From: Nemertoderma westbladi
Lineage: Eukaryota; Animalia; Xenacoelomorpha
DNA: 58,878 nt
Assembly (NCBI GenBank): GCA_032718475.1
Contig: JAUCBJ010007139.1
Span: 1 to 58,878 of the forward strand
Reading direction: 5' to 3'
Below the pieces are notes generated by a model that was not told the origin of the DNA, searched no databases, and saw nothing but the letters and a program-made list of their open reading frames with translations. The position numbers and the translations under genes are program-made. Below are positions 1 through 58,878 of the stretch, one piece after another. Within the stretch, counting starts at the first letter, position 1; every line of letters begins with the position of its first letter.

Positions 1-2875
1 TTAAATTTAAATACGCAGAGTAATCTAAATAATAATTTTAATTCAAAAAGAGCAAAATAGTCCCGATTCTAATCCAAATATACAAAATAATTTAAATTAT
101 AATCCGAATTCAGTACAGAATAACTCCAATAATTTAAATAATTTAGAAAATAATGTTGATAATGATGCTATTAATATGAACGCAGCAGACGTGGGTGGTC
201 CGACCAGCTAGGGCCTGCAAGGCCACGTAGTTAATACGCAGGGAGTAGCGGGGGTGAGTCAACCCGACGGGAGTCTGCAAGACCACGCAGTGGTAGAGGG
301 AGAGGGGGGGTGAATAGACCCAGCCGCAGTAGAGATAGTGCGTCGACTAGAGAGGGGCGTAGAAGTGAAGTAAGAGATAGTCAAGTAATAGGTGGAGAGC
401 GGGGGGGGGGGGGGGGCTACATGCGCCCCACGACCAGAGATTAGTGGTGAGAGGGGGGGGGCAGAGAGTTTCCCACAGGCGTCGGCGGATAATGCGCGGG
501 GCGAGTTAGACGAACCGCAGCACCCGGCGATGGAGAATAGTAGGGGGATTATGAATATCCCCAGCGGCGTCCAACCGGCTAGAAAGAGAGGGGTTGGCGT
601 CGTAAGCGGGCGAGCGTCCAGCCCAGTCAGAAGAGGGAAGAAGAACAGTGGAGTTTAACCGGGAGGTCGATGAGAGATCTCACGAGCGGGGACGCTACAC
701 TGAAGAGAGAAGAAGAGAAGAGAGTAGAAGAAGCTTTGCTATGAGCGACTGGAGAGCGAGGACGGATAGCGAGCCGTCGGTGGTAGAGATGGAGTTGGAG
801 AGTCAGTGGGGTCGAACTCCGGGAGATTGCCGTCGCCCCGGAGGGACGCAGCCTGGCTAGATATATTATACGCCAAGAGAGGGGTACAGGACGTACCGAT
901 ACGAGGACGAGAACAGGAGAGGGGATCGAAGAGAAACTTCCTGACGGGATATAGCTGCCGATCGAGGGTACGGTAGTCGCGGGGAGGACTTCTTGGATTA
1001 TTTGAGAAGGTTAAACTTCGGTCCGGAGGGACACATACAGACTGCAGAACATACTGTAGGCCTTACTGCATATACTATAGGCCATGCTGGGAGAGATAGT
1101 GTAGGCGATAGGGTAGCGCGAACAACGGGATTAAACCCAGAAGTTGCAGAGTATATAGCGGTAGGTAGGCCAGAAGTGGATAGGCCTACACCGGTACCAG
1201 CACAGCAGTATGACTATAATATGCAGGGACATAACATATATCCAGGGGAGGGGAGAGTTATTGCGGATAGTTGTATGGGCCCAATATACTAACATCAACC
1301 CCAGTACCAAACATACCACCGGTGGGGGGGGGGGGGGCAGGGCGACATTTCCCCATTTCAATATCAACAATACACTCAAACAGAAATAAGAACATCGAAC
1401 CCCCTGGACGAGAACAGAACATGGAAATATGGAGGCGGCCGTTACCCCCAATGGTATATCCGACGCAACGAAAGACAGCAGGCTGGGTGGGCGGACCGCA
1501 CCCGATGGGAGAATCTGTACAGCATCCTTCGAACCCATTGGAAGTACAGGCAATGGGAATGGCTACGCTAATCGATGCGCTCAAAACCAGAATCGAGCTA
1601 CCACCCGTAGAGCCATTTATATTCGACGGAAGTAGGCCGGAAGAATACCTGCAATTCCGGTGCATGTACCGCAACGAGATATTAACCAAGAACCTGACGC
1701 AGGCGGAGTGCCTAAAATATCTACAGGTATATACAGGAAGCCCAGCGAACGACATCGTGAGGCAGTATCAGGGCATCGAGGGTGGCTTCATGACAGCATG
1801 GCGGGCCCTAGACAGGGAATACGGACACCCTGCCAAGATCATCCGGCAGACCTTAAGGGGTATAACATCGGGTGGCCTACAAGACAACCCTATTAGCATA
1901 AAGACCTTCTCGAACAAGGTTGAGAAGGCATTGATAGTGCGAATGATGCCATACGAACTCAACGCATCTAATAATATCACCATGATAGCGCAGGCACTGC
2001 TGATCTGGCTGCGCAATAAATGGAGAAAGATCGCCTTCTCCACCCGGGAGAAGAAGGGTGCGGAACCGGGCCTAGAGGAAATGTCGAATTTCCTCAACTA
2101 CGAGGCAGAGTTGATCACGGACCCAGTCTATAGCGAGGATAGTCTGGGGAGGGCGCCAAAGACCGAATATAATAGGCCGAAACCAGAACACAACACAGCA
2201 AATGCATTACCAAAACTTAGACAATCACTGCCATACGCGCCGACGCCGCAGGGGACTGCTAGTCCACATGTAGCCGGGGGTAGGGCCACACCATGGAGTG
2301 GACAGGGGCAAAATAACAACACAAACAAATATAACCCCAACACGCCCAGTAGGCCAAACCCAAACAATAAGAACAGTAGGGAACTAGGTATGAACATGAG
2401 TGCGATACGAAGCGCACTGTATAGGGACGGCTATAATCCAAACAACAAATGCCAATTGCATTCAAACGCACTTCATCAGACCATGAACTGCAGGTATTGG
2501 CCAGCGTTGCCCAAACAAGATCAAGTAGAATACGCAAGGAAGAGTGGAATCTGTCATCGATGTGTGGCGGGCGGACACAAAGCTGATCAATGCAAAGAAA
2601 CACCAATTAAGTTCGGTCAAGGCAAAGGGCAGACAATGGCGACAAGCACCGTAGGGGCGAAGAAAAGGGGAACGGTACTACTTGGGGTAGTGCCAGTGAG
2701 GGTGATAGGAGAAGGCAGTCGATCAGTAACCACGTTGATGCTGGTCGACAGTGGAGCAGCCTTCTCATTGGTGGAGAATTGGGTGGCCGAAGAGATAGGA
2801 CTAAAGACGAGGCCAAGTAGGATGGCGGTAACAACCATCTCCAGCAAAGATGAGGTCCTGGAGATGAGGACGTGA
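1..2875 (+). pseudogene. BEL/Pao gag plus aspartic protease N-part (frameshifted; main ORF 1271-2875)
   Basis: DUF1759-like capsid region, CQLHSNALHQTMNC and CHRCVAGGHKADQC knuckles, VLLGVVPVRV, MLVDSGAAFSLV; upstream pieces 392-658, 648-860 and 993-1292 match the gag N-part of copy 2. Confidence 0.9.
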
Positions 2876-2917
2876 CAGTGCGAGATAGCAGCGATAGCAC
2901 TGGGATGCGATTATGGG

Positions 2918-3988
2918 GTGACCATCGACCCCATCCAGGTAATAGAATCGATCATCATCAACGCCAGGCGACCAACCAACATCGAGGTCGAACAATACAG
3001 ATTCCTGGACAACATCGATTTCTTGATACCGGAGGTGGACGTCAGGAAGGAATCCATTATAGTGGGAATGGACTGCCCGATGGCCCACGAGAGAATGCAA
3101 ATGGTCTTCGGCGAAGACAGGCAGCGTGATCCGATGGCAATCCTCACGCCATTCGGATGGACGCTGACCGGCCCAATTAAAACCAATATTCCATTCAGTA
3201 TCTCCGAGACTTCAGGGTGCATGCTGCCAGGCACTGTTGAGGGGGTAGAAGAGAAACCAGAGATGGGCGATGGGGAGGTCCCACGTAAGAAGCGGCCCAA
3301 GGAAGGATACCAGGAGTCGGGTATGGATCTGGAAGCACGCATAGTGGGGCGTGGTGAAAGGATAGAGGATAGTTCCAGTGAAATACCGCCGGTAGATGAG
3401 CTAGAAGTGGAAGCAACACCAAGAGAGTGGGCAGTGGAGAATGGCTTGGATGCAGAAGATCCAGAGGCGATGGGATGGAACAAGGATGTTCCTGGCAACT
3501 ATCGGTATGAGGGTGGAGAAGAGTGGACGGCGAAATGTCCGGAGGAGTGCCCGGAGGAGTGTCCAGAGGAGTATCCGGAGGAGACGCCGGTCCGGTTGAG
3601 AGGCATACCGAAAAGGGGGAGGTCGAGTAAGAAGACAAGGTGGAAAGGGAGAGGATGTGAGAAGATTAGACCAGGGGCAGAGAAGCCCATGATTAGACGT
3701 GACAAAGGAGCCAGGAAAGTAGAAGGAGGCGTGTTGAACACGCACACGGGGCTGGCAGAGTGCGGGGGGGCATTAAATGGCAGGACATCATGTGTACCTA
3801 AGGATGACTGGGGATTATCGAGGGCTTTAATGCCAGCGCACATATTAAGGGGGAGGCCAGCAGAGGTAGCATGTAAGAGTAAGGATGACATCAGGGGCGG
3901 CATTATACCGCCAAACGACAAGTTGAAGGGTGGCGCTTTGCCACCAGGGGATGACCACGAGGAGATCAGTAATACAGTAATACAGTAA
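2918..3988 (+). pseudogene. Protease C-part fused to a collapsed pol remnant (no RT/RNase H; integrase C-terminal motif retained)
   Basis: IIVGMDCP...AILTPFGW matches copy 2, followed by an acidic low-complexity stretch and GLAECGGALNGR...ALMPAHILRGRP, resembling the BEL integrase 'EA.LNSRPL...LTP.HFL.GR' motif. Confidence 0.7.
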
Positions 3989-4140
3989 TAATATCAGTAA
4001 TAAAATAATAGATAGAAAGTTAGAAAGTTAGAAAGAGAAAGGAAAGTAATAGTACATAGTACATAGTATGTAGTAGTAAGTAAGTAGGCAGATAGAAGTT
4101 AGTAAGAGTTAGTAAGAGTTAGAAGTTAGTAAGAGTTAGT

Positions 4141-4570
4141 AGTAAGAGGGTACGTAGTACTGTTAGTGGAATTAGTTAGAGAGTAAGAGGGTACGTAGTA
4201 CCATTACTGGAGTTAGTTAGAGAGTAAGAGGGTATGTAGTACCATTAGTGGAGTTAGTTAGAGAGTAAGAGGGTACGTAGTACCATTAGCGGAGTTAGTT
4301 AAAGAGTAAGAGGGTACGTAGTACCGTTAGTGGAGTTAGTTAGAGAGTAAGAGGGTACGTAGTACCGTTAGCGGAGTTAGTTAGAGAGTAAGAGGGTACG
4401 TAGTACCGTTAGTGGAGTTACTTAGAGAGTAAGAGGGTACGTAGTACCGTTAGCGGAGTTAGTTAGAGATTAAGATGGTACGTAGTACTGTTAGTGGAGT
4501 TAGTTAGGGAGTGAGAGGATACGTAGTACCGTTAGTAGAGTTGTAAGAGGGTACATAGTACCGTTAGTTA
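4141..4570 (+). repeat. 41-bp minisatellite, ~10 copies, between pol remnant and ORF3
   Basis: Unit AGTAAGAGGGTACGTAGTACCGTTAGTGGAGTTAGTTAGAG starting at 4141, 4182, 4223, 4264...; flanked by AGTTAGTAAG short repeats. Confidence 0.95.
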
Positions 4571-5197
4571 GTAAGAGTTAGAGAGTTAGTAAGAGTTAGT
4601 AAGAGTTAGTAGGAGTTAGAGAGTTAGGGAATTAGTAGAATTAGAGAGTTAGTAGGGTTAGTGGTAAGAAGTGAGAGGGGGGCACATGGGTACAGCAGAA
4701 CAGACCATGTAGGCCGCATGAGACATACTACTGTACTGCAAAGCCCGTAGAGTAGGTCAGAATGTTTGATACAGGGCCAGGAGGTTACCTGGTGCAGACT
4801 AGCACAGTAAGGAATAGCTAGTCTACCCTGTATGCAAACCATAGACCCCTATAACAAATAGACAAATTAAACCCCTTAAACCCCTTAAACAAATAATCCA
4901 TTATAAGTATTGATAGCACAGTAATAGAATTAAAATTAATATCAAAATTAAAATTCAACAAATTATAGCAACAGTAGGCAGAAAATTCTAGAACATAATA
5001 AAAGTAGCTGACAGATTTAGGGAATTTAGGGAAATTTAGCACTTTAGGGGGTAAATAGGCAAATACAGCAAGAAAACCCACCGTTCTGAGAGAGATAGGC
5101 CATTATCGGACCACACAGACCATCCTAACTACATCACTCACCTATATTGAGCCTTGGCAAGGCACCACCTTGAGGTGAGCGATCGGGAGCGCTCGAA

Positions 5198-7486
5198 ATG
5201 GCGGAGAAACTTGTCAGAAAGAGAAAGGCGGAAATGGGTGGAGAGGAGATACTAGTAGATTTCACCGAGAGGCATCCGGAGGAGAAGATGAGGGGATACT
5301 ACGATCGGTTAGAGAAGGGTCACAAGGTGCGAGCGCTGCAGGACCATTTCAGGGAGGTGCACGAGAGGCAGCTGGTCGGGACCTACGGGACGCCATCGCT
5401 AGACAACGCGATCCTCGAGCATTTCCACTATGTGGTGAAGGGAGACGAGGCGAGGTTCGGGATACCGAAGTATCCGAGGGAACCATAGAGAAAGGACTGG
5501 AAGAGGTTCATAGAGTCCGTCAGCAGGGGAGGATACATGGTCCTGGACGACGAAGGGACTCTGGAAGACGACGAGGGTTCGAGGAGAGGGTCGGCGGCAT
5601 CGGCCAGAACCATACTTCTGCATTTGGCTGCGCCAAATGGGGACATATTCCTGTTTGATCTGGGAACGTATGGGAAGAAGAGCGGGCCGAAGCTAAACCG
5701 GTTGCCAAGGGAAGTGCAGAACGTAGTAAGGGAAAAGATGAAGGTAGGATCGGCGATCCGCGATGATGCAGGGAGGATCATCGGTCCGGAGACCCCCAAC
5801 CTCCTGGACATGCAAATGGTTTACATGGCTATGACAGGGCCAGCCGGGTTGGGACTAGTAGAGAACATAGGACATTGCGGAGCAGTGGTGATGGGCCATC
5901 TAATGGGGCTCGTCTGCCACAAGCTGATGGACTGGGGTAAATTCAGGGAGGAGTACGGAGCGGAGTTGGCGAACTCGCTGAAGTGGGGAGCGAGGCCGGG
6001 GAAACAGGACGTGTATCAATTCCGGAGAGGAGCGATAAAGATATATCAGAAGCGATATATCCTGCAGGAGGATTGGATAATGATAGGTTTACTAAACCTA
6101 TTCATGGCCGTGGTTATTGGAAGAGAGCCAACGGCGTTTCTGCTATCGGGATCACCCCTGAACTACAGAAGAGCCTTCAAAGTGGCCTTCGAGGGTCTGG
6201 CAGACCACCCGGGGCTGAAGGGTGAGTCAGTATACTACAACAGCCGATATCTAGTAGACAGGGAGGTGGATACACCATATCAGAGGTGGGAGAAGCTGGA
6301 GGCGGATAGACTAGAAGAGAAGCGATTGGAAGAAATCGCCAGATGAGAAATGAGGGAGGCAGACGAAAGAGAGGCGGAAGCTAGAGGAGAGGGCTACGGG
6401 TTTGAGGCCCAGGCCTTGGACGATTGGCAGTGGGCATCAGGGAGCTCTGGCGAGTCTCTGGGGCGGGAGTTGGGATGGACGGAAGAATTGCCGAAACAGT
6501 TGACATCTGGATTACAGGCGACGCTCATGCCAACAGGCGCCGAGGGCGATTTCGCAAAGAAAAGGCCAAGGGAACTAGAAGGATGGAAAGTTACGGGCGA
6601 GAGCCAAGGTGGGAAGGAACACAGTGGGTCTACCAGGATACCGGGTTTGGATCCACTCCCAGCGGAGGACGAGGATGATGACGAGTTTGGGGAGATGCCG
6701 CCCATCGAGAGAATCGGCCACTCAGACACGGACTGGGTTGGTGGGAGAGTGGTGATGGCCAGCGGGGCGAGGGCCTTCTGGGATAAACCCGGCAAGTGGG
6801 CCTGGGTGCATGAGGAGCCAGCGATGGATTTCGCGGGGAGCACCATCAGGTTGGGCGAGCAACCGGGAACGGCACCACAGCTAGTGTTCGTAGAGACAAT
6901 GCCGAGGCGAGACGAGGACATAGATATGGACAGAGATGTTAACGTCCAGAAGTTGCGACTGGAAGGACGACGAGGAGAAGTTTAGGATCTTCGAGGAGTG
7001 GGCCGATGACCCGTCATAATGCGGCAGTGAATGAAGGCCCTGGAATTCCGGTGGGGTTTCTTCAATATTAACCAGGAGGCCCACCTGGAAATCATTAAAT
7101 GGAGACTTCTGTTTACTTATCAAGAAGTAGCAACGGCGGCATCGTATGCTGGAGTGATGAATACACAGAGGTATTTAGATAGATGGGCGCCAGAGAACCG
7201 GGGAGAGTTCAGAGATTTCCTGGCGGAGGATGTGATCTTGTGGGATGCTACTAGGGGAAAGCAGCAGGGGCATTCGGAGGGGCCACCTGCGAAGAGATAC
7301 CGGGAGCTAATAACACCAGCGCCCAAGGAATCAACCACGGGAATCAGTAGGGAGGTAACGGCAAGGATGAGGAACCTTAAGGAGGACAAGAGCAAGGAAG
7401 CGGCGACAACCAGGAAGCGACCGAAACAGGACGACAACAGAGGGAAGGAACTGAGATGGTTCCCAAAGACGGGAGGAGCGAAGTAG
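5198..7486 (+). pseudogene. Retrotransposon ORF3: putative DEDDy (WRN/EXD/Mut-7-like) 3'-5' exonuclease protein, ~750 aa, with a few stops/frameshifts
   Basis: ORFs 5198, 5537, 6350 and 7031 share one frame. Motifs: GYMVLDDEG (ExoI DxE), ILLHLAAPNGDIFLFDL, LPREV..KMKVGSAIRDD (ExoII), NLLDMQ, W.ARP, QKRYILQED (ExoIII-like). Confidence 0.72.
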
Positions 7487-8226
7487 GACTCAGAGGGGGA
7501 GATGTGGGGATGCCTGGAAGGCACCACATGCGAAGTAATACGAACTTCTATGTGCAAACTTAATAAAAGTGCAATTAGTAAGTACGTATGTAATAATCAA
7601 TAGAGTATAATCATATAATCAATATACAATCAATATAATCAAAGTAAGTACTATAGTCATGTAACCTTTTCCCAATTAGCTACTGGGACTGGGGACCAAC
7701 TGACTATGACAGGACGGGACACTGGATGACTCACACTTCTTGAGTGCGACGGCACGAGAGGGGAAGGTGAGGCTCGTCAGGAGTGAGTGGAGCGAAACGA
7801 GTAGGGGTTGAGTACAGGAATGCAGTGGAGATAGTGAGAGGTGGTGTTGACGCGTGTGGAGAGAATATGGGTGCAATTCAAATGTGGGGGGCGAGGAGTA
7901 AGAGGCAGAGTGAGGGACAAAGTGGTCCAAAAGTAGAGTGGAGTTAGAGTGGAACTAGAGAAGTTAGAGTCAGTTTAGAGTAGAGTGGAGATATAAAATT
8001 GTATGAGAAGAGTCCACAATTGTCTCGAACCGAGATGCCAGATGTCTTGGTGCAACATAGGTTGCGGTTGCACCAAGAGGGGGTAGTAACATCATCCCTA
8101 GAGGGAGCGGCCTGGAAAGCCGACCCCAAAAAAAGAACTCCACCCCACACCCGATAGTAGATCGGGTTCCAGCGGAATTGAAGCGCACTTATGGGTGATG
8201 CTATCTTCTCACTGGGAAGATAGCAT

Positions 8227-8235
8227 GGGGGGGAG
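8227..8235 (+). promoter_or_regulatory. Polypurine tract of BEL copy 1
   Basis: GGGGGGGAG immediately before the TGTAATCGG LTR start. Confidence 0.85.
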
Positions 8236-8852
8236 TGTAATCGGATTCAGTTCCGCTGCATTACCCTCAAAAATGGGAAGTGGCGCATTTTCAGTAATAT
8301 GTTGGAGGTACGAGATTGGCAATAACCAATCTCGTATCACAATCCAACACTGGGGACAACAAAACCCCAAAGCCACACAAAGGGAGGTCAGAGGTCAAAC
8401 CACCTCGGGAGGGAAAATAACCAACAGGGGCCAATGGGGGGGGGGGGGGAGGGGAAGCACTCCCAGAGAGGTGAGAGGCGTGAAGTAGATTATCAGCCAA
8501 TAGTGGCGGGGGAGAGCATCCACTGGATGAAAGACCACAGCAGCATAGGAGTGATTGCATATATTGTCAATACATATTACCATACCGGTTCAGTTACTCA
8601 GTCATCAGCTTAAGTGCAGACCGGTGACATTTTTCTCACCATCACCAAACGTCATCAACATTCAGACACATTGTTATATCAGTATACCGGTTATTCAGTC
8701 ATTGTGCTATTACATATATTATTATACAACACCAGGAGATAACATCGAACTCCCATATTTTCCGCAACAGCCTTGGCCAAACTGCCAGCACCCCTAAAGA
8801 CAACGGTGACGCGTAGTCAATCTATCCGGTCGGGATCCTTGATCCTGTCACA
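8236..8852 (+). repeat. 3' LTR of BEL copy 1 (~617 bp)
   Basis: Starts TGTAATCGGATTCAGTTCC, ends GATCCTGTCACA; both ends homologous to the LTR at 21027->18791, start homologous to 52640. Confidence 0.9.
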
Positions 8853-9490
8853 AAAGTGGAGAGGGCTGCTAAGGAGGTTGGATTGCATATAAATGCTACC
8901 AAGACCGAATTCATGACCTTTAATGTTGATGGAAACTTGACAATCATTGATAATAATCAACTAAGGAAGGTTAATGACTTCCAGTACCTTAGATCATGGA
9001 TAGAGAGTAGCAAAAAGGACATAGAAGTTAGGAAAGCAAAGGCTTGGGCAGCTCTATCAAAAATGGATACCATCTGGAAATCAGATCTCTCCAGGCACCT
9101 GAAGACTAAGTTCTTTCGAGCCATGATGGAAAGTGTATTTTTATACGGGGGTGAGACCTGGACACTGACTAAATCACTTGAACAACGAATTGATGGTTGC
9201 TACACAAGACTACTAAGGGCAGCCCTAAACATCAGCTGGAGACAACACATGACAAACGCCGAGCTTTATGGTACAATACCACCTGTATCAACCACCCTCC
9301 GTGAATGCAGATTAAGATTCAGTGGGCACTGCTGGCGAAGTAAAGACGAGGTCATACCAGATCTACTTCTCTGGCAACCAACTCATGGAAAGCGTACTGA
9401 ATGGACTGGCCATAACATATATAGATCAACTTGAATGGGATACTGAACTTGGGAGAAACGAAATTGCGACAACTATGGAGAATCGGGAAG
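8853..9490 (+). mobile_element. RTE-clade LINE fragment (RT C-terminal/thumb)
   Basis: AKEVGLHINATKT...NDFQYL.SWI...KAKAW...SVFLYGGETWTL...RLRFSGHCWR. Confidence 0.88.
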
Positions 9491-9517
9491 GATCTCATTT
9501 CGACCTAGTAGTTTCGA

Positions 9518-11000
9518 CACTCTCCCGGCCACCCAGTCTGTATCTGAGTGGCCGATCCTCTCGATGGGGGGCATCTCTCCAAACTCGTCGTCATCTTCCT
9601 CCCTTGCTGGGAGTGGATCCAGTCCCGGTATCCCGGTAGATCCACTGTGCCCCTTTCCGCCTTGGCTTCCACCCGTAACTTTCCACCCTTCCTGCTCCCT
9701 AGGTCTCTTTCTTGTGAAATCGCCCTCAGAGCCCACTGGCATGGGCATCACTTGCAATCCCGATGTCGACTGTTTCAGCGATCCTTCCATCCATCCCAGT
9801 TCCTCCCCCAGAAACTCGTCCGAGCTCCCTGATCCCCACCTTAGCTTGTCCAAGTCCTGGGCTTCGAACCCGTAGTCCTCTCCCCTTATGTTCGCCTCTC
9901 TCTCGTCCGCTTCCCTCCTTTCTCGCCTGTCGATTTCTTCCAGCCTCTTCTCCTCGACTCTATTCGCTTCCAGCTTATCCCATCTCTTGAATGGTGTATC
10001 CACCTCTCTGTCTACTTGGTGCTGGCTATCGTAGTACACCGACTCGCCCTTCAGCCCCGGGTGGTCTACCAGACCTTTGAATGCCACCTTAAAGGCTCTT
10101 CTGTAGTTTAGAGGTTCTCCTGATAGCAGAAACGCCATTGGCTCTCTTCCGATAACCACGGCCATGAATAGGTTTAGTAAACCTATCATTATCCAATCCT
10201 CCTGTAGGATATATCTCTTCTGATATATCTTTATCGCTCCCCTTCAGAACTGATACACCTCCTGTTTCCCTGGCCTTGCTCCCCATTTCAGCGACTTCGC
10301 CAGCTCCGCTCCGTACTCCTCCCGGAACTTACCCCAGTCCATCGGCTTGTGGCAGACGAGCCCCATGAGCTGACCCATCGCCACTGCTCCGCAAAGTCCT
10401 GTGTTCTATACCAATCCCAACCCGTCTGGCCCCATCATGGCCATATAGACCGCTTGCATGTCGAGGAGGTTGGGGGTCTCCGGTCTGACGATCCTCTCCG
10501 CATCGTCGCGGATCGCCGATCCCACCTTCACCGTAGTCTTCTCCCTCACAAGGTCCTGCACCGCCCTTGGCAACCGGTTTAACTTCGGCCCGTAGTAATA
10601 TGGTTCTAGCCAATCCCACTGATCCTCTTCTCGAGCCCTCGTCGTCCTCCTCAGTCCCCTCGTCGTCTAGGACCATGTATCCGCCCCTACTCACAGACTC
10701 TACAAACCTCTTCCATTCCTTTCTTGGTGGTTCCCTTGGATACTTCGGTATCTCTCCCTTCACTACGTAGCGAAAATGTTCAAGGATTGCGTTGTCCAGC
10801 GACGGCGTCCCATAGGTCCCGACTAGTCGTCTCTCGTGCATCTCCCTGAAGTGGTCCTGCAGCGCTCGCGCTTTGTGACCCTTCGGTGGCGGCTTGTAGT
10901 ATCCCCTTGTCTTCTCCTCTGGGTGCCTCTGCGTGAAATCCACTAGTATCTCCTTTCCACTCCTCTCTGTCTTTCTCTTCTTAACTAGTCTCTCCGCCAT
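9518..11000 (-). pseudogene. ORF3 (DEDDy exonuclease-like) of BEL copy 2, internally deleted and 3' truncated
   Basis: MAERLVKKRK...SRGGYMVLDDEGT and IGLLNLFMAVVIGREP...HSDTDWV match copy 1 ORF3; a deletion near 10593 shifts the frame. Confidence 0.8.
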
Positions 11001-11614
11001 TACAAACTTCCTCGCACTCTCACCTTATTAGTGGTGCCTTACCAAGGCTCAATTAGATGAGTAACATCTAATGGGATAGTCTGTATTTGTTCAGTAATGG
11101 CCTATCTCCAAGAAACCTTAATTTTATGCTGTATTTTTAAGTATACGTCCCCCAAAGTGCCAATTTCCCTAAATTTTACAAATCTGTCCGTTACTTTAAT
11201 TATGATTCTAGAATCATTTGCCTACTGTTACCATAATTTATTAAATTTTGCTCTTAATACTATTTTATTCTCTCTTAGTGTGCTAATATCGGTTGTGGCG
11301 GGTTATTTCTACTTAGATAACCCCTGTAGTTTGTATACAGGGAAAACTAGCTATTCTCTACTGTGCTAGCTTTGTACCAGGCAACTTCCTGGCCCTGTAC
11401 CAAACATCCTAAACTTACTCTATGGGCCGTGCAGTACAGTAGTCTGTCTCGTGCGGCCTACATGGTCTATCCTGCTGTACCCACGTGCCCCCCTCTCCCT
11501 TTCGTGGTGCTCTCAATGTCCACATCCTCTACGGTACTACGTACCCTACTACTAGTCTTATGGTATACCTATATACCATACTCTTTACTCTCTTACTACT
11601 AACTTCTATTAAGC

Positions 11615-13812
11615 CTATTTTGCCGTAGCGTCCTGCGCAAGTTCTATTCCCACCGCTCTTGTGTTGTTGCTGACGAAGATAATGCCTTAGCGTTTCTCCG
11701 TGTGCCGCATCACCTTTATCTTAATCGGCTTGAACATGTCCATGCCGCAGTGCGTGAAGGGTGGGTTGTGTTGTCTCACTCTATTGGCCGGTAATGGCGC
11801 CATCTCCTATACGGCCCTCTCCTTTCTTGTCCGTCGGCAGGTCTGGCACTGCCTCACTACCACCTTCACCTTCTTCCTAAGTTGGGTGATCCAGAACATT
11901 CTTCGTATTTCCGTGAGGGTCTGATTTGAGCCTCCGTGTAGTATCGATTTATGTGAGTCCCAAATGATCTGGTGGACTATTGGTGATTTATTGGGGATTA
12001 TTATGGGCTTCGGTTGGATAACTAAGCTGTTGTTATTCACCACTCTGGAATTCATTACCAGAATCCCGTCGTCATTCAACTGTGGGGACAGCGTGTTGAG
12101 TTCGCTGTCTCGACAAAGGTGTTGTTGCTTGCTGACCCTGTCCACTTTGTCGGCGTACTTCTTTCCTTGCTTGTATCGTATTACGGCTTTAGCCGCTCCT
12201 TCCAGATTGACGGTTGGTTTCCTTTTGGCATCCTTGCCAAATCCCCTAAGGAAATCCCCGTAGGCCCTCAAATATGCTACCAACTTCTTAGTCTTATACC
12301 AGCTCGAGCTGTAACTGAGCAACCTGTCCATCGGATTATCACATGGTTCTTCTGATTTCGGTGGCACTTCCTTGATCTCCCTCACCATCTGGCTGTATAT
12401 CTCTTCCCCTTCTGAATCCTCCCCCTCCTCTTCTGCTACTACTTCCGCTGAGCCCGGGTCCACCTTCCTCATTGGTGGCCAGGCTGATCTATCATTCAGG
12501 AAGTGTGGCCCATGCTGCCACAACTCTTCCTTCTTTGAGAAAGTGTGGCGTCCCATGCCCCTCGATAACAGATCTGCTGGATTGTCGTCGGTAGGGCAGT
12601 AATGCCACCTTTCTAGGTCAGTCATCGCCCTTATCTTGTCTACCCTATTCGCGACGAATATAGGGTTATGTAGCCATCCGCCACACTAGCACTACCATGG
12701 AGTCCATCCAGCAGTGTGTCTCTACTATGTTGGGTATAGTATCCATCAAGTAAGCTGTGGCCCTTACTCCTAACCTCGTAGCTGTCAGCTCGAGTTTCGG
12801 GACTGACGCTGAATCTGGTGGCGTCGACTTCGCTTTACTAAATGCAAGTCTGGGCTTATGAGCCCCCTTTCGCTGTACCAAATAAAGTGCCGCTCCATAT
12901 GCTTCCAAAGATGCATCGGAAAACATGTGTAGATCCAGGTCCGTCATGTCTCCGTCCGGGAAATACACGCATGGCATGCTTTACATCCCCATCTGCTCTA
13001 GACTCCCCATCCACTTACTCCACTGTTTACTTATTTCTTCCGGTGCCTCCGTATCCCACGCATCCTTTAACTTGATTACTTTCTTTAGTATCTGCTTCCC
13101 CATGACTAACAATGGGGATGCCAGGCCTAGGGGATCGTATATCCTTGCTATGTATGATACATAGCCCCGCTTAGTGTGGATCTCTGCACCCTCTTGTCTC
13201 AGTTGATACTCCAACTCGTCCGTTTCACGGATTCACACGATCCCTAGCTCCTTCTTTGCCCTCTACCGTATCTCACACAGCCATAGTCGTTGTAAATGAG
13301 GACGAATTGGCCCCTATGTGTTGCAACACCATTTTGTACATCGGAATCACAGACGGTTCTTCATCGCCGTTGTACCATAGTAAGCGCAGACTGTCGCTGT
13401 CCTCTTCCGTCACACAGACTTGGTTGAACATGCCTTCAATGTCGCACGTGAAGGCATGCCTCCCATTTCTGAATCTCAACAGGACCTCTATTCCCGAGTT
13501 ATAGATGTTGGGGCCCTCCGGCAGATAGTCGTTTAGGCTCTTGCCATTCGTTTTGGCCGATGCGTTGACCACCATCCGCAGTTTACCCTTCTTTGGGTCG
13601 AAAGCCACGTGCAGTGGCAGATAGTAGGTTCTGTCCATGTTTGGCTCGTCGACCGGTAACTCCACGGCCCATCCCTTCTCAACGTATTTCCTGATCGTTC
13701 TGTGGATGTACTCGTCCTTCTCGGGGCTCCGTTTGAGTGTCTGCTTCAGTTTGCGAAGCCTCGTGAGTACCATCCCTTTGTTATCTAGCAATGGTAGTTT
13801 TGGTTGTTTCAC
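11615..13812 (-). pseudogene. BEL/Pao pol (RT with catalytic YxDD region deleted, RNase H, integrase Zn finger and start of core)
   Basis: ORFs 13273-13812, 12981-13214, 12666-12977 and 11807-12625; sequence jumps from 'GANSSSF' to the 'KELGIV' region; 'PFTHCGMDMFKP' near 11750, truncated ~11615. Confidence 0.92.
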
Positions 13813-16800
13813 ACCATTCCTATGGTGTACTTCATCGACTCCTTTACGCTCTCTATAGCTTGTTTATCTTCTACCAAGGTTCTGACCCCGGCCTCCTTCA
13901 ATCCTTCGAAGTCCTGCTTCAGCAGCCTCTTAAGCTGCTCCTCTGCTCCTTCGTCCCCCATCTCCCTCATTGTCCCTGCGAACATGCACCCTGATGTCTC
14001 CGACACCCTGAGTGGAATTTTGGTTTTAATTGGGCCGCTAAGCATCCATCCGAATGGTGTGAGAATCGCCATCACATCGCGCTGCCTGTTCTCTCCGAAT
14101 ATGGTCCATACTCTCTCGTGGGCTGTCGGACAATCCATTCCCACTATGATGGATACCTTCAAGACATCCACCTCCGGTATTGAGAAATCGATATCGTCCA
14201 GGAACCGGTATTGCTCGACCTCAATCATAGTGGGTCGCCTGGCGTTTATATTAATCGATTCTATTATCCGAATGGGGTCAATGGTCGCCCCATAATCACA
14301 TCCTGGTGCTATTGCTGATATCTCGCACCTTCCCATCCTCATCTCCAGGACCGCATCCTTGCTCGAGATTGTAGTTACCGCCATCCTACTCGGCCTCGTC
14401 TGTAATCTTATCTCCTCGGCCACCCAATTCTCCACCAGCGTGAAGGCTGCTCCGCTGTTGACCAGCATTGGTGTCGTAACTGATCGACCGCTTTCTCCCA
14501 TCACCCTCACCGGTACCACCCCGAGTAGTACCGTTCCCCTTCTCTTCGCTCCTATGGTGCTTGTCGCCATTGTTTGGCCTTTGCCTTGACCGAATTTTAT
14601 TGGTGTCTCCTTACACTGTTCAGCTCTATGTCCACCTACCACACATCGATGACAGATTCCACTTTTGTTCGCATATTCTTCCTGATCTTGTTTGGGTAAC
14701 GCCTGCCAATACTTGCAGTTCATGGTCTGATGGAGTGCGTTCGAGTGTAATTGGCATTTGTTTCTCAGATTATAGCATTCCCTATACAGCGCATTACGTA
14801 TCGCACGTATATTCATACTTAGCTGTCTGGCGTTCTTATTATTTGGGTTTGGCCTACTGGGCGTGTTGGGGTTATATTTGTTTGTGTTATTATTTTGTCC
14901 CTGTTCATGCCACGGTGTGGCCCTACCCCCGGCTATCTGTGGACTAGCAGTCCCCTGCGTCGTCACGTATGGTAGCGATTGTCTCAACTTTGGTAACGCA
15001 TTTGCCGTACTATGTTCTGGTTTCGGCCTGTTATATTCGGTCTTCGGCGCCCTCCCCAGACTATCTTCGCTGTAGACTGGGTCCGTGATTAGTTCTGCTT
15101 CGTAATTGAGGAAGTTCGACATTTCCTCTAGGCCCAGTTCCACACCTTTCTTCTCCCGGGTTGAGAAGGTGATCTTCCTCCACTTATTTCTTAGCCAGAT
15201 TGGCAGTGCCTGTGCTATTGTGGTGATGTTATTCACTGCGTTGAGTTCATAAGGCGCATCCAAGATCTTCAGCACAATCAGCGCCTTTTCGACTTTATTT
15301 GCGAAAGTCTTGATGTTACCACCTGATGTTATTCCCCTCAAGGTTTGCCGGATGATCTTGGCAGGGTGTCCAAATTCCCTGTCTAGGGCCCGCCATGCAG
15401 TCGTGAATCCACCCTCGATACACCGATACTGCCTTACGATATTGTACGCTGGGCCCCCTGTGTAAACTTGTAAATATTTTAGGCACTCGGCCTGTGTCAG
15501 GTTCTTTGTCAATATTTCATTACTGTACATACGTCGGAATTTCAGATATTCTTCCAGCCTGCTTCCATCGAATTTGAACGGCTCCACTGGTGGCAGCTCG
15601 ATCCTGGTCTTAAGTGCATTGATGAGTGTTGCCATTCCCATCGCCTAGTACTTCTAGTGGGCTCGATGGATGCTGTACAGATTCCCCTGCTGCTGGGTGC
15701 GGCTCGCCCGTCGACCTCTTCTGCGTTGGATATATCATTGGGGTTAACGGTCCCCTCCATATCACTGTGTCACATGATTTATTTTGATCCAAGGGGTTCG
15801 GGGTTTTTGTTCTCGGTTGAGTGTATTGCTGATATTGTAATGGGGGAATATCACCCTGCCCCCCCCCCCCCCCACCCTCCGGTGTTATATTTGGTATTGG
15901 TGTTGATGTTACCATGTTAGGGCCCATACACCTATCGGCAATAACTCCCCCCTCCCCTGGGTATATGTTATATCCCTGCATATTATAGTCATACTGGTGT
16001 GCAGACCTATCGGTATGTATGCCGCGACTTCCGGATCTAATCCCATTGTTCGCGCTACCCTATCGCCTAGACTATCTCTTCCAGCATGGCCTATAGTATG
16101 TGCAGTAAAGCCTACAGTATGTCCTGCAGTCTGGCTGTGTCCTTCCGGACCGAAGTTTAATCTTCTCGAATATTCCAAGAAGTCCTCCCCATGACTACCG
16201 TACTCTCGATCGACAGCTATATCCTGTCGGGAAGTTTCTCTTCGATCCTATCTCCTGTCCTCGTCCTCGCACCGGTACATCCTGCACCCTTCTCGCGGTG
16301 TGTGGTATATCTCACCAGGCTGCATCTCTCCGGGGCACGGCAATCTCCCGGAGTTCGACCCCACTGACTCTCTAACTCCATCTCTGCTACCGACGGTTCA
16401 CTCTCCGTCCTTCCTCTCCGGTTGCTCGCAGCAACGCTTCTTCTATTCTCTTCACTTCTTCTCTCTTCAGTGTAGAGATCCCCTTCGTGAGATCTCTCTT
16501 CGACCTCCCGGATAAACTCCACTGTTCTTCTTCTGTCTTCCGACTGGGCTCGACGTCTTGTCGCTTGCCCGCTCACAGCGCCAACCTTTCTCTCTCTACC
16601 CAGTTGGACGCTCCTGGGGATACTCGCAATCCCCCTACTATTCTCTGTCGTCGGGTGTCGTGGTTCACCTAACTCGCCCCGCGCATTATCTGCCGACGCT
16701 TGTGGGATATTCTCTGCCCCCCCCCCCCCTTCTGGCCACTAATCTCTCGTGGTGGGGTGCCCGTAGCCCCCCCCCCCCCCCCCCATCCGCCACCTCTTAC

Positions 16801-18723
16801 TTCGCTGCCTCTTACTTCACTTCTATACCCCTCTCTAGTCGACGCACTATCTCTACTCCGGCTGGGTCTACTCACCCCTGCCTCTTCCTGTGCGACTGCG
16901 TGGCCTTGCAGGCTCCCGTCGGGTTGACTCACCGCCGCTACTCCCTGCGTAACTACATAGCCTTGTAGGCTCCCGTTGGCCGGGCCATCTGCCTCCCCTG
17001 CATCCGTATTAATTGCACTGTTATTCGTAACATTATTATCTAAGTTATTTAAATTATTTAAATTATTTTGTTCAGAATTAGGGTTATTATTTGGAATATT
17101 TTGTACATTTAAATTAGAATTATTACTTAGGTTATTTTGCACATTTAAATTAGTGTTATTTGGAATATTTTGTATGTTTAAATTAGTATTATTTGGATTA
17201 TTTTGTACATTTAAATTAGTATTATTTGGATTATTTTGTACGTTTAAATTAGTATATTTGGATTATCCATATTTGGATTATTTTGCACATTTAAATCAAA
17301 ATTATTATTGCCGGGTAAAATATTATTTCCTGCAACAAAGGTTTGATTAGGGTTGTCTACTACGGTACTATTAATATTAATCCCTTCTAACGTATTAATA
17401 TTACCCCCCCCCCCGTCCGTCCATATGGTTACACCAGTCCTGGGTCTGTCGCCCGGTGCCTGTAAGTGGGGTATTAACAAACGTTTGCATTACTTCTGGC
17501 TCCTCGTAAACGCTACCCGAACCAGCCTCACTCTCCGATAATCCCAACTTCGCCAGTTCTAACCGGCGCTTTTGCTTCGCCTGGTATTGCATAAGTCCCC
17601 TTAACTGGGTATGCATATCATCCCGCATACCCTTTCCTGCTCTCTCTCTCTCTCTCTATCCTCTCTCAAACTTTGGTCGGCCAACTCTGCCTATCTCGCG
17701 ATCCGCTCTTTGTGCTCATTTTCTACTTTCGCCTCCCGTTCCTCGCACTCTTTACGCTCACTCATTTCTCTTTCCTCCCGTACCCTGCAGTTTCTCGCCA
17801 CCCTCTCGGCTCTCTCTCTACATTCCCTCGCTAACTCTCTCTCTTTCTCTAATAACGCGGTTCCCTCATCTAGTTGCCTCTCCAACTCCTTCTGATCCAG
17901 CGCCACAAGGTCTAATTGGCATGCCAGATCTATCTCTAATACCCTTCTTGCTTTTGCGGAGGATGTAGCAGACTTATCGGTCGCGACGGACTCCCGTCGC
18001 CTATCTGTCCTACTAACTTTCCCCCGATTTCTGGGGTTCTCGCTGACTGACGACACCGAATCCTCGGGGTTAACCTCAGGTTCGCTGTCGTGCCATCCCA
18101 CTAATTTAATTCCCCTTGCATCCACTATAATAAGGCCCTACGTACACTACGTCTGGCTCCATTACCCCGGACCGCCACAATTCAAACAGTTCCGTGGCGA
18201 CCCCCTTTGCTCTCTAACTCGCCAGTTCTCCCTGTCCAAAATGGACTAAATAGTGAAAATGTTTATTCGACTCATCTATCCTCTGATATAGTTTAGGCTA
18301 GTCTACCTTTCTCCTCTCCTTGGCCTCTTTAAGTAGTTTCTTGGTGGCGTTGTAGGTCCGTTGTAGTCGATCACTTGTCCCGACGTCCTCTTCGTCGACT
18401 CCACCTCCTCTCCTTGTCCGGTGTCGTACCGGTGGCCCCACCGTTGCCATTCCGGTGGGCCGTCCGTCGCCATTGGACTGTGGCTGGCCGGCGACTTCGG
18501 TACTCCGACTGCTGTCGTCGTCGCGCATCGACTCATCTCCCTCTCTTCTACGTAGTTGACGGTCGCCCTCCGCTTGGGCTACCGGATCGTCCCTCGTCGG
18601 CGAATCCGGTGTGGCAGGCTGATACTGTCGAGTCACGGCCTCACGGATCATTTGATTGGTGTCATCCGGAGTCCGCGGCGGCGTTCTCTCTCCCTCTGAT
18701 AATCGGGGCTCCCTGTCGCTCAT
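13809..18723 (-). pseudogene. BEL/Pao gag-protease of copy 2 (long N-terminal part with coiled-coil and Asn-rich repeats; frameshifted)
   Basis: ATG 18723 MSDREPRL; E/R coiled coil 17640-17900; capsid/knuckle/PR ORF 13809-15641 (protease Asp mutated, LVNSGA). Confidence 0.9.
17020..17330 (-). repeat. 33-bp coding repeat (NLNVQNNPNNT) within gag
   Basis: Plus-strand unit TTATTTGGATTATTTTGTACATTTAAATTAGTA repeated; homologous Asn-rich tract at 1-180 in copy 1. Confidence 0.85.
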
Positions 18724-18790
18724 CTTCCTGTCTTTGAAGTCACAGTTTGTTAGTTGTAGTAGGTGAGTTTATGACTCAGCAGTTTATGAC

Positions 18791-21027
18791 TGTGACGGGA
18801 TCCTAAGATCCCGACTGGGTTAGATTTGTAGGCGTCACCATTCTGCTGGGCAGTTGTACTGGGTTTGGCCAAAGGCCATCGAGGAAAAACAATAGAGTTT
18901 CTGATTCTCAATGTTTATACTCCAAGCGATAATAGCACAATCGGTAAATCATTTTTTTTTTTTTTTTTTTTTTTGGAAAGTACTAATTTATTACACCCTA
19001 ATATAATCTGACATTAATTGATATCTATAATACATCACAAACCTATCGGCGTAAATGTTATGGATACACTATCTCATCGCATACTATTTAACGCAATCCC
19101 AGCCTCGGCTACAGCCGCGCTCACGCCGGTCTCCCGCATCGTCTGTCTCGTTGCCAGCCTAGCCTTCGGCATCCGTGCACCCCTGAGGCACATGATAGAG
19201 GAACGGAGGAGGGCGAAACTCAACCGAGTCCTGATGAGGGAGAGAGTCTGCGAGTAGGGAGCGTCCTGTTTCGCCAACAGTAGGAGCGCGATGCGTGTGA
19301 GGAGCGCGTGGGCTGAGCGGCTGGCCCCACCAGTTGTAGCAATTACAAAAAGGCGAGAAGCCGGCGTGCTCGACGTCATTGATTCTCTCCTCATACTTCC
19401 TCCATTTCTCTCGCTCATGTTTGCTGTACCCATGTACTCATGTGCAGCATCCATGGAGCGAGGATTGGAGGAGCACAGAGGATTGAATACCTTGACGTCG
19501 ATATACACCCGCTCGAAGCGCCCACCCCACAGCCCACTCGCCGCAACGTCCAGACGGGCCTCCGGGTCTACCGTAGCAGATCTCAGGCGGAATGACTCGC
19601 CCTCAATCGGCTGGAGATGGGGTTCCACCTCGACGTCGTGTGCGACCTCGCTGAGGAGCTCGGCGAGGCAATCGCGGACCTCGTTGTGCCGCAGGATCGG
19701 GTAGGCTCCCATAGGGCAGTGAAGGGAGTGGGAGATGGTGAATACAGCACCGCAGGAGCAGTTGGCGGGCAGCCTCGGGGGCTCCCACCCAAATCGCAGA
19801 CACAACGCATCCCGGAAAGCGGATTTGTGTAGGGAAAAGTTGTATCTGGAAATGGGTAGGGCCAAGAGCCATGCCGACGCTCCACGCTCCTTCGCCAGTG
19901 TCTGATGGTAGAGGGCGTCTCCGGACAGTTGAGCATCAACCGCCACACATCGAGTCTTCACAGCCTCATCCTGCTCCTTGCGGATCTCACACAGGATGGT
20001 CTGCTGTATTGTACGAGCGGCTGGGTCCGAACACCGTAGGGGCTCGCAGAGTCGCAACGACTTCTCGTAGCTTTCCACCTCATCCTGAGGTTGATTTATT
20101 GCTAGCCCCCCTCCCTCACAGGGAGTGCCAGCAGCTGTCGTTCCGAAAGGCCAAGTGGGTATCTGCCAGTGAGTGTCGGGATGACTGTGCTGGAGAGCGT
20201 TTCCTCAACTCGATCCAAGTGACCGACTAACCCGGGTGTGGTGCGAGCCAAGAAGTTTACCTTCGGCTGTAAGCCACGGACCAGGCATCTATACGCAGGG
20301 TGGGGAGCATTCACTGCGAAATCGTTGAGGTGTTTTAGTTGGCGACAGATGACGTCAACTCGCTTCTCCAGATACCCAGCACAGTAGGATGTGGACCCTA
20401 TTACGGACCCCAGGACTCGATGACCATCGACCACTTCAACAGGGAGGCCAGAGAAAATCGCGTTGGCCTCTTCGCGCTTTGAGTTCTTCACAATAAGAAA
20501 TGCCTTTGTAAATCAAAGGCGGTAAATCAGTGATATCATGGTAAATTGGTAACAGCAGAAAATACACAGTAATATATGATGTTAGTGGCGGTGACGGTCA
20601 TAAACTATGACCAGTCTGCAACTGAGTAACTAATGAACTGACTGGTAAATCAGTAGTGCAGAATAATAAATGATTAACACACACGGATATTGATTTCACC
20701 TCTTACTATACTTGGCCCTCTGTACCCAGTGGATGCTTTCCTATCTCTAATCACGTGCTTCCCTCCCCGCTATTGGCTAATATACTAATTGTCACTTTGG
20801 CACTCCCTGTGAGTGTTTTCCCCCACTGGCTGTATTCCCTCCAAGGTGGTTTGACCTCTCACCTCTCTCTGTGGCGTTAGGGCTTGTGTCCCCCCCCCCC
20901 CCCCCCCCCCCCAATTTTGGTTATGAGGCGAGATTAATATTGGTAATTTCGTATCCCCAACTTATTGGTAAAATGCCACTGGTCCCATTTTCTAGTGGGT
21001 AATGAAGTGGAATTGAATCCGCTTACA
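18791..21027 (-). repeat. 5' LTR of BEL copy 2 (~673 bp), split by a CRE-like LINE
   Basis: Sense TGTAAGCGGATTCAATTCC (21027) ... GATCCCGTCACA (18791); pieces 18791-18951 and 20516-21027. Confidence 0.9.
18952..20507 (-). mobile_element. CRE-like non-LTR retrotransposon (restriction-like endonuclease), 5' truncated, poly(A) tail, 8-bp TSD
   Basis: RGASAWL.ALP, CSCG..HSLHC, RHNEVRD, RLDV...YIDV motifs; T23 at 18952-18974; TSD GTAAATCA at 18944-18951 and 20508-20515. Confidence 0.88.
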
Positions 21028-22930
21028 TCCCAGGATGGAACGACCAGGTAAAAGAAAAATACAGTCAATCTCGAAACGCCTTTAAGCTTTGGCGTGAATG
21101 CGGTTCACCTAGGACTGGCCCTATTTTTCAAGAATACTTAAAAAGCAAAGCGCAGTTCATGCTGGCTTTGAGACATTGTAAGCGCAATGAAAATAATATT
21201 CGTAATGAACTTATGGCGAAGTCCATGTTATTAGACCAGACGAAGGACTTCTGGACACAAATTCGGACACACACTGCCGATAAAGTTCCCTTTCCAAACA
21301 AGGTTTATATTGTGTTGGTGCAAATAATATTTGTAATATGTGGAAAGTTCATTTTGATCAGCTGTTTAACTGTGTAAATGATGATTCCGAACGTGATTAT
21401 GTTAATAATTATTTAATGCTAATATAAGTGTAGATATCCCAATGGTCTCTGACTGTGAAGTCTTAGATGCTGTATTTAACCTACCTTCCGGTAAAGCCAG
21501 TGGCCCGGACGGGCTATGTGCAGAGCATTTTATTGAGGGTTGTAGCAAGACCCTAATTAATACTTTAGCTGTTTTAATTAATGCTATGCTGTCTCATGGC
21601 TATGTCTCAAAGTATGATTGGTTCCACGGTTCTTCCTCTTATTAAGGATAGAACTGCGTATATTACCAATAAGGACAACTATAGAGGTATTTCTCTTGGT
21701 GCAGTTCTAGGAAAGATTGTTGAGAAAATAATTCTAAATCGGTGTACTGACCGTTTGCAAACTTCAGCGAACCAGTTTGGATTCAAATCCAATTCAGGTA
21801 CGGAAACATGTATTTATTCTATTAAAGAGATAATTAATTACTATCTCTATCACAATACACCTATTTACATTTGCATGTTGGACGCGTCGAAGGCGTTCGA
21901 TCGTATAAATCACTTCAAACTTTTCCGTAAGTTACTAGACCGTGGAGTTCCAGTATATATTGTGCGGCTAATATATTTTTGGTATAGGAACCAATATATG
22001 CGTATACTTTGGGATGGTGTTTTCTCTTCTAATTTTACAGTGTCTAACGGCACTAAACAAGGAGGTATATTAAGTCCTTACTTTTTTAATTTATATGTAG
22101 ATGATCTTAGTATATTATTAACCAACAGTGGTGTTGGCTGTAAAGTGGGTTCTTTACGAGTCAATCACATACTGTATGCAGATGACCTTTGTTTGATCTC
22201 TACATCAATTTATGGTTTGCAAAATTTAGTTAACACCGCTGTTAAATTTGCCAACTGTCATTCAATGCTTTTCAATGTTAAAAAAACGAAATGTATATAT
22301 TTTTTGCCGAAGTCTCACTCAGGTATTCCGCTATGTAGAATCCGTTTATATGGTGCATATATTCCAATTGTTGATAAGTTTAACTATTTAGGACATATTC
22401 TTCACTCTACTACTGACGATGATTACGACATAACTAAACAAATGCATTGCTTGTATGCCAGAGCAAATGTTTTAGTTAGGAAGTTCAGTACCGCTCCTTT
22501 ACCGGTAAAAGTTACTCTTTTTCGGGCATATTGCACCCCTATATATTGTAACAGTCTGTGGAATGCTCATAACTATTCACAGATATGTTACAATAAGATT
22601 CGGGTGGCTTACAATAATTGTGCACGTTTTTTGTTTAATATTCCGCGGGTTACCGACGGTGAACCTACAGTACAAGTATGTCTCTACAATTCGGAAGGTT
22701 AAACCTTCCAATGTTTTGCCATATTCGGTTCCGTTCCAAACAAAGTTTATTGCGTAGAATTGACACAACTTGCAATTCTATTTTACGTGAGATCTCGCGT
22801 ACTTGTAGTATTAACTCAATATCACGTATTCTTTCTTAGGTAAGATTTCAGTGACCTACTTACTCTTACTCTGTGCTTGTTTTGTTGTTGTGTGCTTGCT
22901 TTACTCGTTTTTATGGGCTAAGGCCTGGAT
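21028..22930 (+). mobile_element. RTE-X-like LINE ORF2 fragment (RT), interrupted at its 5' side by BEL copy 2
   Basis: PGWNDQVKE..AFKLW..GSPRTG, GKASGPDGLCAEH, NYRGISL, NQFGFK, LDASKAFD, GTKQGGILSP, YADD; ORF 21581-22702. Confidence 0.85.
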
Positions 22931-23059
22931 GTCAGTTCATATAATATGAAAGTTCTTAAGAGTTTTTAAGGTTTAGAGTAACCAGCGCACTGTGTAAAAA
23001 AGGGGACATTTTAGCCGCAAAACCTTTAATAATAAGATTGGAAGTGTCATATTACTTTG

Positions 23060-23255
23060 ACACAAGCTTGACTCTAGAACAAAGCCGCCTCCGCTTTCCA
23101 GGACATTGCTTTTGCCGTGAGGACCAGTCAGTGCATAATCTTGTGCTTTGGCGGCCTCAGGGAGTGAATAAGCATGGTGGCCAGCCCATGACTTTCTTGA
23201 AATGCATCTTAGAGGACACTGGCCTTGACGATGAGATAACCTAGCAAATGTCTTA
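23060..23255 (+). mobile_element. Short 3' fragment of the RTE family seen at 53648-55309
   Basis: SLTLEQSRLRF.GHCF.REDQ.VHNLVLW matches the end of the 53622-55271 ORF. Confidence 0.85.
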
Positions 23256-23330
23256 TGTTGAGCCTCCAGGGGGCTGGAGGGAAGAACTGGGATTAGGGTC
23301 TTGCCACGTATATTAATAAAATAGTTTATA

Positions 23331-23371
23331 TCCGTATGCGCATTTCGCCCGTTTCTGGTGTCTTCAGCGGA
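23331..23371 (-). ncRNA. Minimal type I hammerhead ribozyme motif (Penelope-type)
   Basis: Sense TCCG CTGAAGA cacc-agaaac-gggc GAAA TGCGCA TA CGGA; palindromic stem III ATGCGCAT; stem II weak. Confidence 0.6.
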
Positions 23372-24277
23372 ATATATTAAACATTAAACTAACCAAATTA
23401 AATAAAATTCAAAGTAAATTTACAAATAAAACGACTGGGCCGAACGCGTAATTATAGTAAAAGTAGTATTAAACATTTAATTATTAGAAAGTAATTTAAG
23501 CAGGATAAATAATTTATACAATCTATGGATGTTAATACATATAAACAATAATAGATATTTATTATAATATATATATCAATACGAAGGAATTAATAAAAGT
23601 TGATAACAGGCAAAGATTGACGGCTGTAGCTTTGTTTAACAAACAATAGTGGTGATTGGAAGTCAGGGAATGGAAGAAATTCCCTTAGTACCGGTAGGTC
23701 AAGTTAGGCCCTATGGGGGGGGGGGGGGGGGGGGTGTGGGGGGTTATTTACTTTAGGGGGGGGGGGTGGGGGGGTGTCAGTTATTATTATTCTCTAATAT
23801 TTTTGATTATGTCAATTGTATACTCAACATAACAGTAAAAGCATTTTTCTTTGCATGAAAAAAAAATAAAACATCTAAGATAAATAAACTGGTTATATTG
23901 GTTCACGGTCCTATTGACGTAAGTGACCACTATTATCGTATGTGTATGTATGTGTGTATCTGTCTGTCTGACCAGAGCGATATCTCCGTTAGTTATAAAT
24001 CAATCAAAACGAAATTTGGACAAGCGTTAGATATAGGCATCACGACGGCTCATACAGACACACAATTGGGTGTCGGTATTTGTGCAATCCGAGCGCTATA
24101 TTGGCTGTACTTTCGCGCGGTTTCGGAAAAAGCTTCCTTGTCATATAGGGATACCACAATCAGTGCTTCTGATATTTGGCATGAAGGTACCTGAATTATT
24201 TCTAAATCTATTAACGGAGGCCGATATTTATATTTGTACTTACATGACATGGTCACCTAATTAATTAGGGTAATCAA

Positions 24278-24567
24278 ATACATTATGTAAATAGGACAAT
24301 ATGATAATGCTCTCCATAGCGAAAAATATCAACCGGCCCTATTGGTGCTCGAACCCGGTACCTAGGTTTCAAACTTCTGGTTATCATCAGCCGGGTGAGT
24401 GTACTGAGCTACCAGGCCGGATGAATACTTCGATATGGAGTGGAAGATCATATTAAGGCCATACATTACATACATATTTTTCGCTATGGAGAGCATTATC
24501 ATATTGTCTTATTTACATTATATATTGAATTCACCGCGTCACTCACTCCACAACAATTCACTTATTA
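24278..24567 (-). mobile_element. 290-bp retro-insertion with ~45-bp inverted repeats, tRNA-like A/B boxes and hammerhead; 16-bp TSD
   Basis: TSD TAATTAGGGTAATCAA at 24262-24277 and 24568-24583; IR arms ~24285-24329 and ~24474-24519. Confidence 0.8.
24354..24395 (-). ncRNA. Minimal type I hammerhead ribozyme
   Basis: Sense CCCGG CTGATGA t-aac-cagaa-gtt-t GAAA C CTAG G TA CCGGG: 5-bp stem I, intact core, palindromic ACCTAGGT, GUA cleavage triplet. Confidence 0.75.
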
Positions 24568-25021
24568 TAATTAGGGTAATCAATTAGCATTAGACAGCGG
24601 GAAATTTGAGTGAAATACGAATGAAATATAGTTAAATAAACCTGGACCGGTTGGTGGTAGCCTATATATATCAGTATAATAGGCCTACTGTATAATGGTA
24701 GATTTAATATTGTCATTGTTTACTGTTTTAGTTTTAGCAAAGTTATTGGTTTTTTATTATAGCATTAGTCCTCAGAGTTTTCAGTACAGTATACTGGTAT
24801 AATCTGAAGTAAATCCGCTATACAGTAGTATATAGCCTCCAGACTTGGTAATACCAGAATAGAATGCAACAATATAACGGCACCAGTACAGTCTGACAGT
24901 ATTATTATTATTGTTCTGATAGAACCATGAATCATCCAGGTTTGCCAGATTTTTTATTTACTTATTATATTCATTCAAGAAGCTAATCTCTATATCAATA
25001 TTTTTTTCTTTGTTTTTGCAG

Positions 25022-28000
25022 ACTACTCAACATTATTTCTACCTGTTCAAGAAGCAATTGATTTCGCATGTATTGGTGAAATAAACTCACACACTACACC
25101 AAATATAATCATTCAATTCGTTCAAAATCCAATGCCTGCTAAACCTGTGTACTCTGGTATTTCGATCATAATACAACCATTCTTGACAATTCTGTTACTA
25201 TTGATGTCATTATATACATCTGTTAACATTATCCGAAATATTGTTCATGAAAAGGAACTCAAGTTAAAAGAAGCAATGAAGATTATGGGTCTCGATCCCT
25301 GGTTTCATTGGTTGGCATGGTTTATACATTATGCAGCACTTTTGATGCTTGTTAACACTATTGTTACATTATTTTTATGCTTGGATATTAAAGTCGCTAT
25401 GCTCGGAAAAGCCCACTGGAGTGTTGTATTTATGTTTTTAACACTGTATTCACTTTCTAATATTTGTTTCTGCTTTTTCCTAACAACATTATTTTCTCGT
25501 TCCAAAACTGCGACATTTGTTGGCACATTTCTTTGGTTACTTTCATATGTTGTATTTGAAATTATCAACAACACAGTTTATGATCAAATGGCCTTAGCAT
25601 CAAAACTTCTTGTTTGCCTTTTACCTAATTCGTGTTTTGCAATTGGTATTCAAGCAATGTTCAAATGGTACAACAGAGGGCCAGGAAGCTATTGGCAGAA
25701 TTTATCATATGAATTAGAAGCTGGTTCAGATACAATATCATTGCTGGCGGTGTATATGATGTTATTGTTTGACTGTTTCTTCTATTGCGTTTTGACCTGG
25801 TACATTTCTAATGTTTTCCCAGGAGAATTTGGTGTGTCCATGGAATGGTATTTTGCTTGCTCTCCATCGTACTGGTGTTCAGCTGATTCAAAGGCGATAT
25901 GTGATCTATCTGATCATAATTTAATTTCTGACTATTTTGAAGAAGAACCATCTAATCTTGTAGCTGGAGTACATGTAAAGAAACTCTCCAAAATGTTTAG
26001 AAACCTCCCTCGGCCAGCTGCTGATGATGTCAGTTTTAATTTATATGAAGGACAAATAACTGCTCTACTGGGTAAAAATGGAGCTGGTAAAACTACTACC
26101 ATATCCATGCTTACTGGTATGTTTCCTCCATCAAGTGGAACTGCTCTTATCAACGGACATGACATTCGTACTGATATGAAAAAAGTACGTAAGAGTTTGG
26201 GTTTCTGCCCTCAACACAATTTATTATTTGATACCCTCACAGTGAAAGAACATTTAATCTTTTACATTTATCTTAAAGGAATTTATGATAAGGCAACAAT
26301 TTCATCTGAAATTGCTAACACCCTATCTATGCTTCAACTTGAAGATAAGATACATTCTCGTTCAAAATCTCTTTCTGGTGGAATGAAGAGAAGGTTATCT
26401 CTAGGAATCGCTTTTATTGGTGGATCAAAGACAGTATTCTTGGACGAGCCAACAACAGGATTGGACCCAGCAGCTAGAAGATATGCATGGGATTTTATTC
26501 AACAACAGAAAGTTGGAAAAACTATTTTACTAACAACCCATTTCATGGATGAAGCAGATTATTTAGGTGATAGAATTGGAATTATTACAAATGGAAAAAT
26601 GCAATGCTTTGGAACTCCTATGTTTTTAAAACGTAAATATGGAGTAGGTTATCACTTGTCTATTGTAAAAACAACAAACTGTGACATCAATAAATTAACT
26701 TCCACTGTTAAGTCTATTGTTCCAAATTCATCTTTAAGCTCAAATGTGGCTGCCGAACTTATATATACACTGCCCACTAACCAACGTCTGAAGTTTGCAG
26801 ATTTATTTACAGAAATAGAAGAAAATAGAGATAATTATGGAATCGATAGCTATGGTGCTTCACTTACTACTATGGAAGATGTATTCCTAAAAGTTGACCA
26901 ACTAGCCACTCAACAGTTATTACAAGAAGAAAATCTGCGTGTTAATAACTCAAAAGAATTTGTATATTTTACAGAACGTGCCTCTTCAGTTCGAACAAGT
27001 AACAAAAGTGCAGATGATTTTCAAACCGCTCAATCTCATACATCAAAAATTAATAATAATACAAACGTAGAAATGGAAATAGAATTGAAAACTGTTTCAA
27101 GTGGTTATGGAAATCTACATGGCAGTAAACTTCTATTGCGTCAAATGCATGCTATGCTCATGAAACGTTTTATTTATTCATTGAGAAATCCATCAATATT
27201 GATTGCCCAATTTGCTATTGTTCTTATTACTATTGCGTATATTCTGATTAACAACAATATACCAAAATCAGAAGGAAAAACTTCTACATCGCCTAGTCGC
27301 GCAATAGATTTATCTCAATATGGTTATACACATGCGTTTTATCAGATAACTGAAACAACAAAGCGATTGCCTGACTTAAAGAATATTGGGGAATCATATG
27401 AAATATTTCTACGCAGTAAAGGTGTTACAGTTGAAGAGGTTCGAGATCTAAACAGTTCTTTATTTAAGGCGATGGAACAAAATTTTGGATATTATGTGAA
27501 TAATTTCATTGTTTCAGCAAAGTTTGATATTTCAAGAATTCCTGCAGAAGTTACTCTTTATTACAACGGCCAAGCAATCCATTCTGAACCACAATCATTA
27601 AATGCGTTCACTAATGCACTTTTACATGCCACTTCATCAGATAAAAGCATGTCCATTAAAACAATAAATAAGCCTTTAGAGGTAGATACATATGGTTATT
27701 CAAATAGTGAACGGACAGATGATTATGACCTAACACAAGGCATAAACATTACACTTTTACTATGTTTAATTAGTGGAACATTCATCTATTTTATTGTAGA
27801 AGAATGCACATCGAAGTCCAAGCAGATACAATTTGTTTCTGGTGTCAACCCCTTTATCTTCTGGGGATCTAACTTTATATACGACTTCCTAACATTTATT
27901 GTTATTGACATCCTGATTGTATTACTTGTTGTTGCGGAAGGCTCTATGGGACATTCATCTAGTCTTGGATATATATTTATCTTCTTAGCTGCTTTCTCAC

Positions 28001-29463
28001 TATGTGCTTTACCAATGATGTACTTCCTACAGTTACTGTTTAGTGTTCCTGCACGGGCTGTAGCAGGTTGCTGTTTTATAAATGTTTTTATTTTCATTTT
28101 TACAACTTTGGTTATTGAGATCCCCATCCATATAGAATCATATAAATTACGTGAACGTCGTATTTTTGAAATACTTTATCGTAATACAACAATTATTCCA
28201 ACATACAATTCTTATACAGTTTTAAACCGAATTTACTTTATGAACCATGTCCATAATTTTGATAACATACTACAGTGGGAAAAACCTGGCATTGCTCAGG
28301 ATATTTTTGTTATGATATTAGAAGGGTTGTTATTATTTGTTATATTAGTTGCCATTGAAACTGGGTATTTCAGAAGATTTGAATTGTTCATCTTTTCAAC
28401 ACTTTTGAAGAAAAAATGTTTATTGCCACAGACCTTTATAGATGAAGATGTAGCCAATGAAATGAATGCAATAGATGCTTTAAGAAGTGATAAAAACAAT
28501 GTTGTGATTCTAGACCATTTGTGTAAAAAATACAGTAACTGTTGCAACCCACCCATTGTAGCTGCAAATAATCTTTGCTTGGCTATTCCTGCTGGCGAAT
28601 GTTTTGGACTTCTAGGTGTAAATGGTGCAGGTAAAACAACGACATTTCAGATGATAACAGGGGACATTTTAATGACCTCTGGCACTGTTTATTTGGGTGG
28701 GTTTAACATTCGAAACCAATTAGAAAGAGCCCAACAGCTGATAGGGTATTGTCCACAATTTGATGCTTTAATAGGTCAAATGACTGCTTATGAAACACTG
28801 CAGATGTTTGCTAGACTTAGAGGAATACCAGAGTGTGACATTCACCAAATGTGTGTTGATATAGTTTCGGAATTCACATTAGGGCCGTTTGCAAACAAAT
28901 TATGCAAAACCTACAGTGGTGGAAATAAACGAAAATTATGCACTGCCGTTGCAGTGATTGGTAATCCCCCAGTCGTATTTCTTGACGAACCAACATCTGG
29001 AATGGATCCTGTCTCCAAGCGTTCAGTTTGGAATGCGCTTTGTAGAGTTCGTGAAAAGGGAACATCCATAATAATTACAACGCATAGTATGGAAGAGTGT
29101 GAGGCACTATGCACGCGATTGGCAATCATGGTAAGAGGTAGTTTCAAATGTTTGGGGTCGCTTCAACATCTAAAGTCAAAGTTTGGCCAAGGGTATTCTG
29201 TCATGGCGAAAGTTAATACGAAAGGCGCAAGTTGTTTTGAAGACATTATTGTTTTAAAAGAATTCTTAGAGTCAAAGTTTCCTGGTGCTGAATTAAAAGA
29301 TGAACACCAGGGGATTGTAACATATCGAGTTACAAATAAATCAATAAAGTGGTCTGACATATTTTCATCAATGGAGGAAGCGAAAGAACAATTTAATTTG
29401 GAAGATTATTCTGTCACACAAACAACCCTTGAAGATGTATTTTTAGGATTTGCCGAAACCTAA
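25022..29463 (+). CDS. ABCA: ABC transporter subfamily A (ABCA3-like), terminal coding exon with TMD1-NBD1-TMD2-NBD2; N-terminal exon(s) not in view
   Basis: IVHEKELKLKEAMKIMGL; GKNGAGKTT/LSGGMKRRL/VFLDEPT; GVNGAGKTT/YSGGNKRKL/VFLDEPTSG; SVTQTTLEDVF. Polypyrimidine + TTGCAG acceptor ends at 25021 and the frame reads YSTLFLPVQEAID upstream of the annotated ATG 25132. Confidence 0.96.
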
Positions 29464-30082
29464 CTCAATATTACTGCAAATATTTATTCTGTTTTACTTT
29501 ATTTGATTAAATTTTCGTGTCATTATGTTATATATGTAAATCAGCTAACAACCGCAAAAGGATAAATTATAATAACCACTGTAAGTACTATCAATCAGAT
29601 TTACATGTCGCTCAAACATCTATTCATCACATAGTTTAAGTGTTTCATTTTAATTTAGTTTACGAATATTTTGAAAAGACGGACTAACTAGGGGGGGGGG
29701 GGGGTGTTGCGGATCAGAACTGAAGAGTGGATATATTATAAAGTATGTAGATACAGGTGGAGGGATATGTACTTCCTTGTGCCCTTGTGGATTTGAGAGA
29801 ACTATCAACACAGGACTTGAAGGTGTACTAATCGAAAAAACTCGAAAATCTACTTTTGTCCCACAATCCTCTATGAAGCTGTACTCCTTTGTCGTTCCTT
29901 TGCCGTTGGTATTATTGCCTTATTTAATACAAATAATAGTTAGACCTTCTTAATATTTTTCATGAGATGCTTATAGTTTCTTTCAGTGTATAAATACTGT
30001 CGGGCTCTCGTCACTGTTGTAATCATGATTCTGTAATATGTAGGGCTGGGAGACCTCAAGTGACAAAATAAAACAACAGTTT

Positions 30083-30113
30083 TAGCTAGCTTTCACCCAC
30101 ATGGCTTCTTCAG
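30083..30113 (-). ncRNA. Degenerate hammerhead-like core (Penelope remnant)
   Basis: Sense CTGAAGA agcc-atgt-gggt GAAA GCTAGC TA; stem I not paired. Confidence 0.35.
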
Positions 30114-31698
30114 GCTAGTTAGAGTACTACGTATTTAACGAAAAACTGCAATCACTGACTGAATGACCGGTACCGGTTACAAGGCTACATTACAAATGTT
30201 ATATATAGAGCCAAATATATCTATATACTGTATAGAGCTAATCATAATGATATGTAACCGAAATAATTATAGTTTTAATGGGCAGTGATTTTTTATGTCC
30301 TTTTATTGACTTTTTTTGTCCTCCTTTTTTTACAAATTGTGCATAATGACTTTTGAGTACCAATGAGTACCCAAGTCCCAAAAAGTGGGTTCACCATGAA
30401 AGTTTCAATAATCCAGAATATTTAAACTCACCAGTCAGCCCTCATTTGCGACCTATAAAGGTTGGCAAACGTACATGATGGAAATATTTTCCAGACAATA
30501 TTGTTGATGTGCGATGTGGTACATGCTACAGTACTTTTCATCACTACTTGATTTTCTTTATACAAAATATATATAATGCCACGACAAGGTTGAAAAATCG
30601 ACCCACTAATTTTTTGGCCTTGCTGCCATTTGGCAGGCCGTATTTAAGTAGGCCATGGGTTTCCACTAATGTTCATTATCTTTCAATAACAGGATATTTT
30701 TACTTTATGTTTAATTTATTTTTCTAATTTGTTATTTATTGGATTTGTAATTGCACCACTGAATTATATTGGAAATAATAACGTTCCGTAGGCCCTATTT
30801 GAATAACTTTCTATAAAAATAACATCGCTTGTATTTCGCTGTCCGCTATCCTGTTTAACTTGCTTAGGTTTACTCAGACTCTCTTCGCTAACACGTTTAC
30901 CCCCCTGTTGCTATGTAGTAAAGTTTACCGATAGCAACCGGATGCCGTTCCTGTGGCAACACGAGTTCCAACATGTAGGAGGGTTGGTCTAACAATACGA
31001 CCTTTTGGCCGGCCATAAAATAAATTGTCAATAAATAAATTGTAGGTCTTAACAAACGCCCGATACACGGGAAAATAAAATTCATATTCGTATTTAATCC
31101 AGCATCATCGTCCCATTGATTGTTGATTAACAGTCCCAGGTTATACTGTTCTGTAGTTATTAAACTTGATGACTTTCTAATCTTTCAAAACTCTGAAAAG
31201 GAAAACTAGGACAAACTGCATTAAGTTATATTTTAAATTAAATATCTCATTGAATTGTCTTATTTGATGTGTTGCTATGGCATCGATGACTACTGTAAGT
31301 TGAATAAATACAAATAGATAAGGGTCTTCCCCAACGGTAAAAAATAATTGAATTAATTTAAGTGAGTACTTTCTGGCCTAGGCCTTTCTTCAGACTCTAT
31401 ATAAATAACTGAAACACTACACACGAAACCGAACTGTAAAACCACACTGCACAACAGCAAATAACAAAGTTACCGGTACCTCTAAAGTATGTATTAGGAT
31501 AAGGCACATAGTGGGGCGAGCACAAAATAGGTGGTACTATATACTTGCATATATCATTAGACGGGTATAGCGAAAAATCATAAAAATATGGAGATATAAA
31601 CAATTTCTATCTATTTACACTATTATAAATCGGTGGTTTAACAATTTCTAACTATTTACACTAAGGAATTACAAATCGATGGGTTAATAGTTAAATAG

Positions 31699-32634
31699 GT
31701 TAAATATACTGGTGAATATTCTTATAAGAGTTTAGATTTTCTAGATACTACCATTTCGGTAGAAGATAATATGCTTAGGATATCACCGTTTATTAAACCC
31801 TGTAATAACAAATTACCTATTCATTATAGTAGTTCCCACGATAAAGTGTCACTTATTAATATTGCTAAATCCCAATTACTAAGATATTATAGGCTGTCGG
31901 ATACACCAATAGTTTACAAACAATTTAAAGATAAATATCTCCATGGTTGTATACTACAAGGTTATCCAAAAGCAACCATTAATTTACTCTCTAATTGGAA
32001 GCCATTGAATAAACAGCATAATGACTTTTCATCCCTTAATACGTTTTATTTACCGGTGCCTTTAGCTTTCAAACTAGTTATCCGTAAGACATTTGTAGAA
32101 TTTTCTTCAGTTTTAAAAGATCTTAATATTTTATTTTCAACTAAATCAACCCCTAATATTGGTAACATGTTGTGTGATAAGAATACTATTCCAATCACCT
32201 TACCACAAGGCAACTCAGCTTACACTACGAGAGGGTGCCTCACGTGTAGTATGATCGATCCGGGAGTCGATTCAACACCATGGGGAGACCCAATCCTTGG
32301 ACACTTTAACTGTAGATCTAATAGGTTAATATATTTCGCTTGGTGCAATATACATAAGGACCAGTACTATTTAGGACAGACCCTGCAGCGCCTACATCTG
32401 AGACTTAATGGACATAGGTCTAGGATTCGTAATTTTGTGTTCTCAGACGATCCCGATTCCACTTGTCCGGAACCAGAACAACTTTTACTGGAACACTTTA
32501 ACCGGTGTACATTAGACAACCTTAAAGTTGTAGCATTTAAGGACTGTAGAGACGACCTCCAACGCTTATGTGTTGAAAGTTACCTGATTAATAGTTATAG
32601 GCCCCCATTAAATAAAATATTGCCAGCGTTATAA
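31699..32634 (+). CDS. Penelope RT C-terminus/thumb plus GIY-YIG endonuclease (partial)
   Basis: VKYTGEY..LDFLD, CLTC, FNCRSNRLIYFAWC..YYLGQT..LHLRLNGHRS, EHF, VESYLI..PPLN. Confidence 0.9.
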   Translation, partial: VKYTGEYSYKSLDFLDTTISVEDNMLRISPFIKPCNNKLPIHYSSSHDKVSLINIAKSQLLRYYRLSDTPIVYKQFKDKYLHGCILQGYPKATINLLSNWKPLNKQHNDFSSLNTFYLPVPLAFKLVIRKTFVEFSSVLKDLNILFSTKSTPNIGNMLCDKNTIPITLPQGNSAYTTRGCLTCSMIDPGVDSTPWGDPILGHFNCRSNRLIYFAWCNIHKDQYYLGQTLQRLHLRLNGHRSRIRNFVFSDDPDSTCPEPEQLLLEHFNRCTLDNLKVVAFKDCRDDLQRLCVESYLINSYRPPLNKILPAL

Positions 32635-33008
32635 ATACAGTAGTGTTGTCTATTGGATCTTTGTGTAATATAGTTGTAAATATTATATGTAAATAAAACA
32701 CAATTTTAATATGTACTATTAACCCATCGATTTGTAATTCCTTAGTGTAAATAGTTAGAAATTGTTAAACCACCGATTTATAATAGTGTAAATAGATAGA
32801 AATTGTTTATATCTCCATATTTTTATGATTTTTCGCTATACCCGTCTAATGATATATGCAAGTATATAGTACCACCTATTTTGTGCTCGCCCCACTATGT
32901 GCCTTATCCTAATACATACTTTAGAGGTACCGGTAACTTTGTTATTTGCTGTTGTGCAGTGTGGTTTTACAGTTCGGTTTCGTGTGTAGTGTTTCCGTTA
33001 TTTATATA

Positions 33009-33046
33009 GAGTCTGAAGAAAGGCCTAGGCCAGAAAGTACTCACTT
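33009..33046 (+). ncRNA. Minimal hammerhead ribozyme in Penelope pLTR (mirror copy ~31360-31397, minus)
   Basis: GAGT CTGAAGA a-aggcctaggcc-a GAAA GTAC TC ACTT; palindromic AGTACT stem III. Confidence 0.65.
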
Positions 33047-33177
33047 AAATTAATTCAATTATTTTTTACCGTTGGGGAAGACCCTTATCTATTTGTATTT
33101 ATTCAACTTATGATGGACCCCCTAACAGCAGCATGTCGCTTTGTTTCATGACTACTGTACAATTACCACCCAAATAC

Positions 33178-33395
33178 ACCGGAATAGTGTCGGAGTATAC
33201 ACGAATAGTGTCGGAGTATACCCGAAATAGTGTCGGAGTATACCCGAATAGTGTCGGAATATACCCGAAATAGTGTCGGAGTATACCCGAAATAGTGTCG
33301 GAATATACCCGAAATAGTGTCGGAGTATACCCGAAATAGTGTCGGAGTATACCCGAATAGTGTCGGAATATACCCGAAATAGTGTCGGAGTATAC
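33178..33395. repeat. 21-22-bp minisatellite, ~10 copies
   Basis: Unit CCGAAATAGTGTCGGAGTATAC head-to-tail, no spacers. Confidence 0.95.
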
Positions 33396-33906
33396 TGTAC
33401 TATATATGATTTAAACTTGATGTAACTGATACATTCAGTAGGCCTACCGGTACTGTAGTGTGACTTTCTGAAAGAAGTCAGATGCAATTACAATGTATGT
33501 GTATAGGGGGCCTATGGTTTCTATACTTCAGATACTTAGATACAAAGGCCTAGCCTACATTTGTCTCTTGTTATGGTTATAATTTCCTTGTCTCAAATTA
33601 GGGGAAATTCATGGAAACCGATACCATATTAAAGACAGTAGTCAAATGTAAAACTATGAAATCTTTACCACATAAAAATAGTTTTATATAAAAATATAGC
33701 CTTTTTACTATAAAATGTCATAATTTCGAGAATCAGGTCAAAGTGGAATGCAAAAATCTCATATTGATTTTAAAACCTTAAAATTTATGAAAAAAAGCTT
33801 CGATTTTTAACGGGCCGCTAGAATATTATAAGTATATCCAATCCGGTTGAATTATACCTAACGATGTACAGGAATGGTTACAGATCATTATTCGAATTAG
33901 TTTTAA

Positions 33907-35760
33907 CCCTTTGCTGCTCAGTGTTGTTCCGGAACAACATTCCTATTATTGGCTCTCCCAATCTCATAATGGTAATATGTGAAATCTAATTGGTTGATAT
34001 GGGTTGTCAACAAGTTTCGTGTACCTGAGGATCAGTTTCCTTTGCTTTTCCAGAGGGAAATTTGAACATTGGCTTACATATTGTGAGCCTATGCTTCAAT
34101 AAGCGGTAATTGAAAAAACACGTGCATTCATATTGTTAAAAAAGACAATTCCCTTTAATTTTTCCGTTCCAAAAAAATTAAGTAGATAGGAAAATATGTC
34201 TAAGATGATTTTCGAATGCTCCAATAGATTGTTAATAGATTTTAACCAAGTGAGTAGTGTTTTAAAGATTGTTGTCCCACAACAACATTGCCCATTTAAG
34301 AAAGCTATAATTACACTGATATTAGTTTTTATTTCACACTTTCACAGGCACTTTCACAAGAATGCTGCGCAGAGTTCACTCTGTCAAGTACAATGAACAC
34401 ATCTCCAACCAAACTCTATACAGTATTGGAGGTGTTCCATTAATCTTCACTAGCTTGACACTTGAACGGAACCGCCTCAGCTTTGCAGGACATTGCTTAC
34501 GCCGTAATGACCAGCCAGTGCATAACCTTGTGCTTTGGCGCACTCATGGAGCGAATAAGCATGGTGGACAACCCATGGCTTTCTTGAGACGCATCCTAAA
34601 GGACACTGGCCTTGAAGATGCAGATGATCTAGCAAATGTCATGTCATTTTTTCGACAAGCCATCACAGCATTCTTAATATATATGTAATACATATATAAT
34701 GCAGCATGCCTGCCGATCGTAGTAGTAGTACCGGTAATTCACTATATCAAGTACAATGCACACATCTCCAACCGGACACTATATAACATTGGAGGTGTCT
34801 CTCATTGGTTCCCCCAAGCTTGACGCTAGAACAAAGCCGCCTCCGCTTTGCAGGACATTGCTTTCGCCGTGAGGACCAGCCAGTGCATAATCTTGTGCTT
34901 CAGAGGCCTCGCAGAGTGAATATGCTTAGTGGACAGCCCAAGACTTTCTTGAGACGCATCTTGAAGGACACGGGCTTTGAAGATGCGGATGATCTAGCAA
35001 AAATTTCATGGGTGATTGGGAATTGTGGCGGAAACATTTTGTCGACAAGCCGGCCCAGCATAATATATATGTAATATATATATAATGCAGCGGCAATGCA
35101 GCATGCCGATCGTATTAGTAGTACTTCACTGTGTCAAGTACAATGCACGCATCTCCAACCAGACACTATAAAACATTGGAGGTGCCTCCCATTGGTTCCT
35201 CCAAGCTTGACACTAGAACAAAGCCCCCTCCGCTTTGCAGGACATTGCTTTCACCGTGAGGACCAGCCAGTGCATAATCTTGTGTTTTGAAGGAGGCCTC
35301 ATTGAGTGAATAAGCATGGTGGACAGCCCATGACTTTCTTGAGACGCATCTTGAAGGACATTGGCTTTGAAGATGCGGATGATCTAGCAAATGAAATGGG
35401 TTATAGGGAGTTGCGGCGGCGAAATTTTGTCGACATGCCGGCAAAGCTTTCTTAAAAATGCAGCTCCAATGCAGCATACCGATCCTAGAAGTAGTAGTTC
35501 GGTACCAGAACAAAGAGAAGGTGTATTCAATTGTCATACCAGATAGTAATGATAGTGGGGAAGATGAATCTGATACTATTTTACCAAATATTTTTGCTAC
35601 CATTAATGCTCATTGTTGTTCCTGAACAACACTCATTAAAAATATTAAAATAATAAAAAAAAAATTTTTTGGCATTAATGTGTTCTTTTAGACTGTTTTC
35701 AGTTTATCTAACCTAAAAAAAAATTTCTAAACCATTAAAAATAATTCGAGCAGCAAAGGG
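33907..35760. mobile_element. piggyBac-like non-autonomous DNA transposon containing an RTE 3'-end trimer
   Basis: 13-bp TIR CCCTTTGCTGCTC / GAGCAGCAAAGGG; TTAA on the left, TTTTAA on the right; subterminal palindromes TGTTGTTCCGGAACAACA (~33922) and TGTTGTTCCTGAACAACA (~35614). Confidence 0.75.
34343..35498 (+). repeat. Three tandem ~370-385-bp copies of an RTE LINE 3' end
   Basis: Each unit matches ~54950-55309 and ends GCCGATC(G/C)TAGTAGT-like; units ~34343-34730, 34737-35122 and 35123-35498. Confidence 0.9.
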
Positions 35761-36927
35761 TTTTAAGTAGGTTTCTGTAATTATTTGGCTATAGGAGCCC
35801 CTTGAAGTTGATATTGAATTTGTCTCACGTTTGGGTCCATGTCTCAAATTTGGCAGAATGACTGTACTTTGCAACAATTATGTTTGTATTTTTATTCAAA
35901 AATTGTGACATTACGAAATGATTGTATACATTATTATAAGTGATAGAAACTGCACAAATTAAATTCGTTGCTGTATAAATAAATGTAAAAATGACATAAA
36001 TTATGTTATAAATAAGTTAGCTTATATATATGGTGGCGTGTGGAGCCATGTTATAATAATATAGCTAGGCCCAACTGGTTATTAATAGCTATACCCCGCC
36101 TACCAGTAGGTAATGCAGTAAACCTATCTGGCTGTCAGGCAAATTTCCACCTATTGTTTACGTGGTAACTAATGACGGCGTCAAGTAATGTCCACTATGG
36201 GGACATTACTTAACGGATAACACCAAATATAGTACTAAATGTACATGCCAATACAATGCTGTAATGTCCTTAAAAGTTGTAAAGTGCTAAATAACAACTC
36301 GCTGTTAATACTAACGGCGTTGAGTAATGTTACAATTTTGGAATAAAATTAATTTACACTATTAATGCCTCAGCCAAAAAATGATAATAATCCATGTAAT
36401 CATAAATATAACTTTTTAAGATCATTCTACATAAATCCTAAACAAAATAATCAGCCCAATATTCCGTAGAATAATAATACTGTATAATCCTACTGATTAT
36501 AATTTATTGATTTATTTATTATTTATATATATATATAAATTTATACATTATTTGATTACTGTATTTATTTTATTGATAACTCAACTATTTTGTCTATACC
36601 TGAGATCTGAGAAGGATGTGTAGACTCGTCCAGAAGCGCAGCCCCTACAAGGCAAGCAGGATGGTGGTGGGTAGTCAAGAAATTATGTCTGGATGGCATT
36701 CTACAGTATCTCCGGCAGCCCTGTAGTCAACCATTCCCTTCTACACATCTAGCTACTCCAGCAAGCAGGAAGATTTTACCAGCGATCTCTTATCTGTTGA
36801 CCAATACCTGAGCAGTAACATATATTTTTCCTATTTCGGTATAGTTTTATAAGCGTAAAAATAGCTTTAGCGCGCGTAAATAATAACGAAATTTAAAAAT
36901 TATTTTTTCTACGGATACCTCTTTTAG

Positions 36928-38541
36928 CCCGCCGAGGACCGTTTCGGTCAAATTGACCTAAAATGAAGTTTACATGTAACTGTACAAATTCAATATATTC
37001 ACAATATTCATGAATTCTCCTAATTTTTTATACTCTATCCAAATGTAACCGGGTCACAACTTTTAGTTTAACAATTTATTTTTAATTTGACTTTTATAAG
37101 TTAGGCAACGCCAAGGGCCTAATGGGTCAATATGACCCATTATAGTTTTACTCATAAATAACAGTTTTGCAAAGTCGAATTCTGTAAACACATCAATTTT
37201 CCAAGTCAGGGCGATGCTTAATCAACATTGAAAAGTCAATTCGTCTGTTTGTACGTTGTATGTCAGTGCGTGTGTGTGTGTGTAATATGGAAACCTGGTA
37301 TCGTCCGTGAACCATATTTCCTGTATGCAGGTATGGGACGTCTTCTACTGTAATTAGACCTAGTCAGTGGTAATATAGCGTTAGGTTCAAACCGGTACAC
37401 TTTAGGTCCTGTAACGCATTACATTAAATTATTCCTAACTCTCGTTTATTGTTTTGGTTCCTTTCAACTCGCCTCTATAACCTGTTTCTTTACTAACCTG
37501 CCTGGCTATGGAGGCAGACTGGACTTACTGACCAAAGGGCTCGGCCCTAATGCTTACAGGCTGCCAGGACCTTATGCCACGGACCTAATGCTCCGGACCT
37601 AAAACTACTAGGTTGCCAGGACCTAAAGCTATACCGGGACTGGTATCTGGCTGTCTGGCTATATAGCCTTAAATATATATAATCTAGCTGTCTAGGCCTA
37701 CACCCTGCGGCATCCAGTAGACATTCTGTCATTAGCCTATAGGCCTATAAATTAATAATTTGGGCTAATATATTACAGTTGTGTGCTAAATGGAAACATT
37801 TTTGAGAATCACTTTTGTGTGTAATGTACAAAGCAGCCTTGTAGCGTTAGGTCCAAATCGGTATACTTTAAGCAGTTACTGAGTTAGGTCAGTAGCAGTA
37901 GGTCCTGTAGTGTTTAGGTCCCGTAGCTTTAGTAGTAACATATTTATGATATATTTGCTTCACTATTTATTTGGGAAACAAATAAGATTATCTTTACAGT
38001 AGAATACTTCTATACAATTACAGTATATGTAAATGTATATCAGATGCGTAATAGTAAGGTGCTATTAGAGATTATCATTTGTCGCAGTTGTTTAGCCTTT
38101 AATTAGTGCCACTCAAATGTTTCCTCATTGTTTGCGAATAATTATTCAATTAAAGTGGACTCGGTTTTTGTGTCACTCGCTTCGCTCTTTAATCAATCCC
38201 AGTTTGATGTAAATAGTCTGAGTACTTAAGTGAATGATATTATGAAACTCATATTGATACACATGCTTGTTCAGGTGGAGTTGTCAACATTTCTATGTAC
38301 AGTTCATATATGAACAAAATGAGAAACCCTCGTTTCGTAGTGTCAATCGCTACGCTCGTTATTGAAACCAAATCGGATGTAAATAGCCTAAGTAACTTGC
38401 CCTTAAGTCGCAAATGAGTTTCCACACTGATAAAGCCTCACTTTTGGTCATTTTGATTGATAATATTATCAATAATATACTGTGGGTCAATATGACCCAA
38501 ACGGTCCTGGGTGTAACCTGAATCAAATGGTCTTCGGCGGG
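36928..38541. mobile_element. piggyBac-like MITE (second family)
   Basis: TIR CCCGCCGAGGACCGTTT / AAATGGTCTTCGGCGGG (15/17), flanks TTAG/TTAA, internal palindromes GGTCAAATTGACC and GGGTCAATATGACCC near both ends. Confidence 0.75.
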
Positions 38542-38784
38542 TTAATAAATCAAAAACACGTATCTTTTATATTTCGAAATTCGGTATATATAGTTCACTA
38601 ATTACGGATGTTTGAACAGACGCAGCGATGATATTTCGCAGCGTTTCGCTCTTCTCGATGCTGTAACTTTCGACCAGTTTCGAAATTTGAAAATCTGACA
38701 GACATGGGGTGTTAGATTAGCTTTCGAACGGTGTACTCGGCGATCCGCTAGACCCACGGGAAGTCTCTTCCCGTGTCATTCCTG

Positions 38785-40718
38785 CTTCCTTACATATGAG
38801 GCAGAGTTGATAACAGACCCAGTGTACAGCAAGGAGAGTCTCGGCAAGGTACCGAAACCGGAAGACAGCGTGGCAGACGCACTTCCGAGAGTGAGCCAAT
38901 CTTCGCCATAAGCGACAGCCCAGGGGACTGAAAGTCCACAATGTCCTGAAAAAAAAACCACTTTGTGGCAGGGACAAAGGCAGTGCAACTATAGTGGCTA
39001 CAGAGGAAACATCACCCCTGGGGTAGACATATGCAACCAAAACAATAAACCATCCGAGTCGGACCTGGACGAAATACACGAAATGCTACATAGAAAGCGT
39101 TATAATCCAAACTACAAATGTCAGCTGCACAGAAATGGAACACATAAGATGAAGGATTGTGAGCAGTGGCATATGTTATTAAAACAGGACCAAAACGCTT
39201 ATACTGGGCAGTTTGGACTATGTCATAGATGTTGAGTAGGATGACATACAGTAGAAAGGACTGGTATCGAGAACGAGCACTGAAAAACGCGAATGGAGAT
39301 CAAACAATGGCGAGTACAATGGTGAACTTTAAGAAGTGAGGGACGGACAGTGTTGCTCAGAGTGGTCCCACTAAGGATGATCGGGAAAACAGGCGATCAG
39401 TAACAACACTGATGTTGATTGACAGTGGGGCAGCATTCACGTTGATGGAAAGCTGGATAGTGGAGAGGAGAGGATGAAACTAAAGACGAGGTCGTGTATG
39501 ATAGCGATCACTACCATATCCACCAAATAGGGGTATAGCGAAATAAATAAATATATCGAATAGGGGTTATAGCTCCCGGTTCCAACTATGGGGCGACCAT
39601 AGAGCCCATACGAATTACTGAGTCAATCAACATTAACGCCAAACGACTGACGCAGATCGAGGATGAACAATATCGGCACCGAGACTCAATCAGCTCGACG
39701 TGCCGAAAGTATCCCTGATAGTCGTGATGGAATGCCCGACAGCCCACAAAAGGATACAAACCGTATTTGGTGACGATAAGGAGCGAGACCCAGTGGCGAT
39801 CTTGACGCCATTTGTATGGACGCTTAGCAGGCTGATAACATCCAGAATCCCATTCAACATGTCAGAAACATCGGGATGCATGATGATGGTGCCATTACGG
39901 ACTTAGAGCAGGAAACGGCAGGACGAGAGGCCATAGAGAGAGGATGTGAAGACAAATATGAATCTGGGGCACAGAACCTGGGCGAGTTTGGGAGGGGCTT
40001 GGAGTCTTCCAGCGTGTTTCGGTTAGAAGAGGAAGAGAACCGGATAATGAGTTATCCAGAAGGATCCCCGATTCCATCAATGTCTGGGGTGCTGAGGATG
40101 CTGATACCTGCAGGATCCGATGGTGAATATGGGAGAATGGGTGATGGGGAGGCCTCATAGTAGAACTGGCCCAGTGAAGGATATCAGGAGTCAGGGTGAT
40201 TCCGGGTCAGGAACCACGCCCAGTGGGAAGGATGGAGGAGGATGAGTTTGGAGAAATGCTGCCAATAGAAGATATCGGATGAGTAGCGACAGCAAGGGAA
40301 TGGGCAGAGGAGAATGGGTTCAGCACACAGGACCTGGTTAAGATGGGGTGGAACCCGGATATCTCTAGTGGGTATCGGTAAGAGGAGGGAGAAGGGTGGA
40401 CGACAAAGTATCCAGAAATGATGATGATGCAATTGACGCAGAGTATGCTGATACCAGGGAGATTTGAGGGTGACTACAGGAGGGAAAAGCTGAGGGTAAT
40501 ATTGGGTGATGGAGGGATCTTGGGAGGGAACCAGCCTGGAGAGGGATACGAAGAAACAGGAATGATGATCCCAGGTCCAGAACCACCGCCAGTGGAAAGG
40601 ATCAAAGAAGACATGTTAAGTACAGAGCTGAGAAAGTACGAGGAGGCAACAAATGGTAGACCAGGGTCATTGGAAGCTTTACCACCGGCGCACATATTGA
40701 GTGGGAGGAATAATCGCG
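38785..40718 (+). mobile_element. BEL/Pao copy 4, decayed (gag C-part, protease, collapsed pol remnant)
   Basis: YEAELITDPVYS, YNPNYKCQLHRNGTHKMKDC, LIDSGAAF, AILTPF, MGDGE, NGRP..ALPPAHILSGR. Confidence 0.88.
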
Positions 40719-40720
40719 TC

Positions 40721-41022
40721 TTTGGTGGATATGGTAGTGATCGCTATCATACATGACCTCGTCTATAGTTTCATCCTTTCCTCTCCACTATCCAGCTTTC
40801 CATCAATGTGAATGCTGCCCCACTGTCAATCAACATCAGTGTTGTTACTGATCGCATGTTTTCCCGATCATCCTTAGTGGGACCACTCTGAGCAACACTG
40901 TCCGTCCCTCACTTCTTAAAGTTCACCATTGTACTCGCCATTGTTTGACCTCCATTCGCGTTTTTCAGTGCTCGTTCTCGATACCAGTCCTTTCTACTGT
41001 ATGTCATCCTACTCAACATCTA
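40721..41022 (-). repeat. Inverted duplication of 39226-39527
   Basis: ~300 bp reverse complement with only a handful of mismatches. Confidence 0.92.
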
Positions 41023-41330
41023 CCCTGCAAACAATTTAACGTTCATGTAACGTTATTCAACACTCATTTTCTAACAAATGAACGTTAGTATTAAACGTTG
41101 CATACTGTTGAATTATCGTTGGTTTGGCCGCAGTTCCAACGTTAACAAATACTTTAAACCTAACTATAAACAATGACAAATGAGCGTTATTTTTTAACGT
41201 TGCATACTGTTGAATTATCGTTGGTTTTGCTGCAGTATGAATGTTATTTTTCAACGTTGCATACTGTTGAATTATCGTTGGTTTGGCCGCAGTTCCAACT
41301 TTAAAAAATTTCTTAAACCTAACTAAACTG
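41023..41330. mobile_element. End of a probable DNA transposon/MITE with AACGTT subterminal repeats
   Basis: TA|CCCTGCAAAC start; AACGTTGCATACTGTTGAATTATCGTTGGTTT three times (~41094, 41196, 41253); partner end not found. Confidence 0.5.
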
Positions 41331-42521
41331 AAGGTTATTCGTAAAAAATGTCGTTGTTGATGGTACAGTATAATCCAAACTTAGTATTTTTACATTTGAA
41401 AGCACATATTCTATCTTTTAATATCAATTAACCAAAATTGTAATATAGTAATCAAGTAAGTAATAATCAAACGAATGCTGAATTAAGTAGGCCTAATGTT
41501 AAAGTGTTTTTACTGTGTATTTACTTCAAGTCTTTACTTACTGTATATAGTAGGCCTGCTAGTGTACTTCTGTACATAAGATTACAGTGCGAGCTGCGAG
41601 CTACAGTATAATATAATTTGGCTATAAGAAAGGCACATTGAGTATGAAGTACTCAATCCTCGTCTTCTCTCTTCTACTCTTCCTCGTCTCCCTCCACACC
41701 ATCATCGATTTCCACGGCAGCCATAGGAGGCATTGATAACCTCTCTTCCTCAACTCCAATGTCCTTGCCCTTCTCCTCTGCTTTTCTTGTTTTCTTTTCT
41801 TGTTTTCTTCCAGATAAACTGCAATAGAATAAATAAATATTATAAAATACCGGTGTCTGTAAATTTTTATACAATAAGAGATCGAGATTTGTCCCGAATT
41901 ACATGAGTGTAGACAGAAAGACATACTAGATTCCGTCAAACATGAAAACTGACATCGGAAATGAAATCACCGACCCGGAAAACCCCCAAGGTAAAACTAT
42001 TAGCAAATTAGTGTGCTTTTGTTATGTTCTACAACCTAAAGTAGAAAAGATGGACAAACAGACAGTCGGACAGACGTCAATTCAATTCAATATATATTTT
42101 CCAAATGCTTAACAAATGATACAATAAATTGCACAATAATTACTGTACAATATATATTGTAAATACGTAATTATAAAGTAAACTATAAAGTTAATTGGGG
42201 ATTTAGCACAGGACAGGACACCAGCGAATAGCTGTAATAGCTAGTAGCGTGCTGGTGCCCTGGGGGGGGGGGGGGGGGGGGTACATTACGTTTGCTACTA
42301 GTGTTACATGATATAATTTTAATATACATAGATATGAGTATTGAAATTTATATTTATTACTTCGTGCAGCACCAATCGTAATACGTGGACGGACGCTACA
42401 CTGCCGCCAAGGAAAAACAGGATTTGTATAATAAAACTAAATTTAAATTTAAATACTGGATGATTTAATTTTTCGTAGTTGATAATAATGGAGGAGAATA
42501 TTGCAAGGTAATTCCAAATAT

Positions 42522-45500
42522 CTATATAGTTTCAAGTAGATATCTCTTAAGATTTTTAGCAAATGTTGATTTGGTTTTCTTTTGTTTAATTATACGTGGG
42601 ATAGAATTCCACACGGACGGGCCCCGAAAACTGATGGTTTGCTGACTAGATACTAAACGAACTAAAGGGATCTGATAATTATCAGCAGCTACTGACCGGG
42701 TGTTATATTGGTGAACAGAAGAAGTTAAAGTAAAAAGATTTGATATTAAGGGTGGAACATCTATTAGTTTATTGTGCAATTCGTACATGAATATACCTAC
42801 CTGTTGTTTATAGAGTTGATCTAATGGGAGTATGCCTAACTGTTTATAAATAGGTGAAGAAGATGACCGGTAGTGACTACGTGTAATACAGCGAAGGATC
42901 TTGTTTACTTTAATTCTGATCGGTTTTAGAACAGAAGAGAATGTACCGCCCCAAACTATAATGCCGTAAAGTAGATAAGGATGCACAAGTGAATAGTAAA
43001 GCTGGCGTAAAATATTAAGAGGAAAAATATACCGAAGTTTATAAAATATCCCAGCCGTTTTGGAAATTTTTTGAATTATGTGCTGAATATGAGTTTTAAA
43101 ATTTAACTGTTTATCAACCCAGATGCCCAAGATTTTGCTGGATTGTGTATACTTAATTTTAATATTATTAATTTCAACTCTAGATAGATTATAGGTACTG
43201 TGAATATTTGAAAAAAATGTTGCTTCAGTTTTAGTCAAATTAAGTGACAAAGCGTTATCCATCAGCCAATCTGAAATTTTAGTTAGTTCAGAGTTTAGTT
43301 CTGATATTAAAATATTGGGATTTTTATGTGAATAGAGTAAGGTTGTATCGTCAGCAAAAAGTGCAGGAAAAAGTTTGGAAGCCCGGGGGAGATCATTTAT
43401 ATATAATAAAAATAAAGTGGGAGATAGGACGCCCCCTTGCGGAACACCACAAAGAAGTGGCTCTAGAGAAGACAAAAAATTACCTAGCTTTACGAATTGC
43501 TGCCTGGATGCAAGAAAATTTTCGAATAATTGGAGCGGTACACCTCTGACTCCGTATCTTTCGAGCTTATTTAATAGAATTTTATAATTTAAGGTATCAA
43601 AAGCTTTTGATAGATCAATGTAAACAGCGCACGATGCGTCCTTTTCTTCGAGGGCCGTGTGAATCTGTTCTAAAACCGATAGAATTGCATGTGAGGTTGT
43701 TCTTTTAGGCCTAAAACCGAACTGAGATTGAGAGATAATTTTAAATTTTGATAAATAAGAAATAAGTTGTGTATTGATAATAGTTTCGAAAATTTTAGTT
43801 AATACCGGTAGTAGGGAAATAGGTCTAAAGTTCGTAGGATTACTCGCGTTACCACCCTTATGTAATGGAATAACTTTAGCAATCTTTAGCGAATCAGGAT
43901 AAAAACCAGAAGAAAAAGATAAGTTGATTAGACTACTTAAGTGTATTGATAGCGGTTTAGCTGCGAGGATTAGGAGCTTAGTAGGAAAAGGATCATTAGA
44001 GGCGGATTTAGGATCTAGGTGTAATAGGCGGTATTCTACTTCAACTGGAGTGGTTTCGGTAAGACCAAAACTATTGTTATTAGAATGTGAAATATGACGT
44101 AGATAAGAACGGTTAGATTTAGGTATTTTATCTGCTAATTTCGGTCCTATTGTAGAGAAGTGATTATTTAAGGTATTAGCGATTTCGGATGGATCAGTAA
44201 TTGTCCTAATAGAATCGCCTGAGCCGGTAATTAATTTTTTTGGGATCAAGGAATTTTTAGATCTATTAAGTGCACTGTTAATTATTATCCAAGTTTTTTT
44301 AATGTTTCCAGAATTTTTTTCAAATTGTGCCGAATAGTATTCCTTTTCAGCCTTACGCAATAAATTAAGTAGTTTATTTCTAAAACGTTTAAAAGATTCA
44401 AGATTTATGTCATTTGGATGTTTAATATATGTACGATATAAATTATTTTTAATTATAGTCAATTTAATTAATTTGGGAGTAAGCCACGGTTTTCTTGGAA
44501 GTTCGCGAGATGGGATTGTTTTTTTAGGAACATGCGAGTTTGTGATTTTCGAAAAATCATTGTAGAATGTATCAAATTTATTTTTATCTCGAATCGGTGA
44601 AGACTTATAAGACCAATTACTGTCCGACTCAATATCACGTTTAAATGAATCTACATTAAAATTTGAAAAGTCATATACTGTATTATTTTTAGCTTGATTA
44701 AAGTGACAAGAATATTTTTCAAATATTACGTAAGTAGGTTGATGGTCAGAAGTGCCTATTTTAGAGGAAAACACACCGGAATTTGTAAAGGAAGTCGCTA
44801 TATTAGTGATAGTATGGTCTATTAAAGACTGGTAAGTAGGAATAATACGAGTAGCTTGTTTAATTAGTTGGACAAAACCATTAGAGTTTAAGAGATCTAC
44901 GTATTCCTCGGCTGTGCTGGAAGATTGGAGTAAATTTATATTCATGTCACCTGTAATTATCACATCGAGTTTGAGCGCGTTCAATCTAGTCAGTTGATTA
45001 TCCAGTATTTCAAAAAATTTATCTTTATTTAGAGAATGTGGCCGGTAAATCGTTCCAATAACAACAGGTTTCTGTCTAGGCCGGTCAATTTGAACCCACG
45101 AGTTTTCAAGACCATCCATGTGGAACTCATCCCTAGGTGACACGGTTAATTTATTGTTTACAAAAATTACCGTACCTCCCCGATGTAGTGTTCCAGCTTT
45201 TCTATTATCGAAAAAAGGATCATGATAACCGGCACTTTTATAAAAACCAATAAAATCGTTATCTGCAATAAATGTTTCGGTTAAAGTAATAATGTCAAAT
45301 TTAAAATTAATAATGGAAAGAAAATCTGTTAGCGGTGAAAAATTTTTAGATAAACTACGGCAATTTAAGTTAAGAATTGAAAGTGACGCGGATGATTTAG
45401 AGTTTGGAAATTTTTTATTAAATTCTAATTCCGAGATGCTACCGGTATTTATGTTTAGATCGATTAAGTTATTATCCGGATCAATTTGGTTAAAAGTTTG

Positions 45501-45776
45501 GTTTAATACATCATTGATATTGTCACTACGTGGATCAGTTTCTTGCTCGTGAAGGTCAAAAATATCTATATGGTCATTATTTATGGTTTGAAAAGGGAAT
45601 ATTTCAATAGTGCAAAAGTTGCAAAAAACGTCCCTGGCAGAAGTGCAACCTCCGGAGCCAGGTGCCGATAGATGGGTGCCGCACGGAAAGTGAAATTTAT
45701 TCTTACAGTATAAACATGAGAAGAAAGTGTCAAAAGGTGTAAAGGGTGCGTAACAAAAGTAGCAAGATTCAAGCAT
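42522..45776 (-). CDS. LINE ORF2: PHD-like finger + APE endonuclease + reverse transcriptase (intact)
   Basis: CYFC..CLYC..HFPC..CNFC; NCRSL, LTET, GTIYRP, TGDMN, SLIDH, SDH; NFRPISLL, QFGFR, DLSKAFD, GVPQG, FADD; first ATG at 45776. Confidence 0.95.
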   Translation of the reverse strand: MLESCYFCYAPFTPFDTFFSCLYCKNKFHFPCGTHLSAPGSGGCTSARDVFCNFCTIEIFPFQTINNDHIDIFDLHEQETDPRSDNINDVLNQTFNQIDPDNNLIDLNINTGSISELEFNKKFPNSKSSASLSILNLNCRSLSKNFSPLTDFLSIINFKFDIITLTETFIADNDFIGFYKSAGYHDPFFDNRKAGTLHRGGTVIFVNNKLTVSPRDEFHMDGLENSWVQIDRPRQKPVVIGTIYRPHSLNKDKFFEILDNQLTRLNALKLDVIITGDMNINLLQSSSTAEEYVDLLNSNGFVQLIKQATRIIPTYQSLIDHTITNIATSFTNSGVFSSKIGTSDHQPTYVIFEKYSCHFNQAKNNTVYDFSNFNVDSFKRDIESDSNWSYKSSPIRDKNKFDTFYNDFSKITNSHVPKKTIPSRELPRKPWLTPKLIKLTIIKNNLYRTYIKHPNDINLESFKRFRNKLLNLLRKAEKEYYSAQFEKNSGNIKKTWIIINSALNRSKNSLIPKKLITGSGDSIRTITDPSEIANTLNNHFSTIGPKLADKIPKSNRSYLRHISHSNNNSFGLTETTPVEVEYRLLHLDPKSASNDPFPTKLLILAAKPLSIHLSSLINLSFSSGFYPDSLKIAKVIPLHKGGNASNPTNFRPISLLPVLTKIFETIINTQLISYLSKFKIISQSQFGFRPKRTTSHAILSVLEQIHTALEEKDASCAVYIDLSKAFDTLNYKILLNKLERYGVRGVPLQLFENFLASRQQFVKLGNFLSSLEPLLCGVPQGGVLSPTLFLLYINDLPRASKLFPALFADDTTLLYSHKNPNILISELNSELTKISDWLMDNALSLNLTKTEATFFSNIHSTYNLSRVEINNIKIKYTQSSKILGIWVDKQLNFKTHIQHIIQKISKTAGIFYKLRYIFPLNILRQLYYSLVHPYLLYGIIVWGGTFSSVLKPIRIKVNKILRCITRSHYRSSSSPIYKQLGILPLDQLYKQQVGIFMYELHNKLIDVPPLISNLFTLTSSVHQYNTRSVAADNYQIPLVRLVSSQQTISFRGPSVWNSIPRIIKQKKTKSTFAKNLKRYLLETI

Positions 45777-46148
45777 GGGGCGATTGCGGAGGGGGGGGGG
45801 GGGGGGGGGGGGGTAGGGGTGAAACACAAAAGTATGGCAGCTACCGAATTAAGAAAAGGATAGCTAGTGGGCTACAAATGATAGCAGCACGGGTATTGCC
45901 TCAATGTATGGTTAGAATGTAACCTAACTAACTGACTAACAAAATTATTACAGTCTACATATTATTGTAAATCTTACATATAAGAACTAAAGCGATATAT
46001 ATATAGTATATTGGACCCCGTATGTGTTATCAGGTTTGGGATTTGGAACTGCAACCTCCCCGGCACCGGTACCGGTACCATGGATCGAAGAACGAGGTGA
46101 TCGACGGAGAGGAGGATGTCATCCGACCTTGCCCAAGTTGCTGGTGGC

Positions 46149-46907
46149 TCAGGTGGGATCGGATTCCTGAGGAACTTCGTTGCCGTTTCCCGACGACCGG
46201 TTATCGGTAACTGGAGTCACCAAAGGGCGGGAAACCCTGTCTACATCGCTGTTTGAGAACACCTGGATTGGATCCCCGTTCGGTAATACACGTACCGTGA
46301 CTACTCCATTGTACGTGTAGGCAGAGTGTAGCCGTTGGGTTTTTTTCATTTTCAGCGCATAGTGAAGGACAGCCGATCGACGCGGGGTTAGGTGGTCTGT
46401 CATATAAACACCTTCCGGGAGTGCTTTACGATTACTAAATGCTACCCAGCGCGACGAATGGCCGTAGAAACGAACAATAATGGGGCGAAACTTTATATTG
46501 ACCACGCTAGTATGGGGCTTTGGTTTCCCCAGACGGTGAAAAACATCAACTGAGTTGATGTGTATACCTAGGCTAGATAGTATACCTGTAATCTGATCCC
46601 GATCTTTGGTCCTCGTAGTCCCAGTACTGTTTCCGGTACCAGTGTCTTCGTGAATCCCGTGGAAGAGTATCGAGTGGCGCCGCTCGTACTGGTCAAGATC
46701 ATCAATGGTTATCGCTTGAGCTGCAATTTCTTTCTTTAAGGATATATTATCCATCTTTAGAGTTTCGTTTTCCTTTATCAACATGGGGATGCTGTCTAAT
46801 TGCGATTTAATTAGTTTAACGTCGTCGTCTAATGTATCGAATTTCGATTCGATCAGTTCTTTTAATTTTTCAATCGCCGTAGCCCAGTTGTCTCCCTTTG
46901 GACCCAT
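46149..46907 (-). CDS. LINE ORF1 (coiled coil + L1-type RRM/CTD)
   Basis: LDQYERRHSILFHGI, HRLG, RPIIVRF, GVYMTDHLTPRR, AYTYNGVV. Confidence 0.9.
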   Translation of the reverse strand: MGPKGDNWATAIEKLKELIESKFDTLDDDVKLIKSQLDSIPMLIKENETLKMDNISLKKEIAAQAITIDDLDQYERRHSILFHGIHEDTGTGNSTGTTRTKDRDQITGILSSLGIHINSVDVFHRLGKPKPHTSVVNIKFRPIIVRFYGHSSRWVAFSNRKALPEGVYMTDHLTPRRSAVLHYALKMKKTQRLHSAYTYNGVVTVRVLPNGDPIQVFSNSDVDRVSRPLVTPVTDNRSSGNGNEVPQESDPT

Positions 46908-47022
46908 TTTTGTACAAATTGTTCAGTTGTAAGTTAAGTCAGTGAGTGTGTAGCATGTACATGTAAGACTGTACAATCAGTCAGTCAGCAGTCAGGCAGT
47001 TTATCCTGTCATCGCAGTCCGC

Positions 47023-48522
47023 CTATCTCCATATCCAATATCCATCTCCATATTCAGATGATGTATATCCCTGCCTTTTGGGAGTAGATCGATTCATCAT
47101 CTGCATATTACTAGCTGTTAACTGTTTATTTATGCAGTCTTGATTCTCCTGAATGTTTTCCAATTCTAATTGGGTGGTTTCTTCAGCCGCTTTCCGTTCT
47201 GCTTCTGCCACTTTTGCCTCCGCCGCTGCCTCTGCCGCTGCCTCTGCCGCTTTTGCCTCTGCCGCTGCCTTGGCCGCTGCCTCTGCCGCTTTTGCCTTGG
47301 CTGCTGCCACCTTTCTTTCTGCTTCTGCGGCTACCACTGCTGCTTTCTTTCTGTCTTCTATACGTTTTTTCTTTACTTGTTCTTCTTGGACTCGTGTGAT
47401 GCGGAGTTGTTCATCAAATTTAGCCTGATTCGCAGCCCTCATTTCCACATCGATGGCATCCAACACAAGCTTGGTTCCTTCACTATTAGGGCTGAGTCCC
47501 TCTAACCTTCTCCTCAACTCGTCATCACCTAAAAAACGTTGATAGTCTGACAGATAGATGTCAATGGCATCCCTCTTATGCGGTTTCTCTGCCGTCGCTT
47601 CACTTTCCACTTGGGAAAAAGTAGCGTCTGTTGATTCTCCATGGGTTGAGCGCTCCTCTAGCTGAGCTTTCCACTGAGCTGTTCCTTGAACCTGGAGACT
47701 CACCCGTTGAAACCAAGTCTTTACGGCAACTTGTAACGACGTGTCTTGCCTTCGTTTAGAAGCCTCCTCAAAGGCCGATAATATTAGCCTGATTCGTAGA
47801 ACTCTTTCTCTAACTTGATAAAGCAGCAATCCCTGCTCTTGAGGTCCTTGAGGTTGTTGAAACAGTTGTTCTTTTAATCGCTCTATAGAGCTGAAGAATC
47901 CCTGTGCGTATCCGGCTGCGGACCTCTTCCACACAGCTGGATCTATGGTTTCCTTGGCTACTCCCATCCGGTGTATGTCTTCCCAGGCAGCTTCGGATAA
48001 ATCAAACGGGAGTCCGGGTCCGGGAAAGTTCCATTGCGACTCGACCATGGACTTCAGTTCTTCCCTTGTGTATCCAGCATAACTATCTCTAGTTGAACGC
48101 TGGCTTCTCGCCCAATCGATCTGGTGTTCTTCCACAGCGATCAATAACCTAGTGAGTACGGCTGCAGGAAGGATGAGAAGGGGATCCGTATAAACCGCAT
48201 CCGTCATCTCTGCTCTGCGCTCGGGTGTCAGCTCTACAGTATCCTCACTACTGGAGCTGCTGGGCCGCTGAGTAACAAGCTCCTGACTCGTGGGTTGTTG
48301 CTGTTCCGCTGCTTCTTGGTCCCGCTTGACCTGAGCTCGGGTGCCTATGATAGACCTACGATGTTGGACTAGCCTAGGTTCTGTTATTACTACTGGAGGG
48401 ATGACCTTCCTCACAGTGGGAGGTGAACTGAACTTACGACTAGAGGGTTCTACACCTCTATCTGAGTCGCAGATAGTTACATCTAATAGACTGTCTGACA
48501 GGTTCTGCTTAGTATCAGACAT
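47023..48522 (-). CDS. Unknown 499-aa protein upstream of LINE ORF1 (helical, C-terminal Ala/Glu/Lys coiled coil)
   Basis: Uninterrupted ATG-to-TAG ORF, no introns, 115 bp upstream of ORF1 on the same strand, more GC-rich than its flanks; no recognisable domain. Confidence 0.7.
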   Translation of the reverse strand: MSDTKQNLSDSLLDVTICDSDRGVEPSSRKFSSPPTVRKVIPPVVITEPRLVQHRRSIIGTRAQVKRDQEAAEQQQPTSQELVTQRPSSSSSEDTVELTPERRAEMTDAVYTDPLLILPAAVLTRLLIAVEEHQIDWARSQRSTRDSYAGYTREELKSMVESQWNFPGPGLPFDLSEAAWEDIHRMGVAKETIDPAVWKRSAAGYAQGFFSSIERLKEQLFQQPQGPQEQGLLLYQVRERVLRIRLILSAFEEASKRRQDTSLQVAVKTWFQRVSLQVQGTAQWKAQLEERSTHGESTDATFSQVESEATAEKPHKRDAIDIYLSDYQRFLGDDELRRRLEGLSPNSEGTKLVLDAIDVEMRAANQAKFDEQLRITRVQEEQVKKKRIEDRKKAAVVAAEAERKVAAAKAKAAEAAAKAAAEAKAAEAAAEAAAEAKVAEAERKAAEETTQLELENIQENQDCINKQLTASNMQMMNRSTPKRQGYTSSEYGDGYWIWR

Positions 48523-49887
48523 ATTTGTATGTACAGTTGAATGCCTACTGCTATATTACAGTCTAAGCAAGTCTAGTAATTCAGTATTAACTGCTAGCCT
48601 AGTAATTAATTACCGATACTGCTACTCAGTGTAGCGTGATATATATATAATATATTAAAATACCGGTATGCTTATAGTATATATAAGTATTATTACAGAC
48701 TAGGTTTATCTCAGAATACCGGTATACTTTTAGCACAAATATATATAAATATATAATAGGCCTATCGGAATACTGGTATACAGCTTACAGTTTGTAGTAT
48801 ATATAATTCTGGAATAGAATTAATTACAAGTACCGGTATAATTTCAGCCTAGATTTATAGAAATAAGATAATAGGCCTATCGTAAATACCGGTATATCAA
48901 TTATTTTAGAATAATTGAATTTCTGAACTTTAGGGTTACTTGGTTACTTTAACTTACTTTATTACCGTTATTTAAGCAGTAATCCAACTGATATTGAGAC
49001 CTAATGGTTTTATGGTAGGCCTACTATTTATAAATCGTTAGATTTGATTTATAATGTATTTATACCCGTTTTAATGGGTTTAGTCAATGTTTGAAATAAA
49101 TGTTATTATTTCTGGGGTAATCACTACACAAAGCGGTGCGCTTTTAGTGAAGTGTTACGTATAGGACACTAAAACAAATAATTCTAATTTACCTAAGTTA
49201 CTTAATACTACAAATTACGTACAATTCGGGTGAGATTACAATCTCTAACTAAACACAAAAATTTACAAAAACACAAAATACGAATTTCAGGGTAATTTTA
49301 CAAGAAGTCTACAAACCAGCCTAACAAAGGGTTAGAAAACCGGTTATTACAACGGACAGGATACTACGGTATTTGAAATAATAAGTAGTAGTAAATACAC
49401 TGCGTTGTCTAGATAGGAAAATACCACCGCCTGACGACCTATAGCCGTATCGCTATAGGTTCTACGTTATGTATCACGGAGTGTTCCTACCTAGAAGTTA
49501 ATAGAGCTAATCGAATGTGCCTATTAACCACTTTACAACACAAATATAATGCCTACACTAATTACTTCGGAAAGCACTGTACACTAAACCCTAAATTAGG
49601 TACGAGTACTTGTACAACAGATAATCAGTAGTTAAATATACTTGAACAGCTAAAAGAACCACGGCATCTGCTGGAGTAACCGGTGCACAAAATCACCAGT
49701 CTTTACCTACGCCAAACAGCCCGTGTAGTACCGGGGTTAATTTAACTATAACGGTATGTATAACAAACACAATTATTGTAGGAACAAACTTGGGGAATGA
49801 ATGTTGCGAATAATCGCATAAACTCTGAATAATAAATATTACGCTACGCGTACAAACTACTCAAACAAAATACAGACCGAACACTGA

Positions 49888-50405
49888 CAGACTACTATCA
49901 AGCCTAAACAAACTACGGTATATGCAGACTCCGAAATGATTAGGGAGTATGCGCTCTAACCCAGTAGTGCGACTTATTCTTTAGTTGGGGGTTTACCTTA
50001 CAGCGTTCGCTGCCCCTACTTCCTAACCGTACTTAATCAGACAAATGATCTACACACACTGCAATCCGTTCAGACCTAATAACAGCCGGACAACTATCCA
50101 GCCTACAAATTATCTAAATAAAATTATACGCTACCCGTACAGACTTACACAAACAAAGTACAGACTAAACGATGGCAGACTACTCTCAAGCCTAAATAAA
50201 CTACAGGACATGCAGACTCCGAAATGATTAGGGAGTATGCGCTCTAACCCAGTAGTGCGACTTATTCTTTAGTTGGGGGTTTACCTTACAGCGTTCGCTG
50301 CCCCTACTTCCTAACCGTACTTAATCGGACAGGTGATCTACACACACTGCAATTCGTTCGGACTTAACAGCAATCAGACAACAGCTCAGCCTACAAATTG
50401 TCTGT
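49888..50405. repeat. ~288-bp tandem duplication in the putative LINE 5' UTR
   Basis: Units start 49888 and 50176; core ATGCAGACTCCGAAATG...CCGTACTTAATC identical. Confidence 0.92.
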
Positions 50406-52509
50406 ACAATCTGATCAGGCTTACACGCCTTCTGTTCAATACTGGCCTACAAACAAATAAAACTTGACAGAAATAAGTAAAAATCTCAATAAAAAACCAG
50501 GGCGGGCCCTCCCTGATTAATTATTAAGGCCTACCGGTATATAATTATCAAAATCGAATAATACTGCTGTACCTGTACTGCTGTAGGTACCGGTCCGGGT
50601 GGTTAGGTAGTCAGGCCTACTGGGTACCGGTTGCCGGTACTTCAGCTTTATTGCCTACTGCAATACAGAAGCTATATCCTTTAATGTTCGCGCTTTCAGA
50701 CCTTTGGCAGTTTAACCCACCAAATTAAGATGTCTTCTAGATATTAAATCAGTTTTTAGTCTATGACAAGTATTTGATTCACTACACTAGTCGAAACCAA
50801 TCCGTGCGCGACCATTCACCCGCTGGAGATTCCCGGGAGATTGGGTTCGACGGTTTAATTTTATTGCTATGTAAGCCTAATGTATTATTCGACTGACAGT
50901 ATTATATAATCTCTGACAATATTATTCACCTTCGGGAATATTAACAGTTCCTTTAGGACGTGGCGCTTTATCTATATAAACAGAGTTATGACTTAAACTA
51001 CTCACAACGATATGGCTTAATTATAATTCACATATATGGCGCATTCTTTAGGAATTGCTTCTTTAACAGACTCACTCATACACAATGCTGCACAATACTG
51101 CACACTAATCTGCCAATCTTCACTGATTTTAGTCACATATAAAAGGAACACAGACTGACTCATGTAGGGTCTATCAAATAACATTAGATTCACTTCAAAC
51201 CACTTTAACATAAGTCACAATCGTTATTGGTAACCTTTCTCTCTTACCTTCGGTATATCAAGAATATTGGGTTTTCGGGGTTATTTCTCGTTATTCCAAT
51301 ATAATAATTCATCAACAAATATAATGAATAACCGACAACAAATAGCAGTACACAGTATCGATTGAGCAGGTAATTTTAGCAGTTTCAGCAGTTATTAAAA
51401 GCCGTGTGTCAGCAGTCAGTGTATTCCCAGATCAGTGATTCCATGAGTTTGATCGGTATGTCAGTTAAAGGATATATGCCCTTATAATTAAACCTACTAG
51501 TGTAAGACTAAAAACTGAAAACACGGAGGTGCCAAAAGCCGGTTCTTAGGCTCTGGGCAAAAAACATAACACTGAACTACTGAGTTTCTGTATATACCTC
51601 CAACACAGAGACAACAAACGCTCTGATTGGTCAACCTGAACAACGAGAGAACAAAGAAACAAAGAAACGTCGACGTGGCAATATCAGCTGCTAGCCGTCG
51701 TCATGGTAGCGACACTGTTTTCAAAGTATCCAGCTATTGCGTCACGAGATTGTGGATTATGTCCTCTAAAGTACAAATACAGTACAAATACATAAGAAAT
51801 GACTTTTATGTCCTCTAAAACACCAGTACAGCAAGGACACGGCCTTTTTATGCCTGGCAAACCAACTACAGAGTACTTTAAGGGAAAATAACCGGCTAAT
51901 TACGCAAAAGCTTTTACAATATACCAATATTAATTATCTCAGCTATAGAAACACTTTCTGATAAAAAAAATCTTATACACAAAAAGAAGAGAGAATTACA
52001 CAAAAAAATAATATATGAAAGAGCTTAAAGAACGAACTCGGGCTCTCTGCCTGGTAACTTATTTAGTATCCACTCCTCAGTCAGTACTTAAGAGTTGCAG
52101 GGTTTTTCTTATCGGATTAACAGGGTGCAATATTACTAATTCTAACACGCTTGCTGTCACACCAGGCAGGCGTATGTACTACTACTAAGGTGGACATCTA
52201 TTGCCTAATATTTAATGAGGTTATTTCTATCACCTGAGTGGCTGATTTCTGAGTTGTAGATTCAACATCTAAGCGCTATAGTGTACAGTGTAGTAAGTCA
52301 AGTAAATCTCTAAGATAAATAAACATTAGGCCTACCGGTGTCACAGGCGAAAATGCCCCCCCCCCCCCCACCCCGGGCATTTTGGCATTGTGCCATACAG
52401 CCATACACCCCCCCCCCCCCCCCCAGAGCATTTTCGCCCAGATTTCGAGAGTGGCGGTCCGAAACCCTAATTCAAAGTGAAATCGGGTCCCAAAAGGGTG
52501 TAAACGCTA

Positions 52510-52639
52510 TGCCTACACCTGCACCTACGCCTACACCGACGCCTACACCTACGCATACACCTATGCCTACACATACGCCTACACCTACACCCACACATAC
52601 ACCTACACCTTCACCTATGCCTACACCTACGCCTACACC
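52510..52639. repeat. (CCTACA)n-type hexamer microsatellite
   Basis: CCTACA/CCTACG/CCTATG units directly abutting the LTR start. Confidence 0.92.
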
Positions 52640-53647
52640 TGTAAGCGGATTCAATTCCCTGCACTACCCACCGAAAATGGGCTTAGTGGCATTTTACCAT
52701 TTATAGTTGGGGAGGTGACATTACCAATAATAATGTCACCTCACAACCAACCCAGGCGATACACATCGCCAGCCACAAAGAAAGTTGAGAGGTCAAACCA
52801 TCTCAGAGGGACAAAGGGGCTAGCAGAGGTTAGCGCGTGGGGACAGTGGCAACAGGGAGTGGCGAGGTGACAATTAATCAGGTTAAGCCAATGATGGGTG
52901 GGGAAAACACATTGGAAGTGATTAGAGCGCATCTATTGGACAGGCCAATCAGTAGAATAGAGGTGATTAATATGTGTTAATAATATAACCGTTGCACTTA
53001 TTGATTCTGATGAGATCAGAGGGGCGAACGAGGTACCGAAGTCGCCGACCGACCAGTGGCCGAGGGCGGCAGACGGCCCACCGGAACGGCAACGGTGGGG
53101 CCGATGGTACGGGGCCGGACGAGGAGGGAAGGTCAAGTCCAGGAGGAAGACGTCGGGACGAGCGATCGCCTATGACGAGGGTACAACGCCACCAGGAAGT
53201 TGTTGAAGGACGCTAGAGAGGGAAGAAAGGTAGACCAGCCCAAGTTGTACCGGAGGCTAGGTGAGTGCAACAAACATTTTCGCTACCTAGTCCGATTTGG
53301 GCAGGGGGAACTAGCAAGTGAGAGGGCGAGGAGGGTCGCCACAGAACTGTTCGAATTGTGGCGATCCGAGGTGGTGGAGGCTAGTGTGGTGTACGTAGGG
53401 CCCTATCTAGTAGATGCGAGGGGGATTAAGTTAGTGGGATGGGCTGACCCGCACGACACCGAATCCGAGGTTAACCCCAAAGATTCGGTGTCGTCGTTTA
53501 GTAGGAACCCCAGTAAGCATGGGAAAATTAGTAGGATGAGCAGGCGGCGGGAGTCCGTCGCAACCGAAAAGTCCGCTACATCCTCTGCGAAAGCAAGAAG
53601 CGTGTTAGAGAGAGATCTGGCGTGTCAGCTAGACATTGTCGCGCTGG

Positions 53648-55309
53648 GCAAGTGAGAGGTCCTCCTGATAACTTTATAGAAGTAAAAGTGTCTGAGTCTG
53701 TACTCCCAGATATTCCCATTGGCGATATCTCCTTTGCAGAAGTGAAGGCTGCTGCAAAGAGCATTAAGACCAATCGTGCCAGTGGAGTAGATGATGTTCC
53801 CCCTGAGGTCTTTAAAATACCTGAGTGTTTAAAGCTCATCTATCCCATCATAGTAGACATGTACCGTACAACAAGAGTCCCACAAGAAATGAAAACAAAT
53901 AAGTTGGTGCCAGTTCCCAAGAAGGGCAACCTAACACTCTATGGTTCTTTTCGGGGAATCTCATTGATCTCGATTGCTGCAAAACTATACAATAGAATTC
54001 TATTAAATCGCATCAGGGATCCCATTGAGAGACTGCTACGTGGAAATCAGAATGGGTTCCATAAAGGTCGTGGGACCATGGAGCCCATTTTGGCACTTAG
54101 AAGGATAATTGAAGAGTTATCAAAAAAGAAAGACAGGCATCTGGCTGTTATCTTTGTTGACTTCTTCAAGGCCTTTGATTCAGTCTCTCGCTCACGTATG
54201 TTCAGCATACTTTCATTCTATGGGATTCCTGATGAAATTATTGCAGCAATCAGATCAGTATACGATGGTTCGACAACATTTGTGTCTACTGTTGACGGTG
54301 ACACAGAACCATTTGAAGTGTTATGGGGCGTCCTCCAAGGAGACACACTTGCACCATTCTTGTTCATTATTGTGGTTGACTATGTTCTACGCATGTCCTT
54401 AGATCATCATAATGATGATGGGGTGATGATAACTCCACCTACTGGCTCCAGAAGTCGAGGAAATCCTGCCAAGTACCTAACTGATCTAGACTTTTCTGAT
54501 GACTTAGGAGTACTCTCAGAATCATTAGAGGGAGCCCAGCGGCTCCTCAGCTCATTAGAACATGCTGCTTCTAGTGTTGGTCTTTTTATTAACTCCAGAA
54601 AGACCAAAATTCTGACAGTTAACTTTGAAAGTCCTCAGCAAGTCTCTGATCGGATGAGCATAAGCTCAAAGGATGGTATGCTTGAGCATGTGGACGACTT
54701 CTGTTACCTGGGATCATGGATCCGGAAGTCAGGTGAGGACCTTCGAATACGTAAGGGAAAGGCATGGGTAGCCTTGAATAGGCTTTCCAGGATTTGGAAG
54801 TCACCTAGAATTAATCGGAAACTTAAGGTCCGATTATTTAGAGCAGCAGTAGTTCCAGTACTCCTCTACGGGAGTCCATGCTGGGCTCTAACTGCTGAGG
54901 ACACCAAATCTCTGGATGGCACATTCACAAGAATGCTACGCCGGGTACATTATGTCAAGTACAATGCACACATCTCCAACCAGACACTATATAACATTGG
55001 TGGTGTCTCATTGGTTCCCCCAAGCTTGACACTAGAACAAAATCGCCTCCGCTTTGCAGGACATTGCTTTCGCCGTGAGGACCAGCCAGTGCATAATCTT
55101 GTACTTTGGCAGCCTCATGGAGTGAATAAGCATGGTGGACAGCCCATGACTTTCTTGAGACGCATCTTAAAGGACACTGGCCTTAAAGATGCGGATGATC
55201 TAGCAAATGTCATGGGTGATAGGGAGTTGTGGCGGTGCAATTTTGTTGACAAGCCGGCACAGCATTCTTAAAAATGCAGCTGCAATGCAGCATGCCGATC
55301 CTAGTAGTA
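53648..55309 (+). mobile_element. RTE-clade LINE, 5' truncated, open RT frame, (TAG)n tail, 10-bp TSD
   Basis: RASGVDDVPPE, FRGISL, NQNGF, FVDFFKAFD, GVLQGDTLAP, LDFSDD, DDFCYLGS; TSD GTCGCGCTGG at 53638-53647 and 55310-55319. Confidence 0.95.
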
Positions 55310-55974
55310 GTCGCGCTGGATCAAAAGGAACTAGAGAGACAGCTGGATGAGGGGACTGCGTTACTAGAAAGGGAAAGACAACTAGCCAGAGAGTGCAAGG
55401 AGAGGGCCGAGAAAGTGGCGAGAGATTATAGGGAGCGGGAGGCAAGGGAGGGGTTGTGGGCTGAGAAAGAAATGAGTGAGCGCGAAGAGCGGGAGGTGAG
55501 AGAAACAAACGAGCACAAAGAGCGGGAGGCGAGAGAAATGAACGAGCGCAAAGAGCGGGACGCGAGGGAGGCAGAGAGGGTTGAGAGAGAAGTGAACGAG
55601 CGCAAAGAGCCTGAAGCGAGGAAAGCTGAGAGGATTGAGAGAGAAGTGAACGAGCGTAGAGAACGAGAGGCGAGAGAGGCAGAGTTAGCCGACCAGAGTG
55701 TTAGAGAGGAGAGAGAGAGAGAGAGAGGGCGGGTAAACGAATGGGGGATGATATGCATACCCGGTTGAGGGGTTAATGCAGTATCAGGCGAAGCAAAAGC
55801 GCCGATTAGAACTGGCAAAAATGGGTTTATCAGAGAGCGAGGCTGGTTCGGGAAGTATTTATGAGGAACCAGAGGTGATGGAAACCTTTGTTAATACGGA
55901 CATAGGGGCGAACTGAGAGGTGACGTGGGGGGGGGGGTCTACGGGTACCCCACCACAACCAATTAATGACGAGA

Positions 55975-56325
55975 GAGGGGGGGGGGCAGAATACGTCCCA
56001 CGAGCATCGGCAGATAATGCGCGCAGTGAGTTAAGTGAACCGTAGCACACAACGACGTAGGAAAGGGGGGGGGGGGCAGCAGAAGCCCCACGAGCATTGG
56101 CAGATAATGCGCACGGTGAGTTAAGTGAACCGTGGCACCCAACGACGTAGGAAAGAGGGGGGGGCAGCAGAAGCCCCACGAGGGTTGGCAGATAATGCGC
56201 GCGGTGAGTTAAGTGAACCGTGGCACCCAACGACGTAGGAAAGGGGGGGGGGGCAGCAGAAGCCCCACGAGCATTGGCAGATAATGTGCGCGGTGAGTTA
56301 AGTGAACCGTGGCACCCGATGACAG
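55975..56325 (+). repeat. ~89-bp tandem repeat (4 copies) in gag of BEL copy 3
   Basis: CCCACGAGCATTGGCAGATAATGCGCGCGGTGAGTTAAGTGAACCGTGGCACCCAACGACGTAGGAAAG(G)n; single copy in copies 1 and 2. Confidence 0.92.
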
Positions 56326-58878
56326 AGGATAATGGGATGACTGCGAATATCCGCGGGGCCGTCCAACCGGGCAGAGGGAGGGGCATTGGTGCTGTAAGCG
56401 GCCAAATGAGAAAACGTCGAGCCCACTCGGAAGACGGAAGAAGGACAGTAGAGTTCATCCGGGAGGTCAATACAAGATCTCATGAAGGAGGACATTACGC
56501 TGAAATTAGAAGAAGTGAGGAGGGACGAGGAAGTGTTGCTACAGGCAACAAGAGACGTCGAGAGAGGACGGACAGTGAACCGTCGATAGTTGAACTAGAG
56601 GGAGAGAGCCGGTGGGGTCGTACTCCGGGAGATTGCCGTCGCCCCGGAGAAACACAACCTGGCGAAACATACCACACACCGGGAGAGGGGTACAGAGTGT
56701 ACCGATGTGAGGAGGAATCTAGTGTCGGACTACAACACATAACAAATAACTAATATATAAAATACAGGAGTTGAAACTTGATGCAAATCCAATCTCCATC
56801 TCAGCAAATTAATATCTTGTCTCGGTGAATTAAGACAGCTATATCCATTAGATTACTGGAAAGGCTTGGCCAAGGCGACCTTGGCTTGACCCGCGGTGAC
56901 GTCAACTACAGTATACTGTTAGTTGTCAAATTGTAACTTCCATAAACACATTTTATACTCAAGCCAATAGGAGGGCTCCAATTTCTAAGGAAATAGAAGG
57001 GGATGATTAACAATTTTGATTGGTCTATGATGCATCCGCATGCGGATTCCTTATGTGTCAGTTTACTTTTAGCTCTTCCAGTCCTGTAGTAGAGTAGTCC
57101 TTGACCTATACTGTGGGGCGAGTGACGAAAGTAAGCGAGCTTAGCATACAGGTACCACTAACTCAATCGGTGTGTCTGTTGTTCTGTTGATCTGTTGTGT
57201 CAAATTTTAAACGTTAATAACTCAGCCAAATCTCGATAAAATATATCCAAACTTGGTACAAGTGGTACACGTGGTAGTCTCGCAAAAGTTTAGAAATTTT
57301 CCAAGTTGAATTTGCGTGGGGTCTTAGGGCAGCATCTGTGTAACTGTCTTACAGTTATAATAAATTAATCAGCAGTACCAGTAGCCATACTGTACAACAG
57401 AGAAAAGAAAGGCGAGCAAAGCGAGCCAAAATTTTTAAACAGCTACCGGTAATGCAATTTTTAAGGCGCTTCCATAATTGTTAAACCAACAAATCGGCGC
57501 CGGTTTTTATTTTTGGGAGCGCCACGTGCCAAAGCCGGAGCGCTTTACGATTTTCGAGCGCGCCAAGCGCCACATTGGCGCACTTTTATTGTAAAGCATG
57601 CTGGATTAATCCGACGCAAAGTGTATGGATTCCAGTCTGGACCGGTACTGTTAACTGTTACAGTGGTACAGAGTTACCGGTACCGTCTTCAGGTCGTTGG
57701 TCGTTGGCAAGGCCATCTAAATAACTTCTTCATCTAAACAGCTTCAGACAGTCCGATGTATCTGGACCCGAGTGGATGTGGCATCAAGATGCGATTAACT
57801 GAGGAATAAATACTACGGAATTGCTTGCTTGTTAGTAAGATTCTATTTACTACACTGGGAATACGGCGGTCGGTCGGATCGTAATGCGGGCCACTGCCAA
57901 TTTCATCATGCCTCACTCAGGCCACCCACCTTGGAGTGCGGTGGGAAGAGTCCAACTTACTTCGACGACTGGACGAATCGACGAGGATTGCGATTTGGGT
58001 TTAGCGGCGGCCCGGACAGCTGGATCCTGGGATCGCCGGGGGAAATTGTTGAAAATCGGGCAGACGTGTATCGTACCGGAATACGTTCTCTGCCATGCGA
58101 ATTCTGCGAATTCGTTGTCGAATTGGGTCGGAAGCTGCGGGAATTCTACTGTTCTACGGGAATAAACTGCCGCTGTCCGGTGACTACGGACGGATACTGG
58201 GATGAGCATGTATTTCGATCGGAGTTTCTCGTATTCTCGATTTTCTCGAATTCTCGATATTTCCTATAAACCACATGGCTTTGCATATTGAGCATGTGAT
58301 TGGAAACAAGTTTGTGCTACCCTTCCGCCCCTTGGGTGGTAGATGTCACGGTTATGTATTGGTTGGTAGGAAGGGGTGGGGGGGGGGGGGGGGGCTGCAG
58401 ATTAAAAGGGCTGAACACGTACTGTCCCCCTTTCTTTGATTGATTGTCGGTATGGTTAAATTTCTCAAATACTGATTTTGTGATACAGTCGCTCAATTTT
58501 AATTTGTATCTCATAACTGGGCCTCGTCCTGCGCGAAGGCCCCATGAACGTTAGTGTACACACACACACAGTCTGCGATTTTATAATTACAGTAGCCATA
58601 GCGTACTCTATTAAATAGAGTACGCTATTAATAGAGTCAGAGAGTACGCTATGACAGTAGCCTATACTATAAGCTACAGGTAATGTCAGTAGCAATCATG
58701 TACTGGTATATGCTGATATGGCAGTATATTCAGATGGTACACTAACATACATCGGTACACAAAAGTGATAGAGCAGTAGAGCCTTACAGTATATTGATAT
58801 ACGGTAAGGTACAGGCTGACAGGAAGGCTTTACTGGCTTTAATTTAACAAATAATATCAGAATAGTAGACAAGACAAG

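What the first reader, a model, noticed from the sequence alone, without database searches (positions are those of the whole stretch)
5198..7486. BEL/Pao retrotransposon carrying a DEDDy 3'-5' exonuclease-like ORF in the env position
Seen: a ~750-codon ORF between pol and PPT/3' LTR in copy 1, and its homologue in copy 2 (11000->9518). Motif order matches the WRN/EXD/Mut-7/RNase D fold: VLDDEG (DxE), LLHLA..IFLFDL, LP.....KVG.AI.DD, NLLDMQ, W..RP, Q.RYILQED (ExoIII spacing deviates from YxxxD). Differences around ExoI are all synonymous (gtc/gtg, agc/agt, gga/ggc, ctg/cta, gaa/gag), suggesting purifying selection, and the ORF survives in a copy that lost RT. Known: host enzymes of this fold act in small-RNA silencing and RNA trimming, and DEDDy cargo has been described in some rotifer retroelements; I do not know it as a standard BEL/Pao feature. 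Inference: an element-encoded anti-silencing nuclease, cDNA proofreader or primer-processing enzyme.
Basis: partly seen in the sequence, partly recalled or inferred. Interest (0 to 1): 0.88.

Follow-up and report, generated by a model that had tools for sequence, protein, structure and literature searches.

The report
BEL/Pao retrotransposon carrying exonuclease-like gene
A many-copy family of BEL/Pao jumping genes in an animal genome carries, where retroviruses carry their envelope gene, a third gene kept by selection that likely encodes an enzyme trimming RNA ends and would help the element blunt small-RNA silencing; a similar cargo was described before in rotifer elements of other lineages.

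Summary
The gene is real. Two decayed BEL/Pao copies in the window carry it. It follows the integrase in copy 2 and precedes the polypurine tract and LTR in copy 1. Between the copies dN/dS is 0.17 (gag-protease 0.13; shifted frames 1.1-1.3). It is not an open 750-codon ORF: copy 1 has five internal stops and an internal deletion; copy 2 is frameshifted and cut. Blind searches (Pfam, PDB sequences, 1.84 billion proteins, single-sequence AlphaFold) found nothing. A directed test against a WRN/EXD2-like PF01612 family gave moderate support: HHalign P 1.2e-4, above 66 of 66 shuffles, with ExoI, II and III aligned in order. The site reads D117-E119-D190-Y287-E291, so ExoIII has normal spacing with Glu for Asp. 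A model guided by that family matches WRN exonuclease (Z 12.6), which is partly circular. My odds: fold about 0.85, active enzyme about 0.6, anti-silencing role about 0.4. DEDDy ORF3s are known from rotifer Juno/Vesta elements; ten literature searches found none in BEL/Pao. Verdict: new variant of a known kind.

The parts
1271..3234 (+). Copy 1 gag (DUF1759, Cys/His knuckles) and aspartic protease; one stop at 2873-2875; 5' end of the element lies outside the window
3235..3990 (+). Segment that stands in place of RT-RNase H-integrase in copy 1; similar to 40047-40708 of a third element
4059..4624 (+). 41-nt tandem array
4669..5197 (+). Non-coding spacer before ORF3, shared with copy 2 (79% identity, 16 gaps in 474 aligned bases, against 3 gaps in ORF3)
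5198..7486 (+). ORF3 of copy 1: 762-codon span with five internal stops and a deletion near 6954 relative to other copies
5489..6133 (+). Putative DEDDy 3'-5' exonuclease domain (aa 98-312), stop-free in copy 1
5546..5554 (+). ExoI: D117, E119
5765..5767 (+). ExoII: D190, in a WRN/EXD2-type KVG..I.DD context
6056..6076 (+). ExoIII: Y287, E291 (at the Asp column), D292, W293
6347..6982 (+). Acidic low-complexity part of ORF3 (22% D/E, 24% G/P/S); dN/dS 0.18 over aa 384-520; likely disordered (inferred)
7031..7486 (+). 151-codon C-terminal open piece, no Pfam hit; continuity with the upstream part in intact copies not shown
8227..8235 (+). Polypurine tract
8236..8852 (+). 3' LTR starting TGT; similar to 21031-20820, 52640-52916 and 18941-18791; exact 3' end uncertain
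9518..11000 (-). ORF3 of copy 2: 62-nt deletion, two stops, cut at 9518 beside a LINE fragment
11590..15644 (-). Copy 2 gag-PR, partial RT, RNase H region (PF05380), integrase zinc finger and start of the core; RT and integrase are broken
18791..21027 (-). 5' LTR of copy 2, split by a poly(A)-tailed insertion at about 18950-20820

Best explanation
ORF3 is a selected third gene of a many-copy BEL/Pao family that likely encodes a WRN/EXD2/Nibbler-type 3'-5' exonuclease, which would be made from its own message and would trim or destroy RNA 3' ends in trans, most likely small silencing RNAs or their precursors aimed at the element. SHOWN: element type, position, purifying selection, many diverged copies, motif order. 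SUPPORTED by directed tests only (about 0.85): the DEDDy fold. INFERRED (about 0.6): catalytic activity, from acidic residues at all four positions plus the Tyr, kept in both copies. INFERRED (about 0.4 overall): RNA substrate and anti-silencing role.
For: Selection equal to gag-PR across all parts of ORF3. At the stop at 5486, over 99% of contig depth in four runs reads another letter (43, 32, 27 and 1 contigs), so this stop is peculiar to copy 1. HHalign to 78 bacterial PF01612 sequences: probability 54.6, P 1.2e-4, score 33.3, against at most 20.9 in 66 column shuffles and 14.0 reversed. A glocal profile score has z 3.9, with 3 of 1500 shuffles as high, and is best of 67 natural window tiles, 14.1 against 3.9. 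The copy-2 piece is best of 316 window segments in hmmsearch --max, 12.4 bits. MAFFT places all three Exo motifs on their columns unaided. The unguided model has strands at residues 16-19, 41-44 and 54-57 of the domain and helices where the guided model has them. The gene has its own ATG behind a 530-nt spacer and is not fused to Pol, which suits an accessory protein better than an RT proofreader (inference). Nibbler trims piRNA 3' ends (PMC13269885, passage). RICE1, with Glu at the last DEDD position, is an active RNase (PMC5451212, passages).
Against: No hit in Pfam at E<=1, PDB sequences, 5.8-billion-protein word searches or phmmer over 1.84 billion proteins. The unguided model has pLDDT 41 and no meaningful fold match. 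Copy 1 alone scores 1.7 bits in hmmsearch, below the best shuffle at 6.8, and 25.9% probability in HHalign. The template family was chosen after I saw the resemblance. The guided model (pLDDT 72, Z 12.6 to WRN) used that family as its alignment, and Foldseek gave it no PDB match at E<=0.001. The ExoIII Asp is Glu. RICE1 differs at other catalytic positions too and works without metal, so it is a loose precedent. Conservation of catalytic residues rests on two copies 87% alike. Nothing here shows substrate or target. In rotifers the DEDDy ORF3s showed no clear link to copy number (PMC5408684).
Confidence: 0.42

Rival explanations
1. ORF3 is an active 3'-5' nuclease that works on the element's own replication intermediates: trimming cDNA ends or primers, or clearing stray cDNA.
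For: The closest sequence type and top structural row are WRN-like, a DNA exonuclease. Rodriguez et al. suggest 3'-end processing of element RNA.
Against: ORF3 is not fused to Pol. The BEL/Pao descriptions read list only gag, pol and sometimes env, so the family transposes without such a gene. The WRN rank is partly set by the template chosen, and Nibbler and RNase D tie with it within 1 Z.
Confidence: 0.25
2. ORF3 is a pseudo-nuclease that binds RNA, like EXD1 or Egalitarian, and transports, shields or localises element RNA.
For: Glu for Asp at ExoIII and long insertions in the C-terminal half. Egalitarian-BicD complexes, one with I-factor retrotransposon RNA, and EXD1 are among the structural rows. 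Long charged flanks.
Against: Acidic residues at all four positions and the Tyr are kept at 16-25% identity to the template family.
Confidence: 0.18
3. The protein is real cargo but not of the DEDD fold; the motif match is chance in an alpha/beta domain.
For: All blind searches are empty. P values of 1e-3 to 1e-4 come from one chosen template.
Against: Five motifs and three catalytic blocks align in order. The score exceeds all 66 profile shuffles and all 66 other natural tiles.
Confidence: 0.13
4. ORF3 is a host gene fragment captured recently and drifting, or an env remnant.
For: Both window copies are broken.
Against: dN/dS 0.17 between element copies; no introns; contigs of many diverged copies cover it. 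The most hydrophobic 19-residue window (1.59) is the domain's last helix, and no other anchor is seen.
Confidence: 0.02

Closest known systems
DEDDy ORF3 of bdelloid rotifer LTR retrotransposons Juno and Vesta, and of Athena/Terminon elements (PMC5408684, parts 1-3 of 5 read and figure legends; PMC6431247, passages)
   Same: Stand-alone exonuclease-like ORF3 downstream of pol in place of env; one D-to-E change in the motif; function untested.
   Different: Host element is BEL/Pao (Juno and Vesta are Ty3/Gypsy-like, recalled). Motif is D-E-D-E rather than DEED. The gene is far more diverged (the rotifer ORFs show 'strong homology'), has long flanks, shows dN/dS 0.17 and sits in a many-copy family. 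Common origin not tested.
WRN exonuclease / EXD2 / Mut-7-Nibbler group of DEDDy nucleases (PF01612)
   Same: Motif order, KVG..I.DD ExoII context, Q..Y before ExoIII; guided model Z 12.6, rmsd 2.8 A over 153 residues to mouse WRN 2e6l.
   Different: No Pfam hit; ExoIII Glu; insertions between ExoII and ExoIII; encoded by a retroelement.
Belpaoviridae with env (ICTV profile PMC8742986, whole text; Atlas virus PMC9094657, passages)
   Same: gag, PR-RT-RH-IN order, third gene before PPT and LTR.
   Different: Third gene is not an envelope glycoprotein; the profile lists only gag, pol and env.
RICE1 of Arabidopsis (PMC5451212, passages)
   Same: DnaQ-like fold with Glu at the last DEDD position; acts in the small-RNA pathway; 5v5f appears in the Foldseek list.
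   Different: RICE1 also lacks the ExoI Glu and the Tyr and is metal-independent; it is a host enzyme.

Membership tests
BEL/Pao (Belpaoviridae) | Gag and Pol domains of BEL/Pao type | tested here: met
   DUF1759 above cut-off in both copies, Peptidase_A17 E 7e-19 in copy 2; the one RT hit carries PF05380 and PF18701
BEL/Pao (Belpaoviridae) | Pol order PR-RT-RH-IN | tested here: met
   Copy 2, in pieces
BEL/Pao (Belpaoviridae) | LTRs of 0.2-1.2 kb and a PPT of about 10 nt | tested here: met
   PPT 8227-8235, LTR from 8236; family LTR homology at both element ends. No single copy shows both LTRs.
BEL/Pao (Belpaoviridae) | PBS for tRNA-Arg or tRNA-Gly | tested here: inconclusive
   A PBS-like TGG stretch lies near 18835 in copy 2; no host tRNA was at hand (one search found none in the window)
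BEL/Pao (Belpaoviridae) | RT phylogeny within the family | not tested
   RT is partial; one homologue only
DEDDy 3'-5' exonuclease (PF01612) | ExoI DxE at the end of strand 1 | tested here: met
   D117, E119 in both copies
DEDDy 3'-5' exonuclease (PF01612) | ExoII Asp | tested here: met
   D190 in both copies
DEDDy 3'-5' exonuclease (PF01612) | ExoIII YxxxD | tested here: not met
   YxxxE with Asp one further on, in both copies
DEDDy 3'-5' exonuclease (PF01612) | Pfam score above the curated cut-off | tested here: not met
   No hit at E<=1; copy-2 piece none at E<=10
DEDDy 3'-5' exonuclease (PF01612) | RNase H-like DnaQ fold | tested here: inconclusive
   Unguided model uninformative; guided model fits but is partly circular; profile tests moderately positive
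DEDDy 3'-5' exonuclease (PF01612) | Two-metal 3'-5' hydrolysis | not testable with these tools
   Needs an assay
Rotifer retroelement DEDDy ORF pool | DEED motif | tested here: not met
   ExoII is Asp here; the change is at ExoIII
Rotifer retroelement DEDDy ORF pool | Clusters with Juno/Vesta/Athena ORFs in a tree | not testable with these tools
   Those sequences were not reached by any search
env glycoprotein | Membrane anchor and viral fusion-protein homology | tested here: not met
   Best hydropathy window is the domain's last helix; no Pfam hit. The stretch missing in copy 1 is unread.

The most novel reading that the evidence does not exclude
A BEL/Pao lineage carries its own deeply diverged WRN/EXD2-type nuclease with a D-E-D-E site and uses it as an enzymatic suppressor of piRNA/siRNA silencing. 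Together with rotifer and other cases, retroelements would have recruited DEDDy trimmers repeatedly as counter-defence.
Probability: 0.25. Interest if true: 0.85.

Novelty: new variant of a known kind. Interest (0 to 1): 0.58.

Why it matters
It extends exonuclease cargo in the env slot from rotifer elements to BEL/Pao, with clear purifying selection. The rotifer paper left catalytic activity and role undemonstrated. A naturally stop-free domain (5489-6343) can be assayed directly. If it attacks small RNAs, it would be an enzyme with which an animal retrotransposon fights silencing and might explain the family's high copy number.

Tried and rejected
Blind searches without a hit: Pfam, PDB sequences (one chance row, E 1.4), word-indexed protein searches near and longer, phmmer over 1.84 billion representatives, viral and metagenome contigs, plasmids (best row a Haloferax hypothetical protein, E 9e-3, not followed). 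Single-sequence AlphaFold and its fold searches were uninformative. The ESM Atlas gave no answer. No genome is held, so no intact copy, per-family dN/dS or host donor gene could be sought. No RNA holder was listed. No contig spans the whole stretch. An RT search for polyproteins with a fused exonuclease gave one BEL protein without one. Literature: ten searches showed no BEL/Pao exonuclease. 'Exonuclease' does not occur in PMC3118150, PMC2774666, PMC9094657 or PMC12440569 (term searches). In PMC11662393 and PMC5718144 (passages) and PMC6338049 (part 1 of 4) it is unrelated or points to the rotifer work. PMC11599104 was seen as a listing only. I have an unverified recollection that a nematode Cer (BEL-type) element was once drawn with an extra exonuclease-like domain; Malik et al. 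2000 is not held, so novelty within BEL/Pao is not secure. Repbase and GyDB were not searchable, and no supplements were read. Rejected: env remnant, drifting capture, chance ORF.

Full report
Observation. The window holds two facing, decayed copies of one LTR element, 76-84% identical, and fragments of two more. Copy 2 carries the homologue at 11000->9518 with a 62-nt deletion and two stops, and is cut beside a LINE fragment.

Element. Gag carries DUF1759 in both copies; copy 2 has Peptidase_A17 (E 7e-19) and an integrase zinc finger, and its one RT homologue carries PF05380 and PF18701. The element is BEL/Pao. In copy 2 the order is gag-PR, partial RT, RNase H region, integrase start, a 500-nt spacer, ORF3. 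In copy 1 RT, RNase H and integrase are absent, and ORF3 is followed by 740 nt, a polypurine tract at 8227-8235 and an LTR from 8236. The LTR is similar to the split 5' LTR of copy 2 and to 52640-52916 (end segment score 82 against at most 40 in 300 shuffles). The env position is therefore shown by the two copies together.

Selection. Over 485 aligned codons dS is 0.55 and dN 0.093 (ratio 0.17, bootstrap 0.13-0.23); differences by codon position are 47/56/134. The N-terminal part, the putative domain and the acidic part give 0.18, 0.15 and 0.18; gag-PR gives 0.13; the shifted frames give 1.26 and 1.14. The spacer has 16 gaps in 474 bases, ORF3 three in about 1500, two of them in frame. The gene was thus under protein-level selection as strong as gag while the two lineages diverged. 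This does not date selection to the time after RT loss.

Other copies. Three of six listed runs hold the stretch. On 4650-8600, 6891, 4771, 5033 and 74 contig pieces were laid, most 90-99% alike, covering 30, 30, 30 and 28 of 30 bins. This points to many diverged copies; depth is no copy number, X1 and X3 are one sample, and no piece spans the stretch. At 5486 over 99% of the depth reads another letter, so that stop is peculiar to copy 1; copy 2 has sense codons at the first two stops. Loose ends on both sides of 6954 in all four runs and a small indel near 7010 show that copy 1 lacks a stretch there. The three stops at 6983-7030 fall in or beside this disturbed part. What the missing stretch encodes, and whether the last 151 codons belong to the same ORF, stays open.

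Fold. Blind tests failed: Pfam, PDB sequences, two word-indexed searches, phmmer on 1.84 billion proteins, and single-sequence AlphaFold (pLDDT 41). I then ran a directed test. A recalled ExoIII motif fetched 120 bacterial loci, of which 78 gave a domain of 150 residues or more. Two of two checked are PF01612, and the best PDB relative of one is WRN. Against this family HHalign gave 54.6% and P 1.2e-4 over 62 columns, score 33.3, against at most 20.9 in 66 shuffles and 14.0 reversed; copy 1 alone gave 25.9%. hmmsearch --max ranked the copy-2 piece first of 316 window segments (12.4 bits) but gave copy 1 only 1.7 bits, fourth and below the best shuffle. A glocal score gave z 3.9, 3 of 1500 shuffles as high, first of 67 natural tiles. 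MAFFT with 42 of the 78 sequences aligned D117/E119, D190 and Y287/E291/W293 on the family's ExoI, II and III columns. AlphaFold on that alignment gave pLDDT 72, pTM 0.71, Z 12.6 to WRN (rmsd 2.8 A, 153 residues), with Pol I, Nibbler, RNase D and diDNase within 1 Z. Foldseek listed DEDD enzymes first, best E 1.4e-3 in PDB and 3.7e-4 in the viral library. This shows compatibility, not independent proof. I put the fold at about 0.85.

Mechanism. The ExoII context has Gly where NrnC has His, as in WRN, which points to the WRN/EXD2/Mut-7 side rather than RNase D or Rrp6. ExoIII has normal spacing with Glu for Asp and an Asp next to it. RICE1 is an active RNase with Glu at that position, though otherwise atypical (PMC5451212, passages), and the rotifer ORFs also carry one D-to-E change. 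I infer an active enzyme (about 0.6). The gene is separate from Pol, has long charged flanks, and is not part of the BEL/Pao gene set as described. I therefore favour an accessory protein acting in trans on RNA ends, against small-RNA silencing (about 0.4 overall), over work on cDNA or primers (0.25) and an RNA-binding pseudo-nuclease (0.18). No result here shows substrate or target.

Comparison. Rodriguez et al. (PMC5408684; parts 1-3 of 5 and legends) describe DEDDy ORF3s in rotifer Juno and Vesta elements and in Terminons, untested for activity. The ICTV profile lists only gag, pol and env for Belpaoviridae (whole text). Ten searches found no BEL/Pao case; one older paper that I recall as possibly relevant is not held. 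Two unchecked earlier notes of this scan report Rrp6-like genes in the same slot in other genomes, which suggests the arrangement recurs and lowers its surprise. It works like the rotifer ORF3s; it is not shown to be a member of their pool, and it fails the strict YxxxD and Pfam tests for PF01612.

Verdict. Real, selected cargo of a BEL/Pao family; probably a diverged DEDDy nuclease; function untested. New variant of a known kind; interest 0.58.

Noticed in passing
window 3235-3990 and 40047-40708: Copy 1 and a third, more distant element (66% alike in protease) both carry a similar segment in place of RT-RH-IN, although copy 1 is much closer to the pol-bearing copy 2; suggests an old non-autonomous layout or recombination. 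A 32-residue piece at 40184-40279 is 56% like ORF3's acidic linker.
   Followed up: partly
window 8800-8852 and 18845-18791: The 3' LTR of copy 1 runs on into sequence matching the PBS-like stretch behind copy 2's 5' LTR; copy 1 may share this LTR with a truncated tandem neighbour.
   Followed up: partly
window 15650-18770 (-): About 3 kb of broken coding-like sequence precedes DUF1759 in copy 2, with an Asn-rich 33-nt repeat and an E/R-rich coil; probably a very long Gag N-terminus. No Pfam hit.
   Followed up: partly
window 24931-29463 (+): An ABCA-type transporter in one uninterrupted 1510-codon frame, unusual for an animal gene of this family.
   Followed up: partly
window 31296-33110: 396-nt near-perfect inverted repeats flank a 311-codon ORF (31699-32634, +) that by eye resembles the GIY-YIG end of a Penelope-like element; no Pfam hit.
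   Followed up: partly
window 42522-46922 (-): A near-complete LINE: 1108-codon ORF2 (endonuclease and RT) and a 257-codon ORF1.
   Followed up: partly
window 47023-48555 (-): A 510-codon ORF with an Ala/Glu/Lys repeat and no Pfam family.
   Followed up: partly
window 18950-20820 (-): A poly(A)-tailed LINE-like 3' fragment has inserted into copy 2's 5' LTR.
   Followed up: partly
window 39226-39527 / 40721-41022: A 302-nt, 98% inverted duplication inside the third element's protease region.
   Followed up: no

Follow-up and report, generated by a model that had tools for sequence, protein, structure and literature searches.

In the animal Nemertoderma westbladi, a divergent BEL/Pao family of LTR retrotransposons appears to prime its minus-strand DNA with RNA encoded contiguously in its own LTR, a reading whose probability we put at roughly two in three (0.68); self-priming of some form we regard as likely in this family. 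The mechanism would be a variant of a known one, here in a superfamily described as tRNA-primed. The central observation comes from copy 2 of the family, in which the 10 bases directly after the 5' LTR, GTCATAAACT (18790-18781, minus strand, and again at 18775-18766), are the exact complement of AGTTTATGAC within the LTR (20606-20597). The initial annotation had described this complementarity and the lack of a tRNA-type primer-binding site (PBS), and both descriptions hold: every sequence that it quoted is in place, and there is no TGG within 90 bases after the LTR. The same self-match is present in many related elements.

The window, by which we mean the whole 58,878-nucleotide stretch of DNA analysed, is rich in repeats and contains three copies of the LTR family (Table 1), all of them broken by stops and frameshifts; neither a 3' LTR of copy 2 nor a tRNA gene was found in it. 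Pfam recognizes DUF1759, an aspartic protease and an integrase zinc finger in the family, and its reverse transcriptase (RT) piece has 13,477 protein matches at an E value of 0.001 or better. Because all 10 of the long RT-matching polyproteins tested carry the BEL/Pao domains Peptidase_A17, DUF1759 and DUF5641, and because the best matches are about 32-46% identical, the family is BEL/Pao and divergent; among 10 RT-match clusters looked up, the two that were named belong to the nemertean Lineus longissimus. A gag-protease search gave no homologue inside its length range, the LTR-end pattern had no match in metagenome contigs, and the RT alignment had none in viral contigs. The ICTV describes BEL/Pao elements (Belpaoviridae, Semotivirus) as having an 18-nt PBS complementary to the 3' end of tRNA-Arg or tRNA-Gly and their replication as poorly understood (PMC8742986). 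The window element shares with them a DUF1759 gag, BEL/Pao-type pol in the order PR-RT-RH-IN, TG...CA LTRs within the range of 0.2-1.2 kb (here about 0.66 kb) and a purine tract ahead of the 3' LTR, but it lacks the tRNA PBS. Its membership rests on its proteins, which are not those of the Ty3/gypsy chromoviruses that define the Tf1/sushi group, and the ICTV statement on the PBS fails for elements without TGG.

Other repeats surround and interrupt these copies. The RTE-type piece in which copy 1 ends continues upstream in other copies in public contigs, so copy 1 has likely inserted into it. A 1,510-codon open frame at 24931-29463 (plus strand), ABC transporter A-like by eye, has no apparent introns and lies among repeats. 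A 396-bp inverted repeat pair (99.7%) at 31296-33110 encloses a 311-codon ORF with a weak GIY-YIG match, which we take to be Penelope-like, and a 302-bp pair (98%) at 39226-41022 lies inside BEL/Pao gag-like fragments of a more distant family. Additionally, the minus strand at 42522-48555 carries an endonuclease-RT frame of 1,108 aa with a 257-aa ORF upstream, probably a near-intact CR1/L2-type element, which adjoins an unclassified 510-aa ORF.

The position of the candidate PBS depends on where the LTR ends. The end at ...GTCACA, which the initial annotation had taken from copy 1, is set by alignment with the 3' LTR of that copy (8236-8852) and confirmed by public contigs from this organism, in which similarity stops just past it. 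Since a 1,568-bp poly(A)-tailed insertion accounts for the 1.8-kb span, the LTR proper measures about 660 bp. The insertion contains a Cys/His motif and a restriction-like endonuclease motif, from which we presume it to be CRE-like; it has no Pfam match.

Table 1. Features of the LTR family and of adjoining repeats in the window
Feature	Position	Strand	Remarks
Copy 1	window start to 8852	+	of its LTRs only the 3' LTR (8236-8852) present
Accessory ORF of copy 1	5179-6985	+	broken by stops
3' LTR of copy 1	8236-8852	+	after purine tract; equivalent primer site 8629-8639
RTE-type non-LTR piece	8853-9434	+	copy 1 ends directly in it
Copy 2	5' LTR from 21027, internal region to about 9480	-
Internal region of copy 2	9480-18723	-	broken gag-pol (DUF1759, aspartic protease, RT, integrase zinc finger) and broken accessory ORF
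Second copy of the PBS 10-mer	18766-18775	-	15 bases downstream; alternative folding partner
Candidate PBS	18781-18790	-	directly after LTR; without TGG
5' LTR of copy 2	18791-21027	-	about 660 bp LTR, TGTAAG...GTCACA, split by nested insertion; aligned with copy-1 3' LTR and copy-3 LTR
U5 terminal hairpin	18796-18813	-	CGGGATC-TTAG-GATCCCG, 7 bp; present in copy 1 too
U5 arm	18833-18839	-	GGTGACG, 42 bases before LTR end; heptamer same in copy 1
Insertion in LTR of copy 2	18952-20519	-	1,568 bp, 5'-truncated, poly(A)-tailed, non-LTR-type; 10-bp target duplication (20529-20520 and 18951-18942)
R-side arm	20590-20596	-	CGTCACC, directly 3' of primer site; predicted pair probability with U5 arm 0.92-1.0
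Local hairpin	20596-20612	-	7 bp; overlaps primer site; competing structure, absent from two-strand minimum-energy folds
Predicted self-primer site	20597-20607	-	10 Watson-Crick pairs (20606-20597) and one G-U pair (20607) with post-LTR bases
Candidate start region	20619-20671	-	Inr-like TCAGT motifs (A at 20639 and 20623), AT-rich stretch upstream
Copy 3	from 52640	+
LTR start of copy 3	52640-53020	+	deletion from about 53020 into gag removes primer site, U5 and PBS
RTE-type non-LTR piece	53655-55290	+	interrupts gag of copy 3

How often would such a match arise by chance? In dinucleotide shuffles of the LTR, a match of at least 10 bases occurred at offset 0 in 21 of 20,000 cases, which is near the figure of about 1 in 1,500 given in the initial annotation, and at offsets 0-3 in 76 of 20,000. 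The match agrees with the rule by which self-priming has been predicted in plant elements, i.e. at least 10 bp of complement located 0-5 bp after the LTR (as given in the part of PMC6317226 drawn on here). With 10 Watson-Crick bases it is one base below the usual 11 of the relatives described below, which counts against it.

Folds were predicted for the R piece together with the U5-leader piece, each entered as a separate strand, under several assumed transcript starts. For starts at 20606, 20607, 20640 and 20650, the predicted folds contain a 10-bp primer duplex (11 with the G-U pair), an adjacent R-U5 helix of 7-8 bp and the U5 hairpin; in other words, the CGTCACC/GGTGACG pairing and the hairpin that had been proposed are in place and form in the models. 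For starts at 20612 and 20624, the primer site is predicted to pair with the second repeat instead, which counts against the proposal. For a start at 20606 the pair probability of the first repeat is about 0.6 and that of the R-U5 helix 0.92-1.0. Self-priming in the Tf1 group reportedly requires a U5 stem-loop, and in the window element both this feature and the R-U5 helix of Tf1-type priming are present in the predicted folds. As for the repeat itself, the PBS 10-mer recurs at 15-base spacing within 18761-18790 (minus strand), and the extra bases of the first unit are complementary, with gaps, to the bases upstream of the primer site; this gapped complementarity could be a trace of over-copied primer RNA.

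We propose that the genomic RNA would fold back on itself, with LTR bases 20607-20597 paired to the PBS and the seven that follow paired to U5, and that a cut just 3' of the paired bases, after 20597, would free a 3' end for minus-strand synthesis within the particle. By analogy with Tf1, the cutting nuclease would probably be the element's own RNase H. A start at 20606 itself, in the manner of Tf1, is doubtful, since an Inr-like TCAGT sits about 35 bases before the primer site: the motif is found at 20639 in copy 2 and at 8592 in copy 1, with an AT-rich stretch about 30 bases further upstream, and these motifs suggest that the transcript begins at the TCAGT. Whereas the primer of Tf1 is the first 11 bases of its transcript, the primer of the window element would then be a 5' fragment, about 43 bases long, that ends inside the transcript. 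It looks contiguous in the LTR, with no intron needed, whereas most relatives examined match only across a predicted GT-AG junction; the family looks intron-less because a strict splice-site search found no junction in the window element and because the corresponding position of copy 1 lacks an AG.

Copy 1 does carry CATTTTTCTCAC at 8628-8639, the site to which the initial annotation had pointed. Five of the 11 primer-site positions distinguish copy 1 from copy 2, whereas the arms beside the site are conserved, a pattern that counts in favour of the proposal. Over the aligned U5 the two copies are 74% identical (107/145) with the U5 heptamer unchanged; the R arm of copy 1 has a single change (A to G at 8641) that is missing from other copies in public contigs. 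The post-LTR counterpart of the copy-1 primer site was not recovered in public contigs of the same organism, and it counts against the proposal that only one decayed copy, copy 2, has both the LTR site and the PBS. One copy-1-like contig (runs X1 and X2) also weighs against it: this contig runs on beyond the LTR end, and what follows there lacks the predicted complement and is unlike the leader of copy 2. At about twice the depth of the shallowest contigs it looks like a single locus, and the simplest reading is the flank of a 3' or solo LTR; possibly it is a 5' LTR that fails the prediction, i.e. a counter-example. Another contig (X3) departs from the LTR at 8784 into leader-like sequence, apparently through deletion of the PBS.

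Controlled tests come from more distant relatives, 117 loci related in RT (35-46% identical to the window element), of which 80 are from metagenomes and 37 (L081-L117) are BEL/Pao loci on contigs filed in bacterial or archaeal assemblies. These filings point to animal host DNA contaminating the assemblies. Twenty loci were inspected for repeat pairs, and 11 had an LTR end fixed by the divergence of both copies, making 12 anchored elements with that of the window; those dropped were L015, L032 and L035 (end not in both repeats), L094, L096, L097 and L101 (other repeats), and L039 and L046 (no clear LTR end in the repeat). In five of the 12 (L041, L091, L092, L105 and L111) a TGG site occurs within 7 bases, and matches to the element's own LTR do not exceed 6 bases; four of these sites are nearly identical in sequence and presumably of tRNA-Tyr type. 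Among the seven without TGG, the window element has its 10 contiguous bases and five match their own LTR only across a canonical donor and acceptor (L021 over 15 bases, L022 over 12, and L031, L086 and L087 over 11 each). The seventh, L083, counts against the pattern, scoring only 8 (11 with one mismatch by eye). In swapped pairs, matches of at least 10 occurred once in 132, between the sisters L087 and L086, and of at least 11 not at all (0/132); shuffled sites gave at least 10 in 11 of 3,600. Additionally, in the sister families L086 and L087, two of the three paired, last exon-1 bases differ, as do both partner bases in the PBS, i.e. two compensatory changes. By these tests the self-priming reading of the initial annotation is strengthened, although two of its parts fare less well: the start at 20606 is doubtful, as noted above, and an R-U5 helix of at least 5 Watson-Crick pairs is found in only 3 of 14 relatives (at most 4 pairs in the other 11), so that this helix is clear in the folds predicted for the window element and not general.

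Several relatives differ in detail. L010 and L015 have no TGG and show, by eye, a contiguous self-match of 9 bases with one G-U pair beside an Inr-like motif, which falls under the 10-base rule. In L022 (6626-6662) and L087 (1327-1355) the donor follows a TATA-like motif by only about 28-36 bases, and exon 1 could be shorter than 10 bases, with the spliced primer near the 5' end of the RNA; in L021, L025 and L082 the corresponding distance is 100 or more bases.

A wider, unanchored scan covered 83 loci, with 34 of the 117 excluded for having under 500 bases to scan. Junction matches of at least 11 bases were found in 13 of the 83 and in none of the 83 reverse-complement controls. The 13 do not count as so many independent new cases, because the splice-site patterns were fixed once the first examples were known, L020 is nearly a copy of L022, and L086 and L087 are included. 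TGG-type sites were found in seven scanned loci and in eight related loci overall. Contiguous matches in 36 of the 83 were set aside as mostly chance, their LTR ends not being fixed and there being no control; a junction match in L097 was also set aside, as it may belong to another element: the RT of L097 is 4.7 kb away and clusters with those of tRNA-type elements. The layout of the window element, with a PBS starting GT at offset 0 and a primer ending AC, is common to L017, L027, L045, L053 and L085, and L078 has a contiguous 11-base match with no acceptor, its LTR end being deduced from its terminal inverted repeat. A quick RT tree of 113 rows puts the window element, on a long branch, into an 86-row group that holds 22 of the 23 rows labelled self-matching (the five contiguous labels there are tentative) and one of the eight tRNA-type rows. 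A tree of RH/IN left the placement of the window element unresolved; this uncertain placement and the low RT identity of the relatives count against the proposal. The 13 best RH/IN scores among 28 labelled loci all belong to self-matching types. On balance we lean slightly towards a history in which a large BEL/Pao branch of marine invertebrates dropped tRNA priming, most of its members obtaining an 11-15-base self-primer when the host splices out an LTR intron, and members such as the window element and L078 having lost the intron, which leaves the primer ready-made.

Could the window element itself be one of those that splice? The 10-mer reads AG followed by TTTATGAC, and an acceptor AG at 20606-20605 joined to an upstream GAG/GT donor would give a joint that pairs over 11 bases with the second repeat (18775-18765), a length that a loose search indeed returns; L017 and L061 share this layout, with an exon ending in AG. 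The strict search that found no junction speaks against such splicing, as do the want of a pyrimidine tract at the acceptor and of the AG in copy 1. The 11th base, moreover, would fit any GAG/GT donor with a chance of about 1 in 4, and 15 bases separate the second repeat from the LTR end. We therefore consider a spliced primer in this family quite unlikely.

That the match is due to chance, or is a by-product of local duplication in a decayed copy that is really primed by a host RNA (a whole tRNA, a piece of one or some other RNA) with its site unrecognised or lost, is also unlikely. Such an account draws on the single copy, the 15-base tandem repeat in the PBS region, the tRNA-Arg or tRNA-Gly priming given by the ICTV (PMC8742986), the eight related loci with TGG-type sites, and the loss of the PBS by deletion in copy 3 and apparently in another copy. 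It must contend with a chance of about 0.1-0.4% to which the adjacent 7-bp helix is added, with closest-scoring relatives that are self-matching types, and with a leader of about 67 bases (the first ATG after the LTR of copy 2 is that of gag, at 18723) that resembles those of roughly 80 bases in L027 and L082. The initial annotation had itself offered an alternative, namely that GTCATAAA, which we take to be a Hox/Cdx-type motif, is a repeated protein-binding site; a relative of this idea is that the pairing serves as a regulatory switch in the RNA and has no part in priming. The 8-mer does occur three times within about 200 bases of the uninterrupted LTR, and a competing local hairpin exists, but the site is not kept in copy 1, the match reaches 10 bases and abuts the LTR end exactly, and the element would be left without any primer site, all of which make this alternative weak and highly improbable.

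The broken accessory ORF we presume, by its motifs, to be exonuclease-like. It had no Pfam, PDB or homologue match, its single-sequence structure model has a pLDDT of 41, and no counterpart was found in the 117 related loci; the exonuclease label of the initial annotation has thus gained no database support. Like the window element, LTR elements of rotifers carry an extra ORF between pol and the 3' LTR, the DEDDy exonuclease ORF3 (in the part of PMC5408684 drawn on here), and the spacing of acidic motifs is similar by eye, with no profile or sequence match for the window ORF. Because no relative carries the ORF, it is not needed for the self-match signature.

Among known systems, the BEL-group element Cer7 of Caenorhabditis elegans has reportedly been suggested to supply its primer itself, as a distinct tRNA-like RNA encoded in the 3' region, unlike the LTR fold-back of the window element. 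Self-priming of the kind proposed here is known in Tf1 and Tf2 of Schizosaccharomyces pombe, of Tj1 and of the Tf1/sushi group, which are Ty3/gypsy elements. The plant lineages Tcn1 (gypsy) and TAR, Houba and Osr-1 (copia), for which the 10-bp rule gave its predictions, belong to other superfamilies and hosts, and a junction-built primer does not appear in the part of PMC6317226 drawn on here. A literature search, with supplementary PBS tables, subscription papers and Repbase outside its scope, found no report of self-priming in BEL/Pao and nothing in print on a primer assembled at a splice joint that links host splicing to the start of reverse transcription; further literature drawn on, in part, comprised PMC7175516, PMC4600332, PMC554778, PMC3118150, PMC8220671 and PMC5443660.

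A self-priming BEL/Pao branch would have several implications. Self-priming has been demonstrated for Tf1, a few gypsy and copia lineages are predicted to use it, and BEL/Pao would be the third LTR superfamily in which it occurs. Such a branch would bear on whether fold-back or tRNA priming originated first, a question raised in the part of PMC3601003 drawn on here, and it would explain why PBS finders miss these elements. If the relatives do splice their primers from an LTR intron, a splice-joint primer would tie host splicing to the start of reverse transcription, making the latter depend on the former. The proposal specifies, down to the single base, the splice joint, the cut site and the RNA joined to strong-stop DNA.
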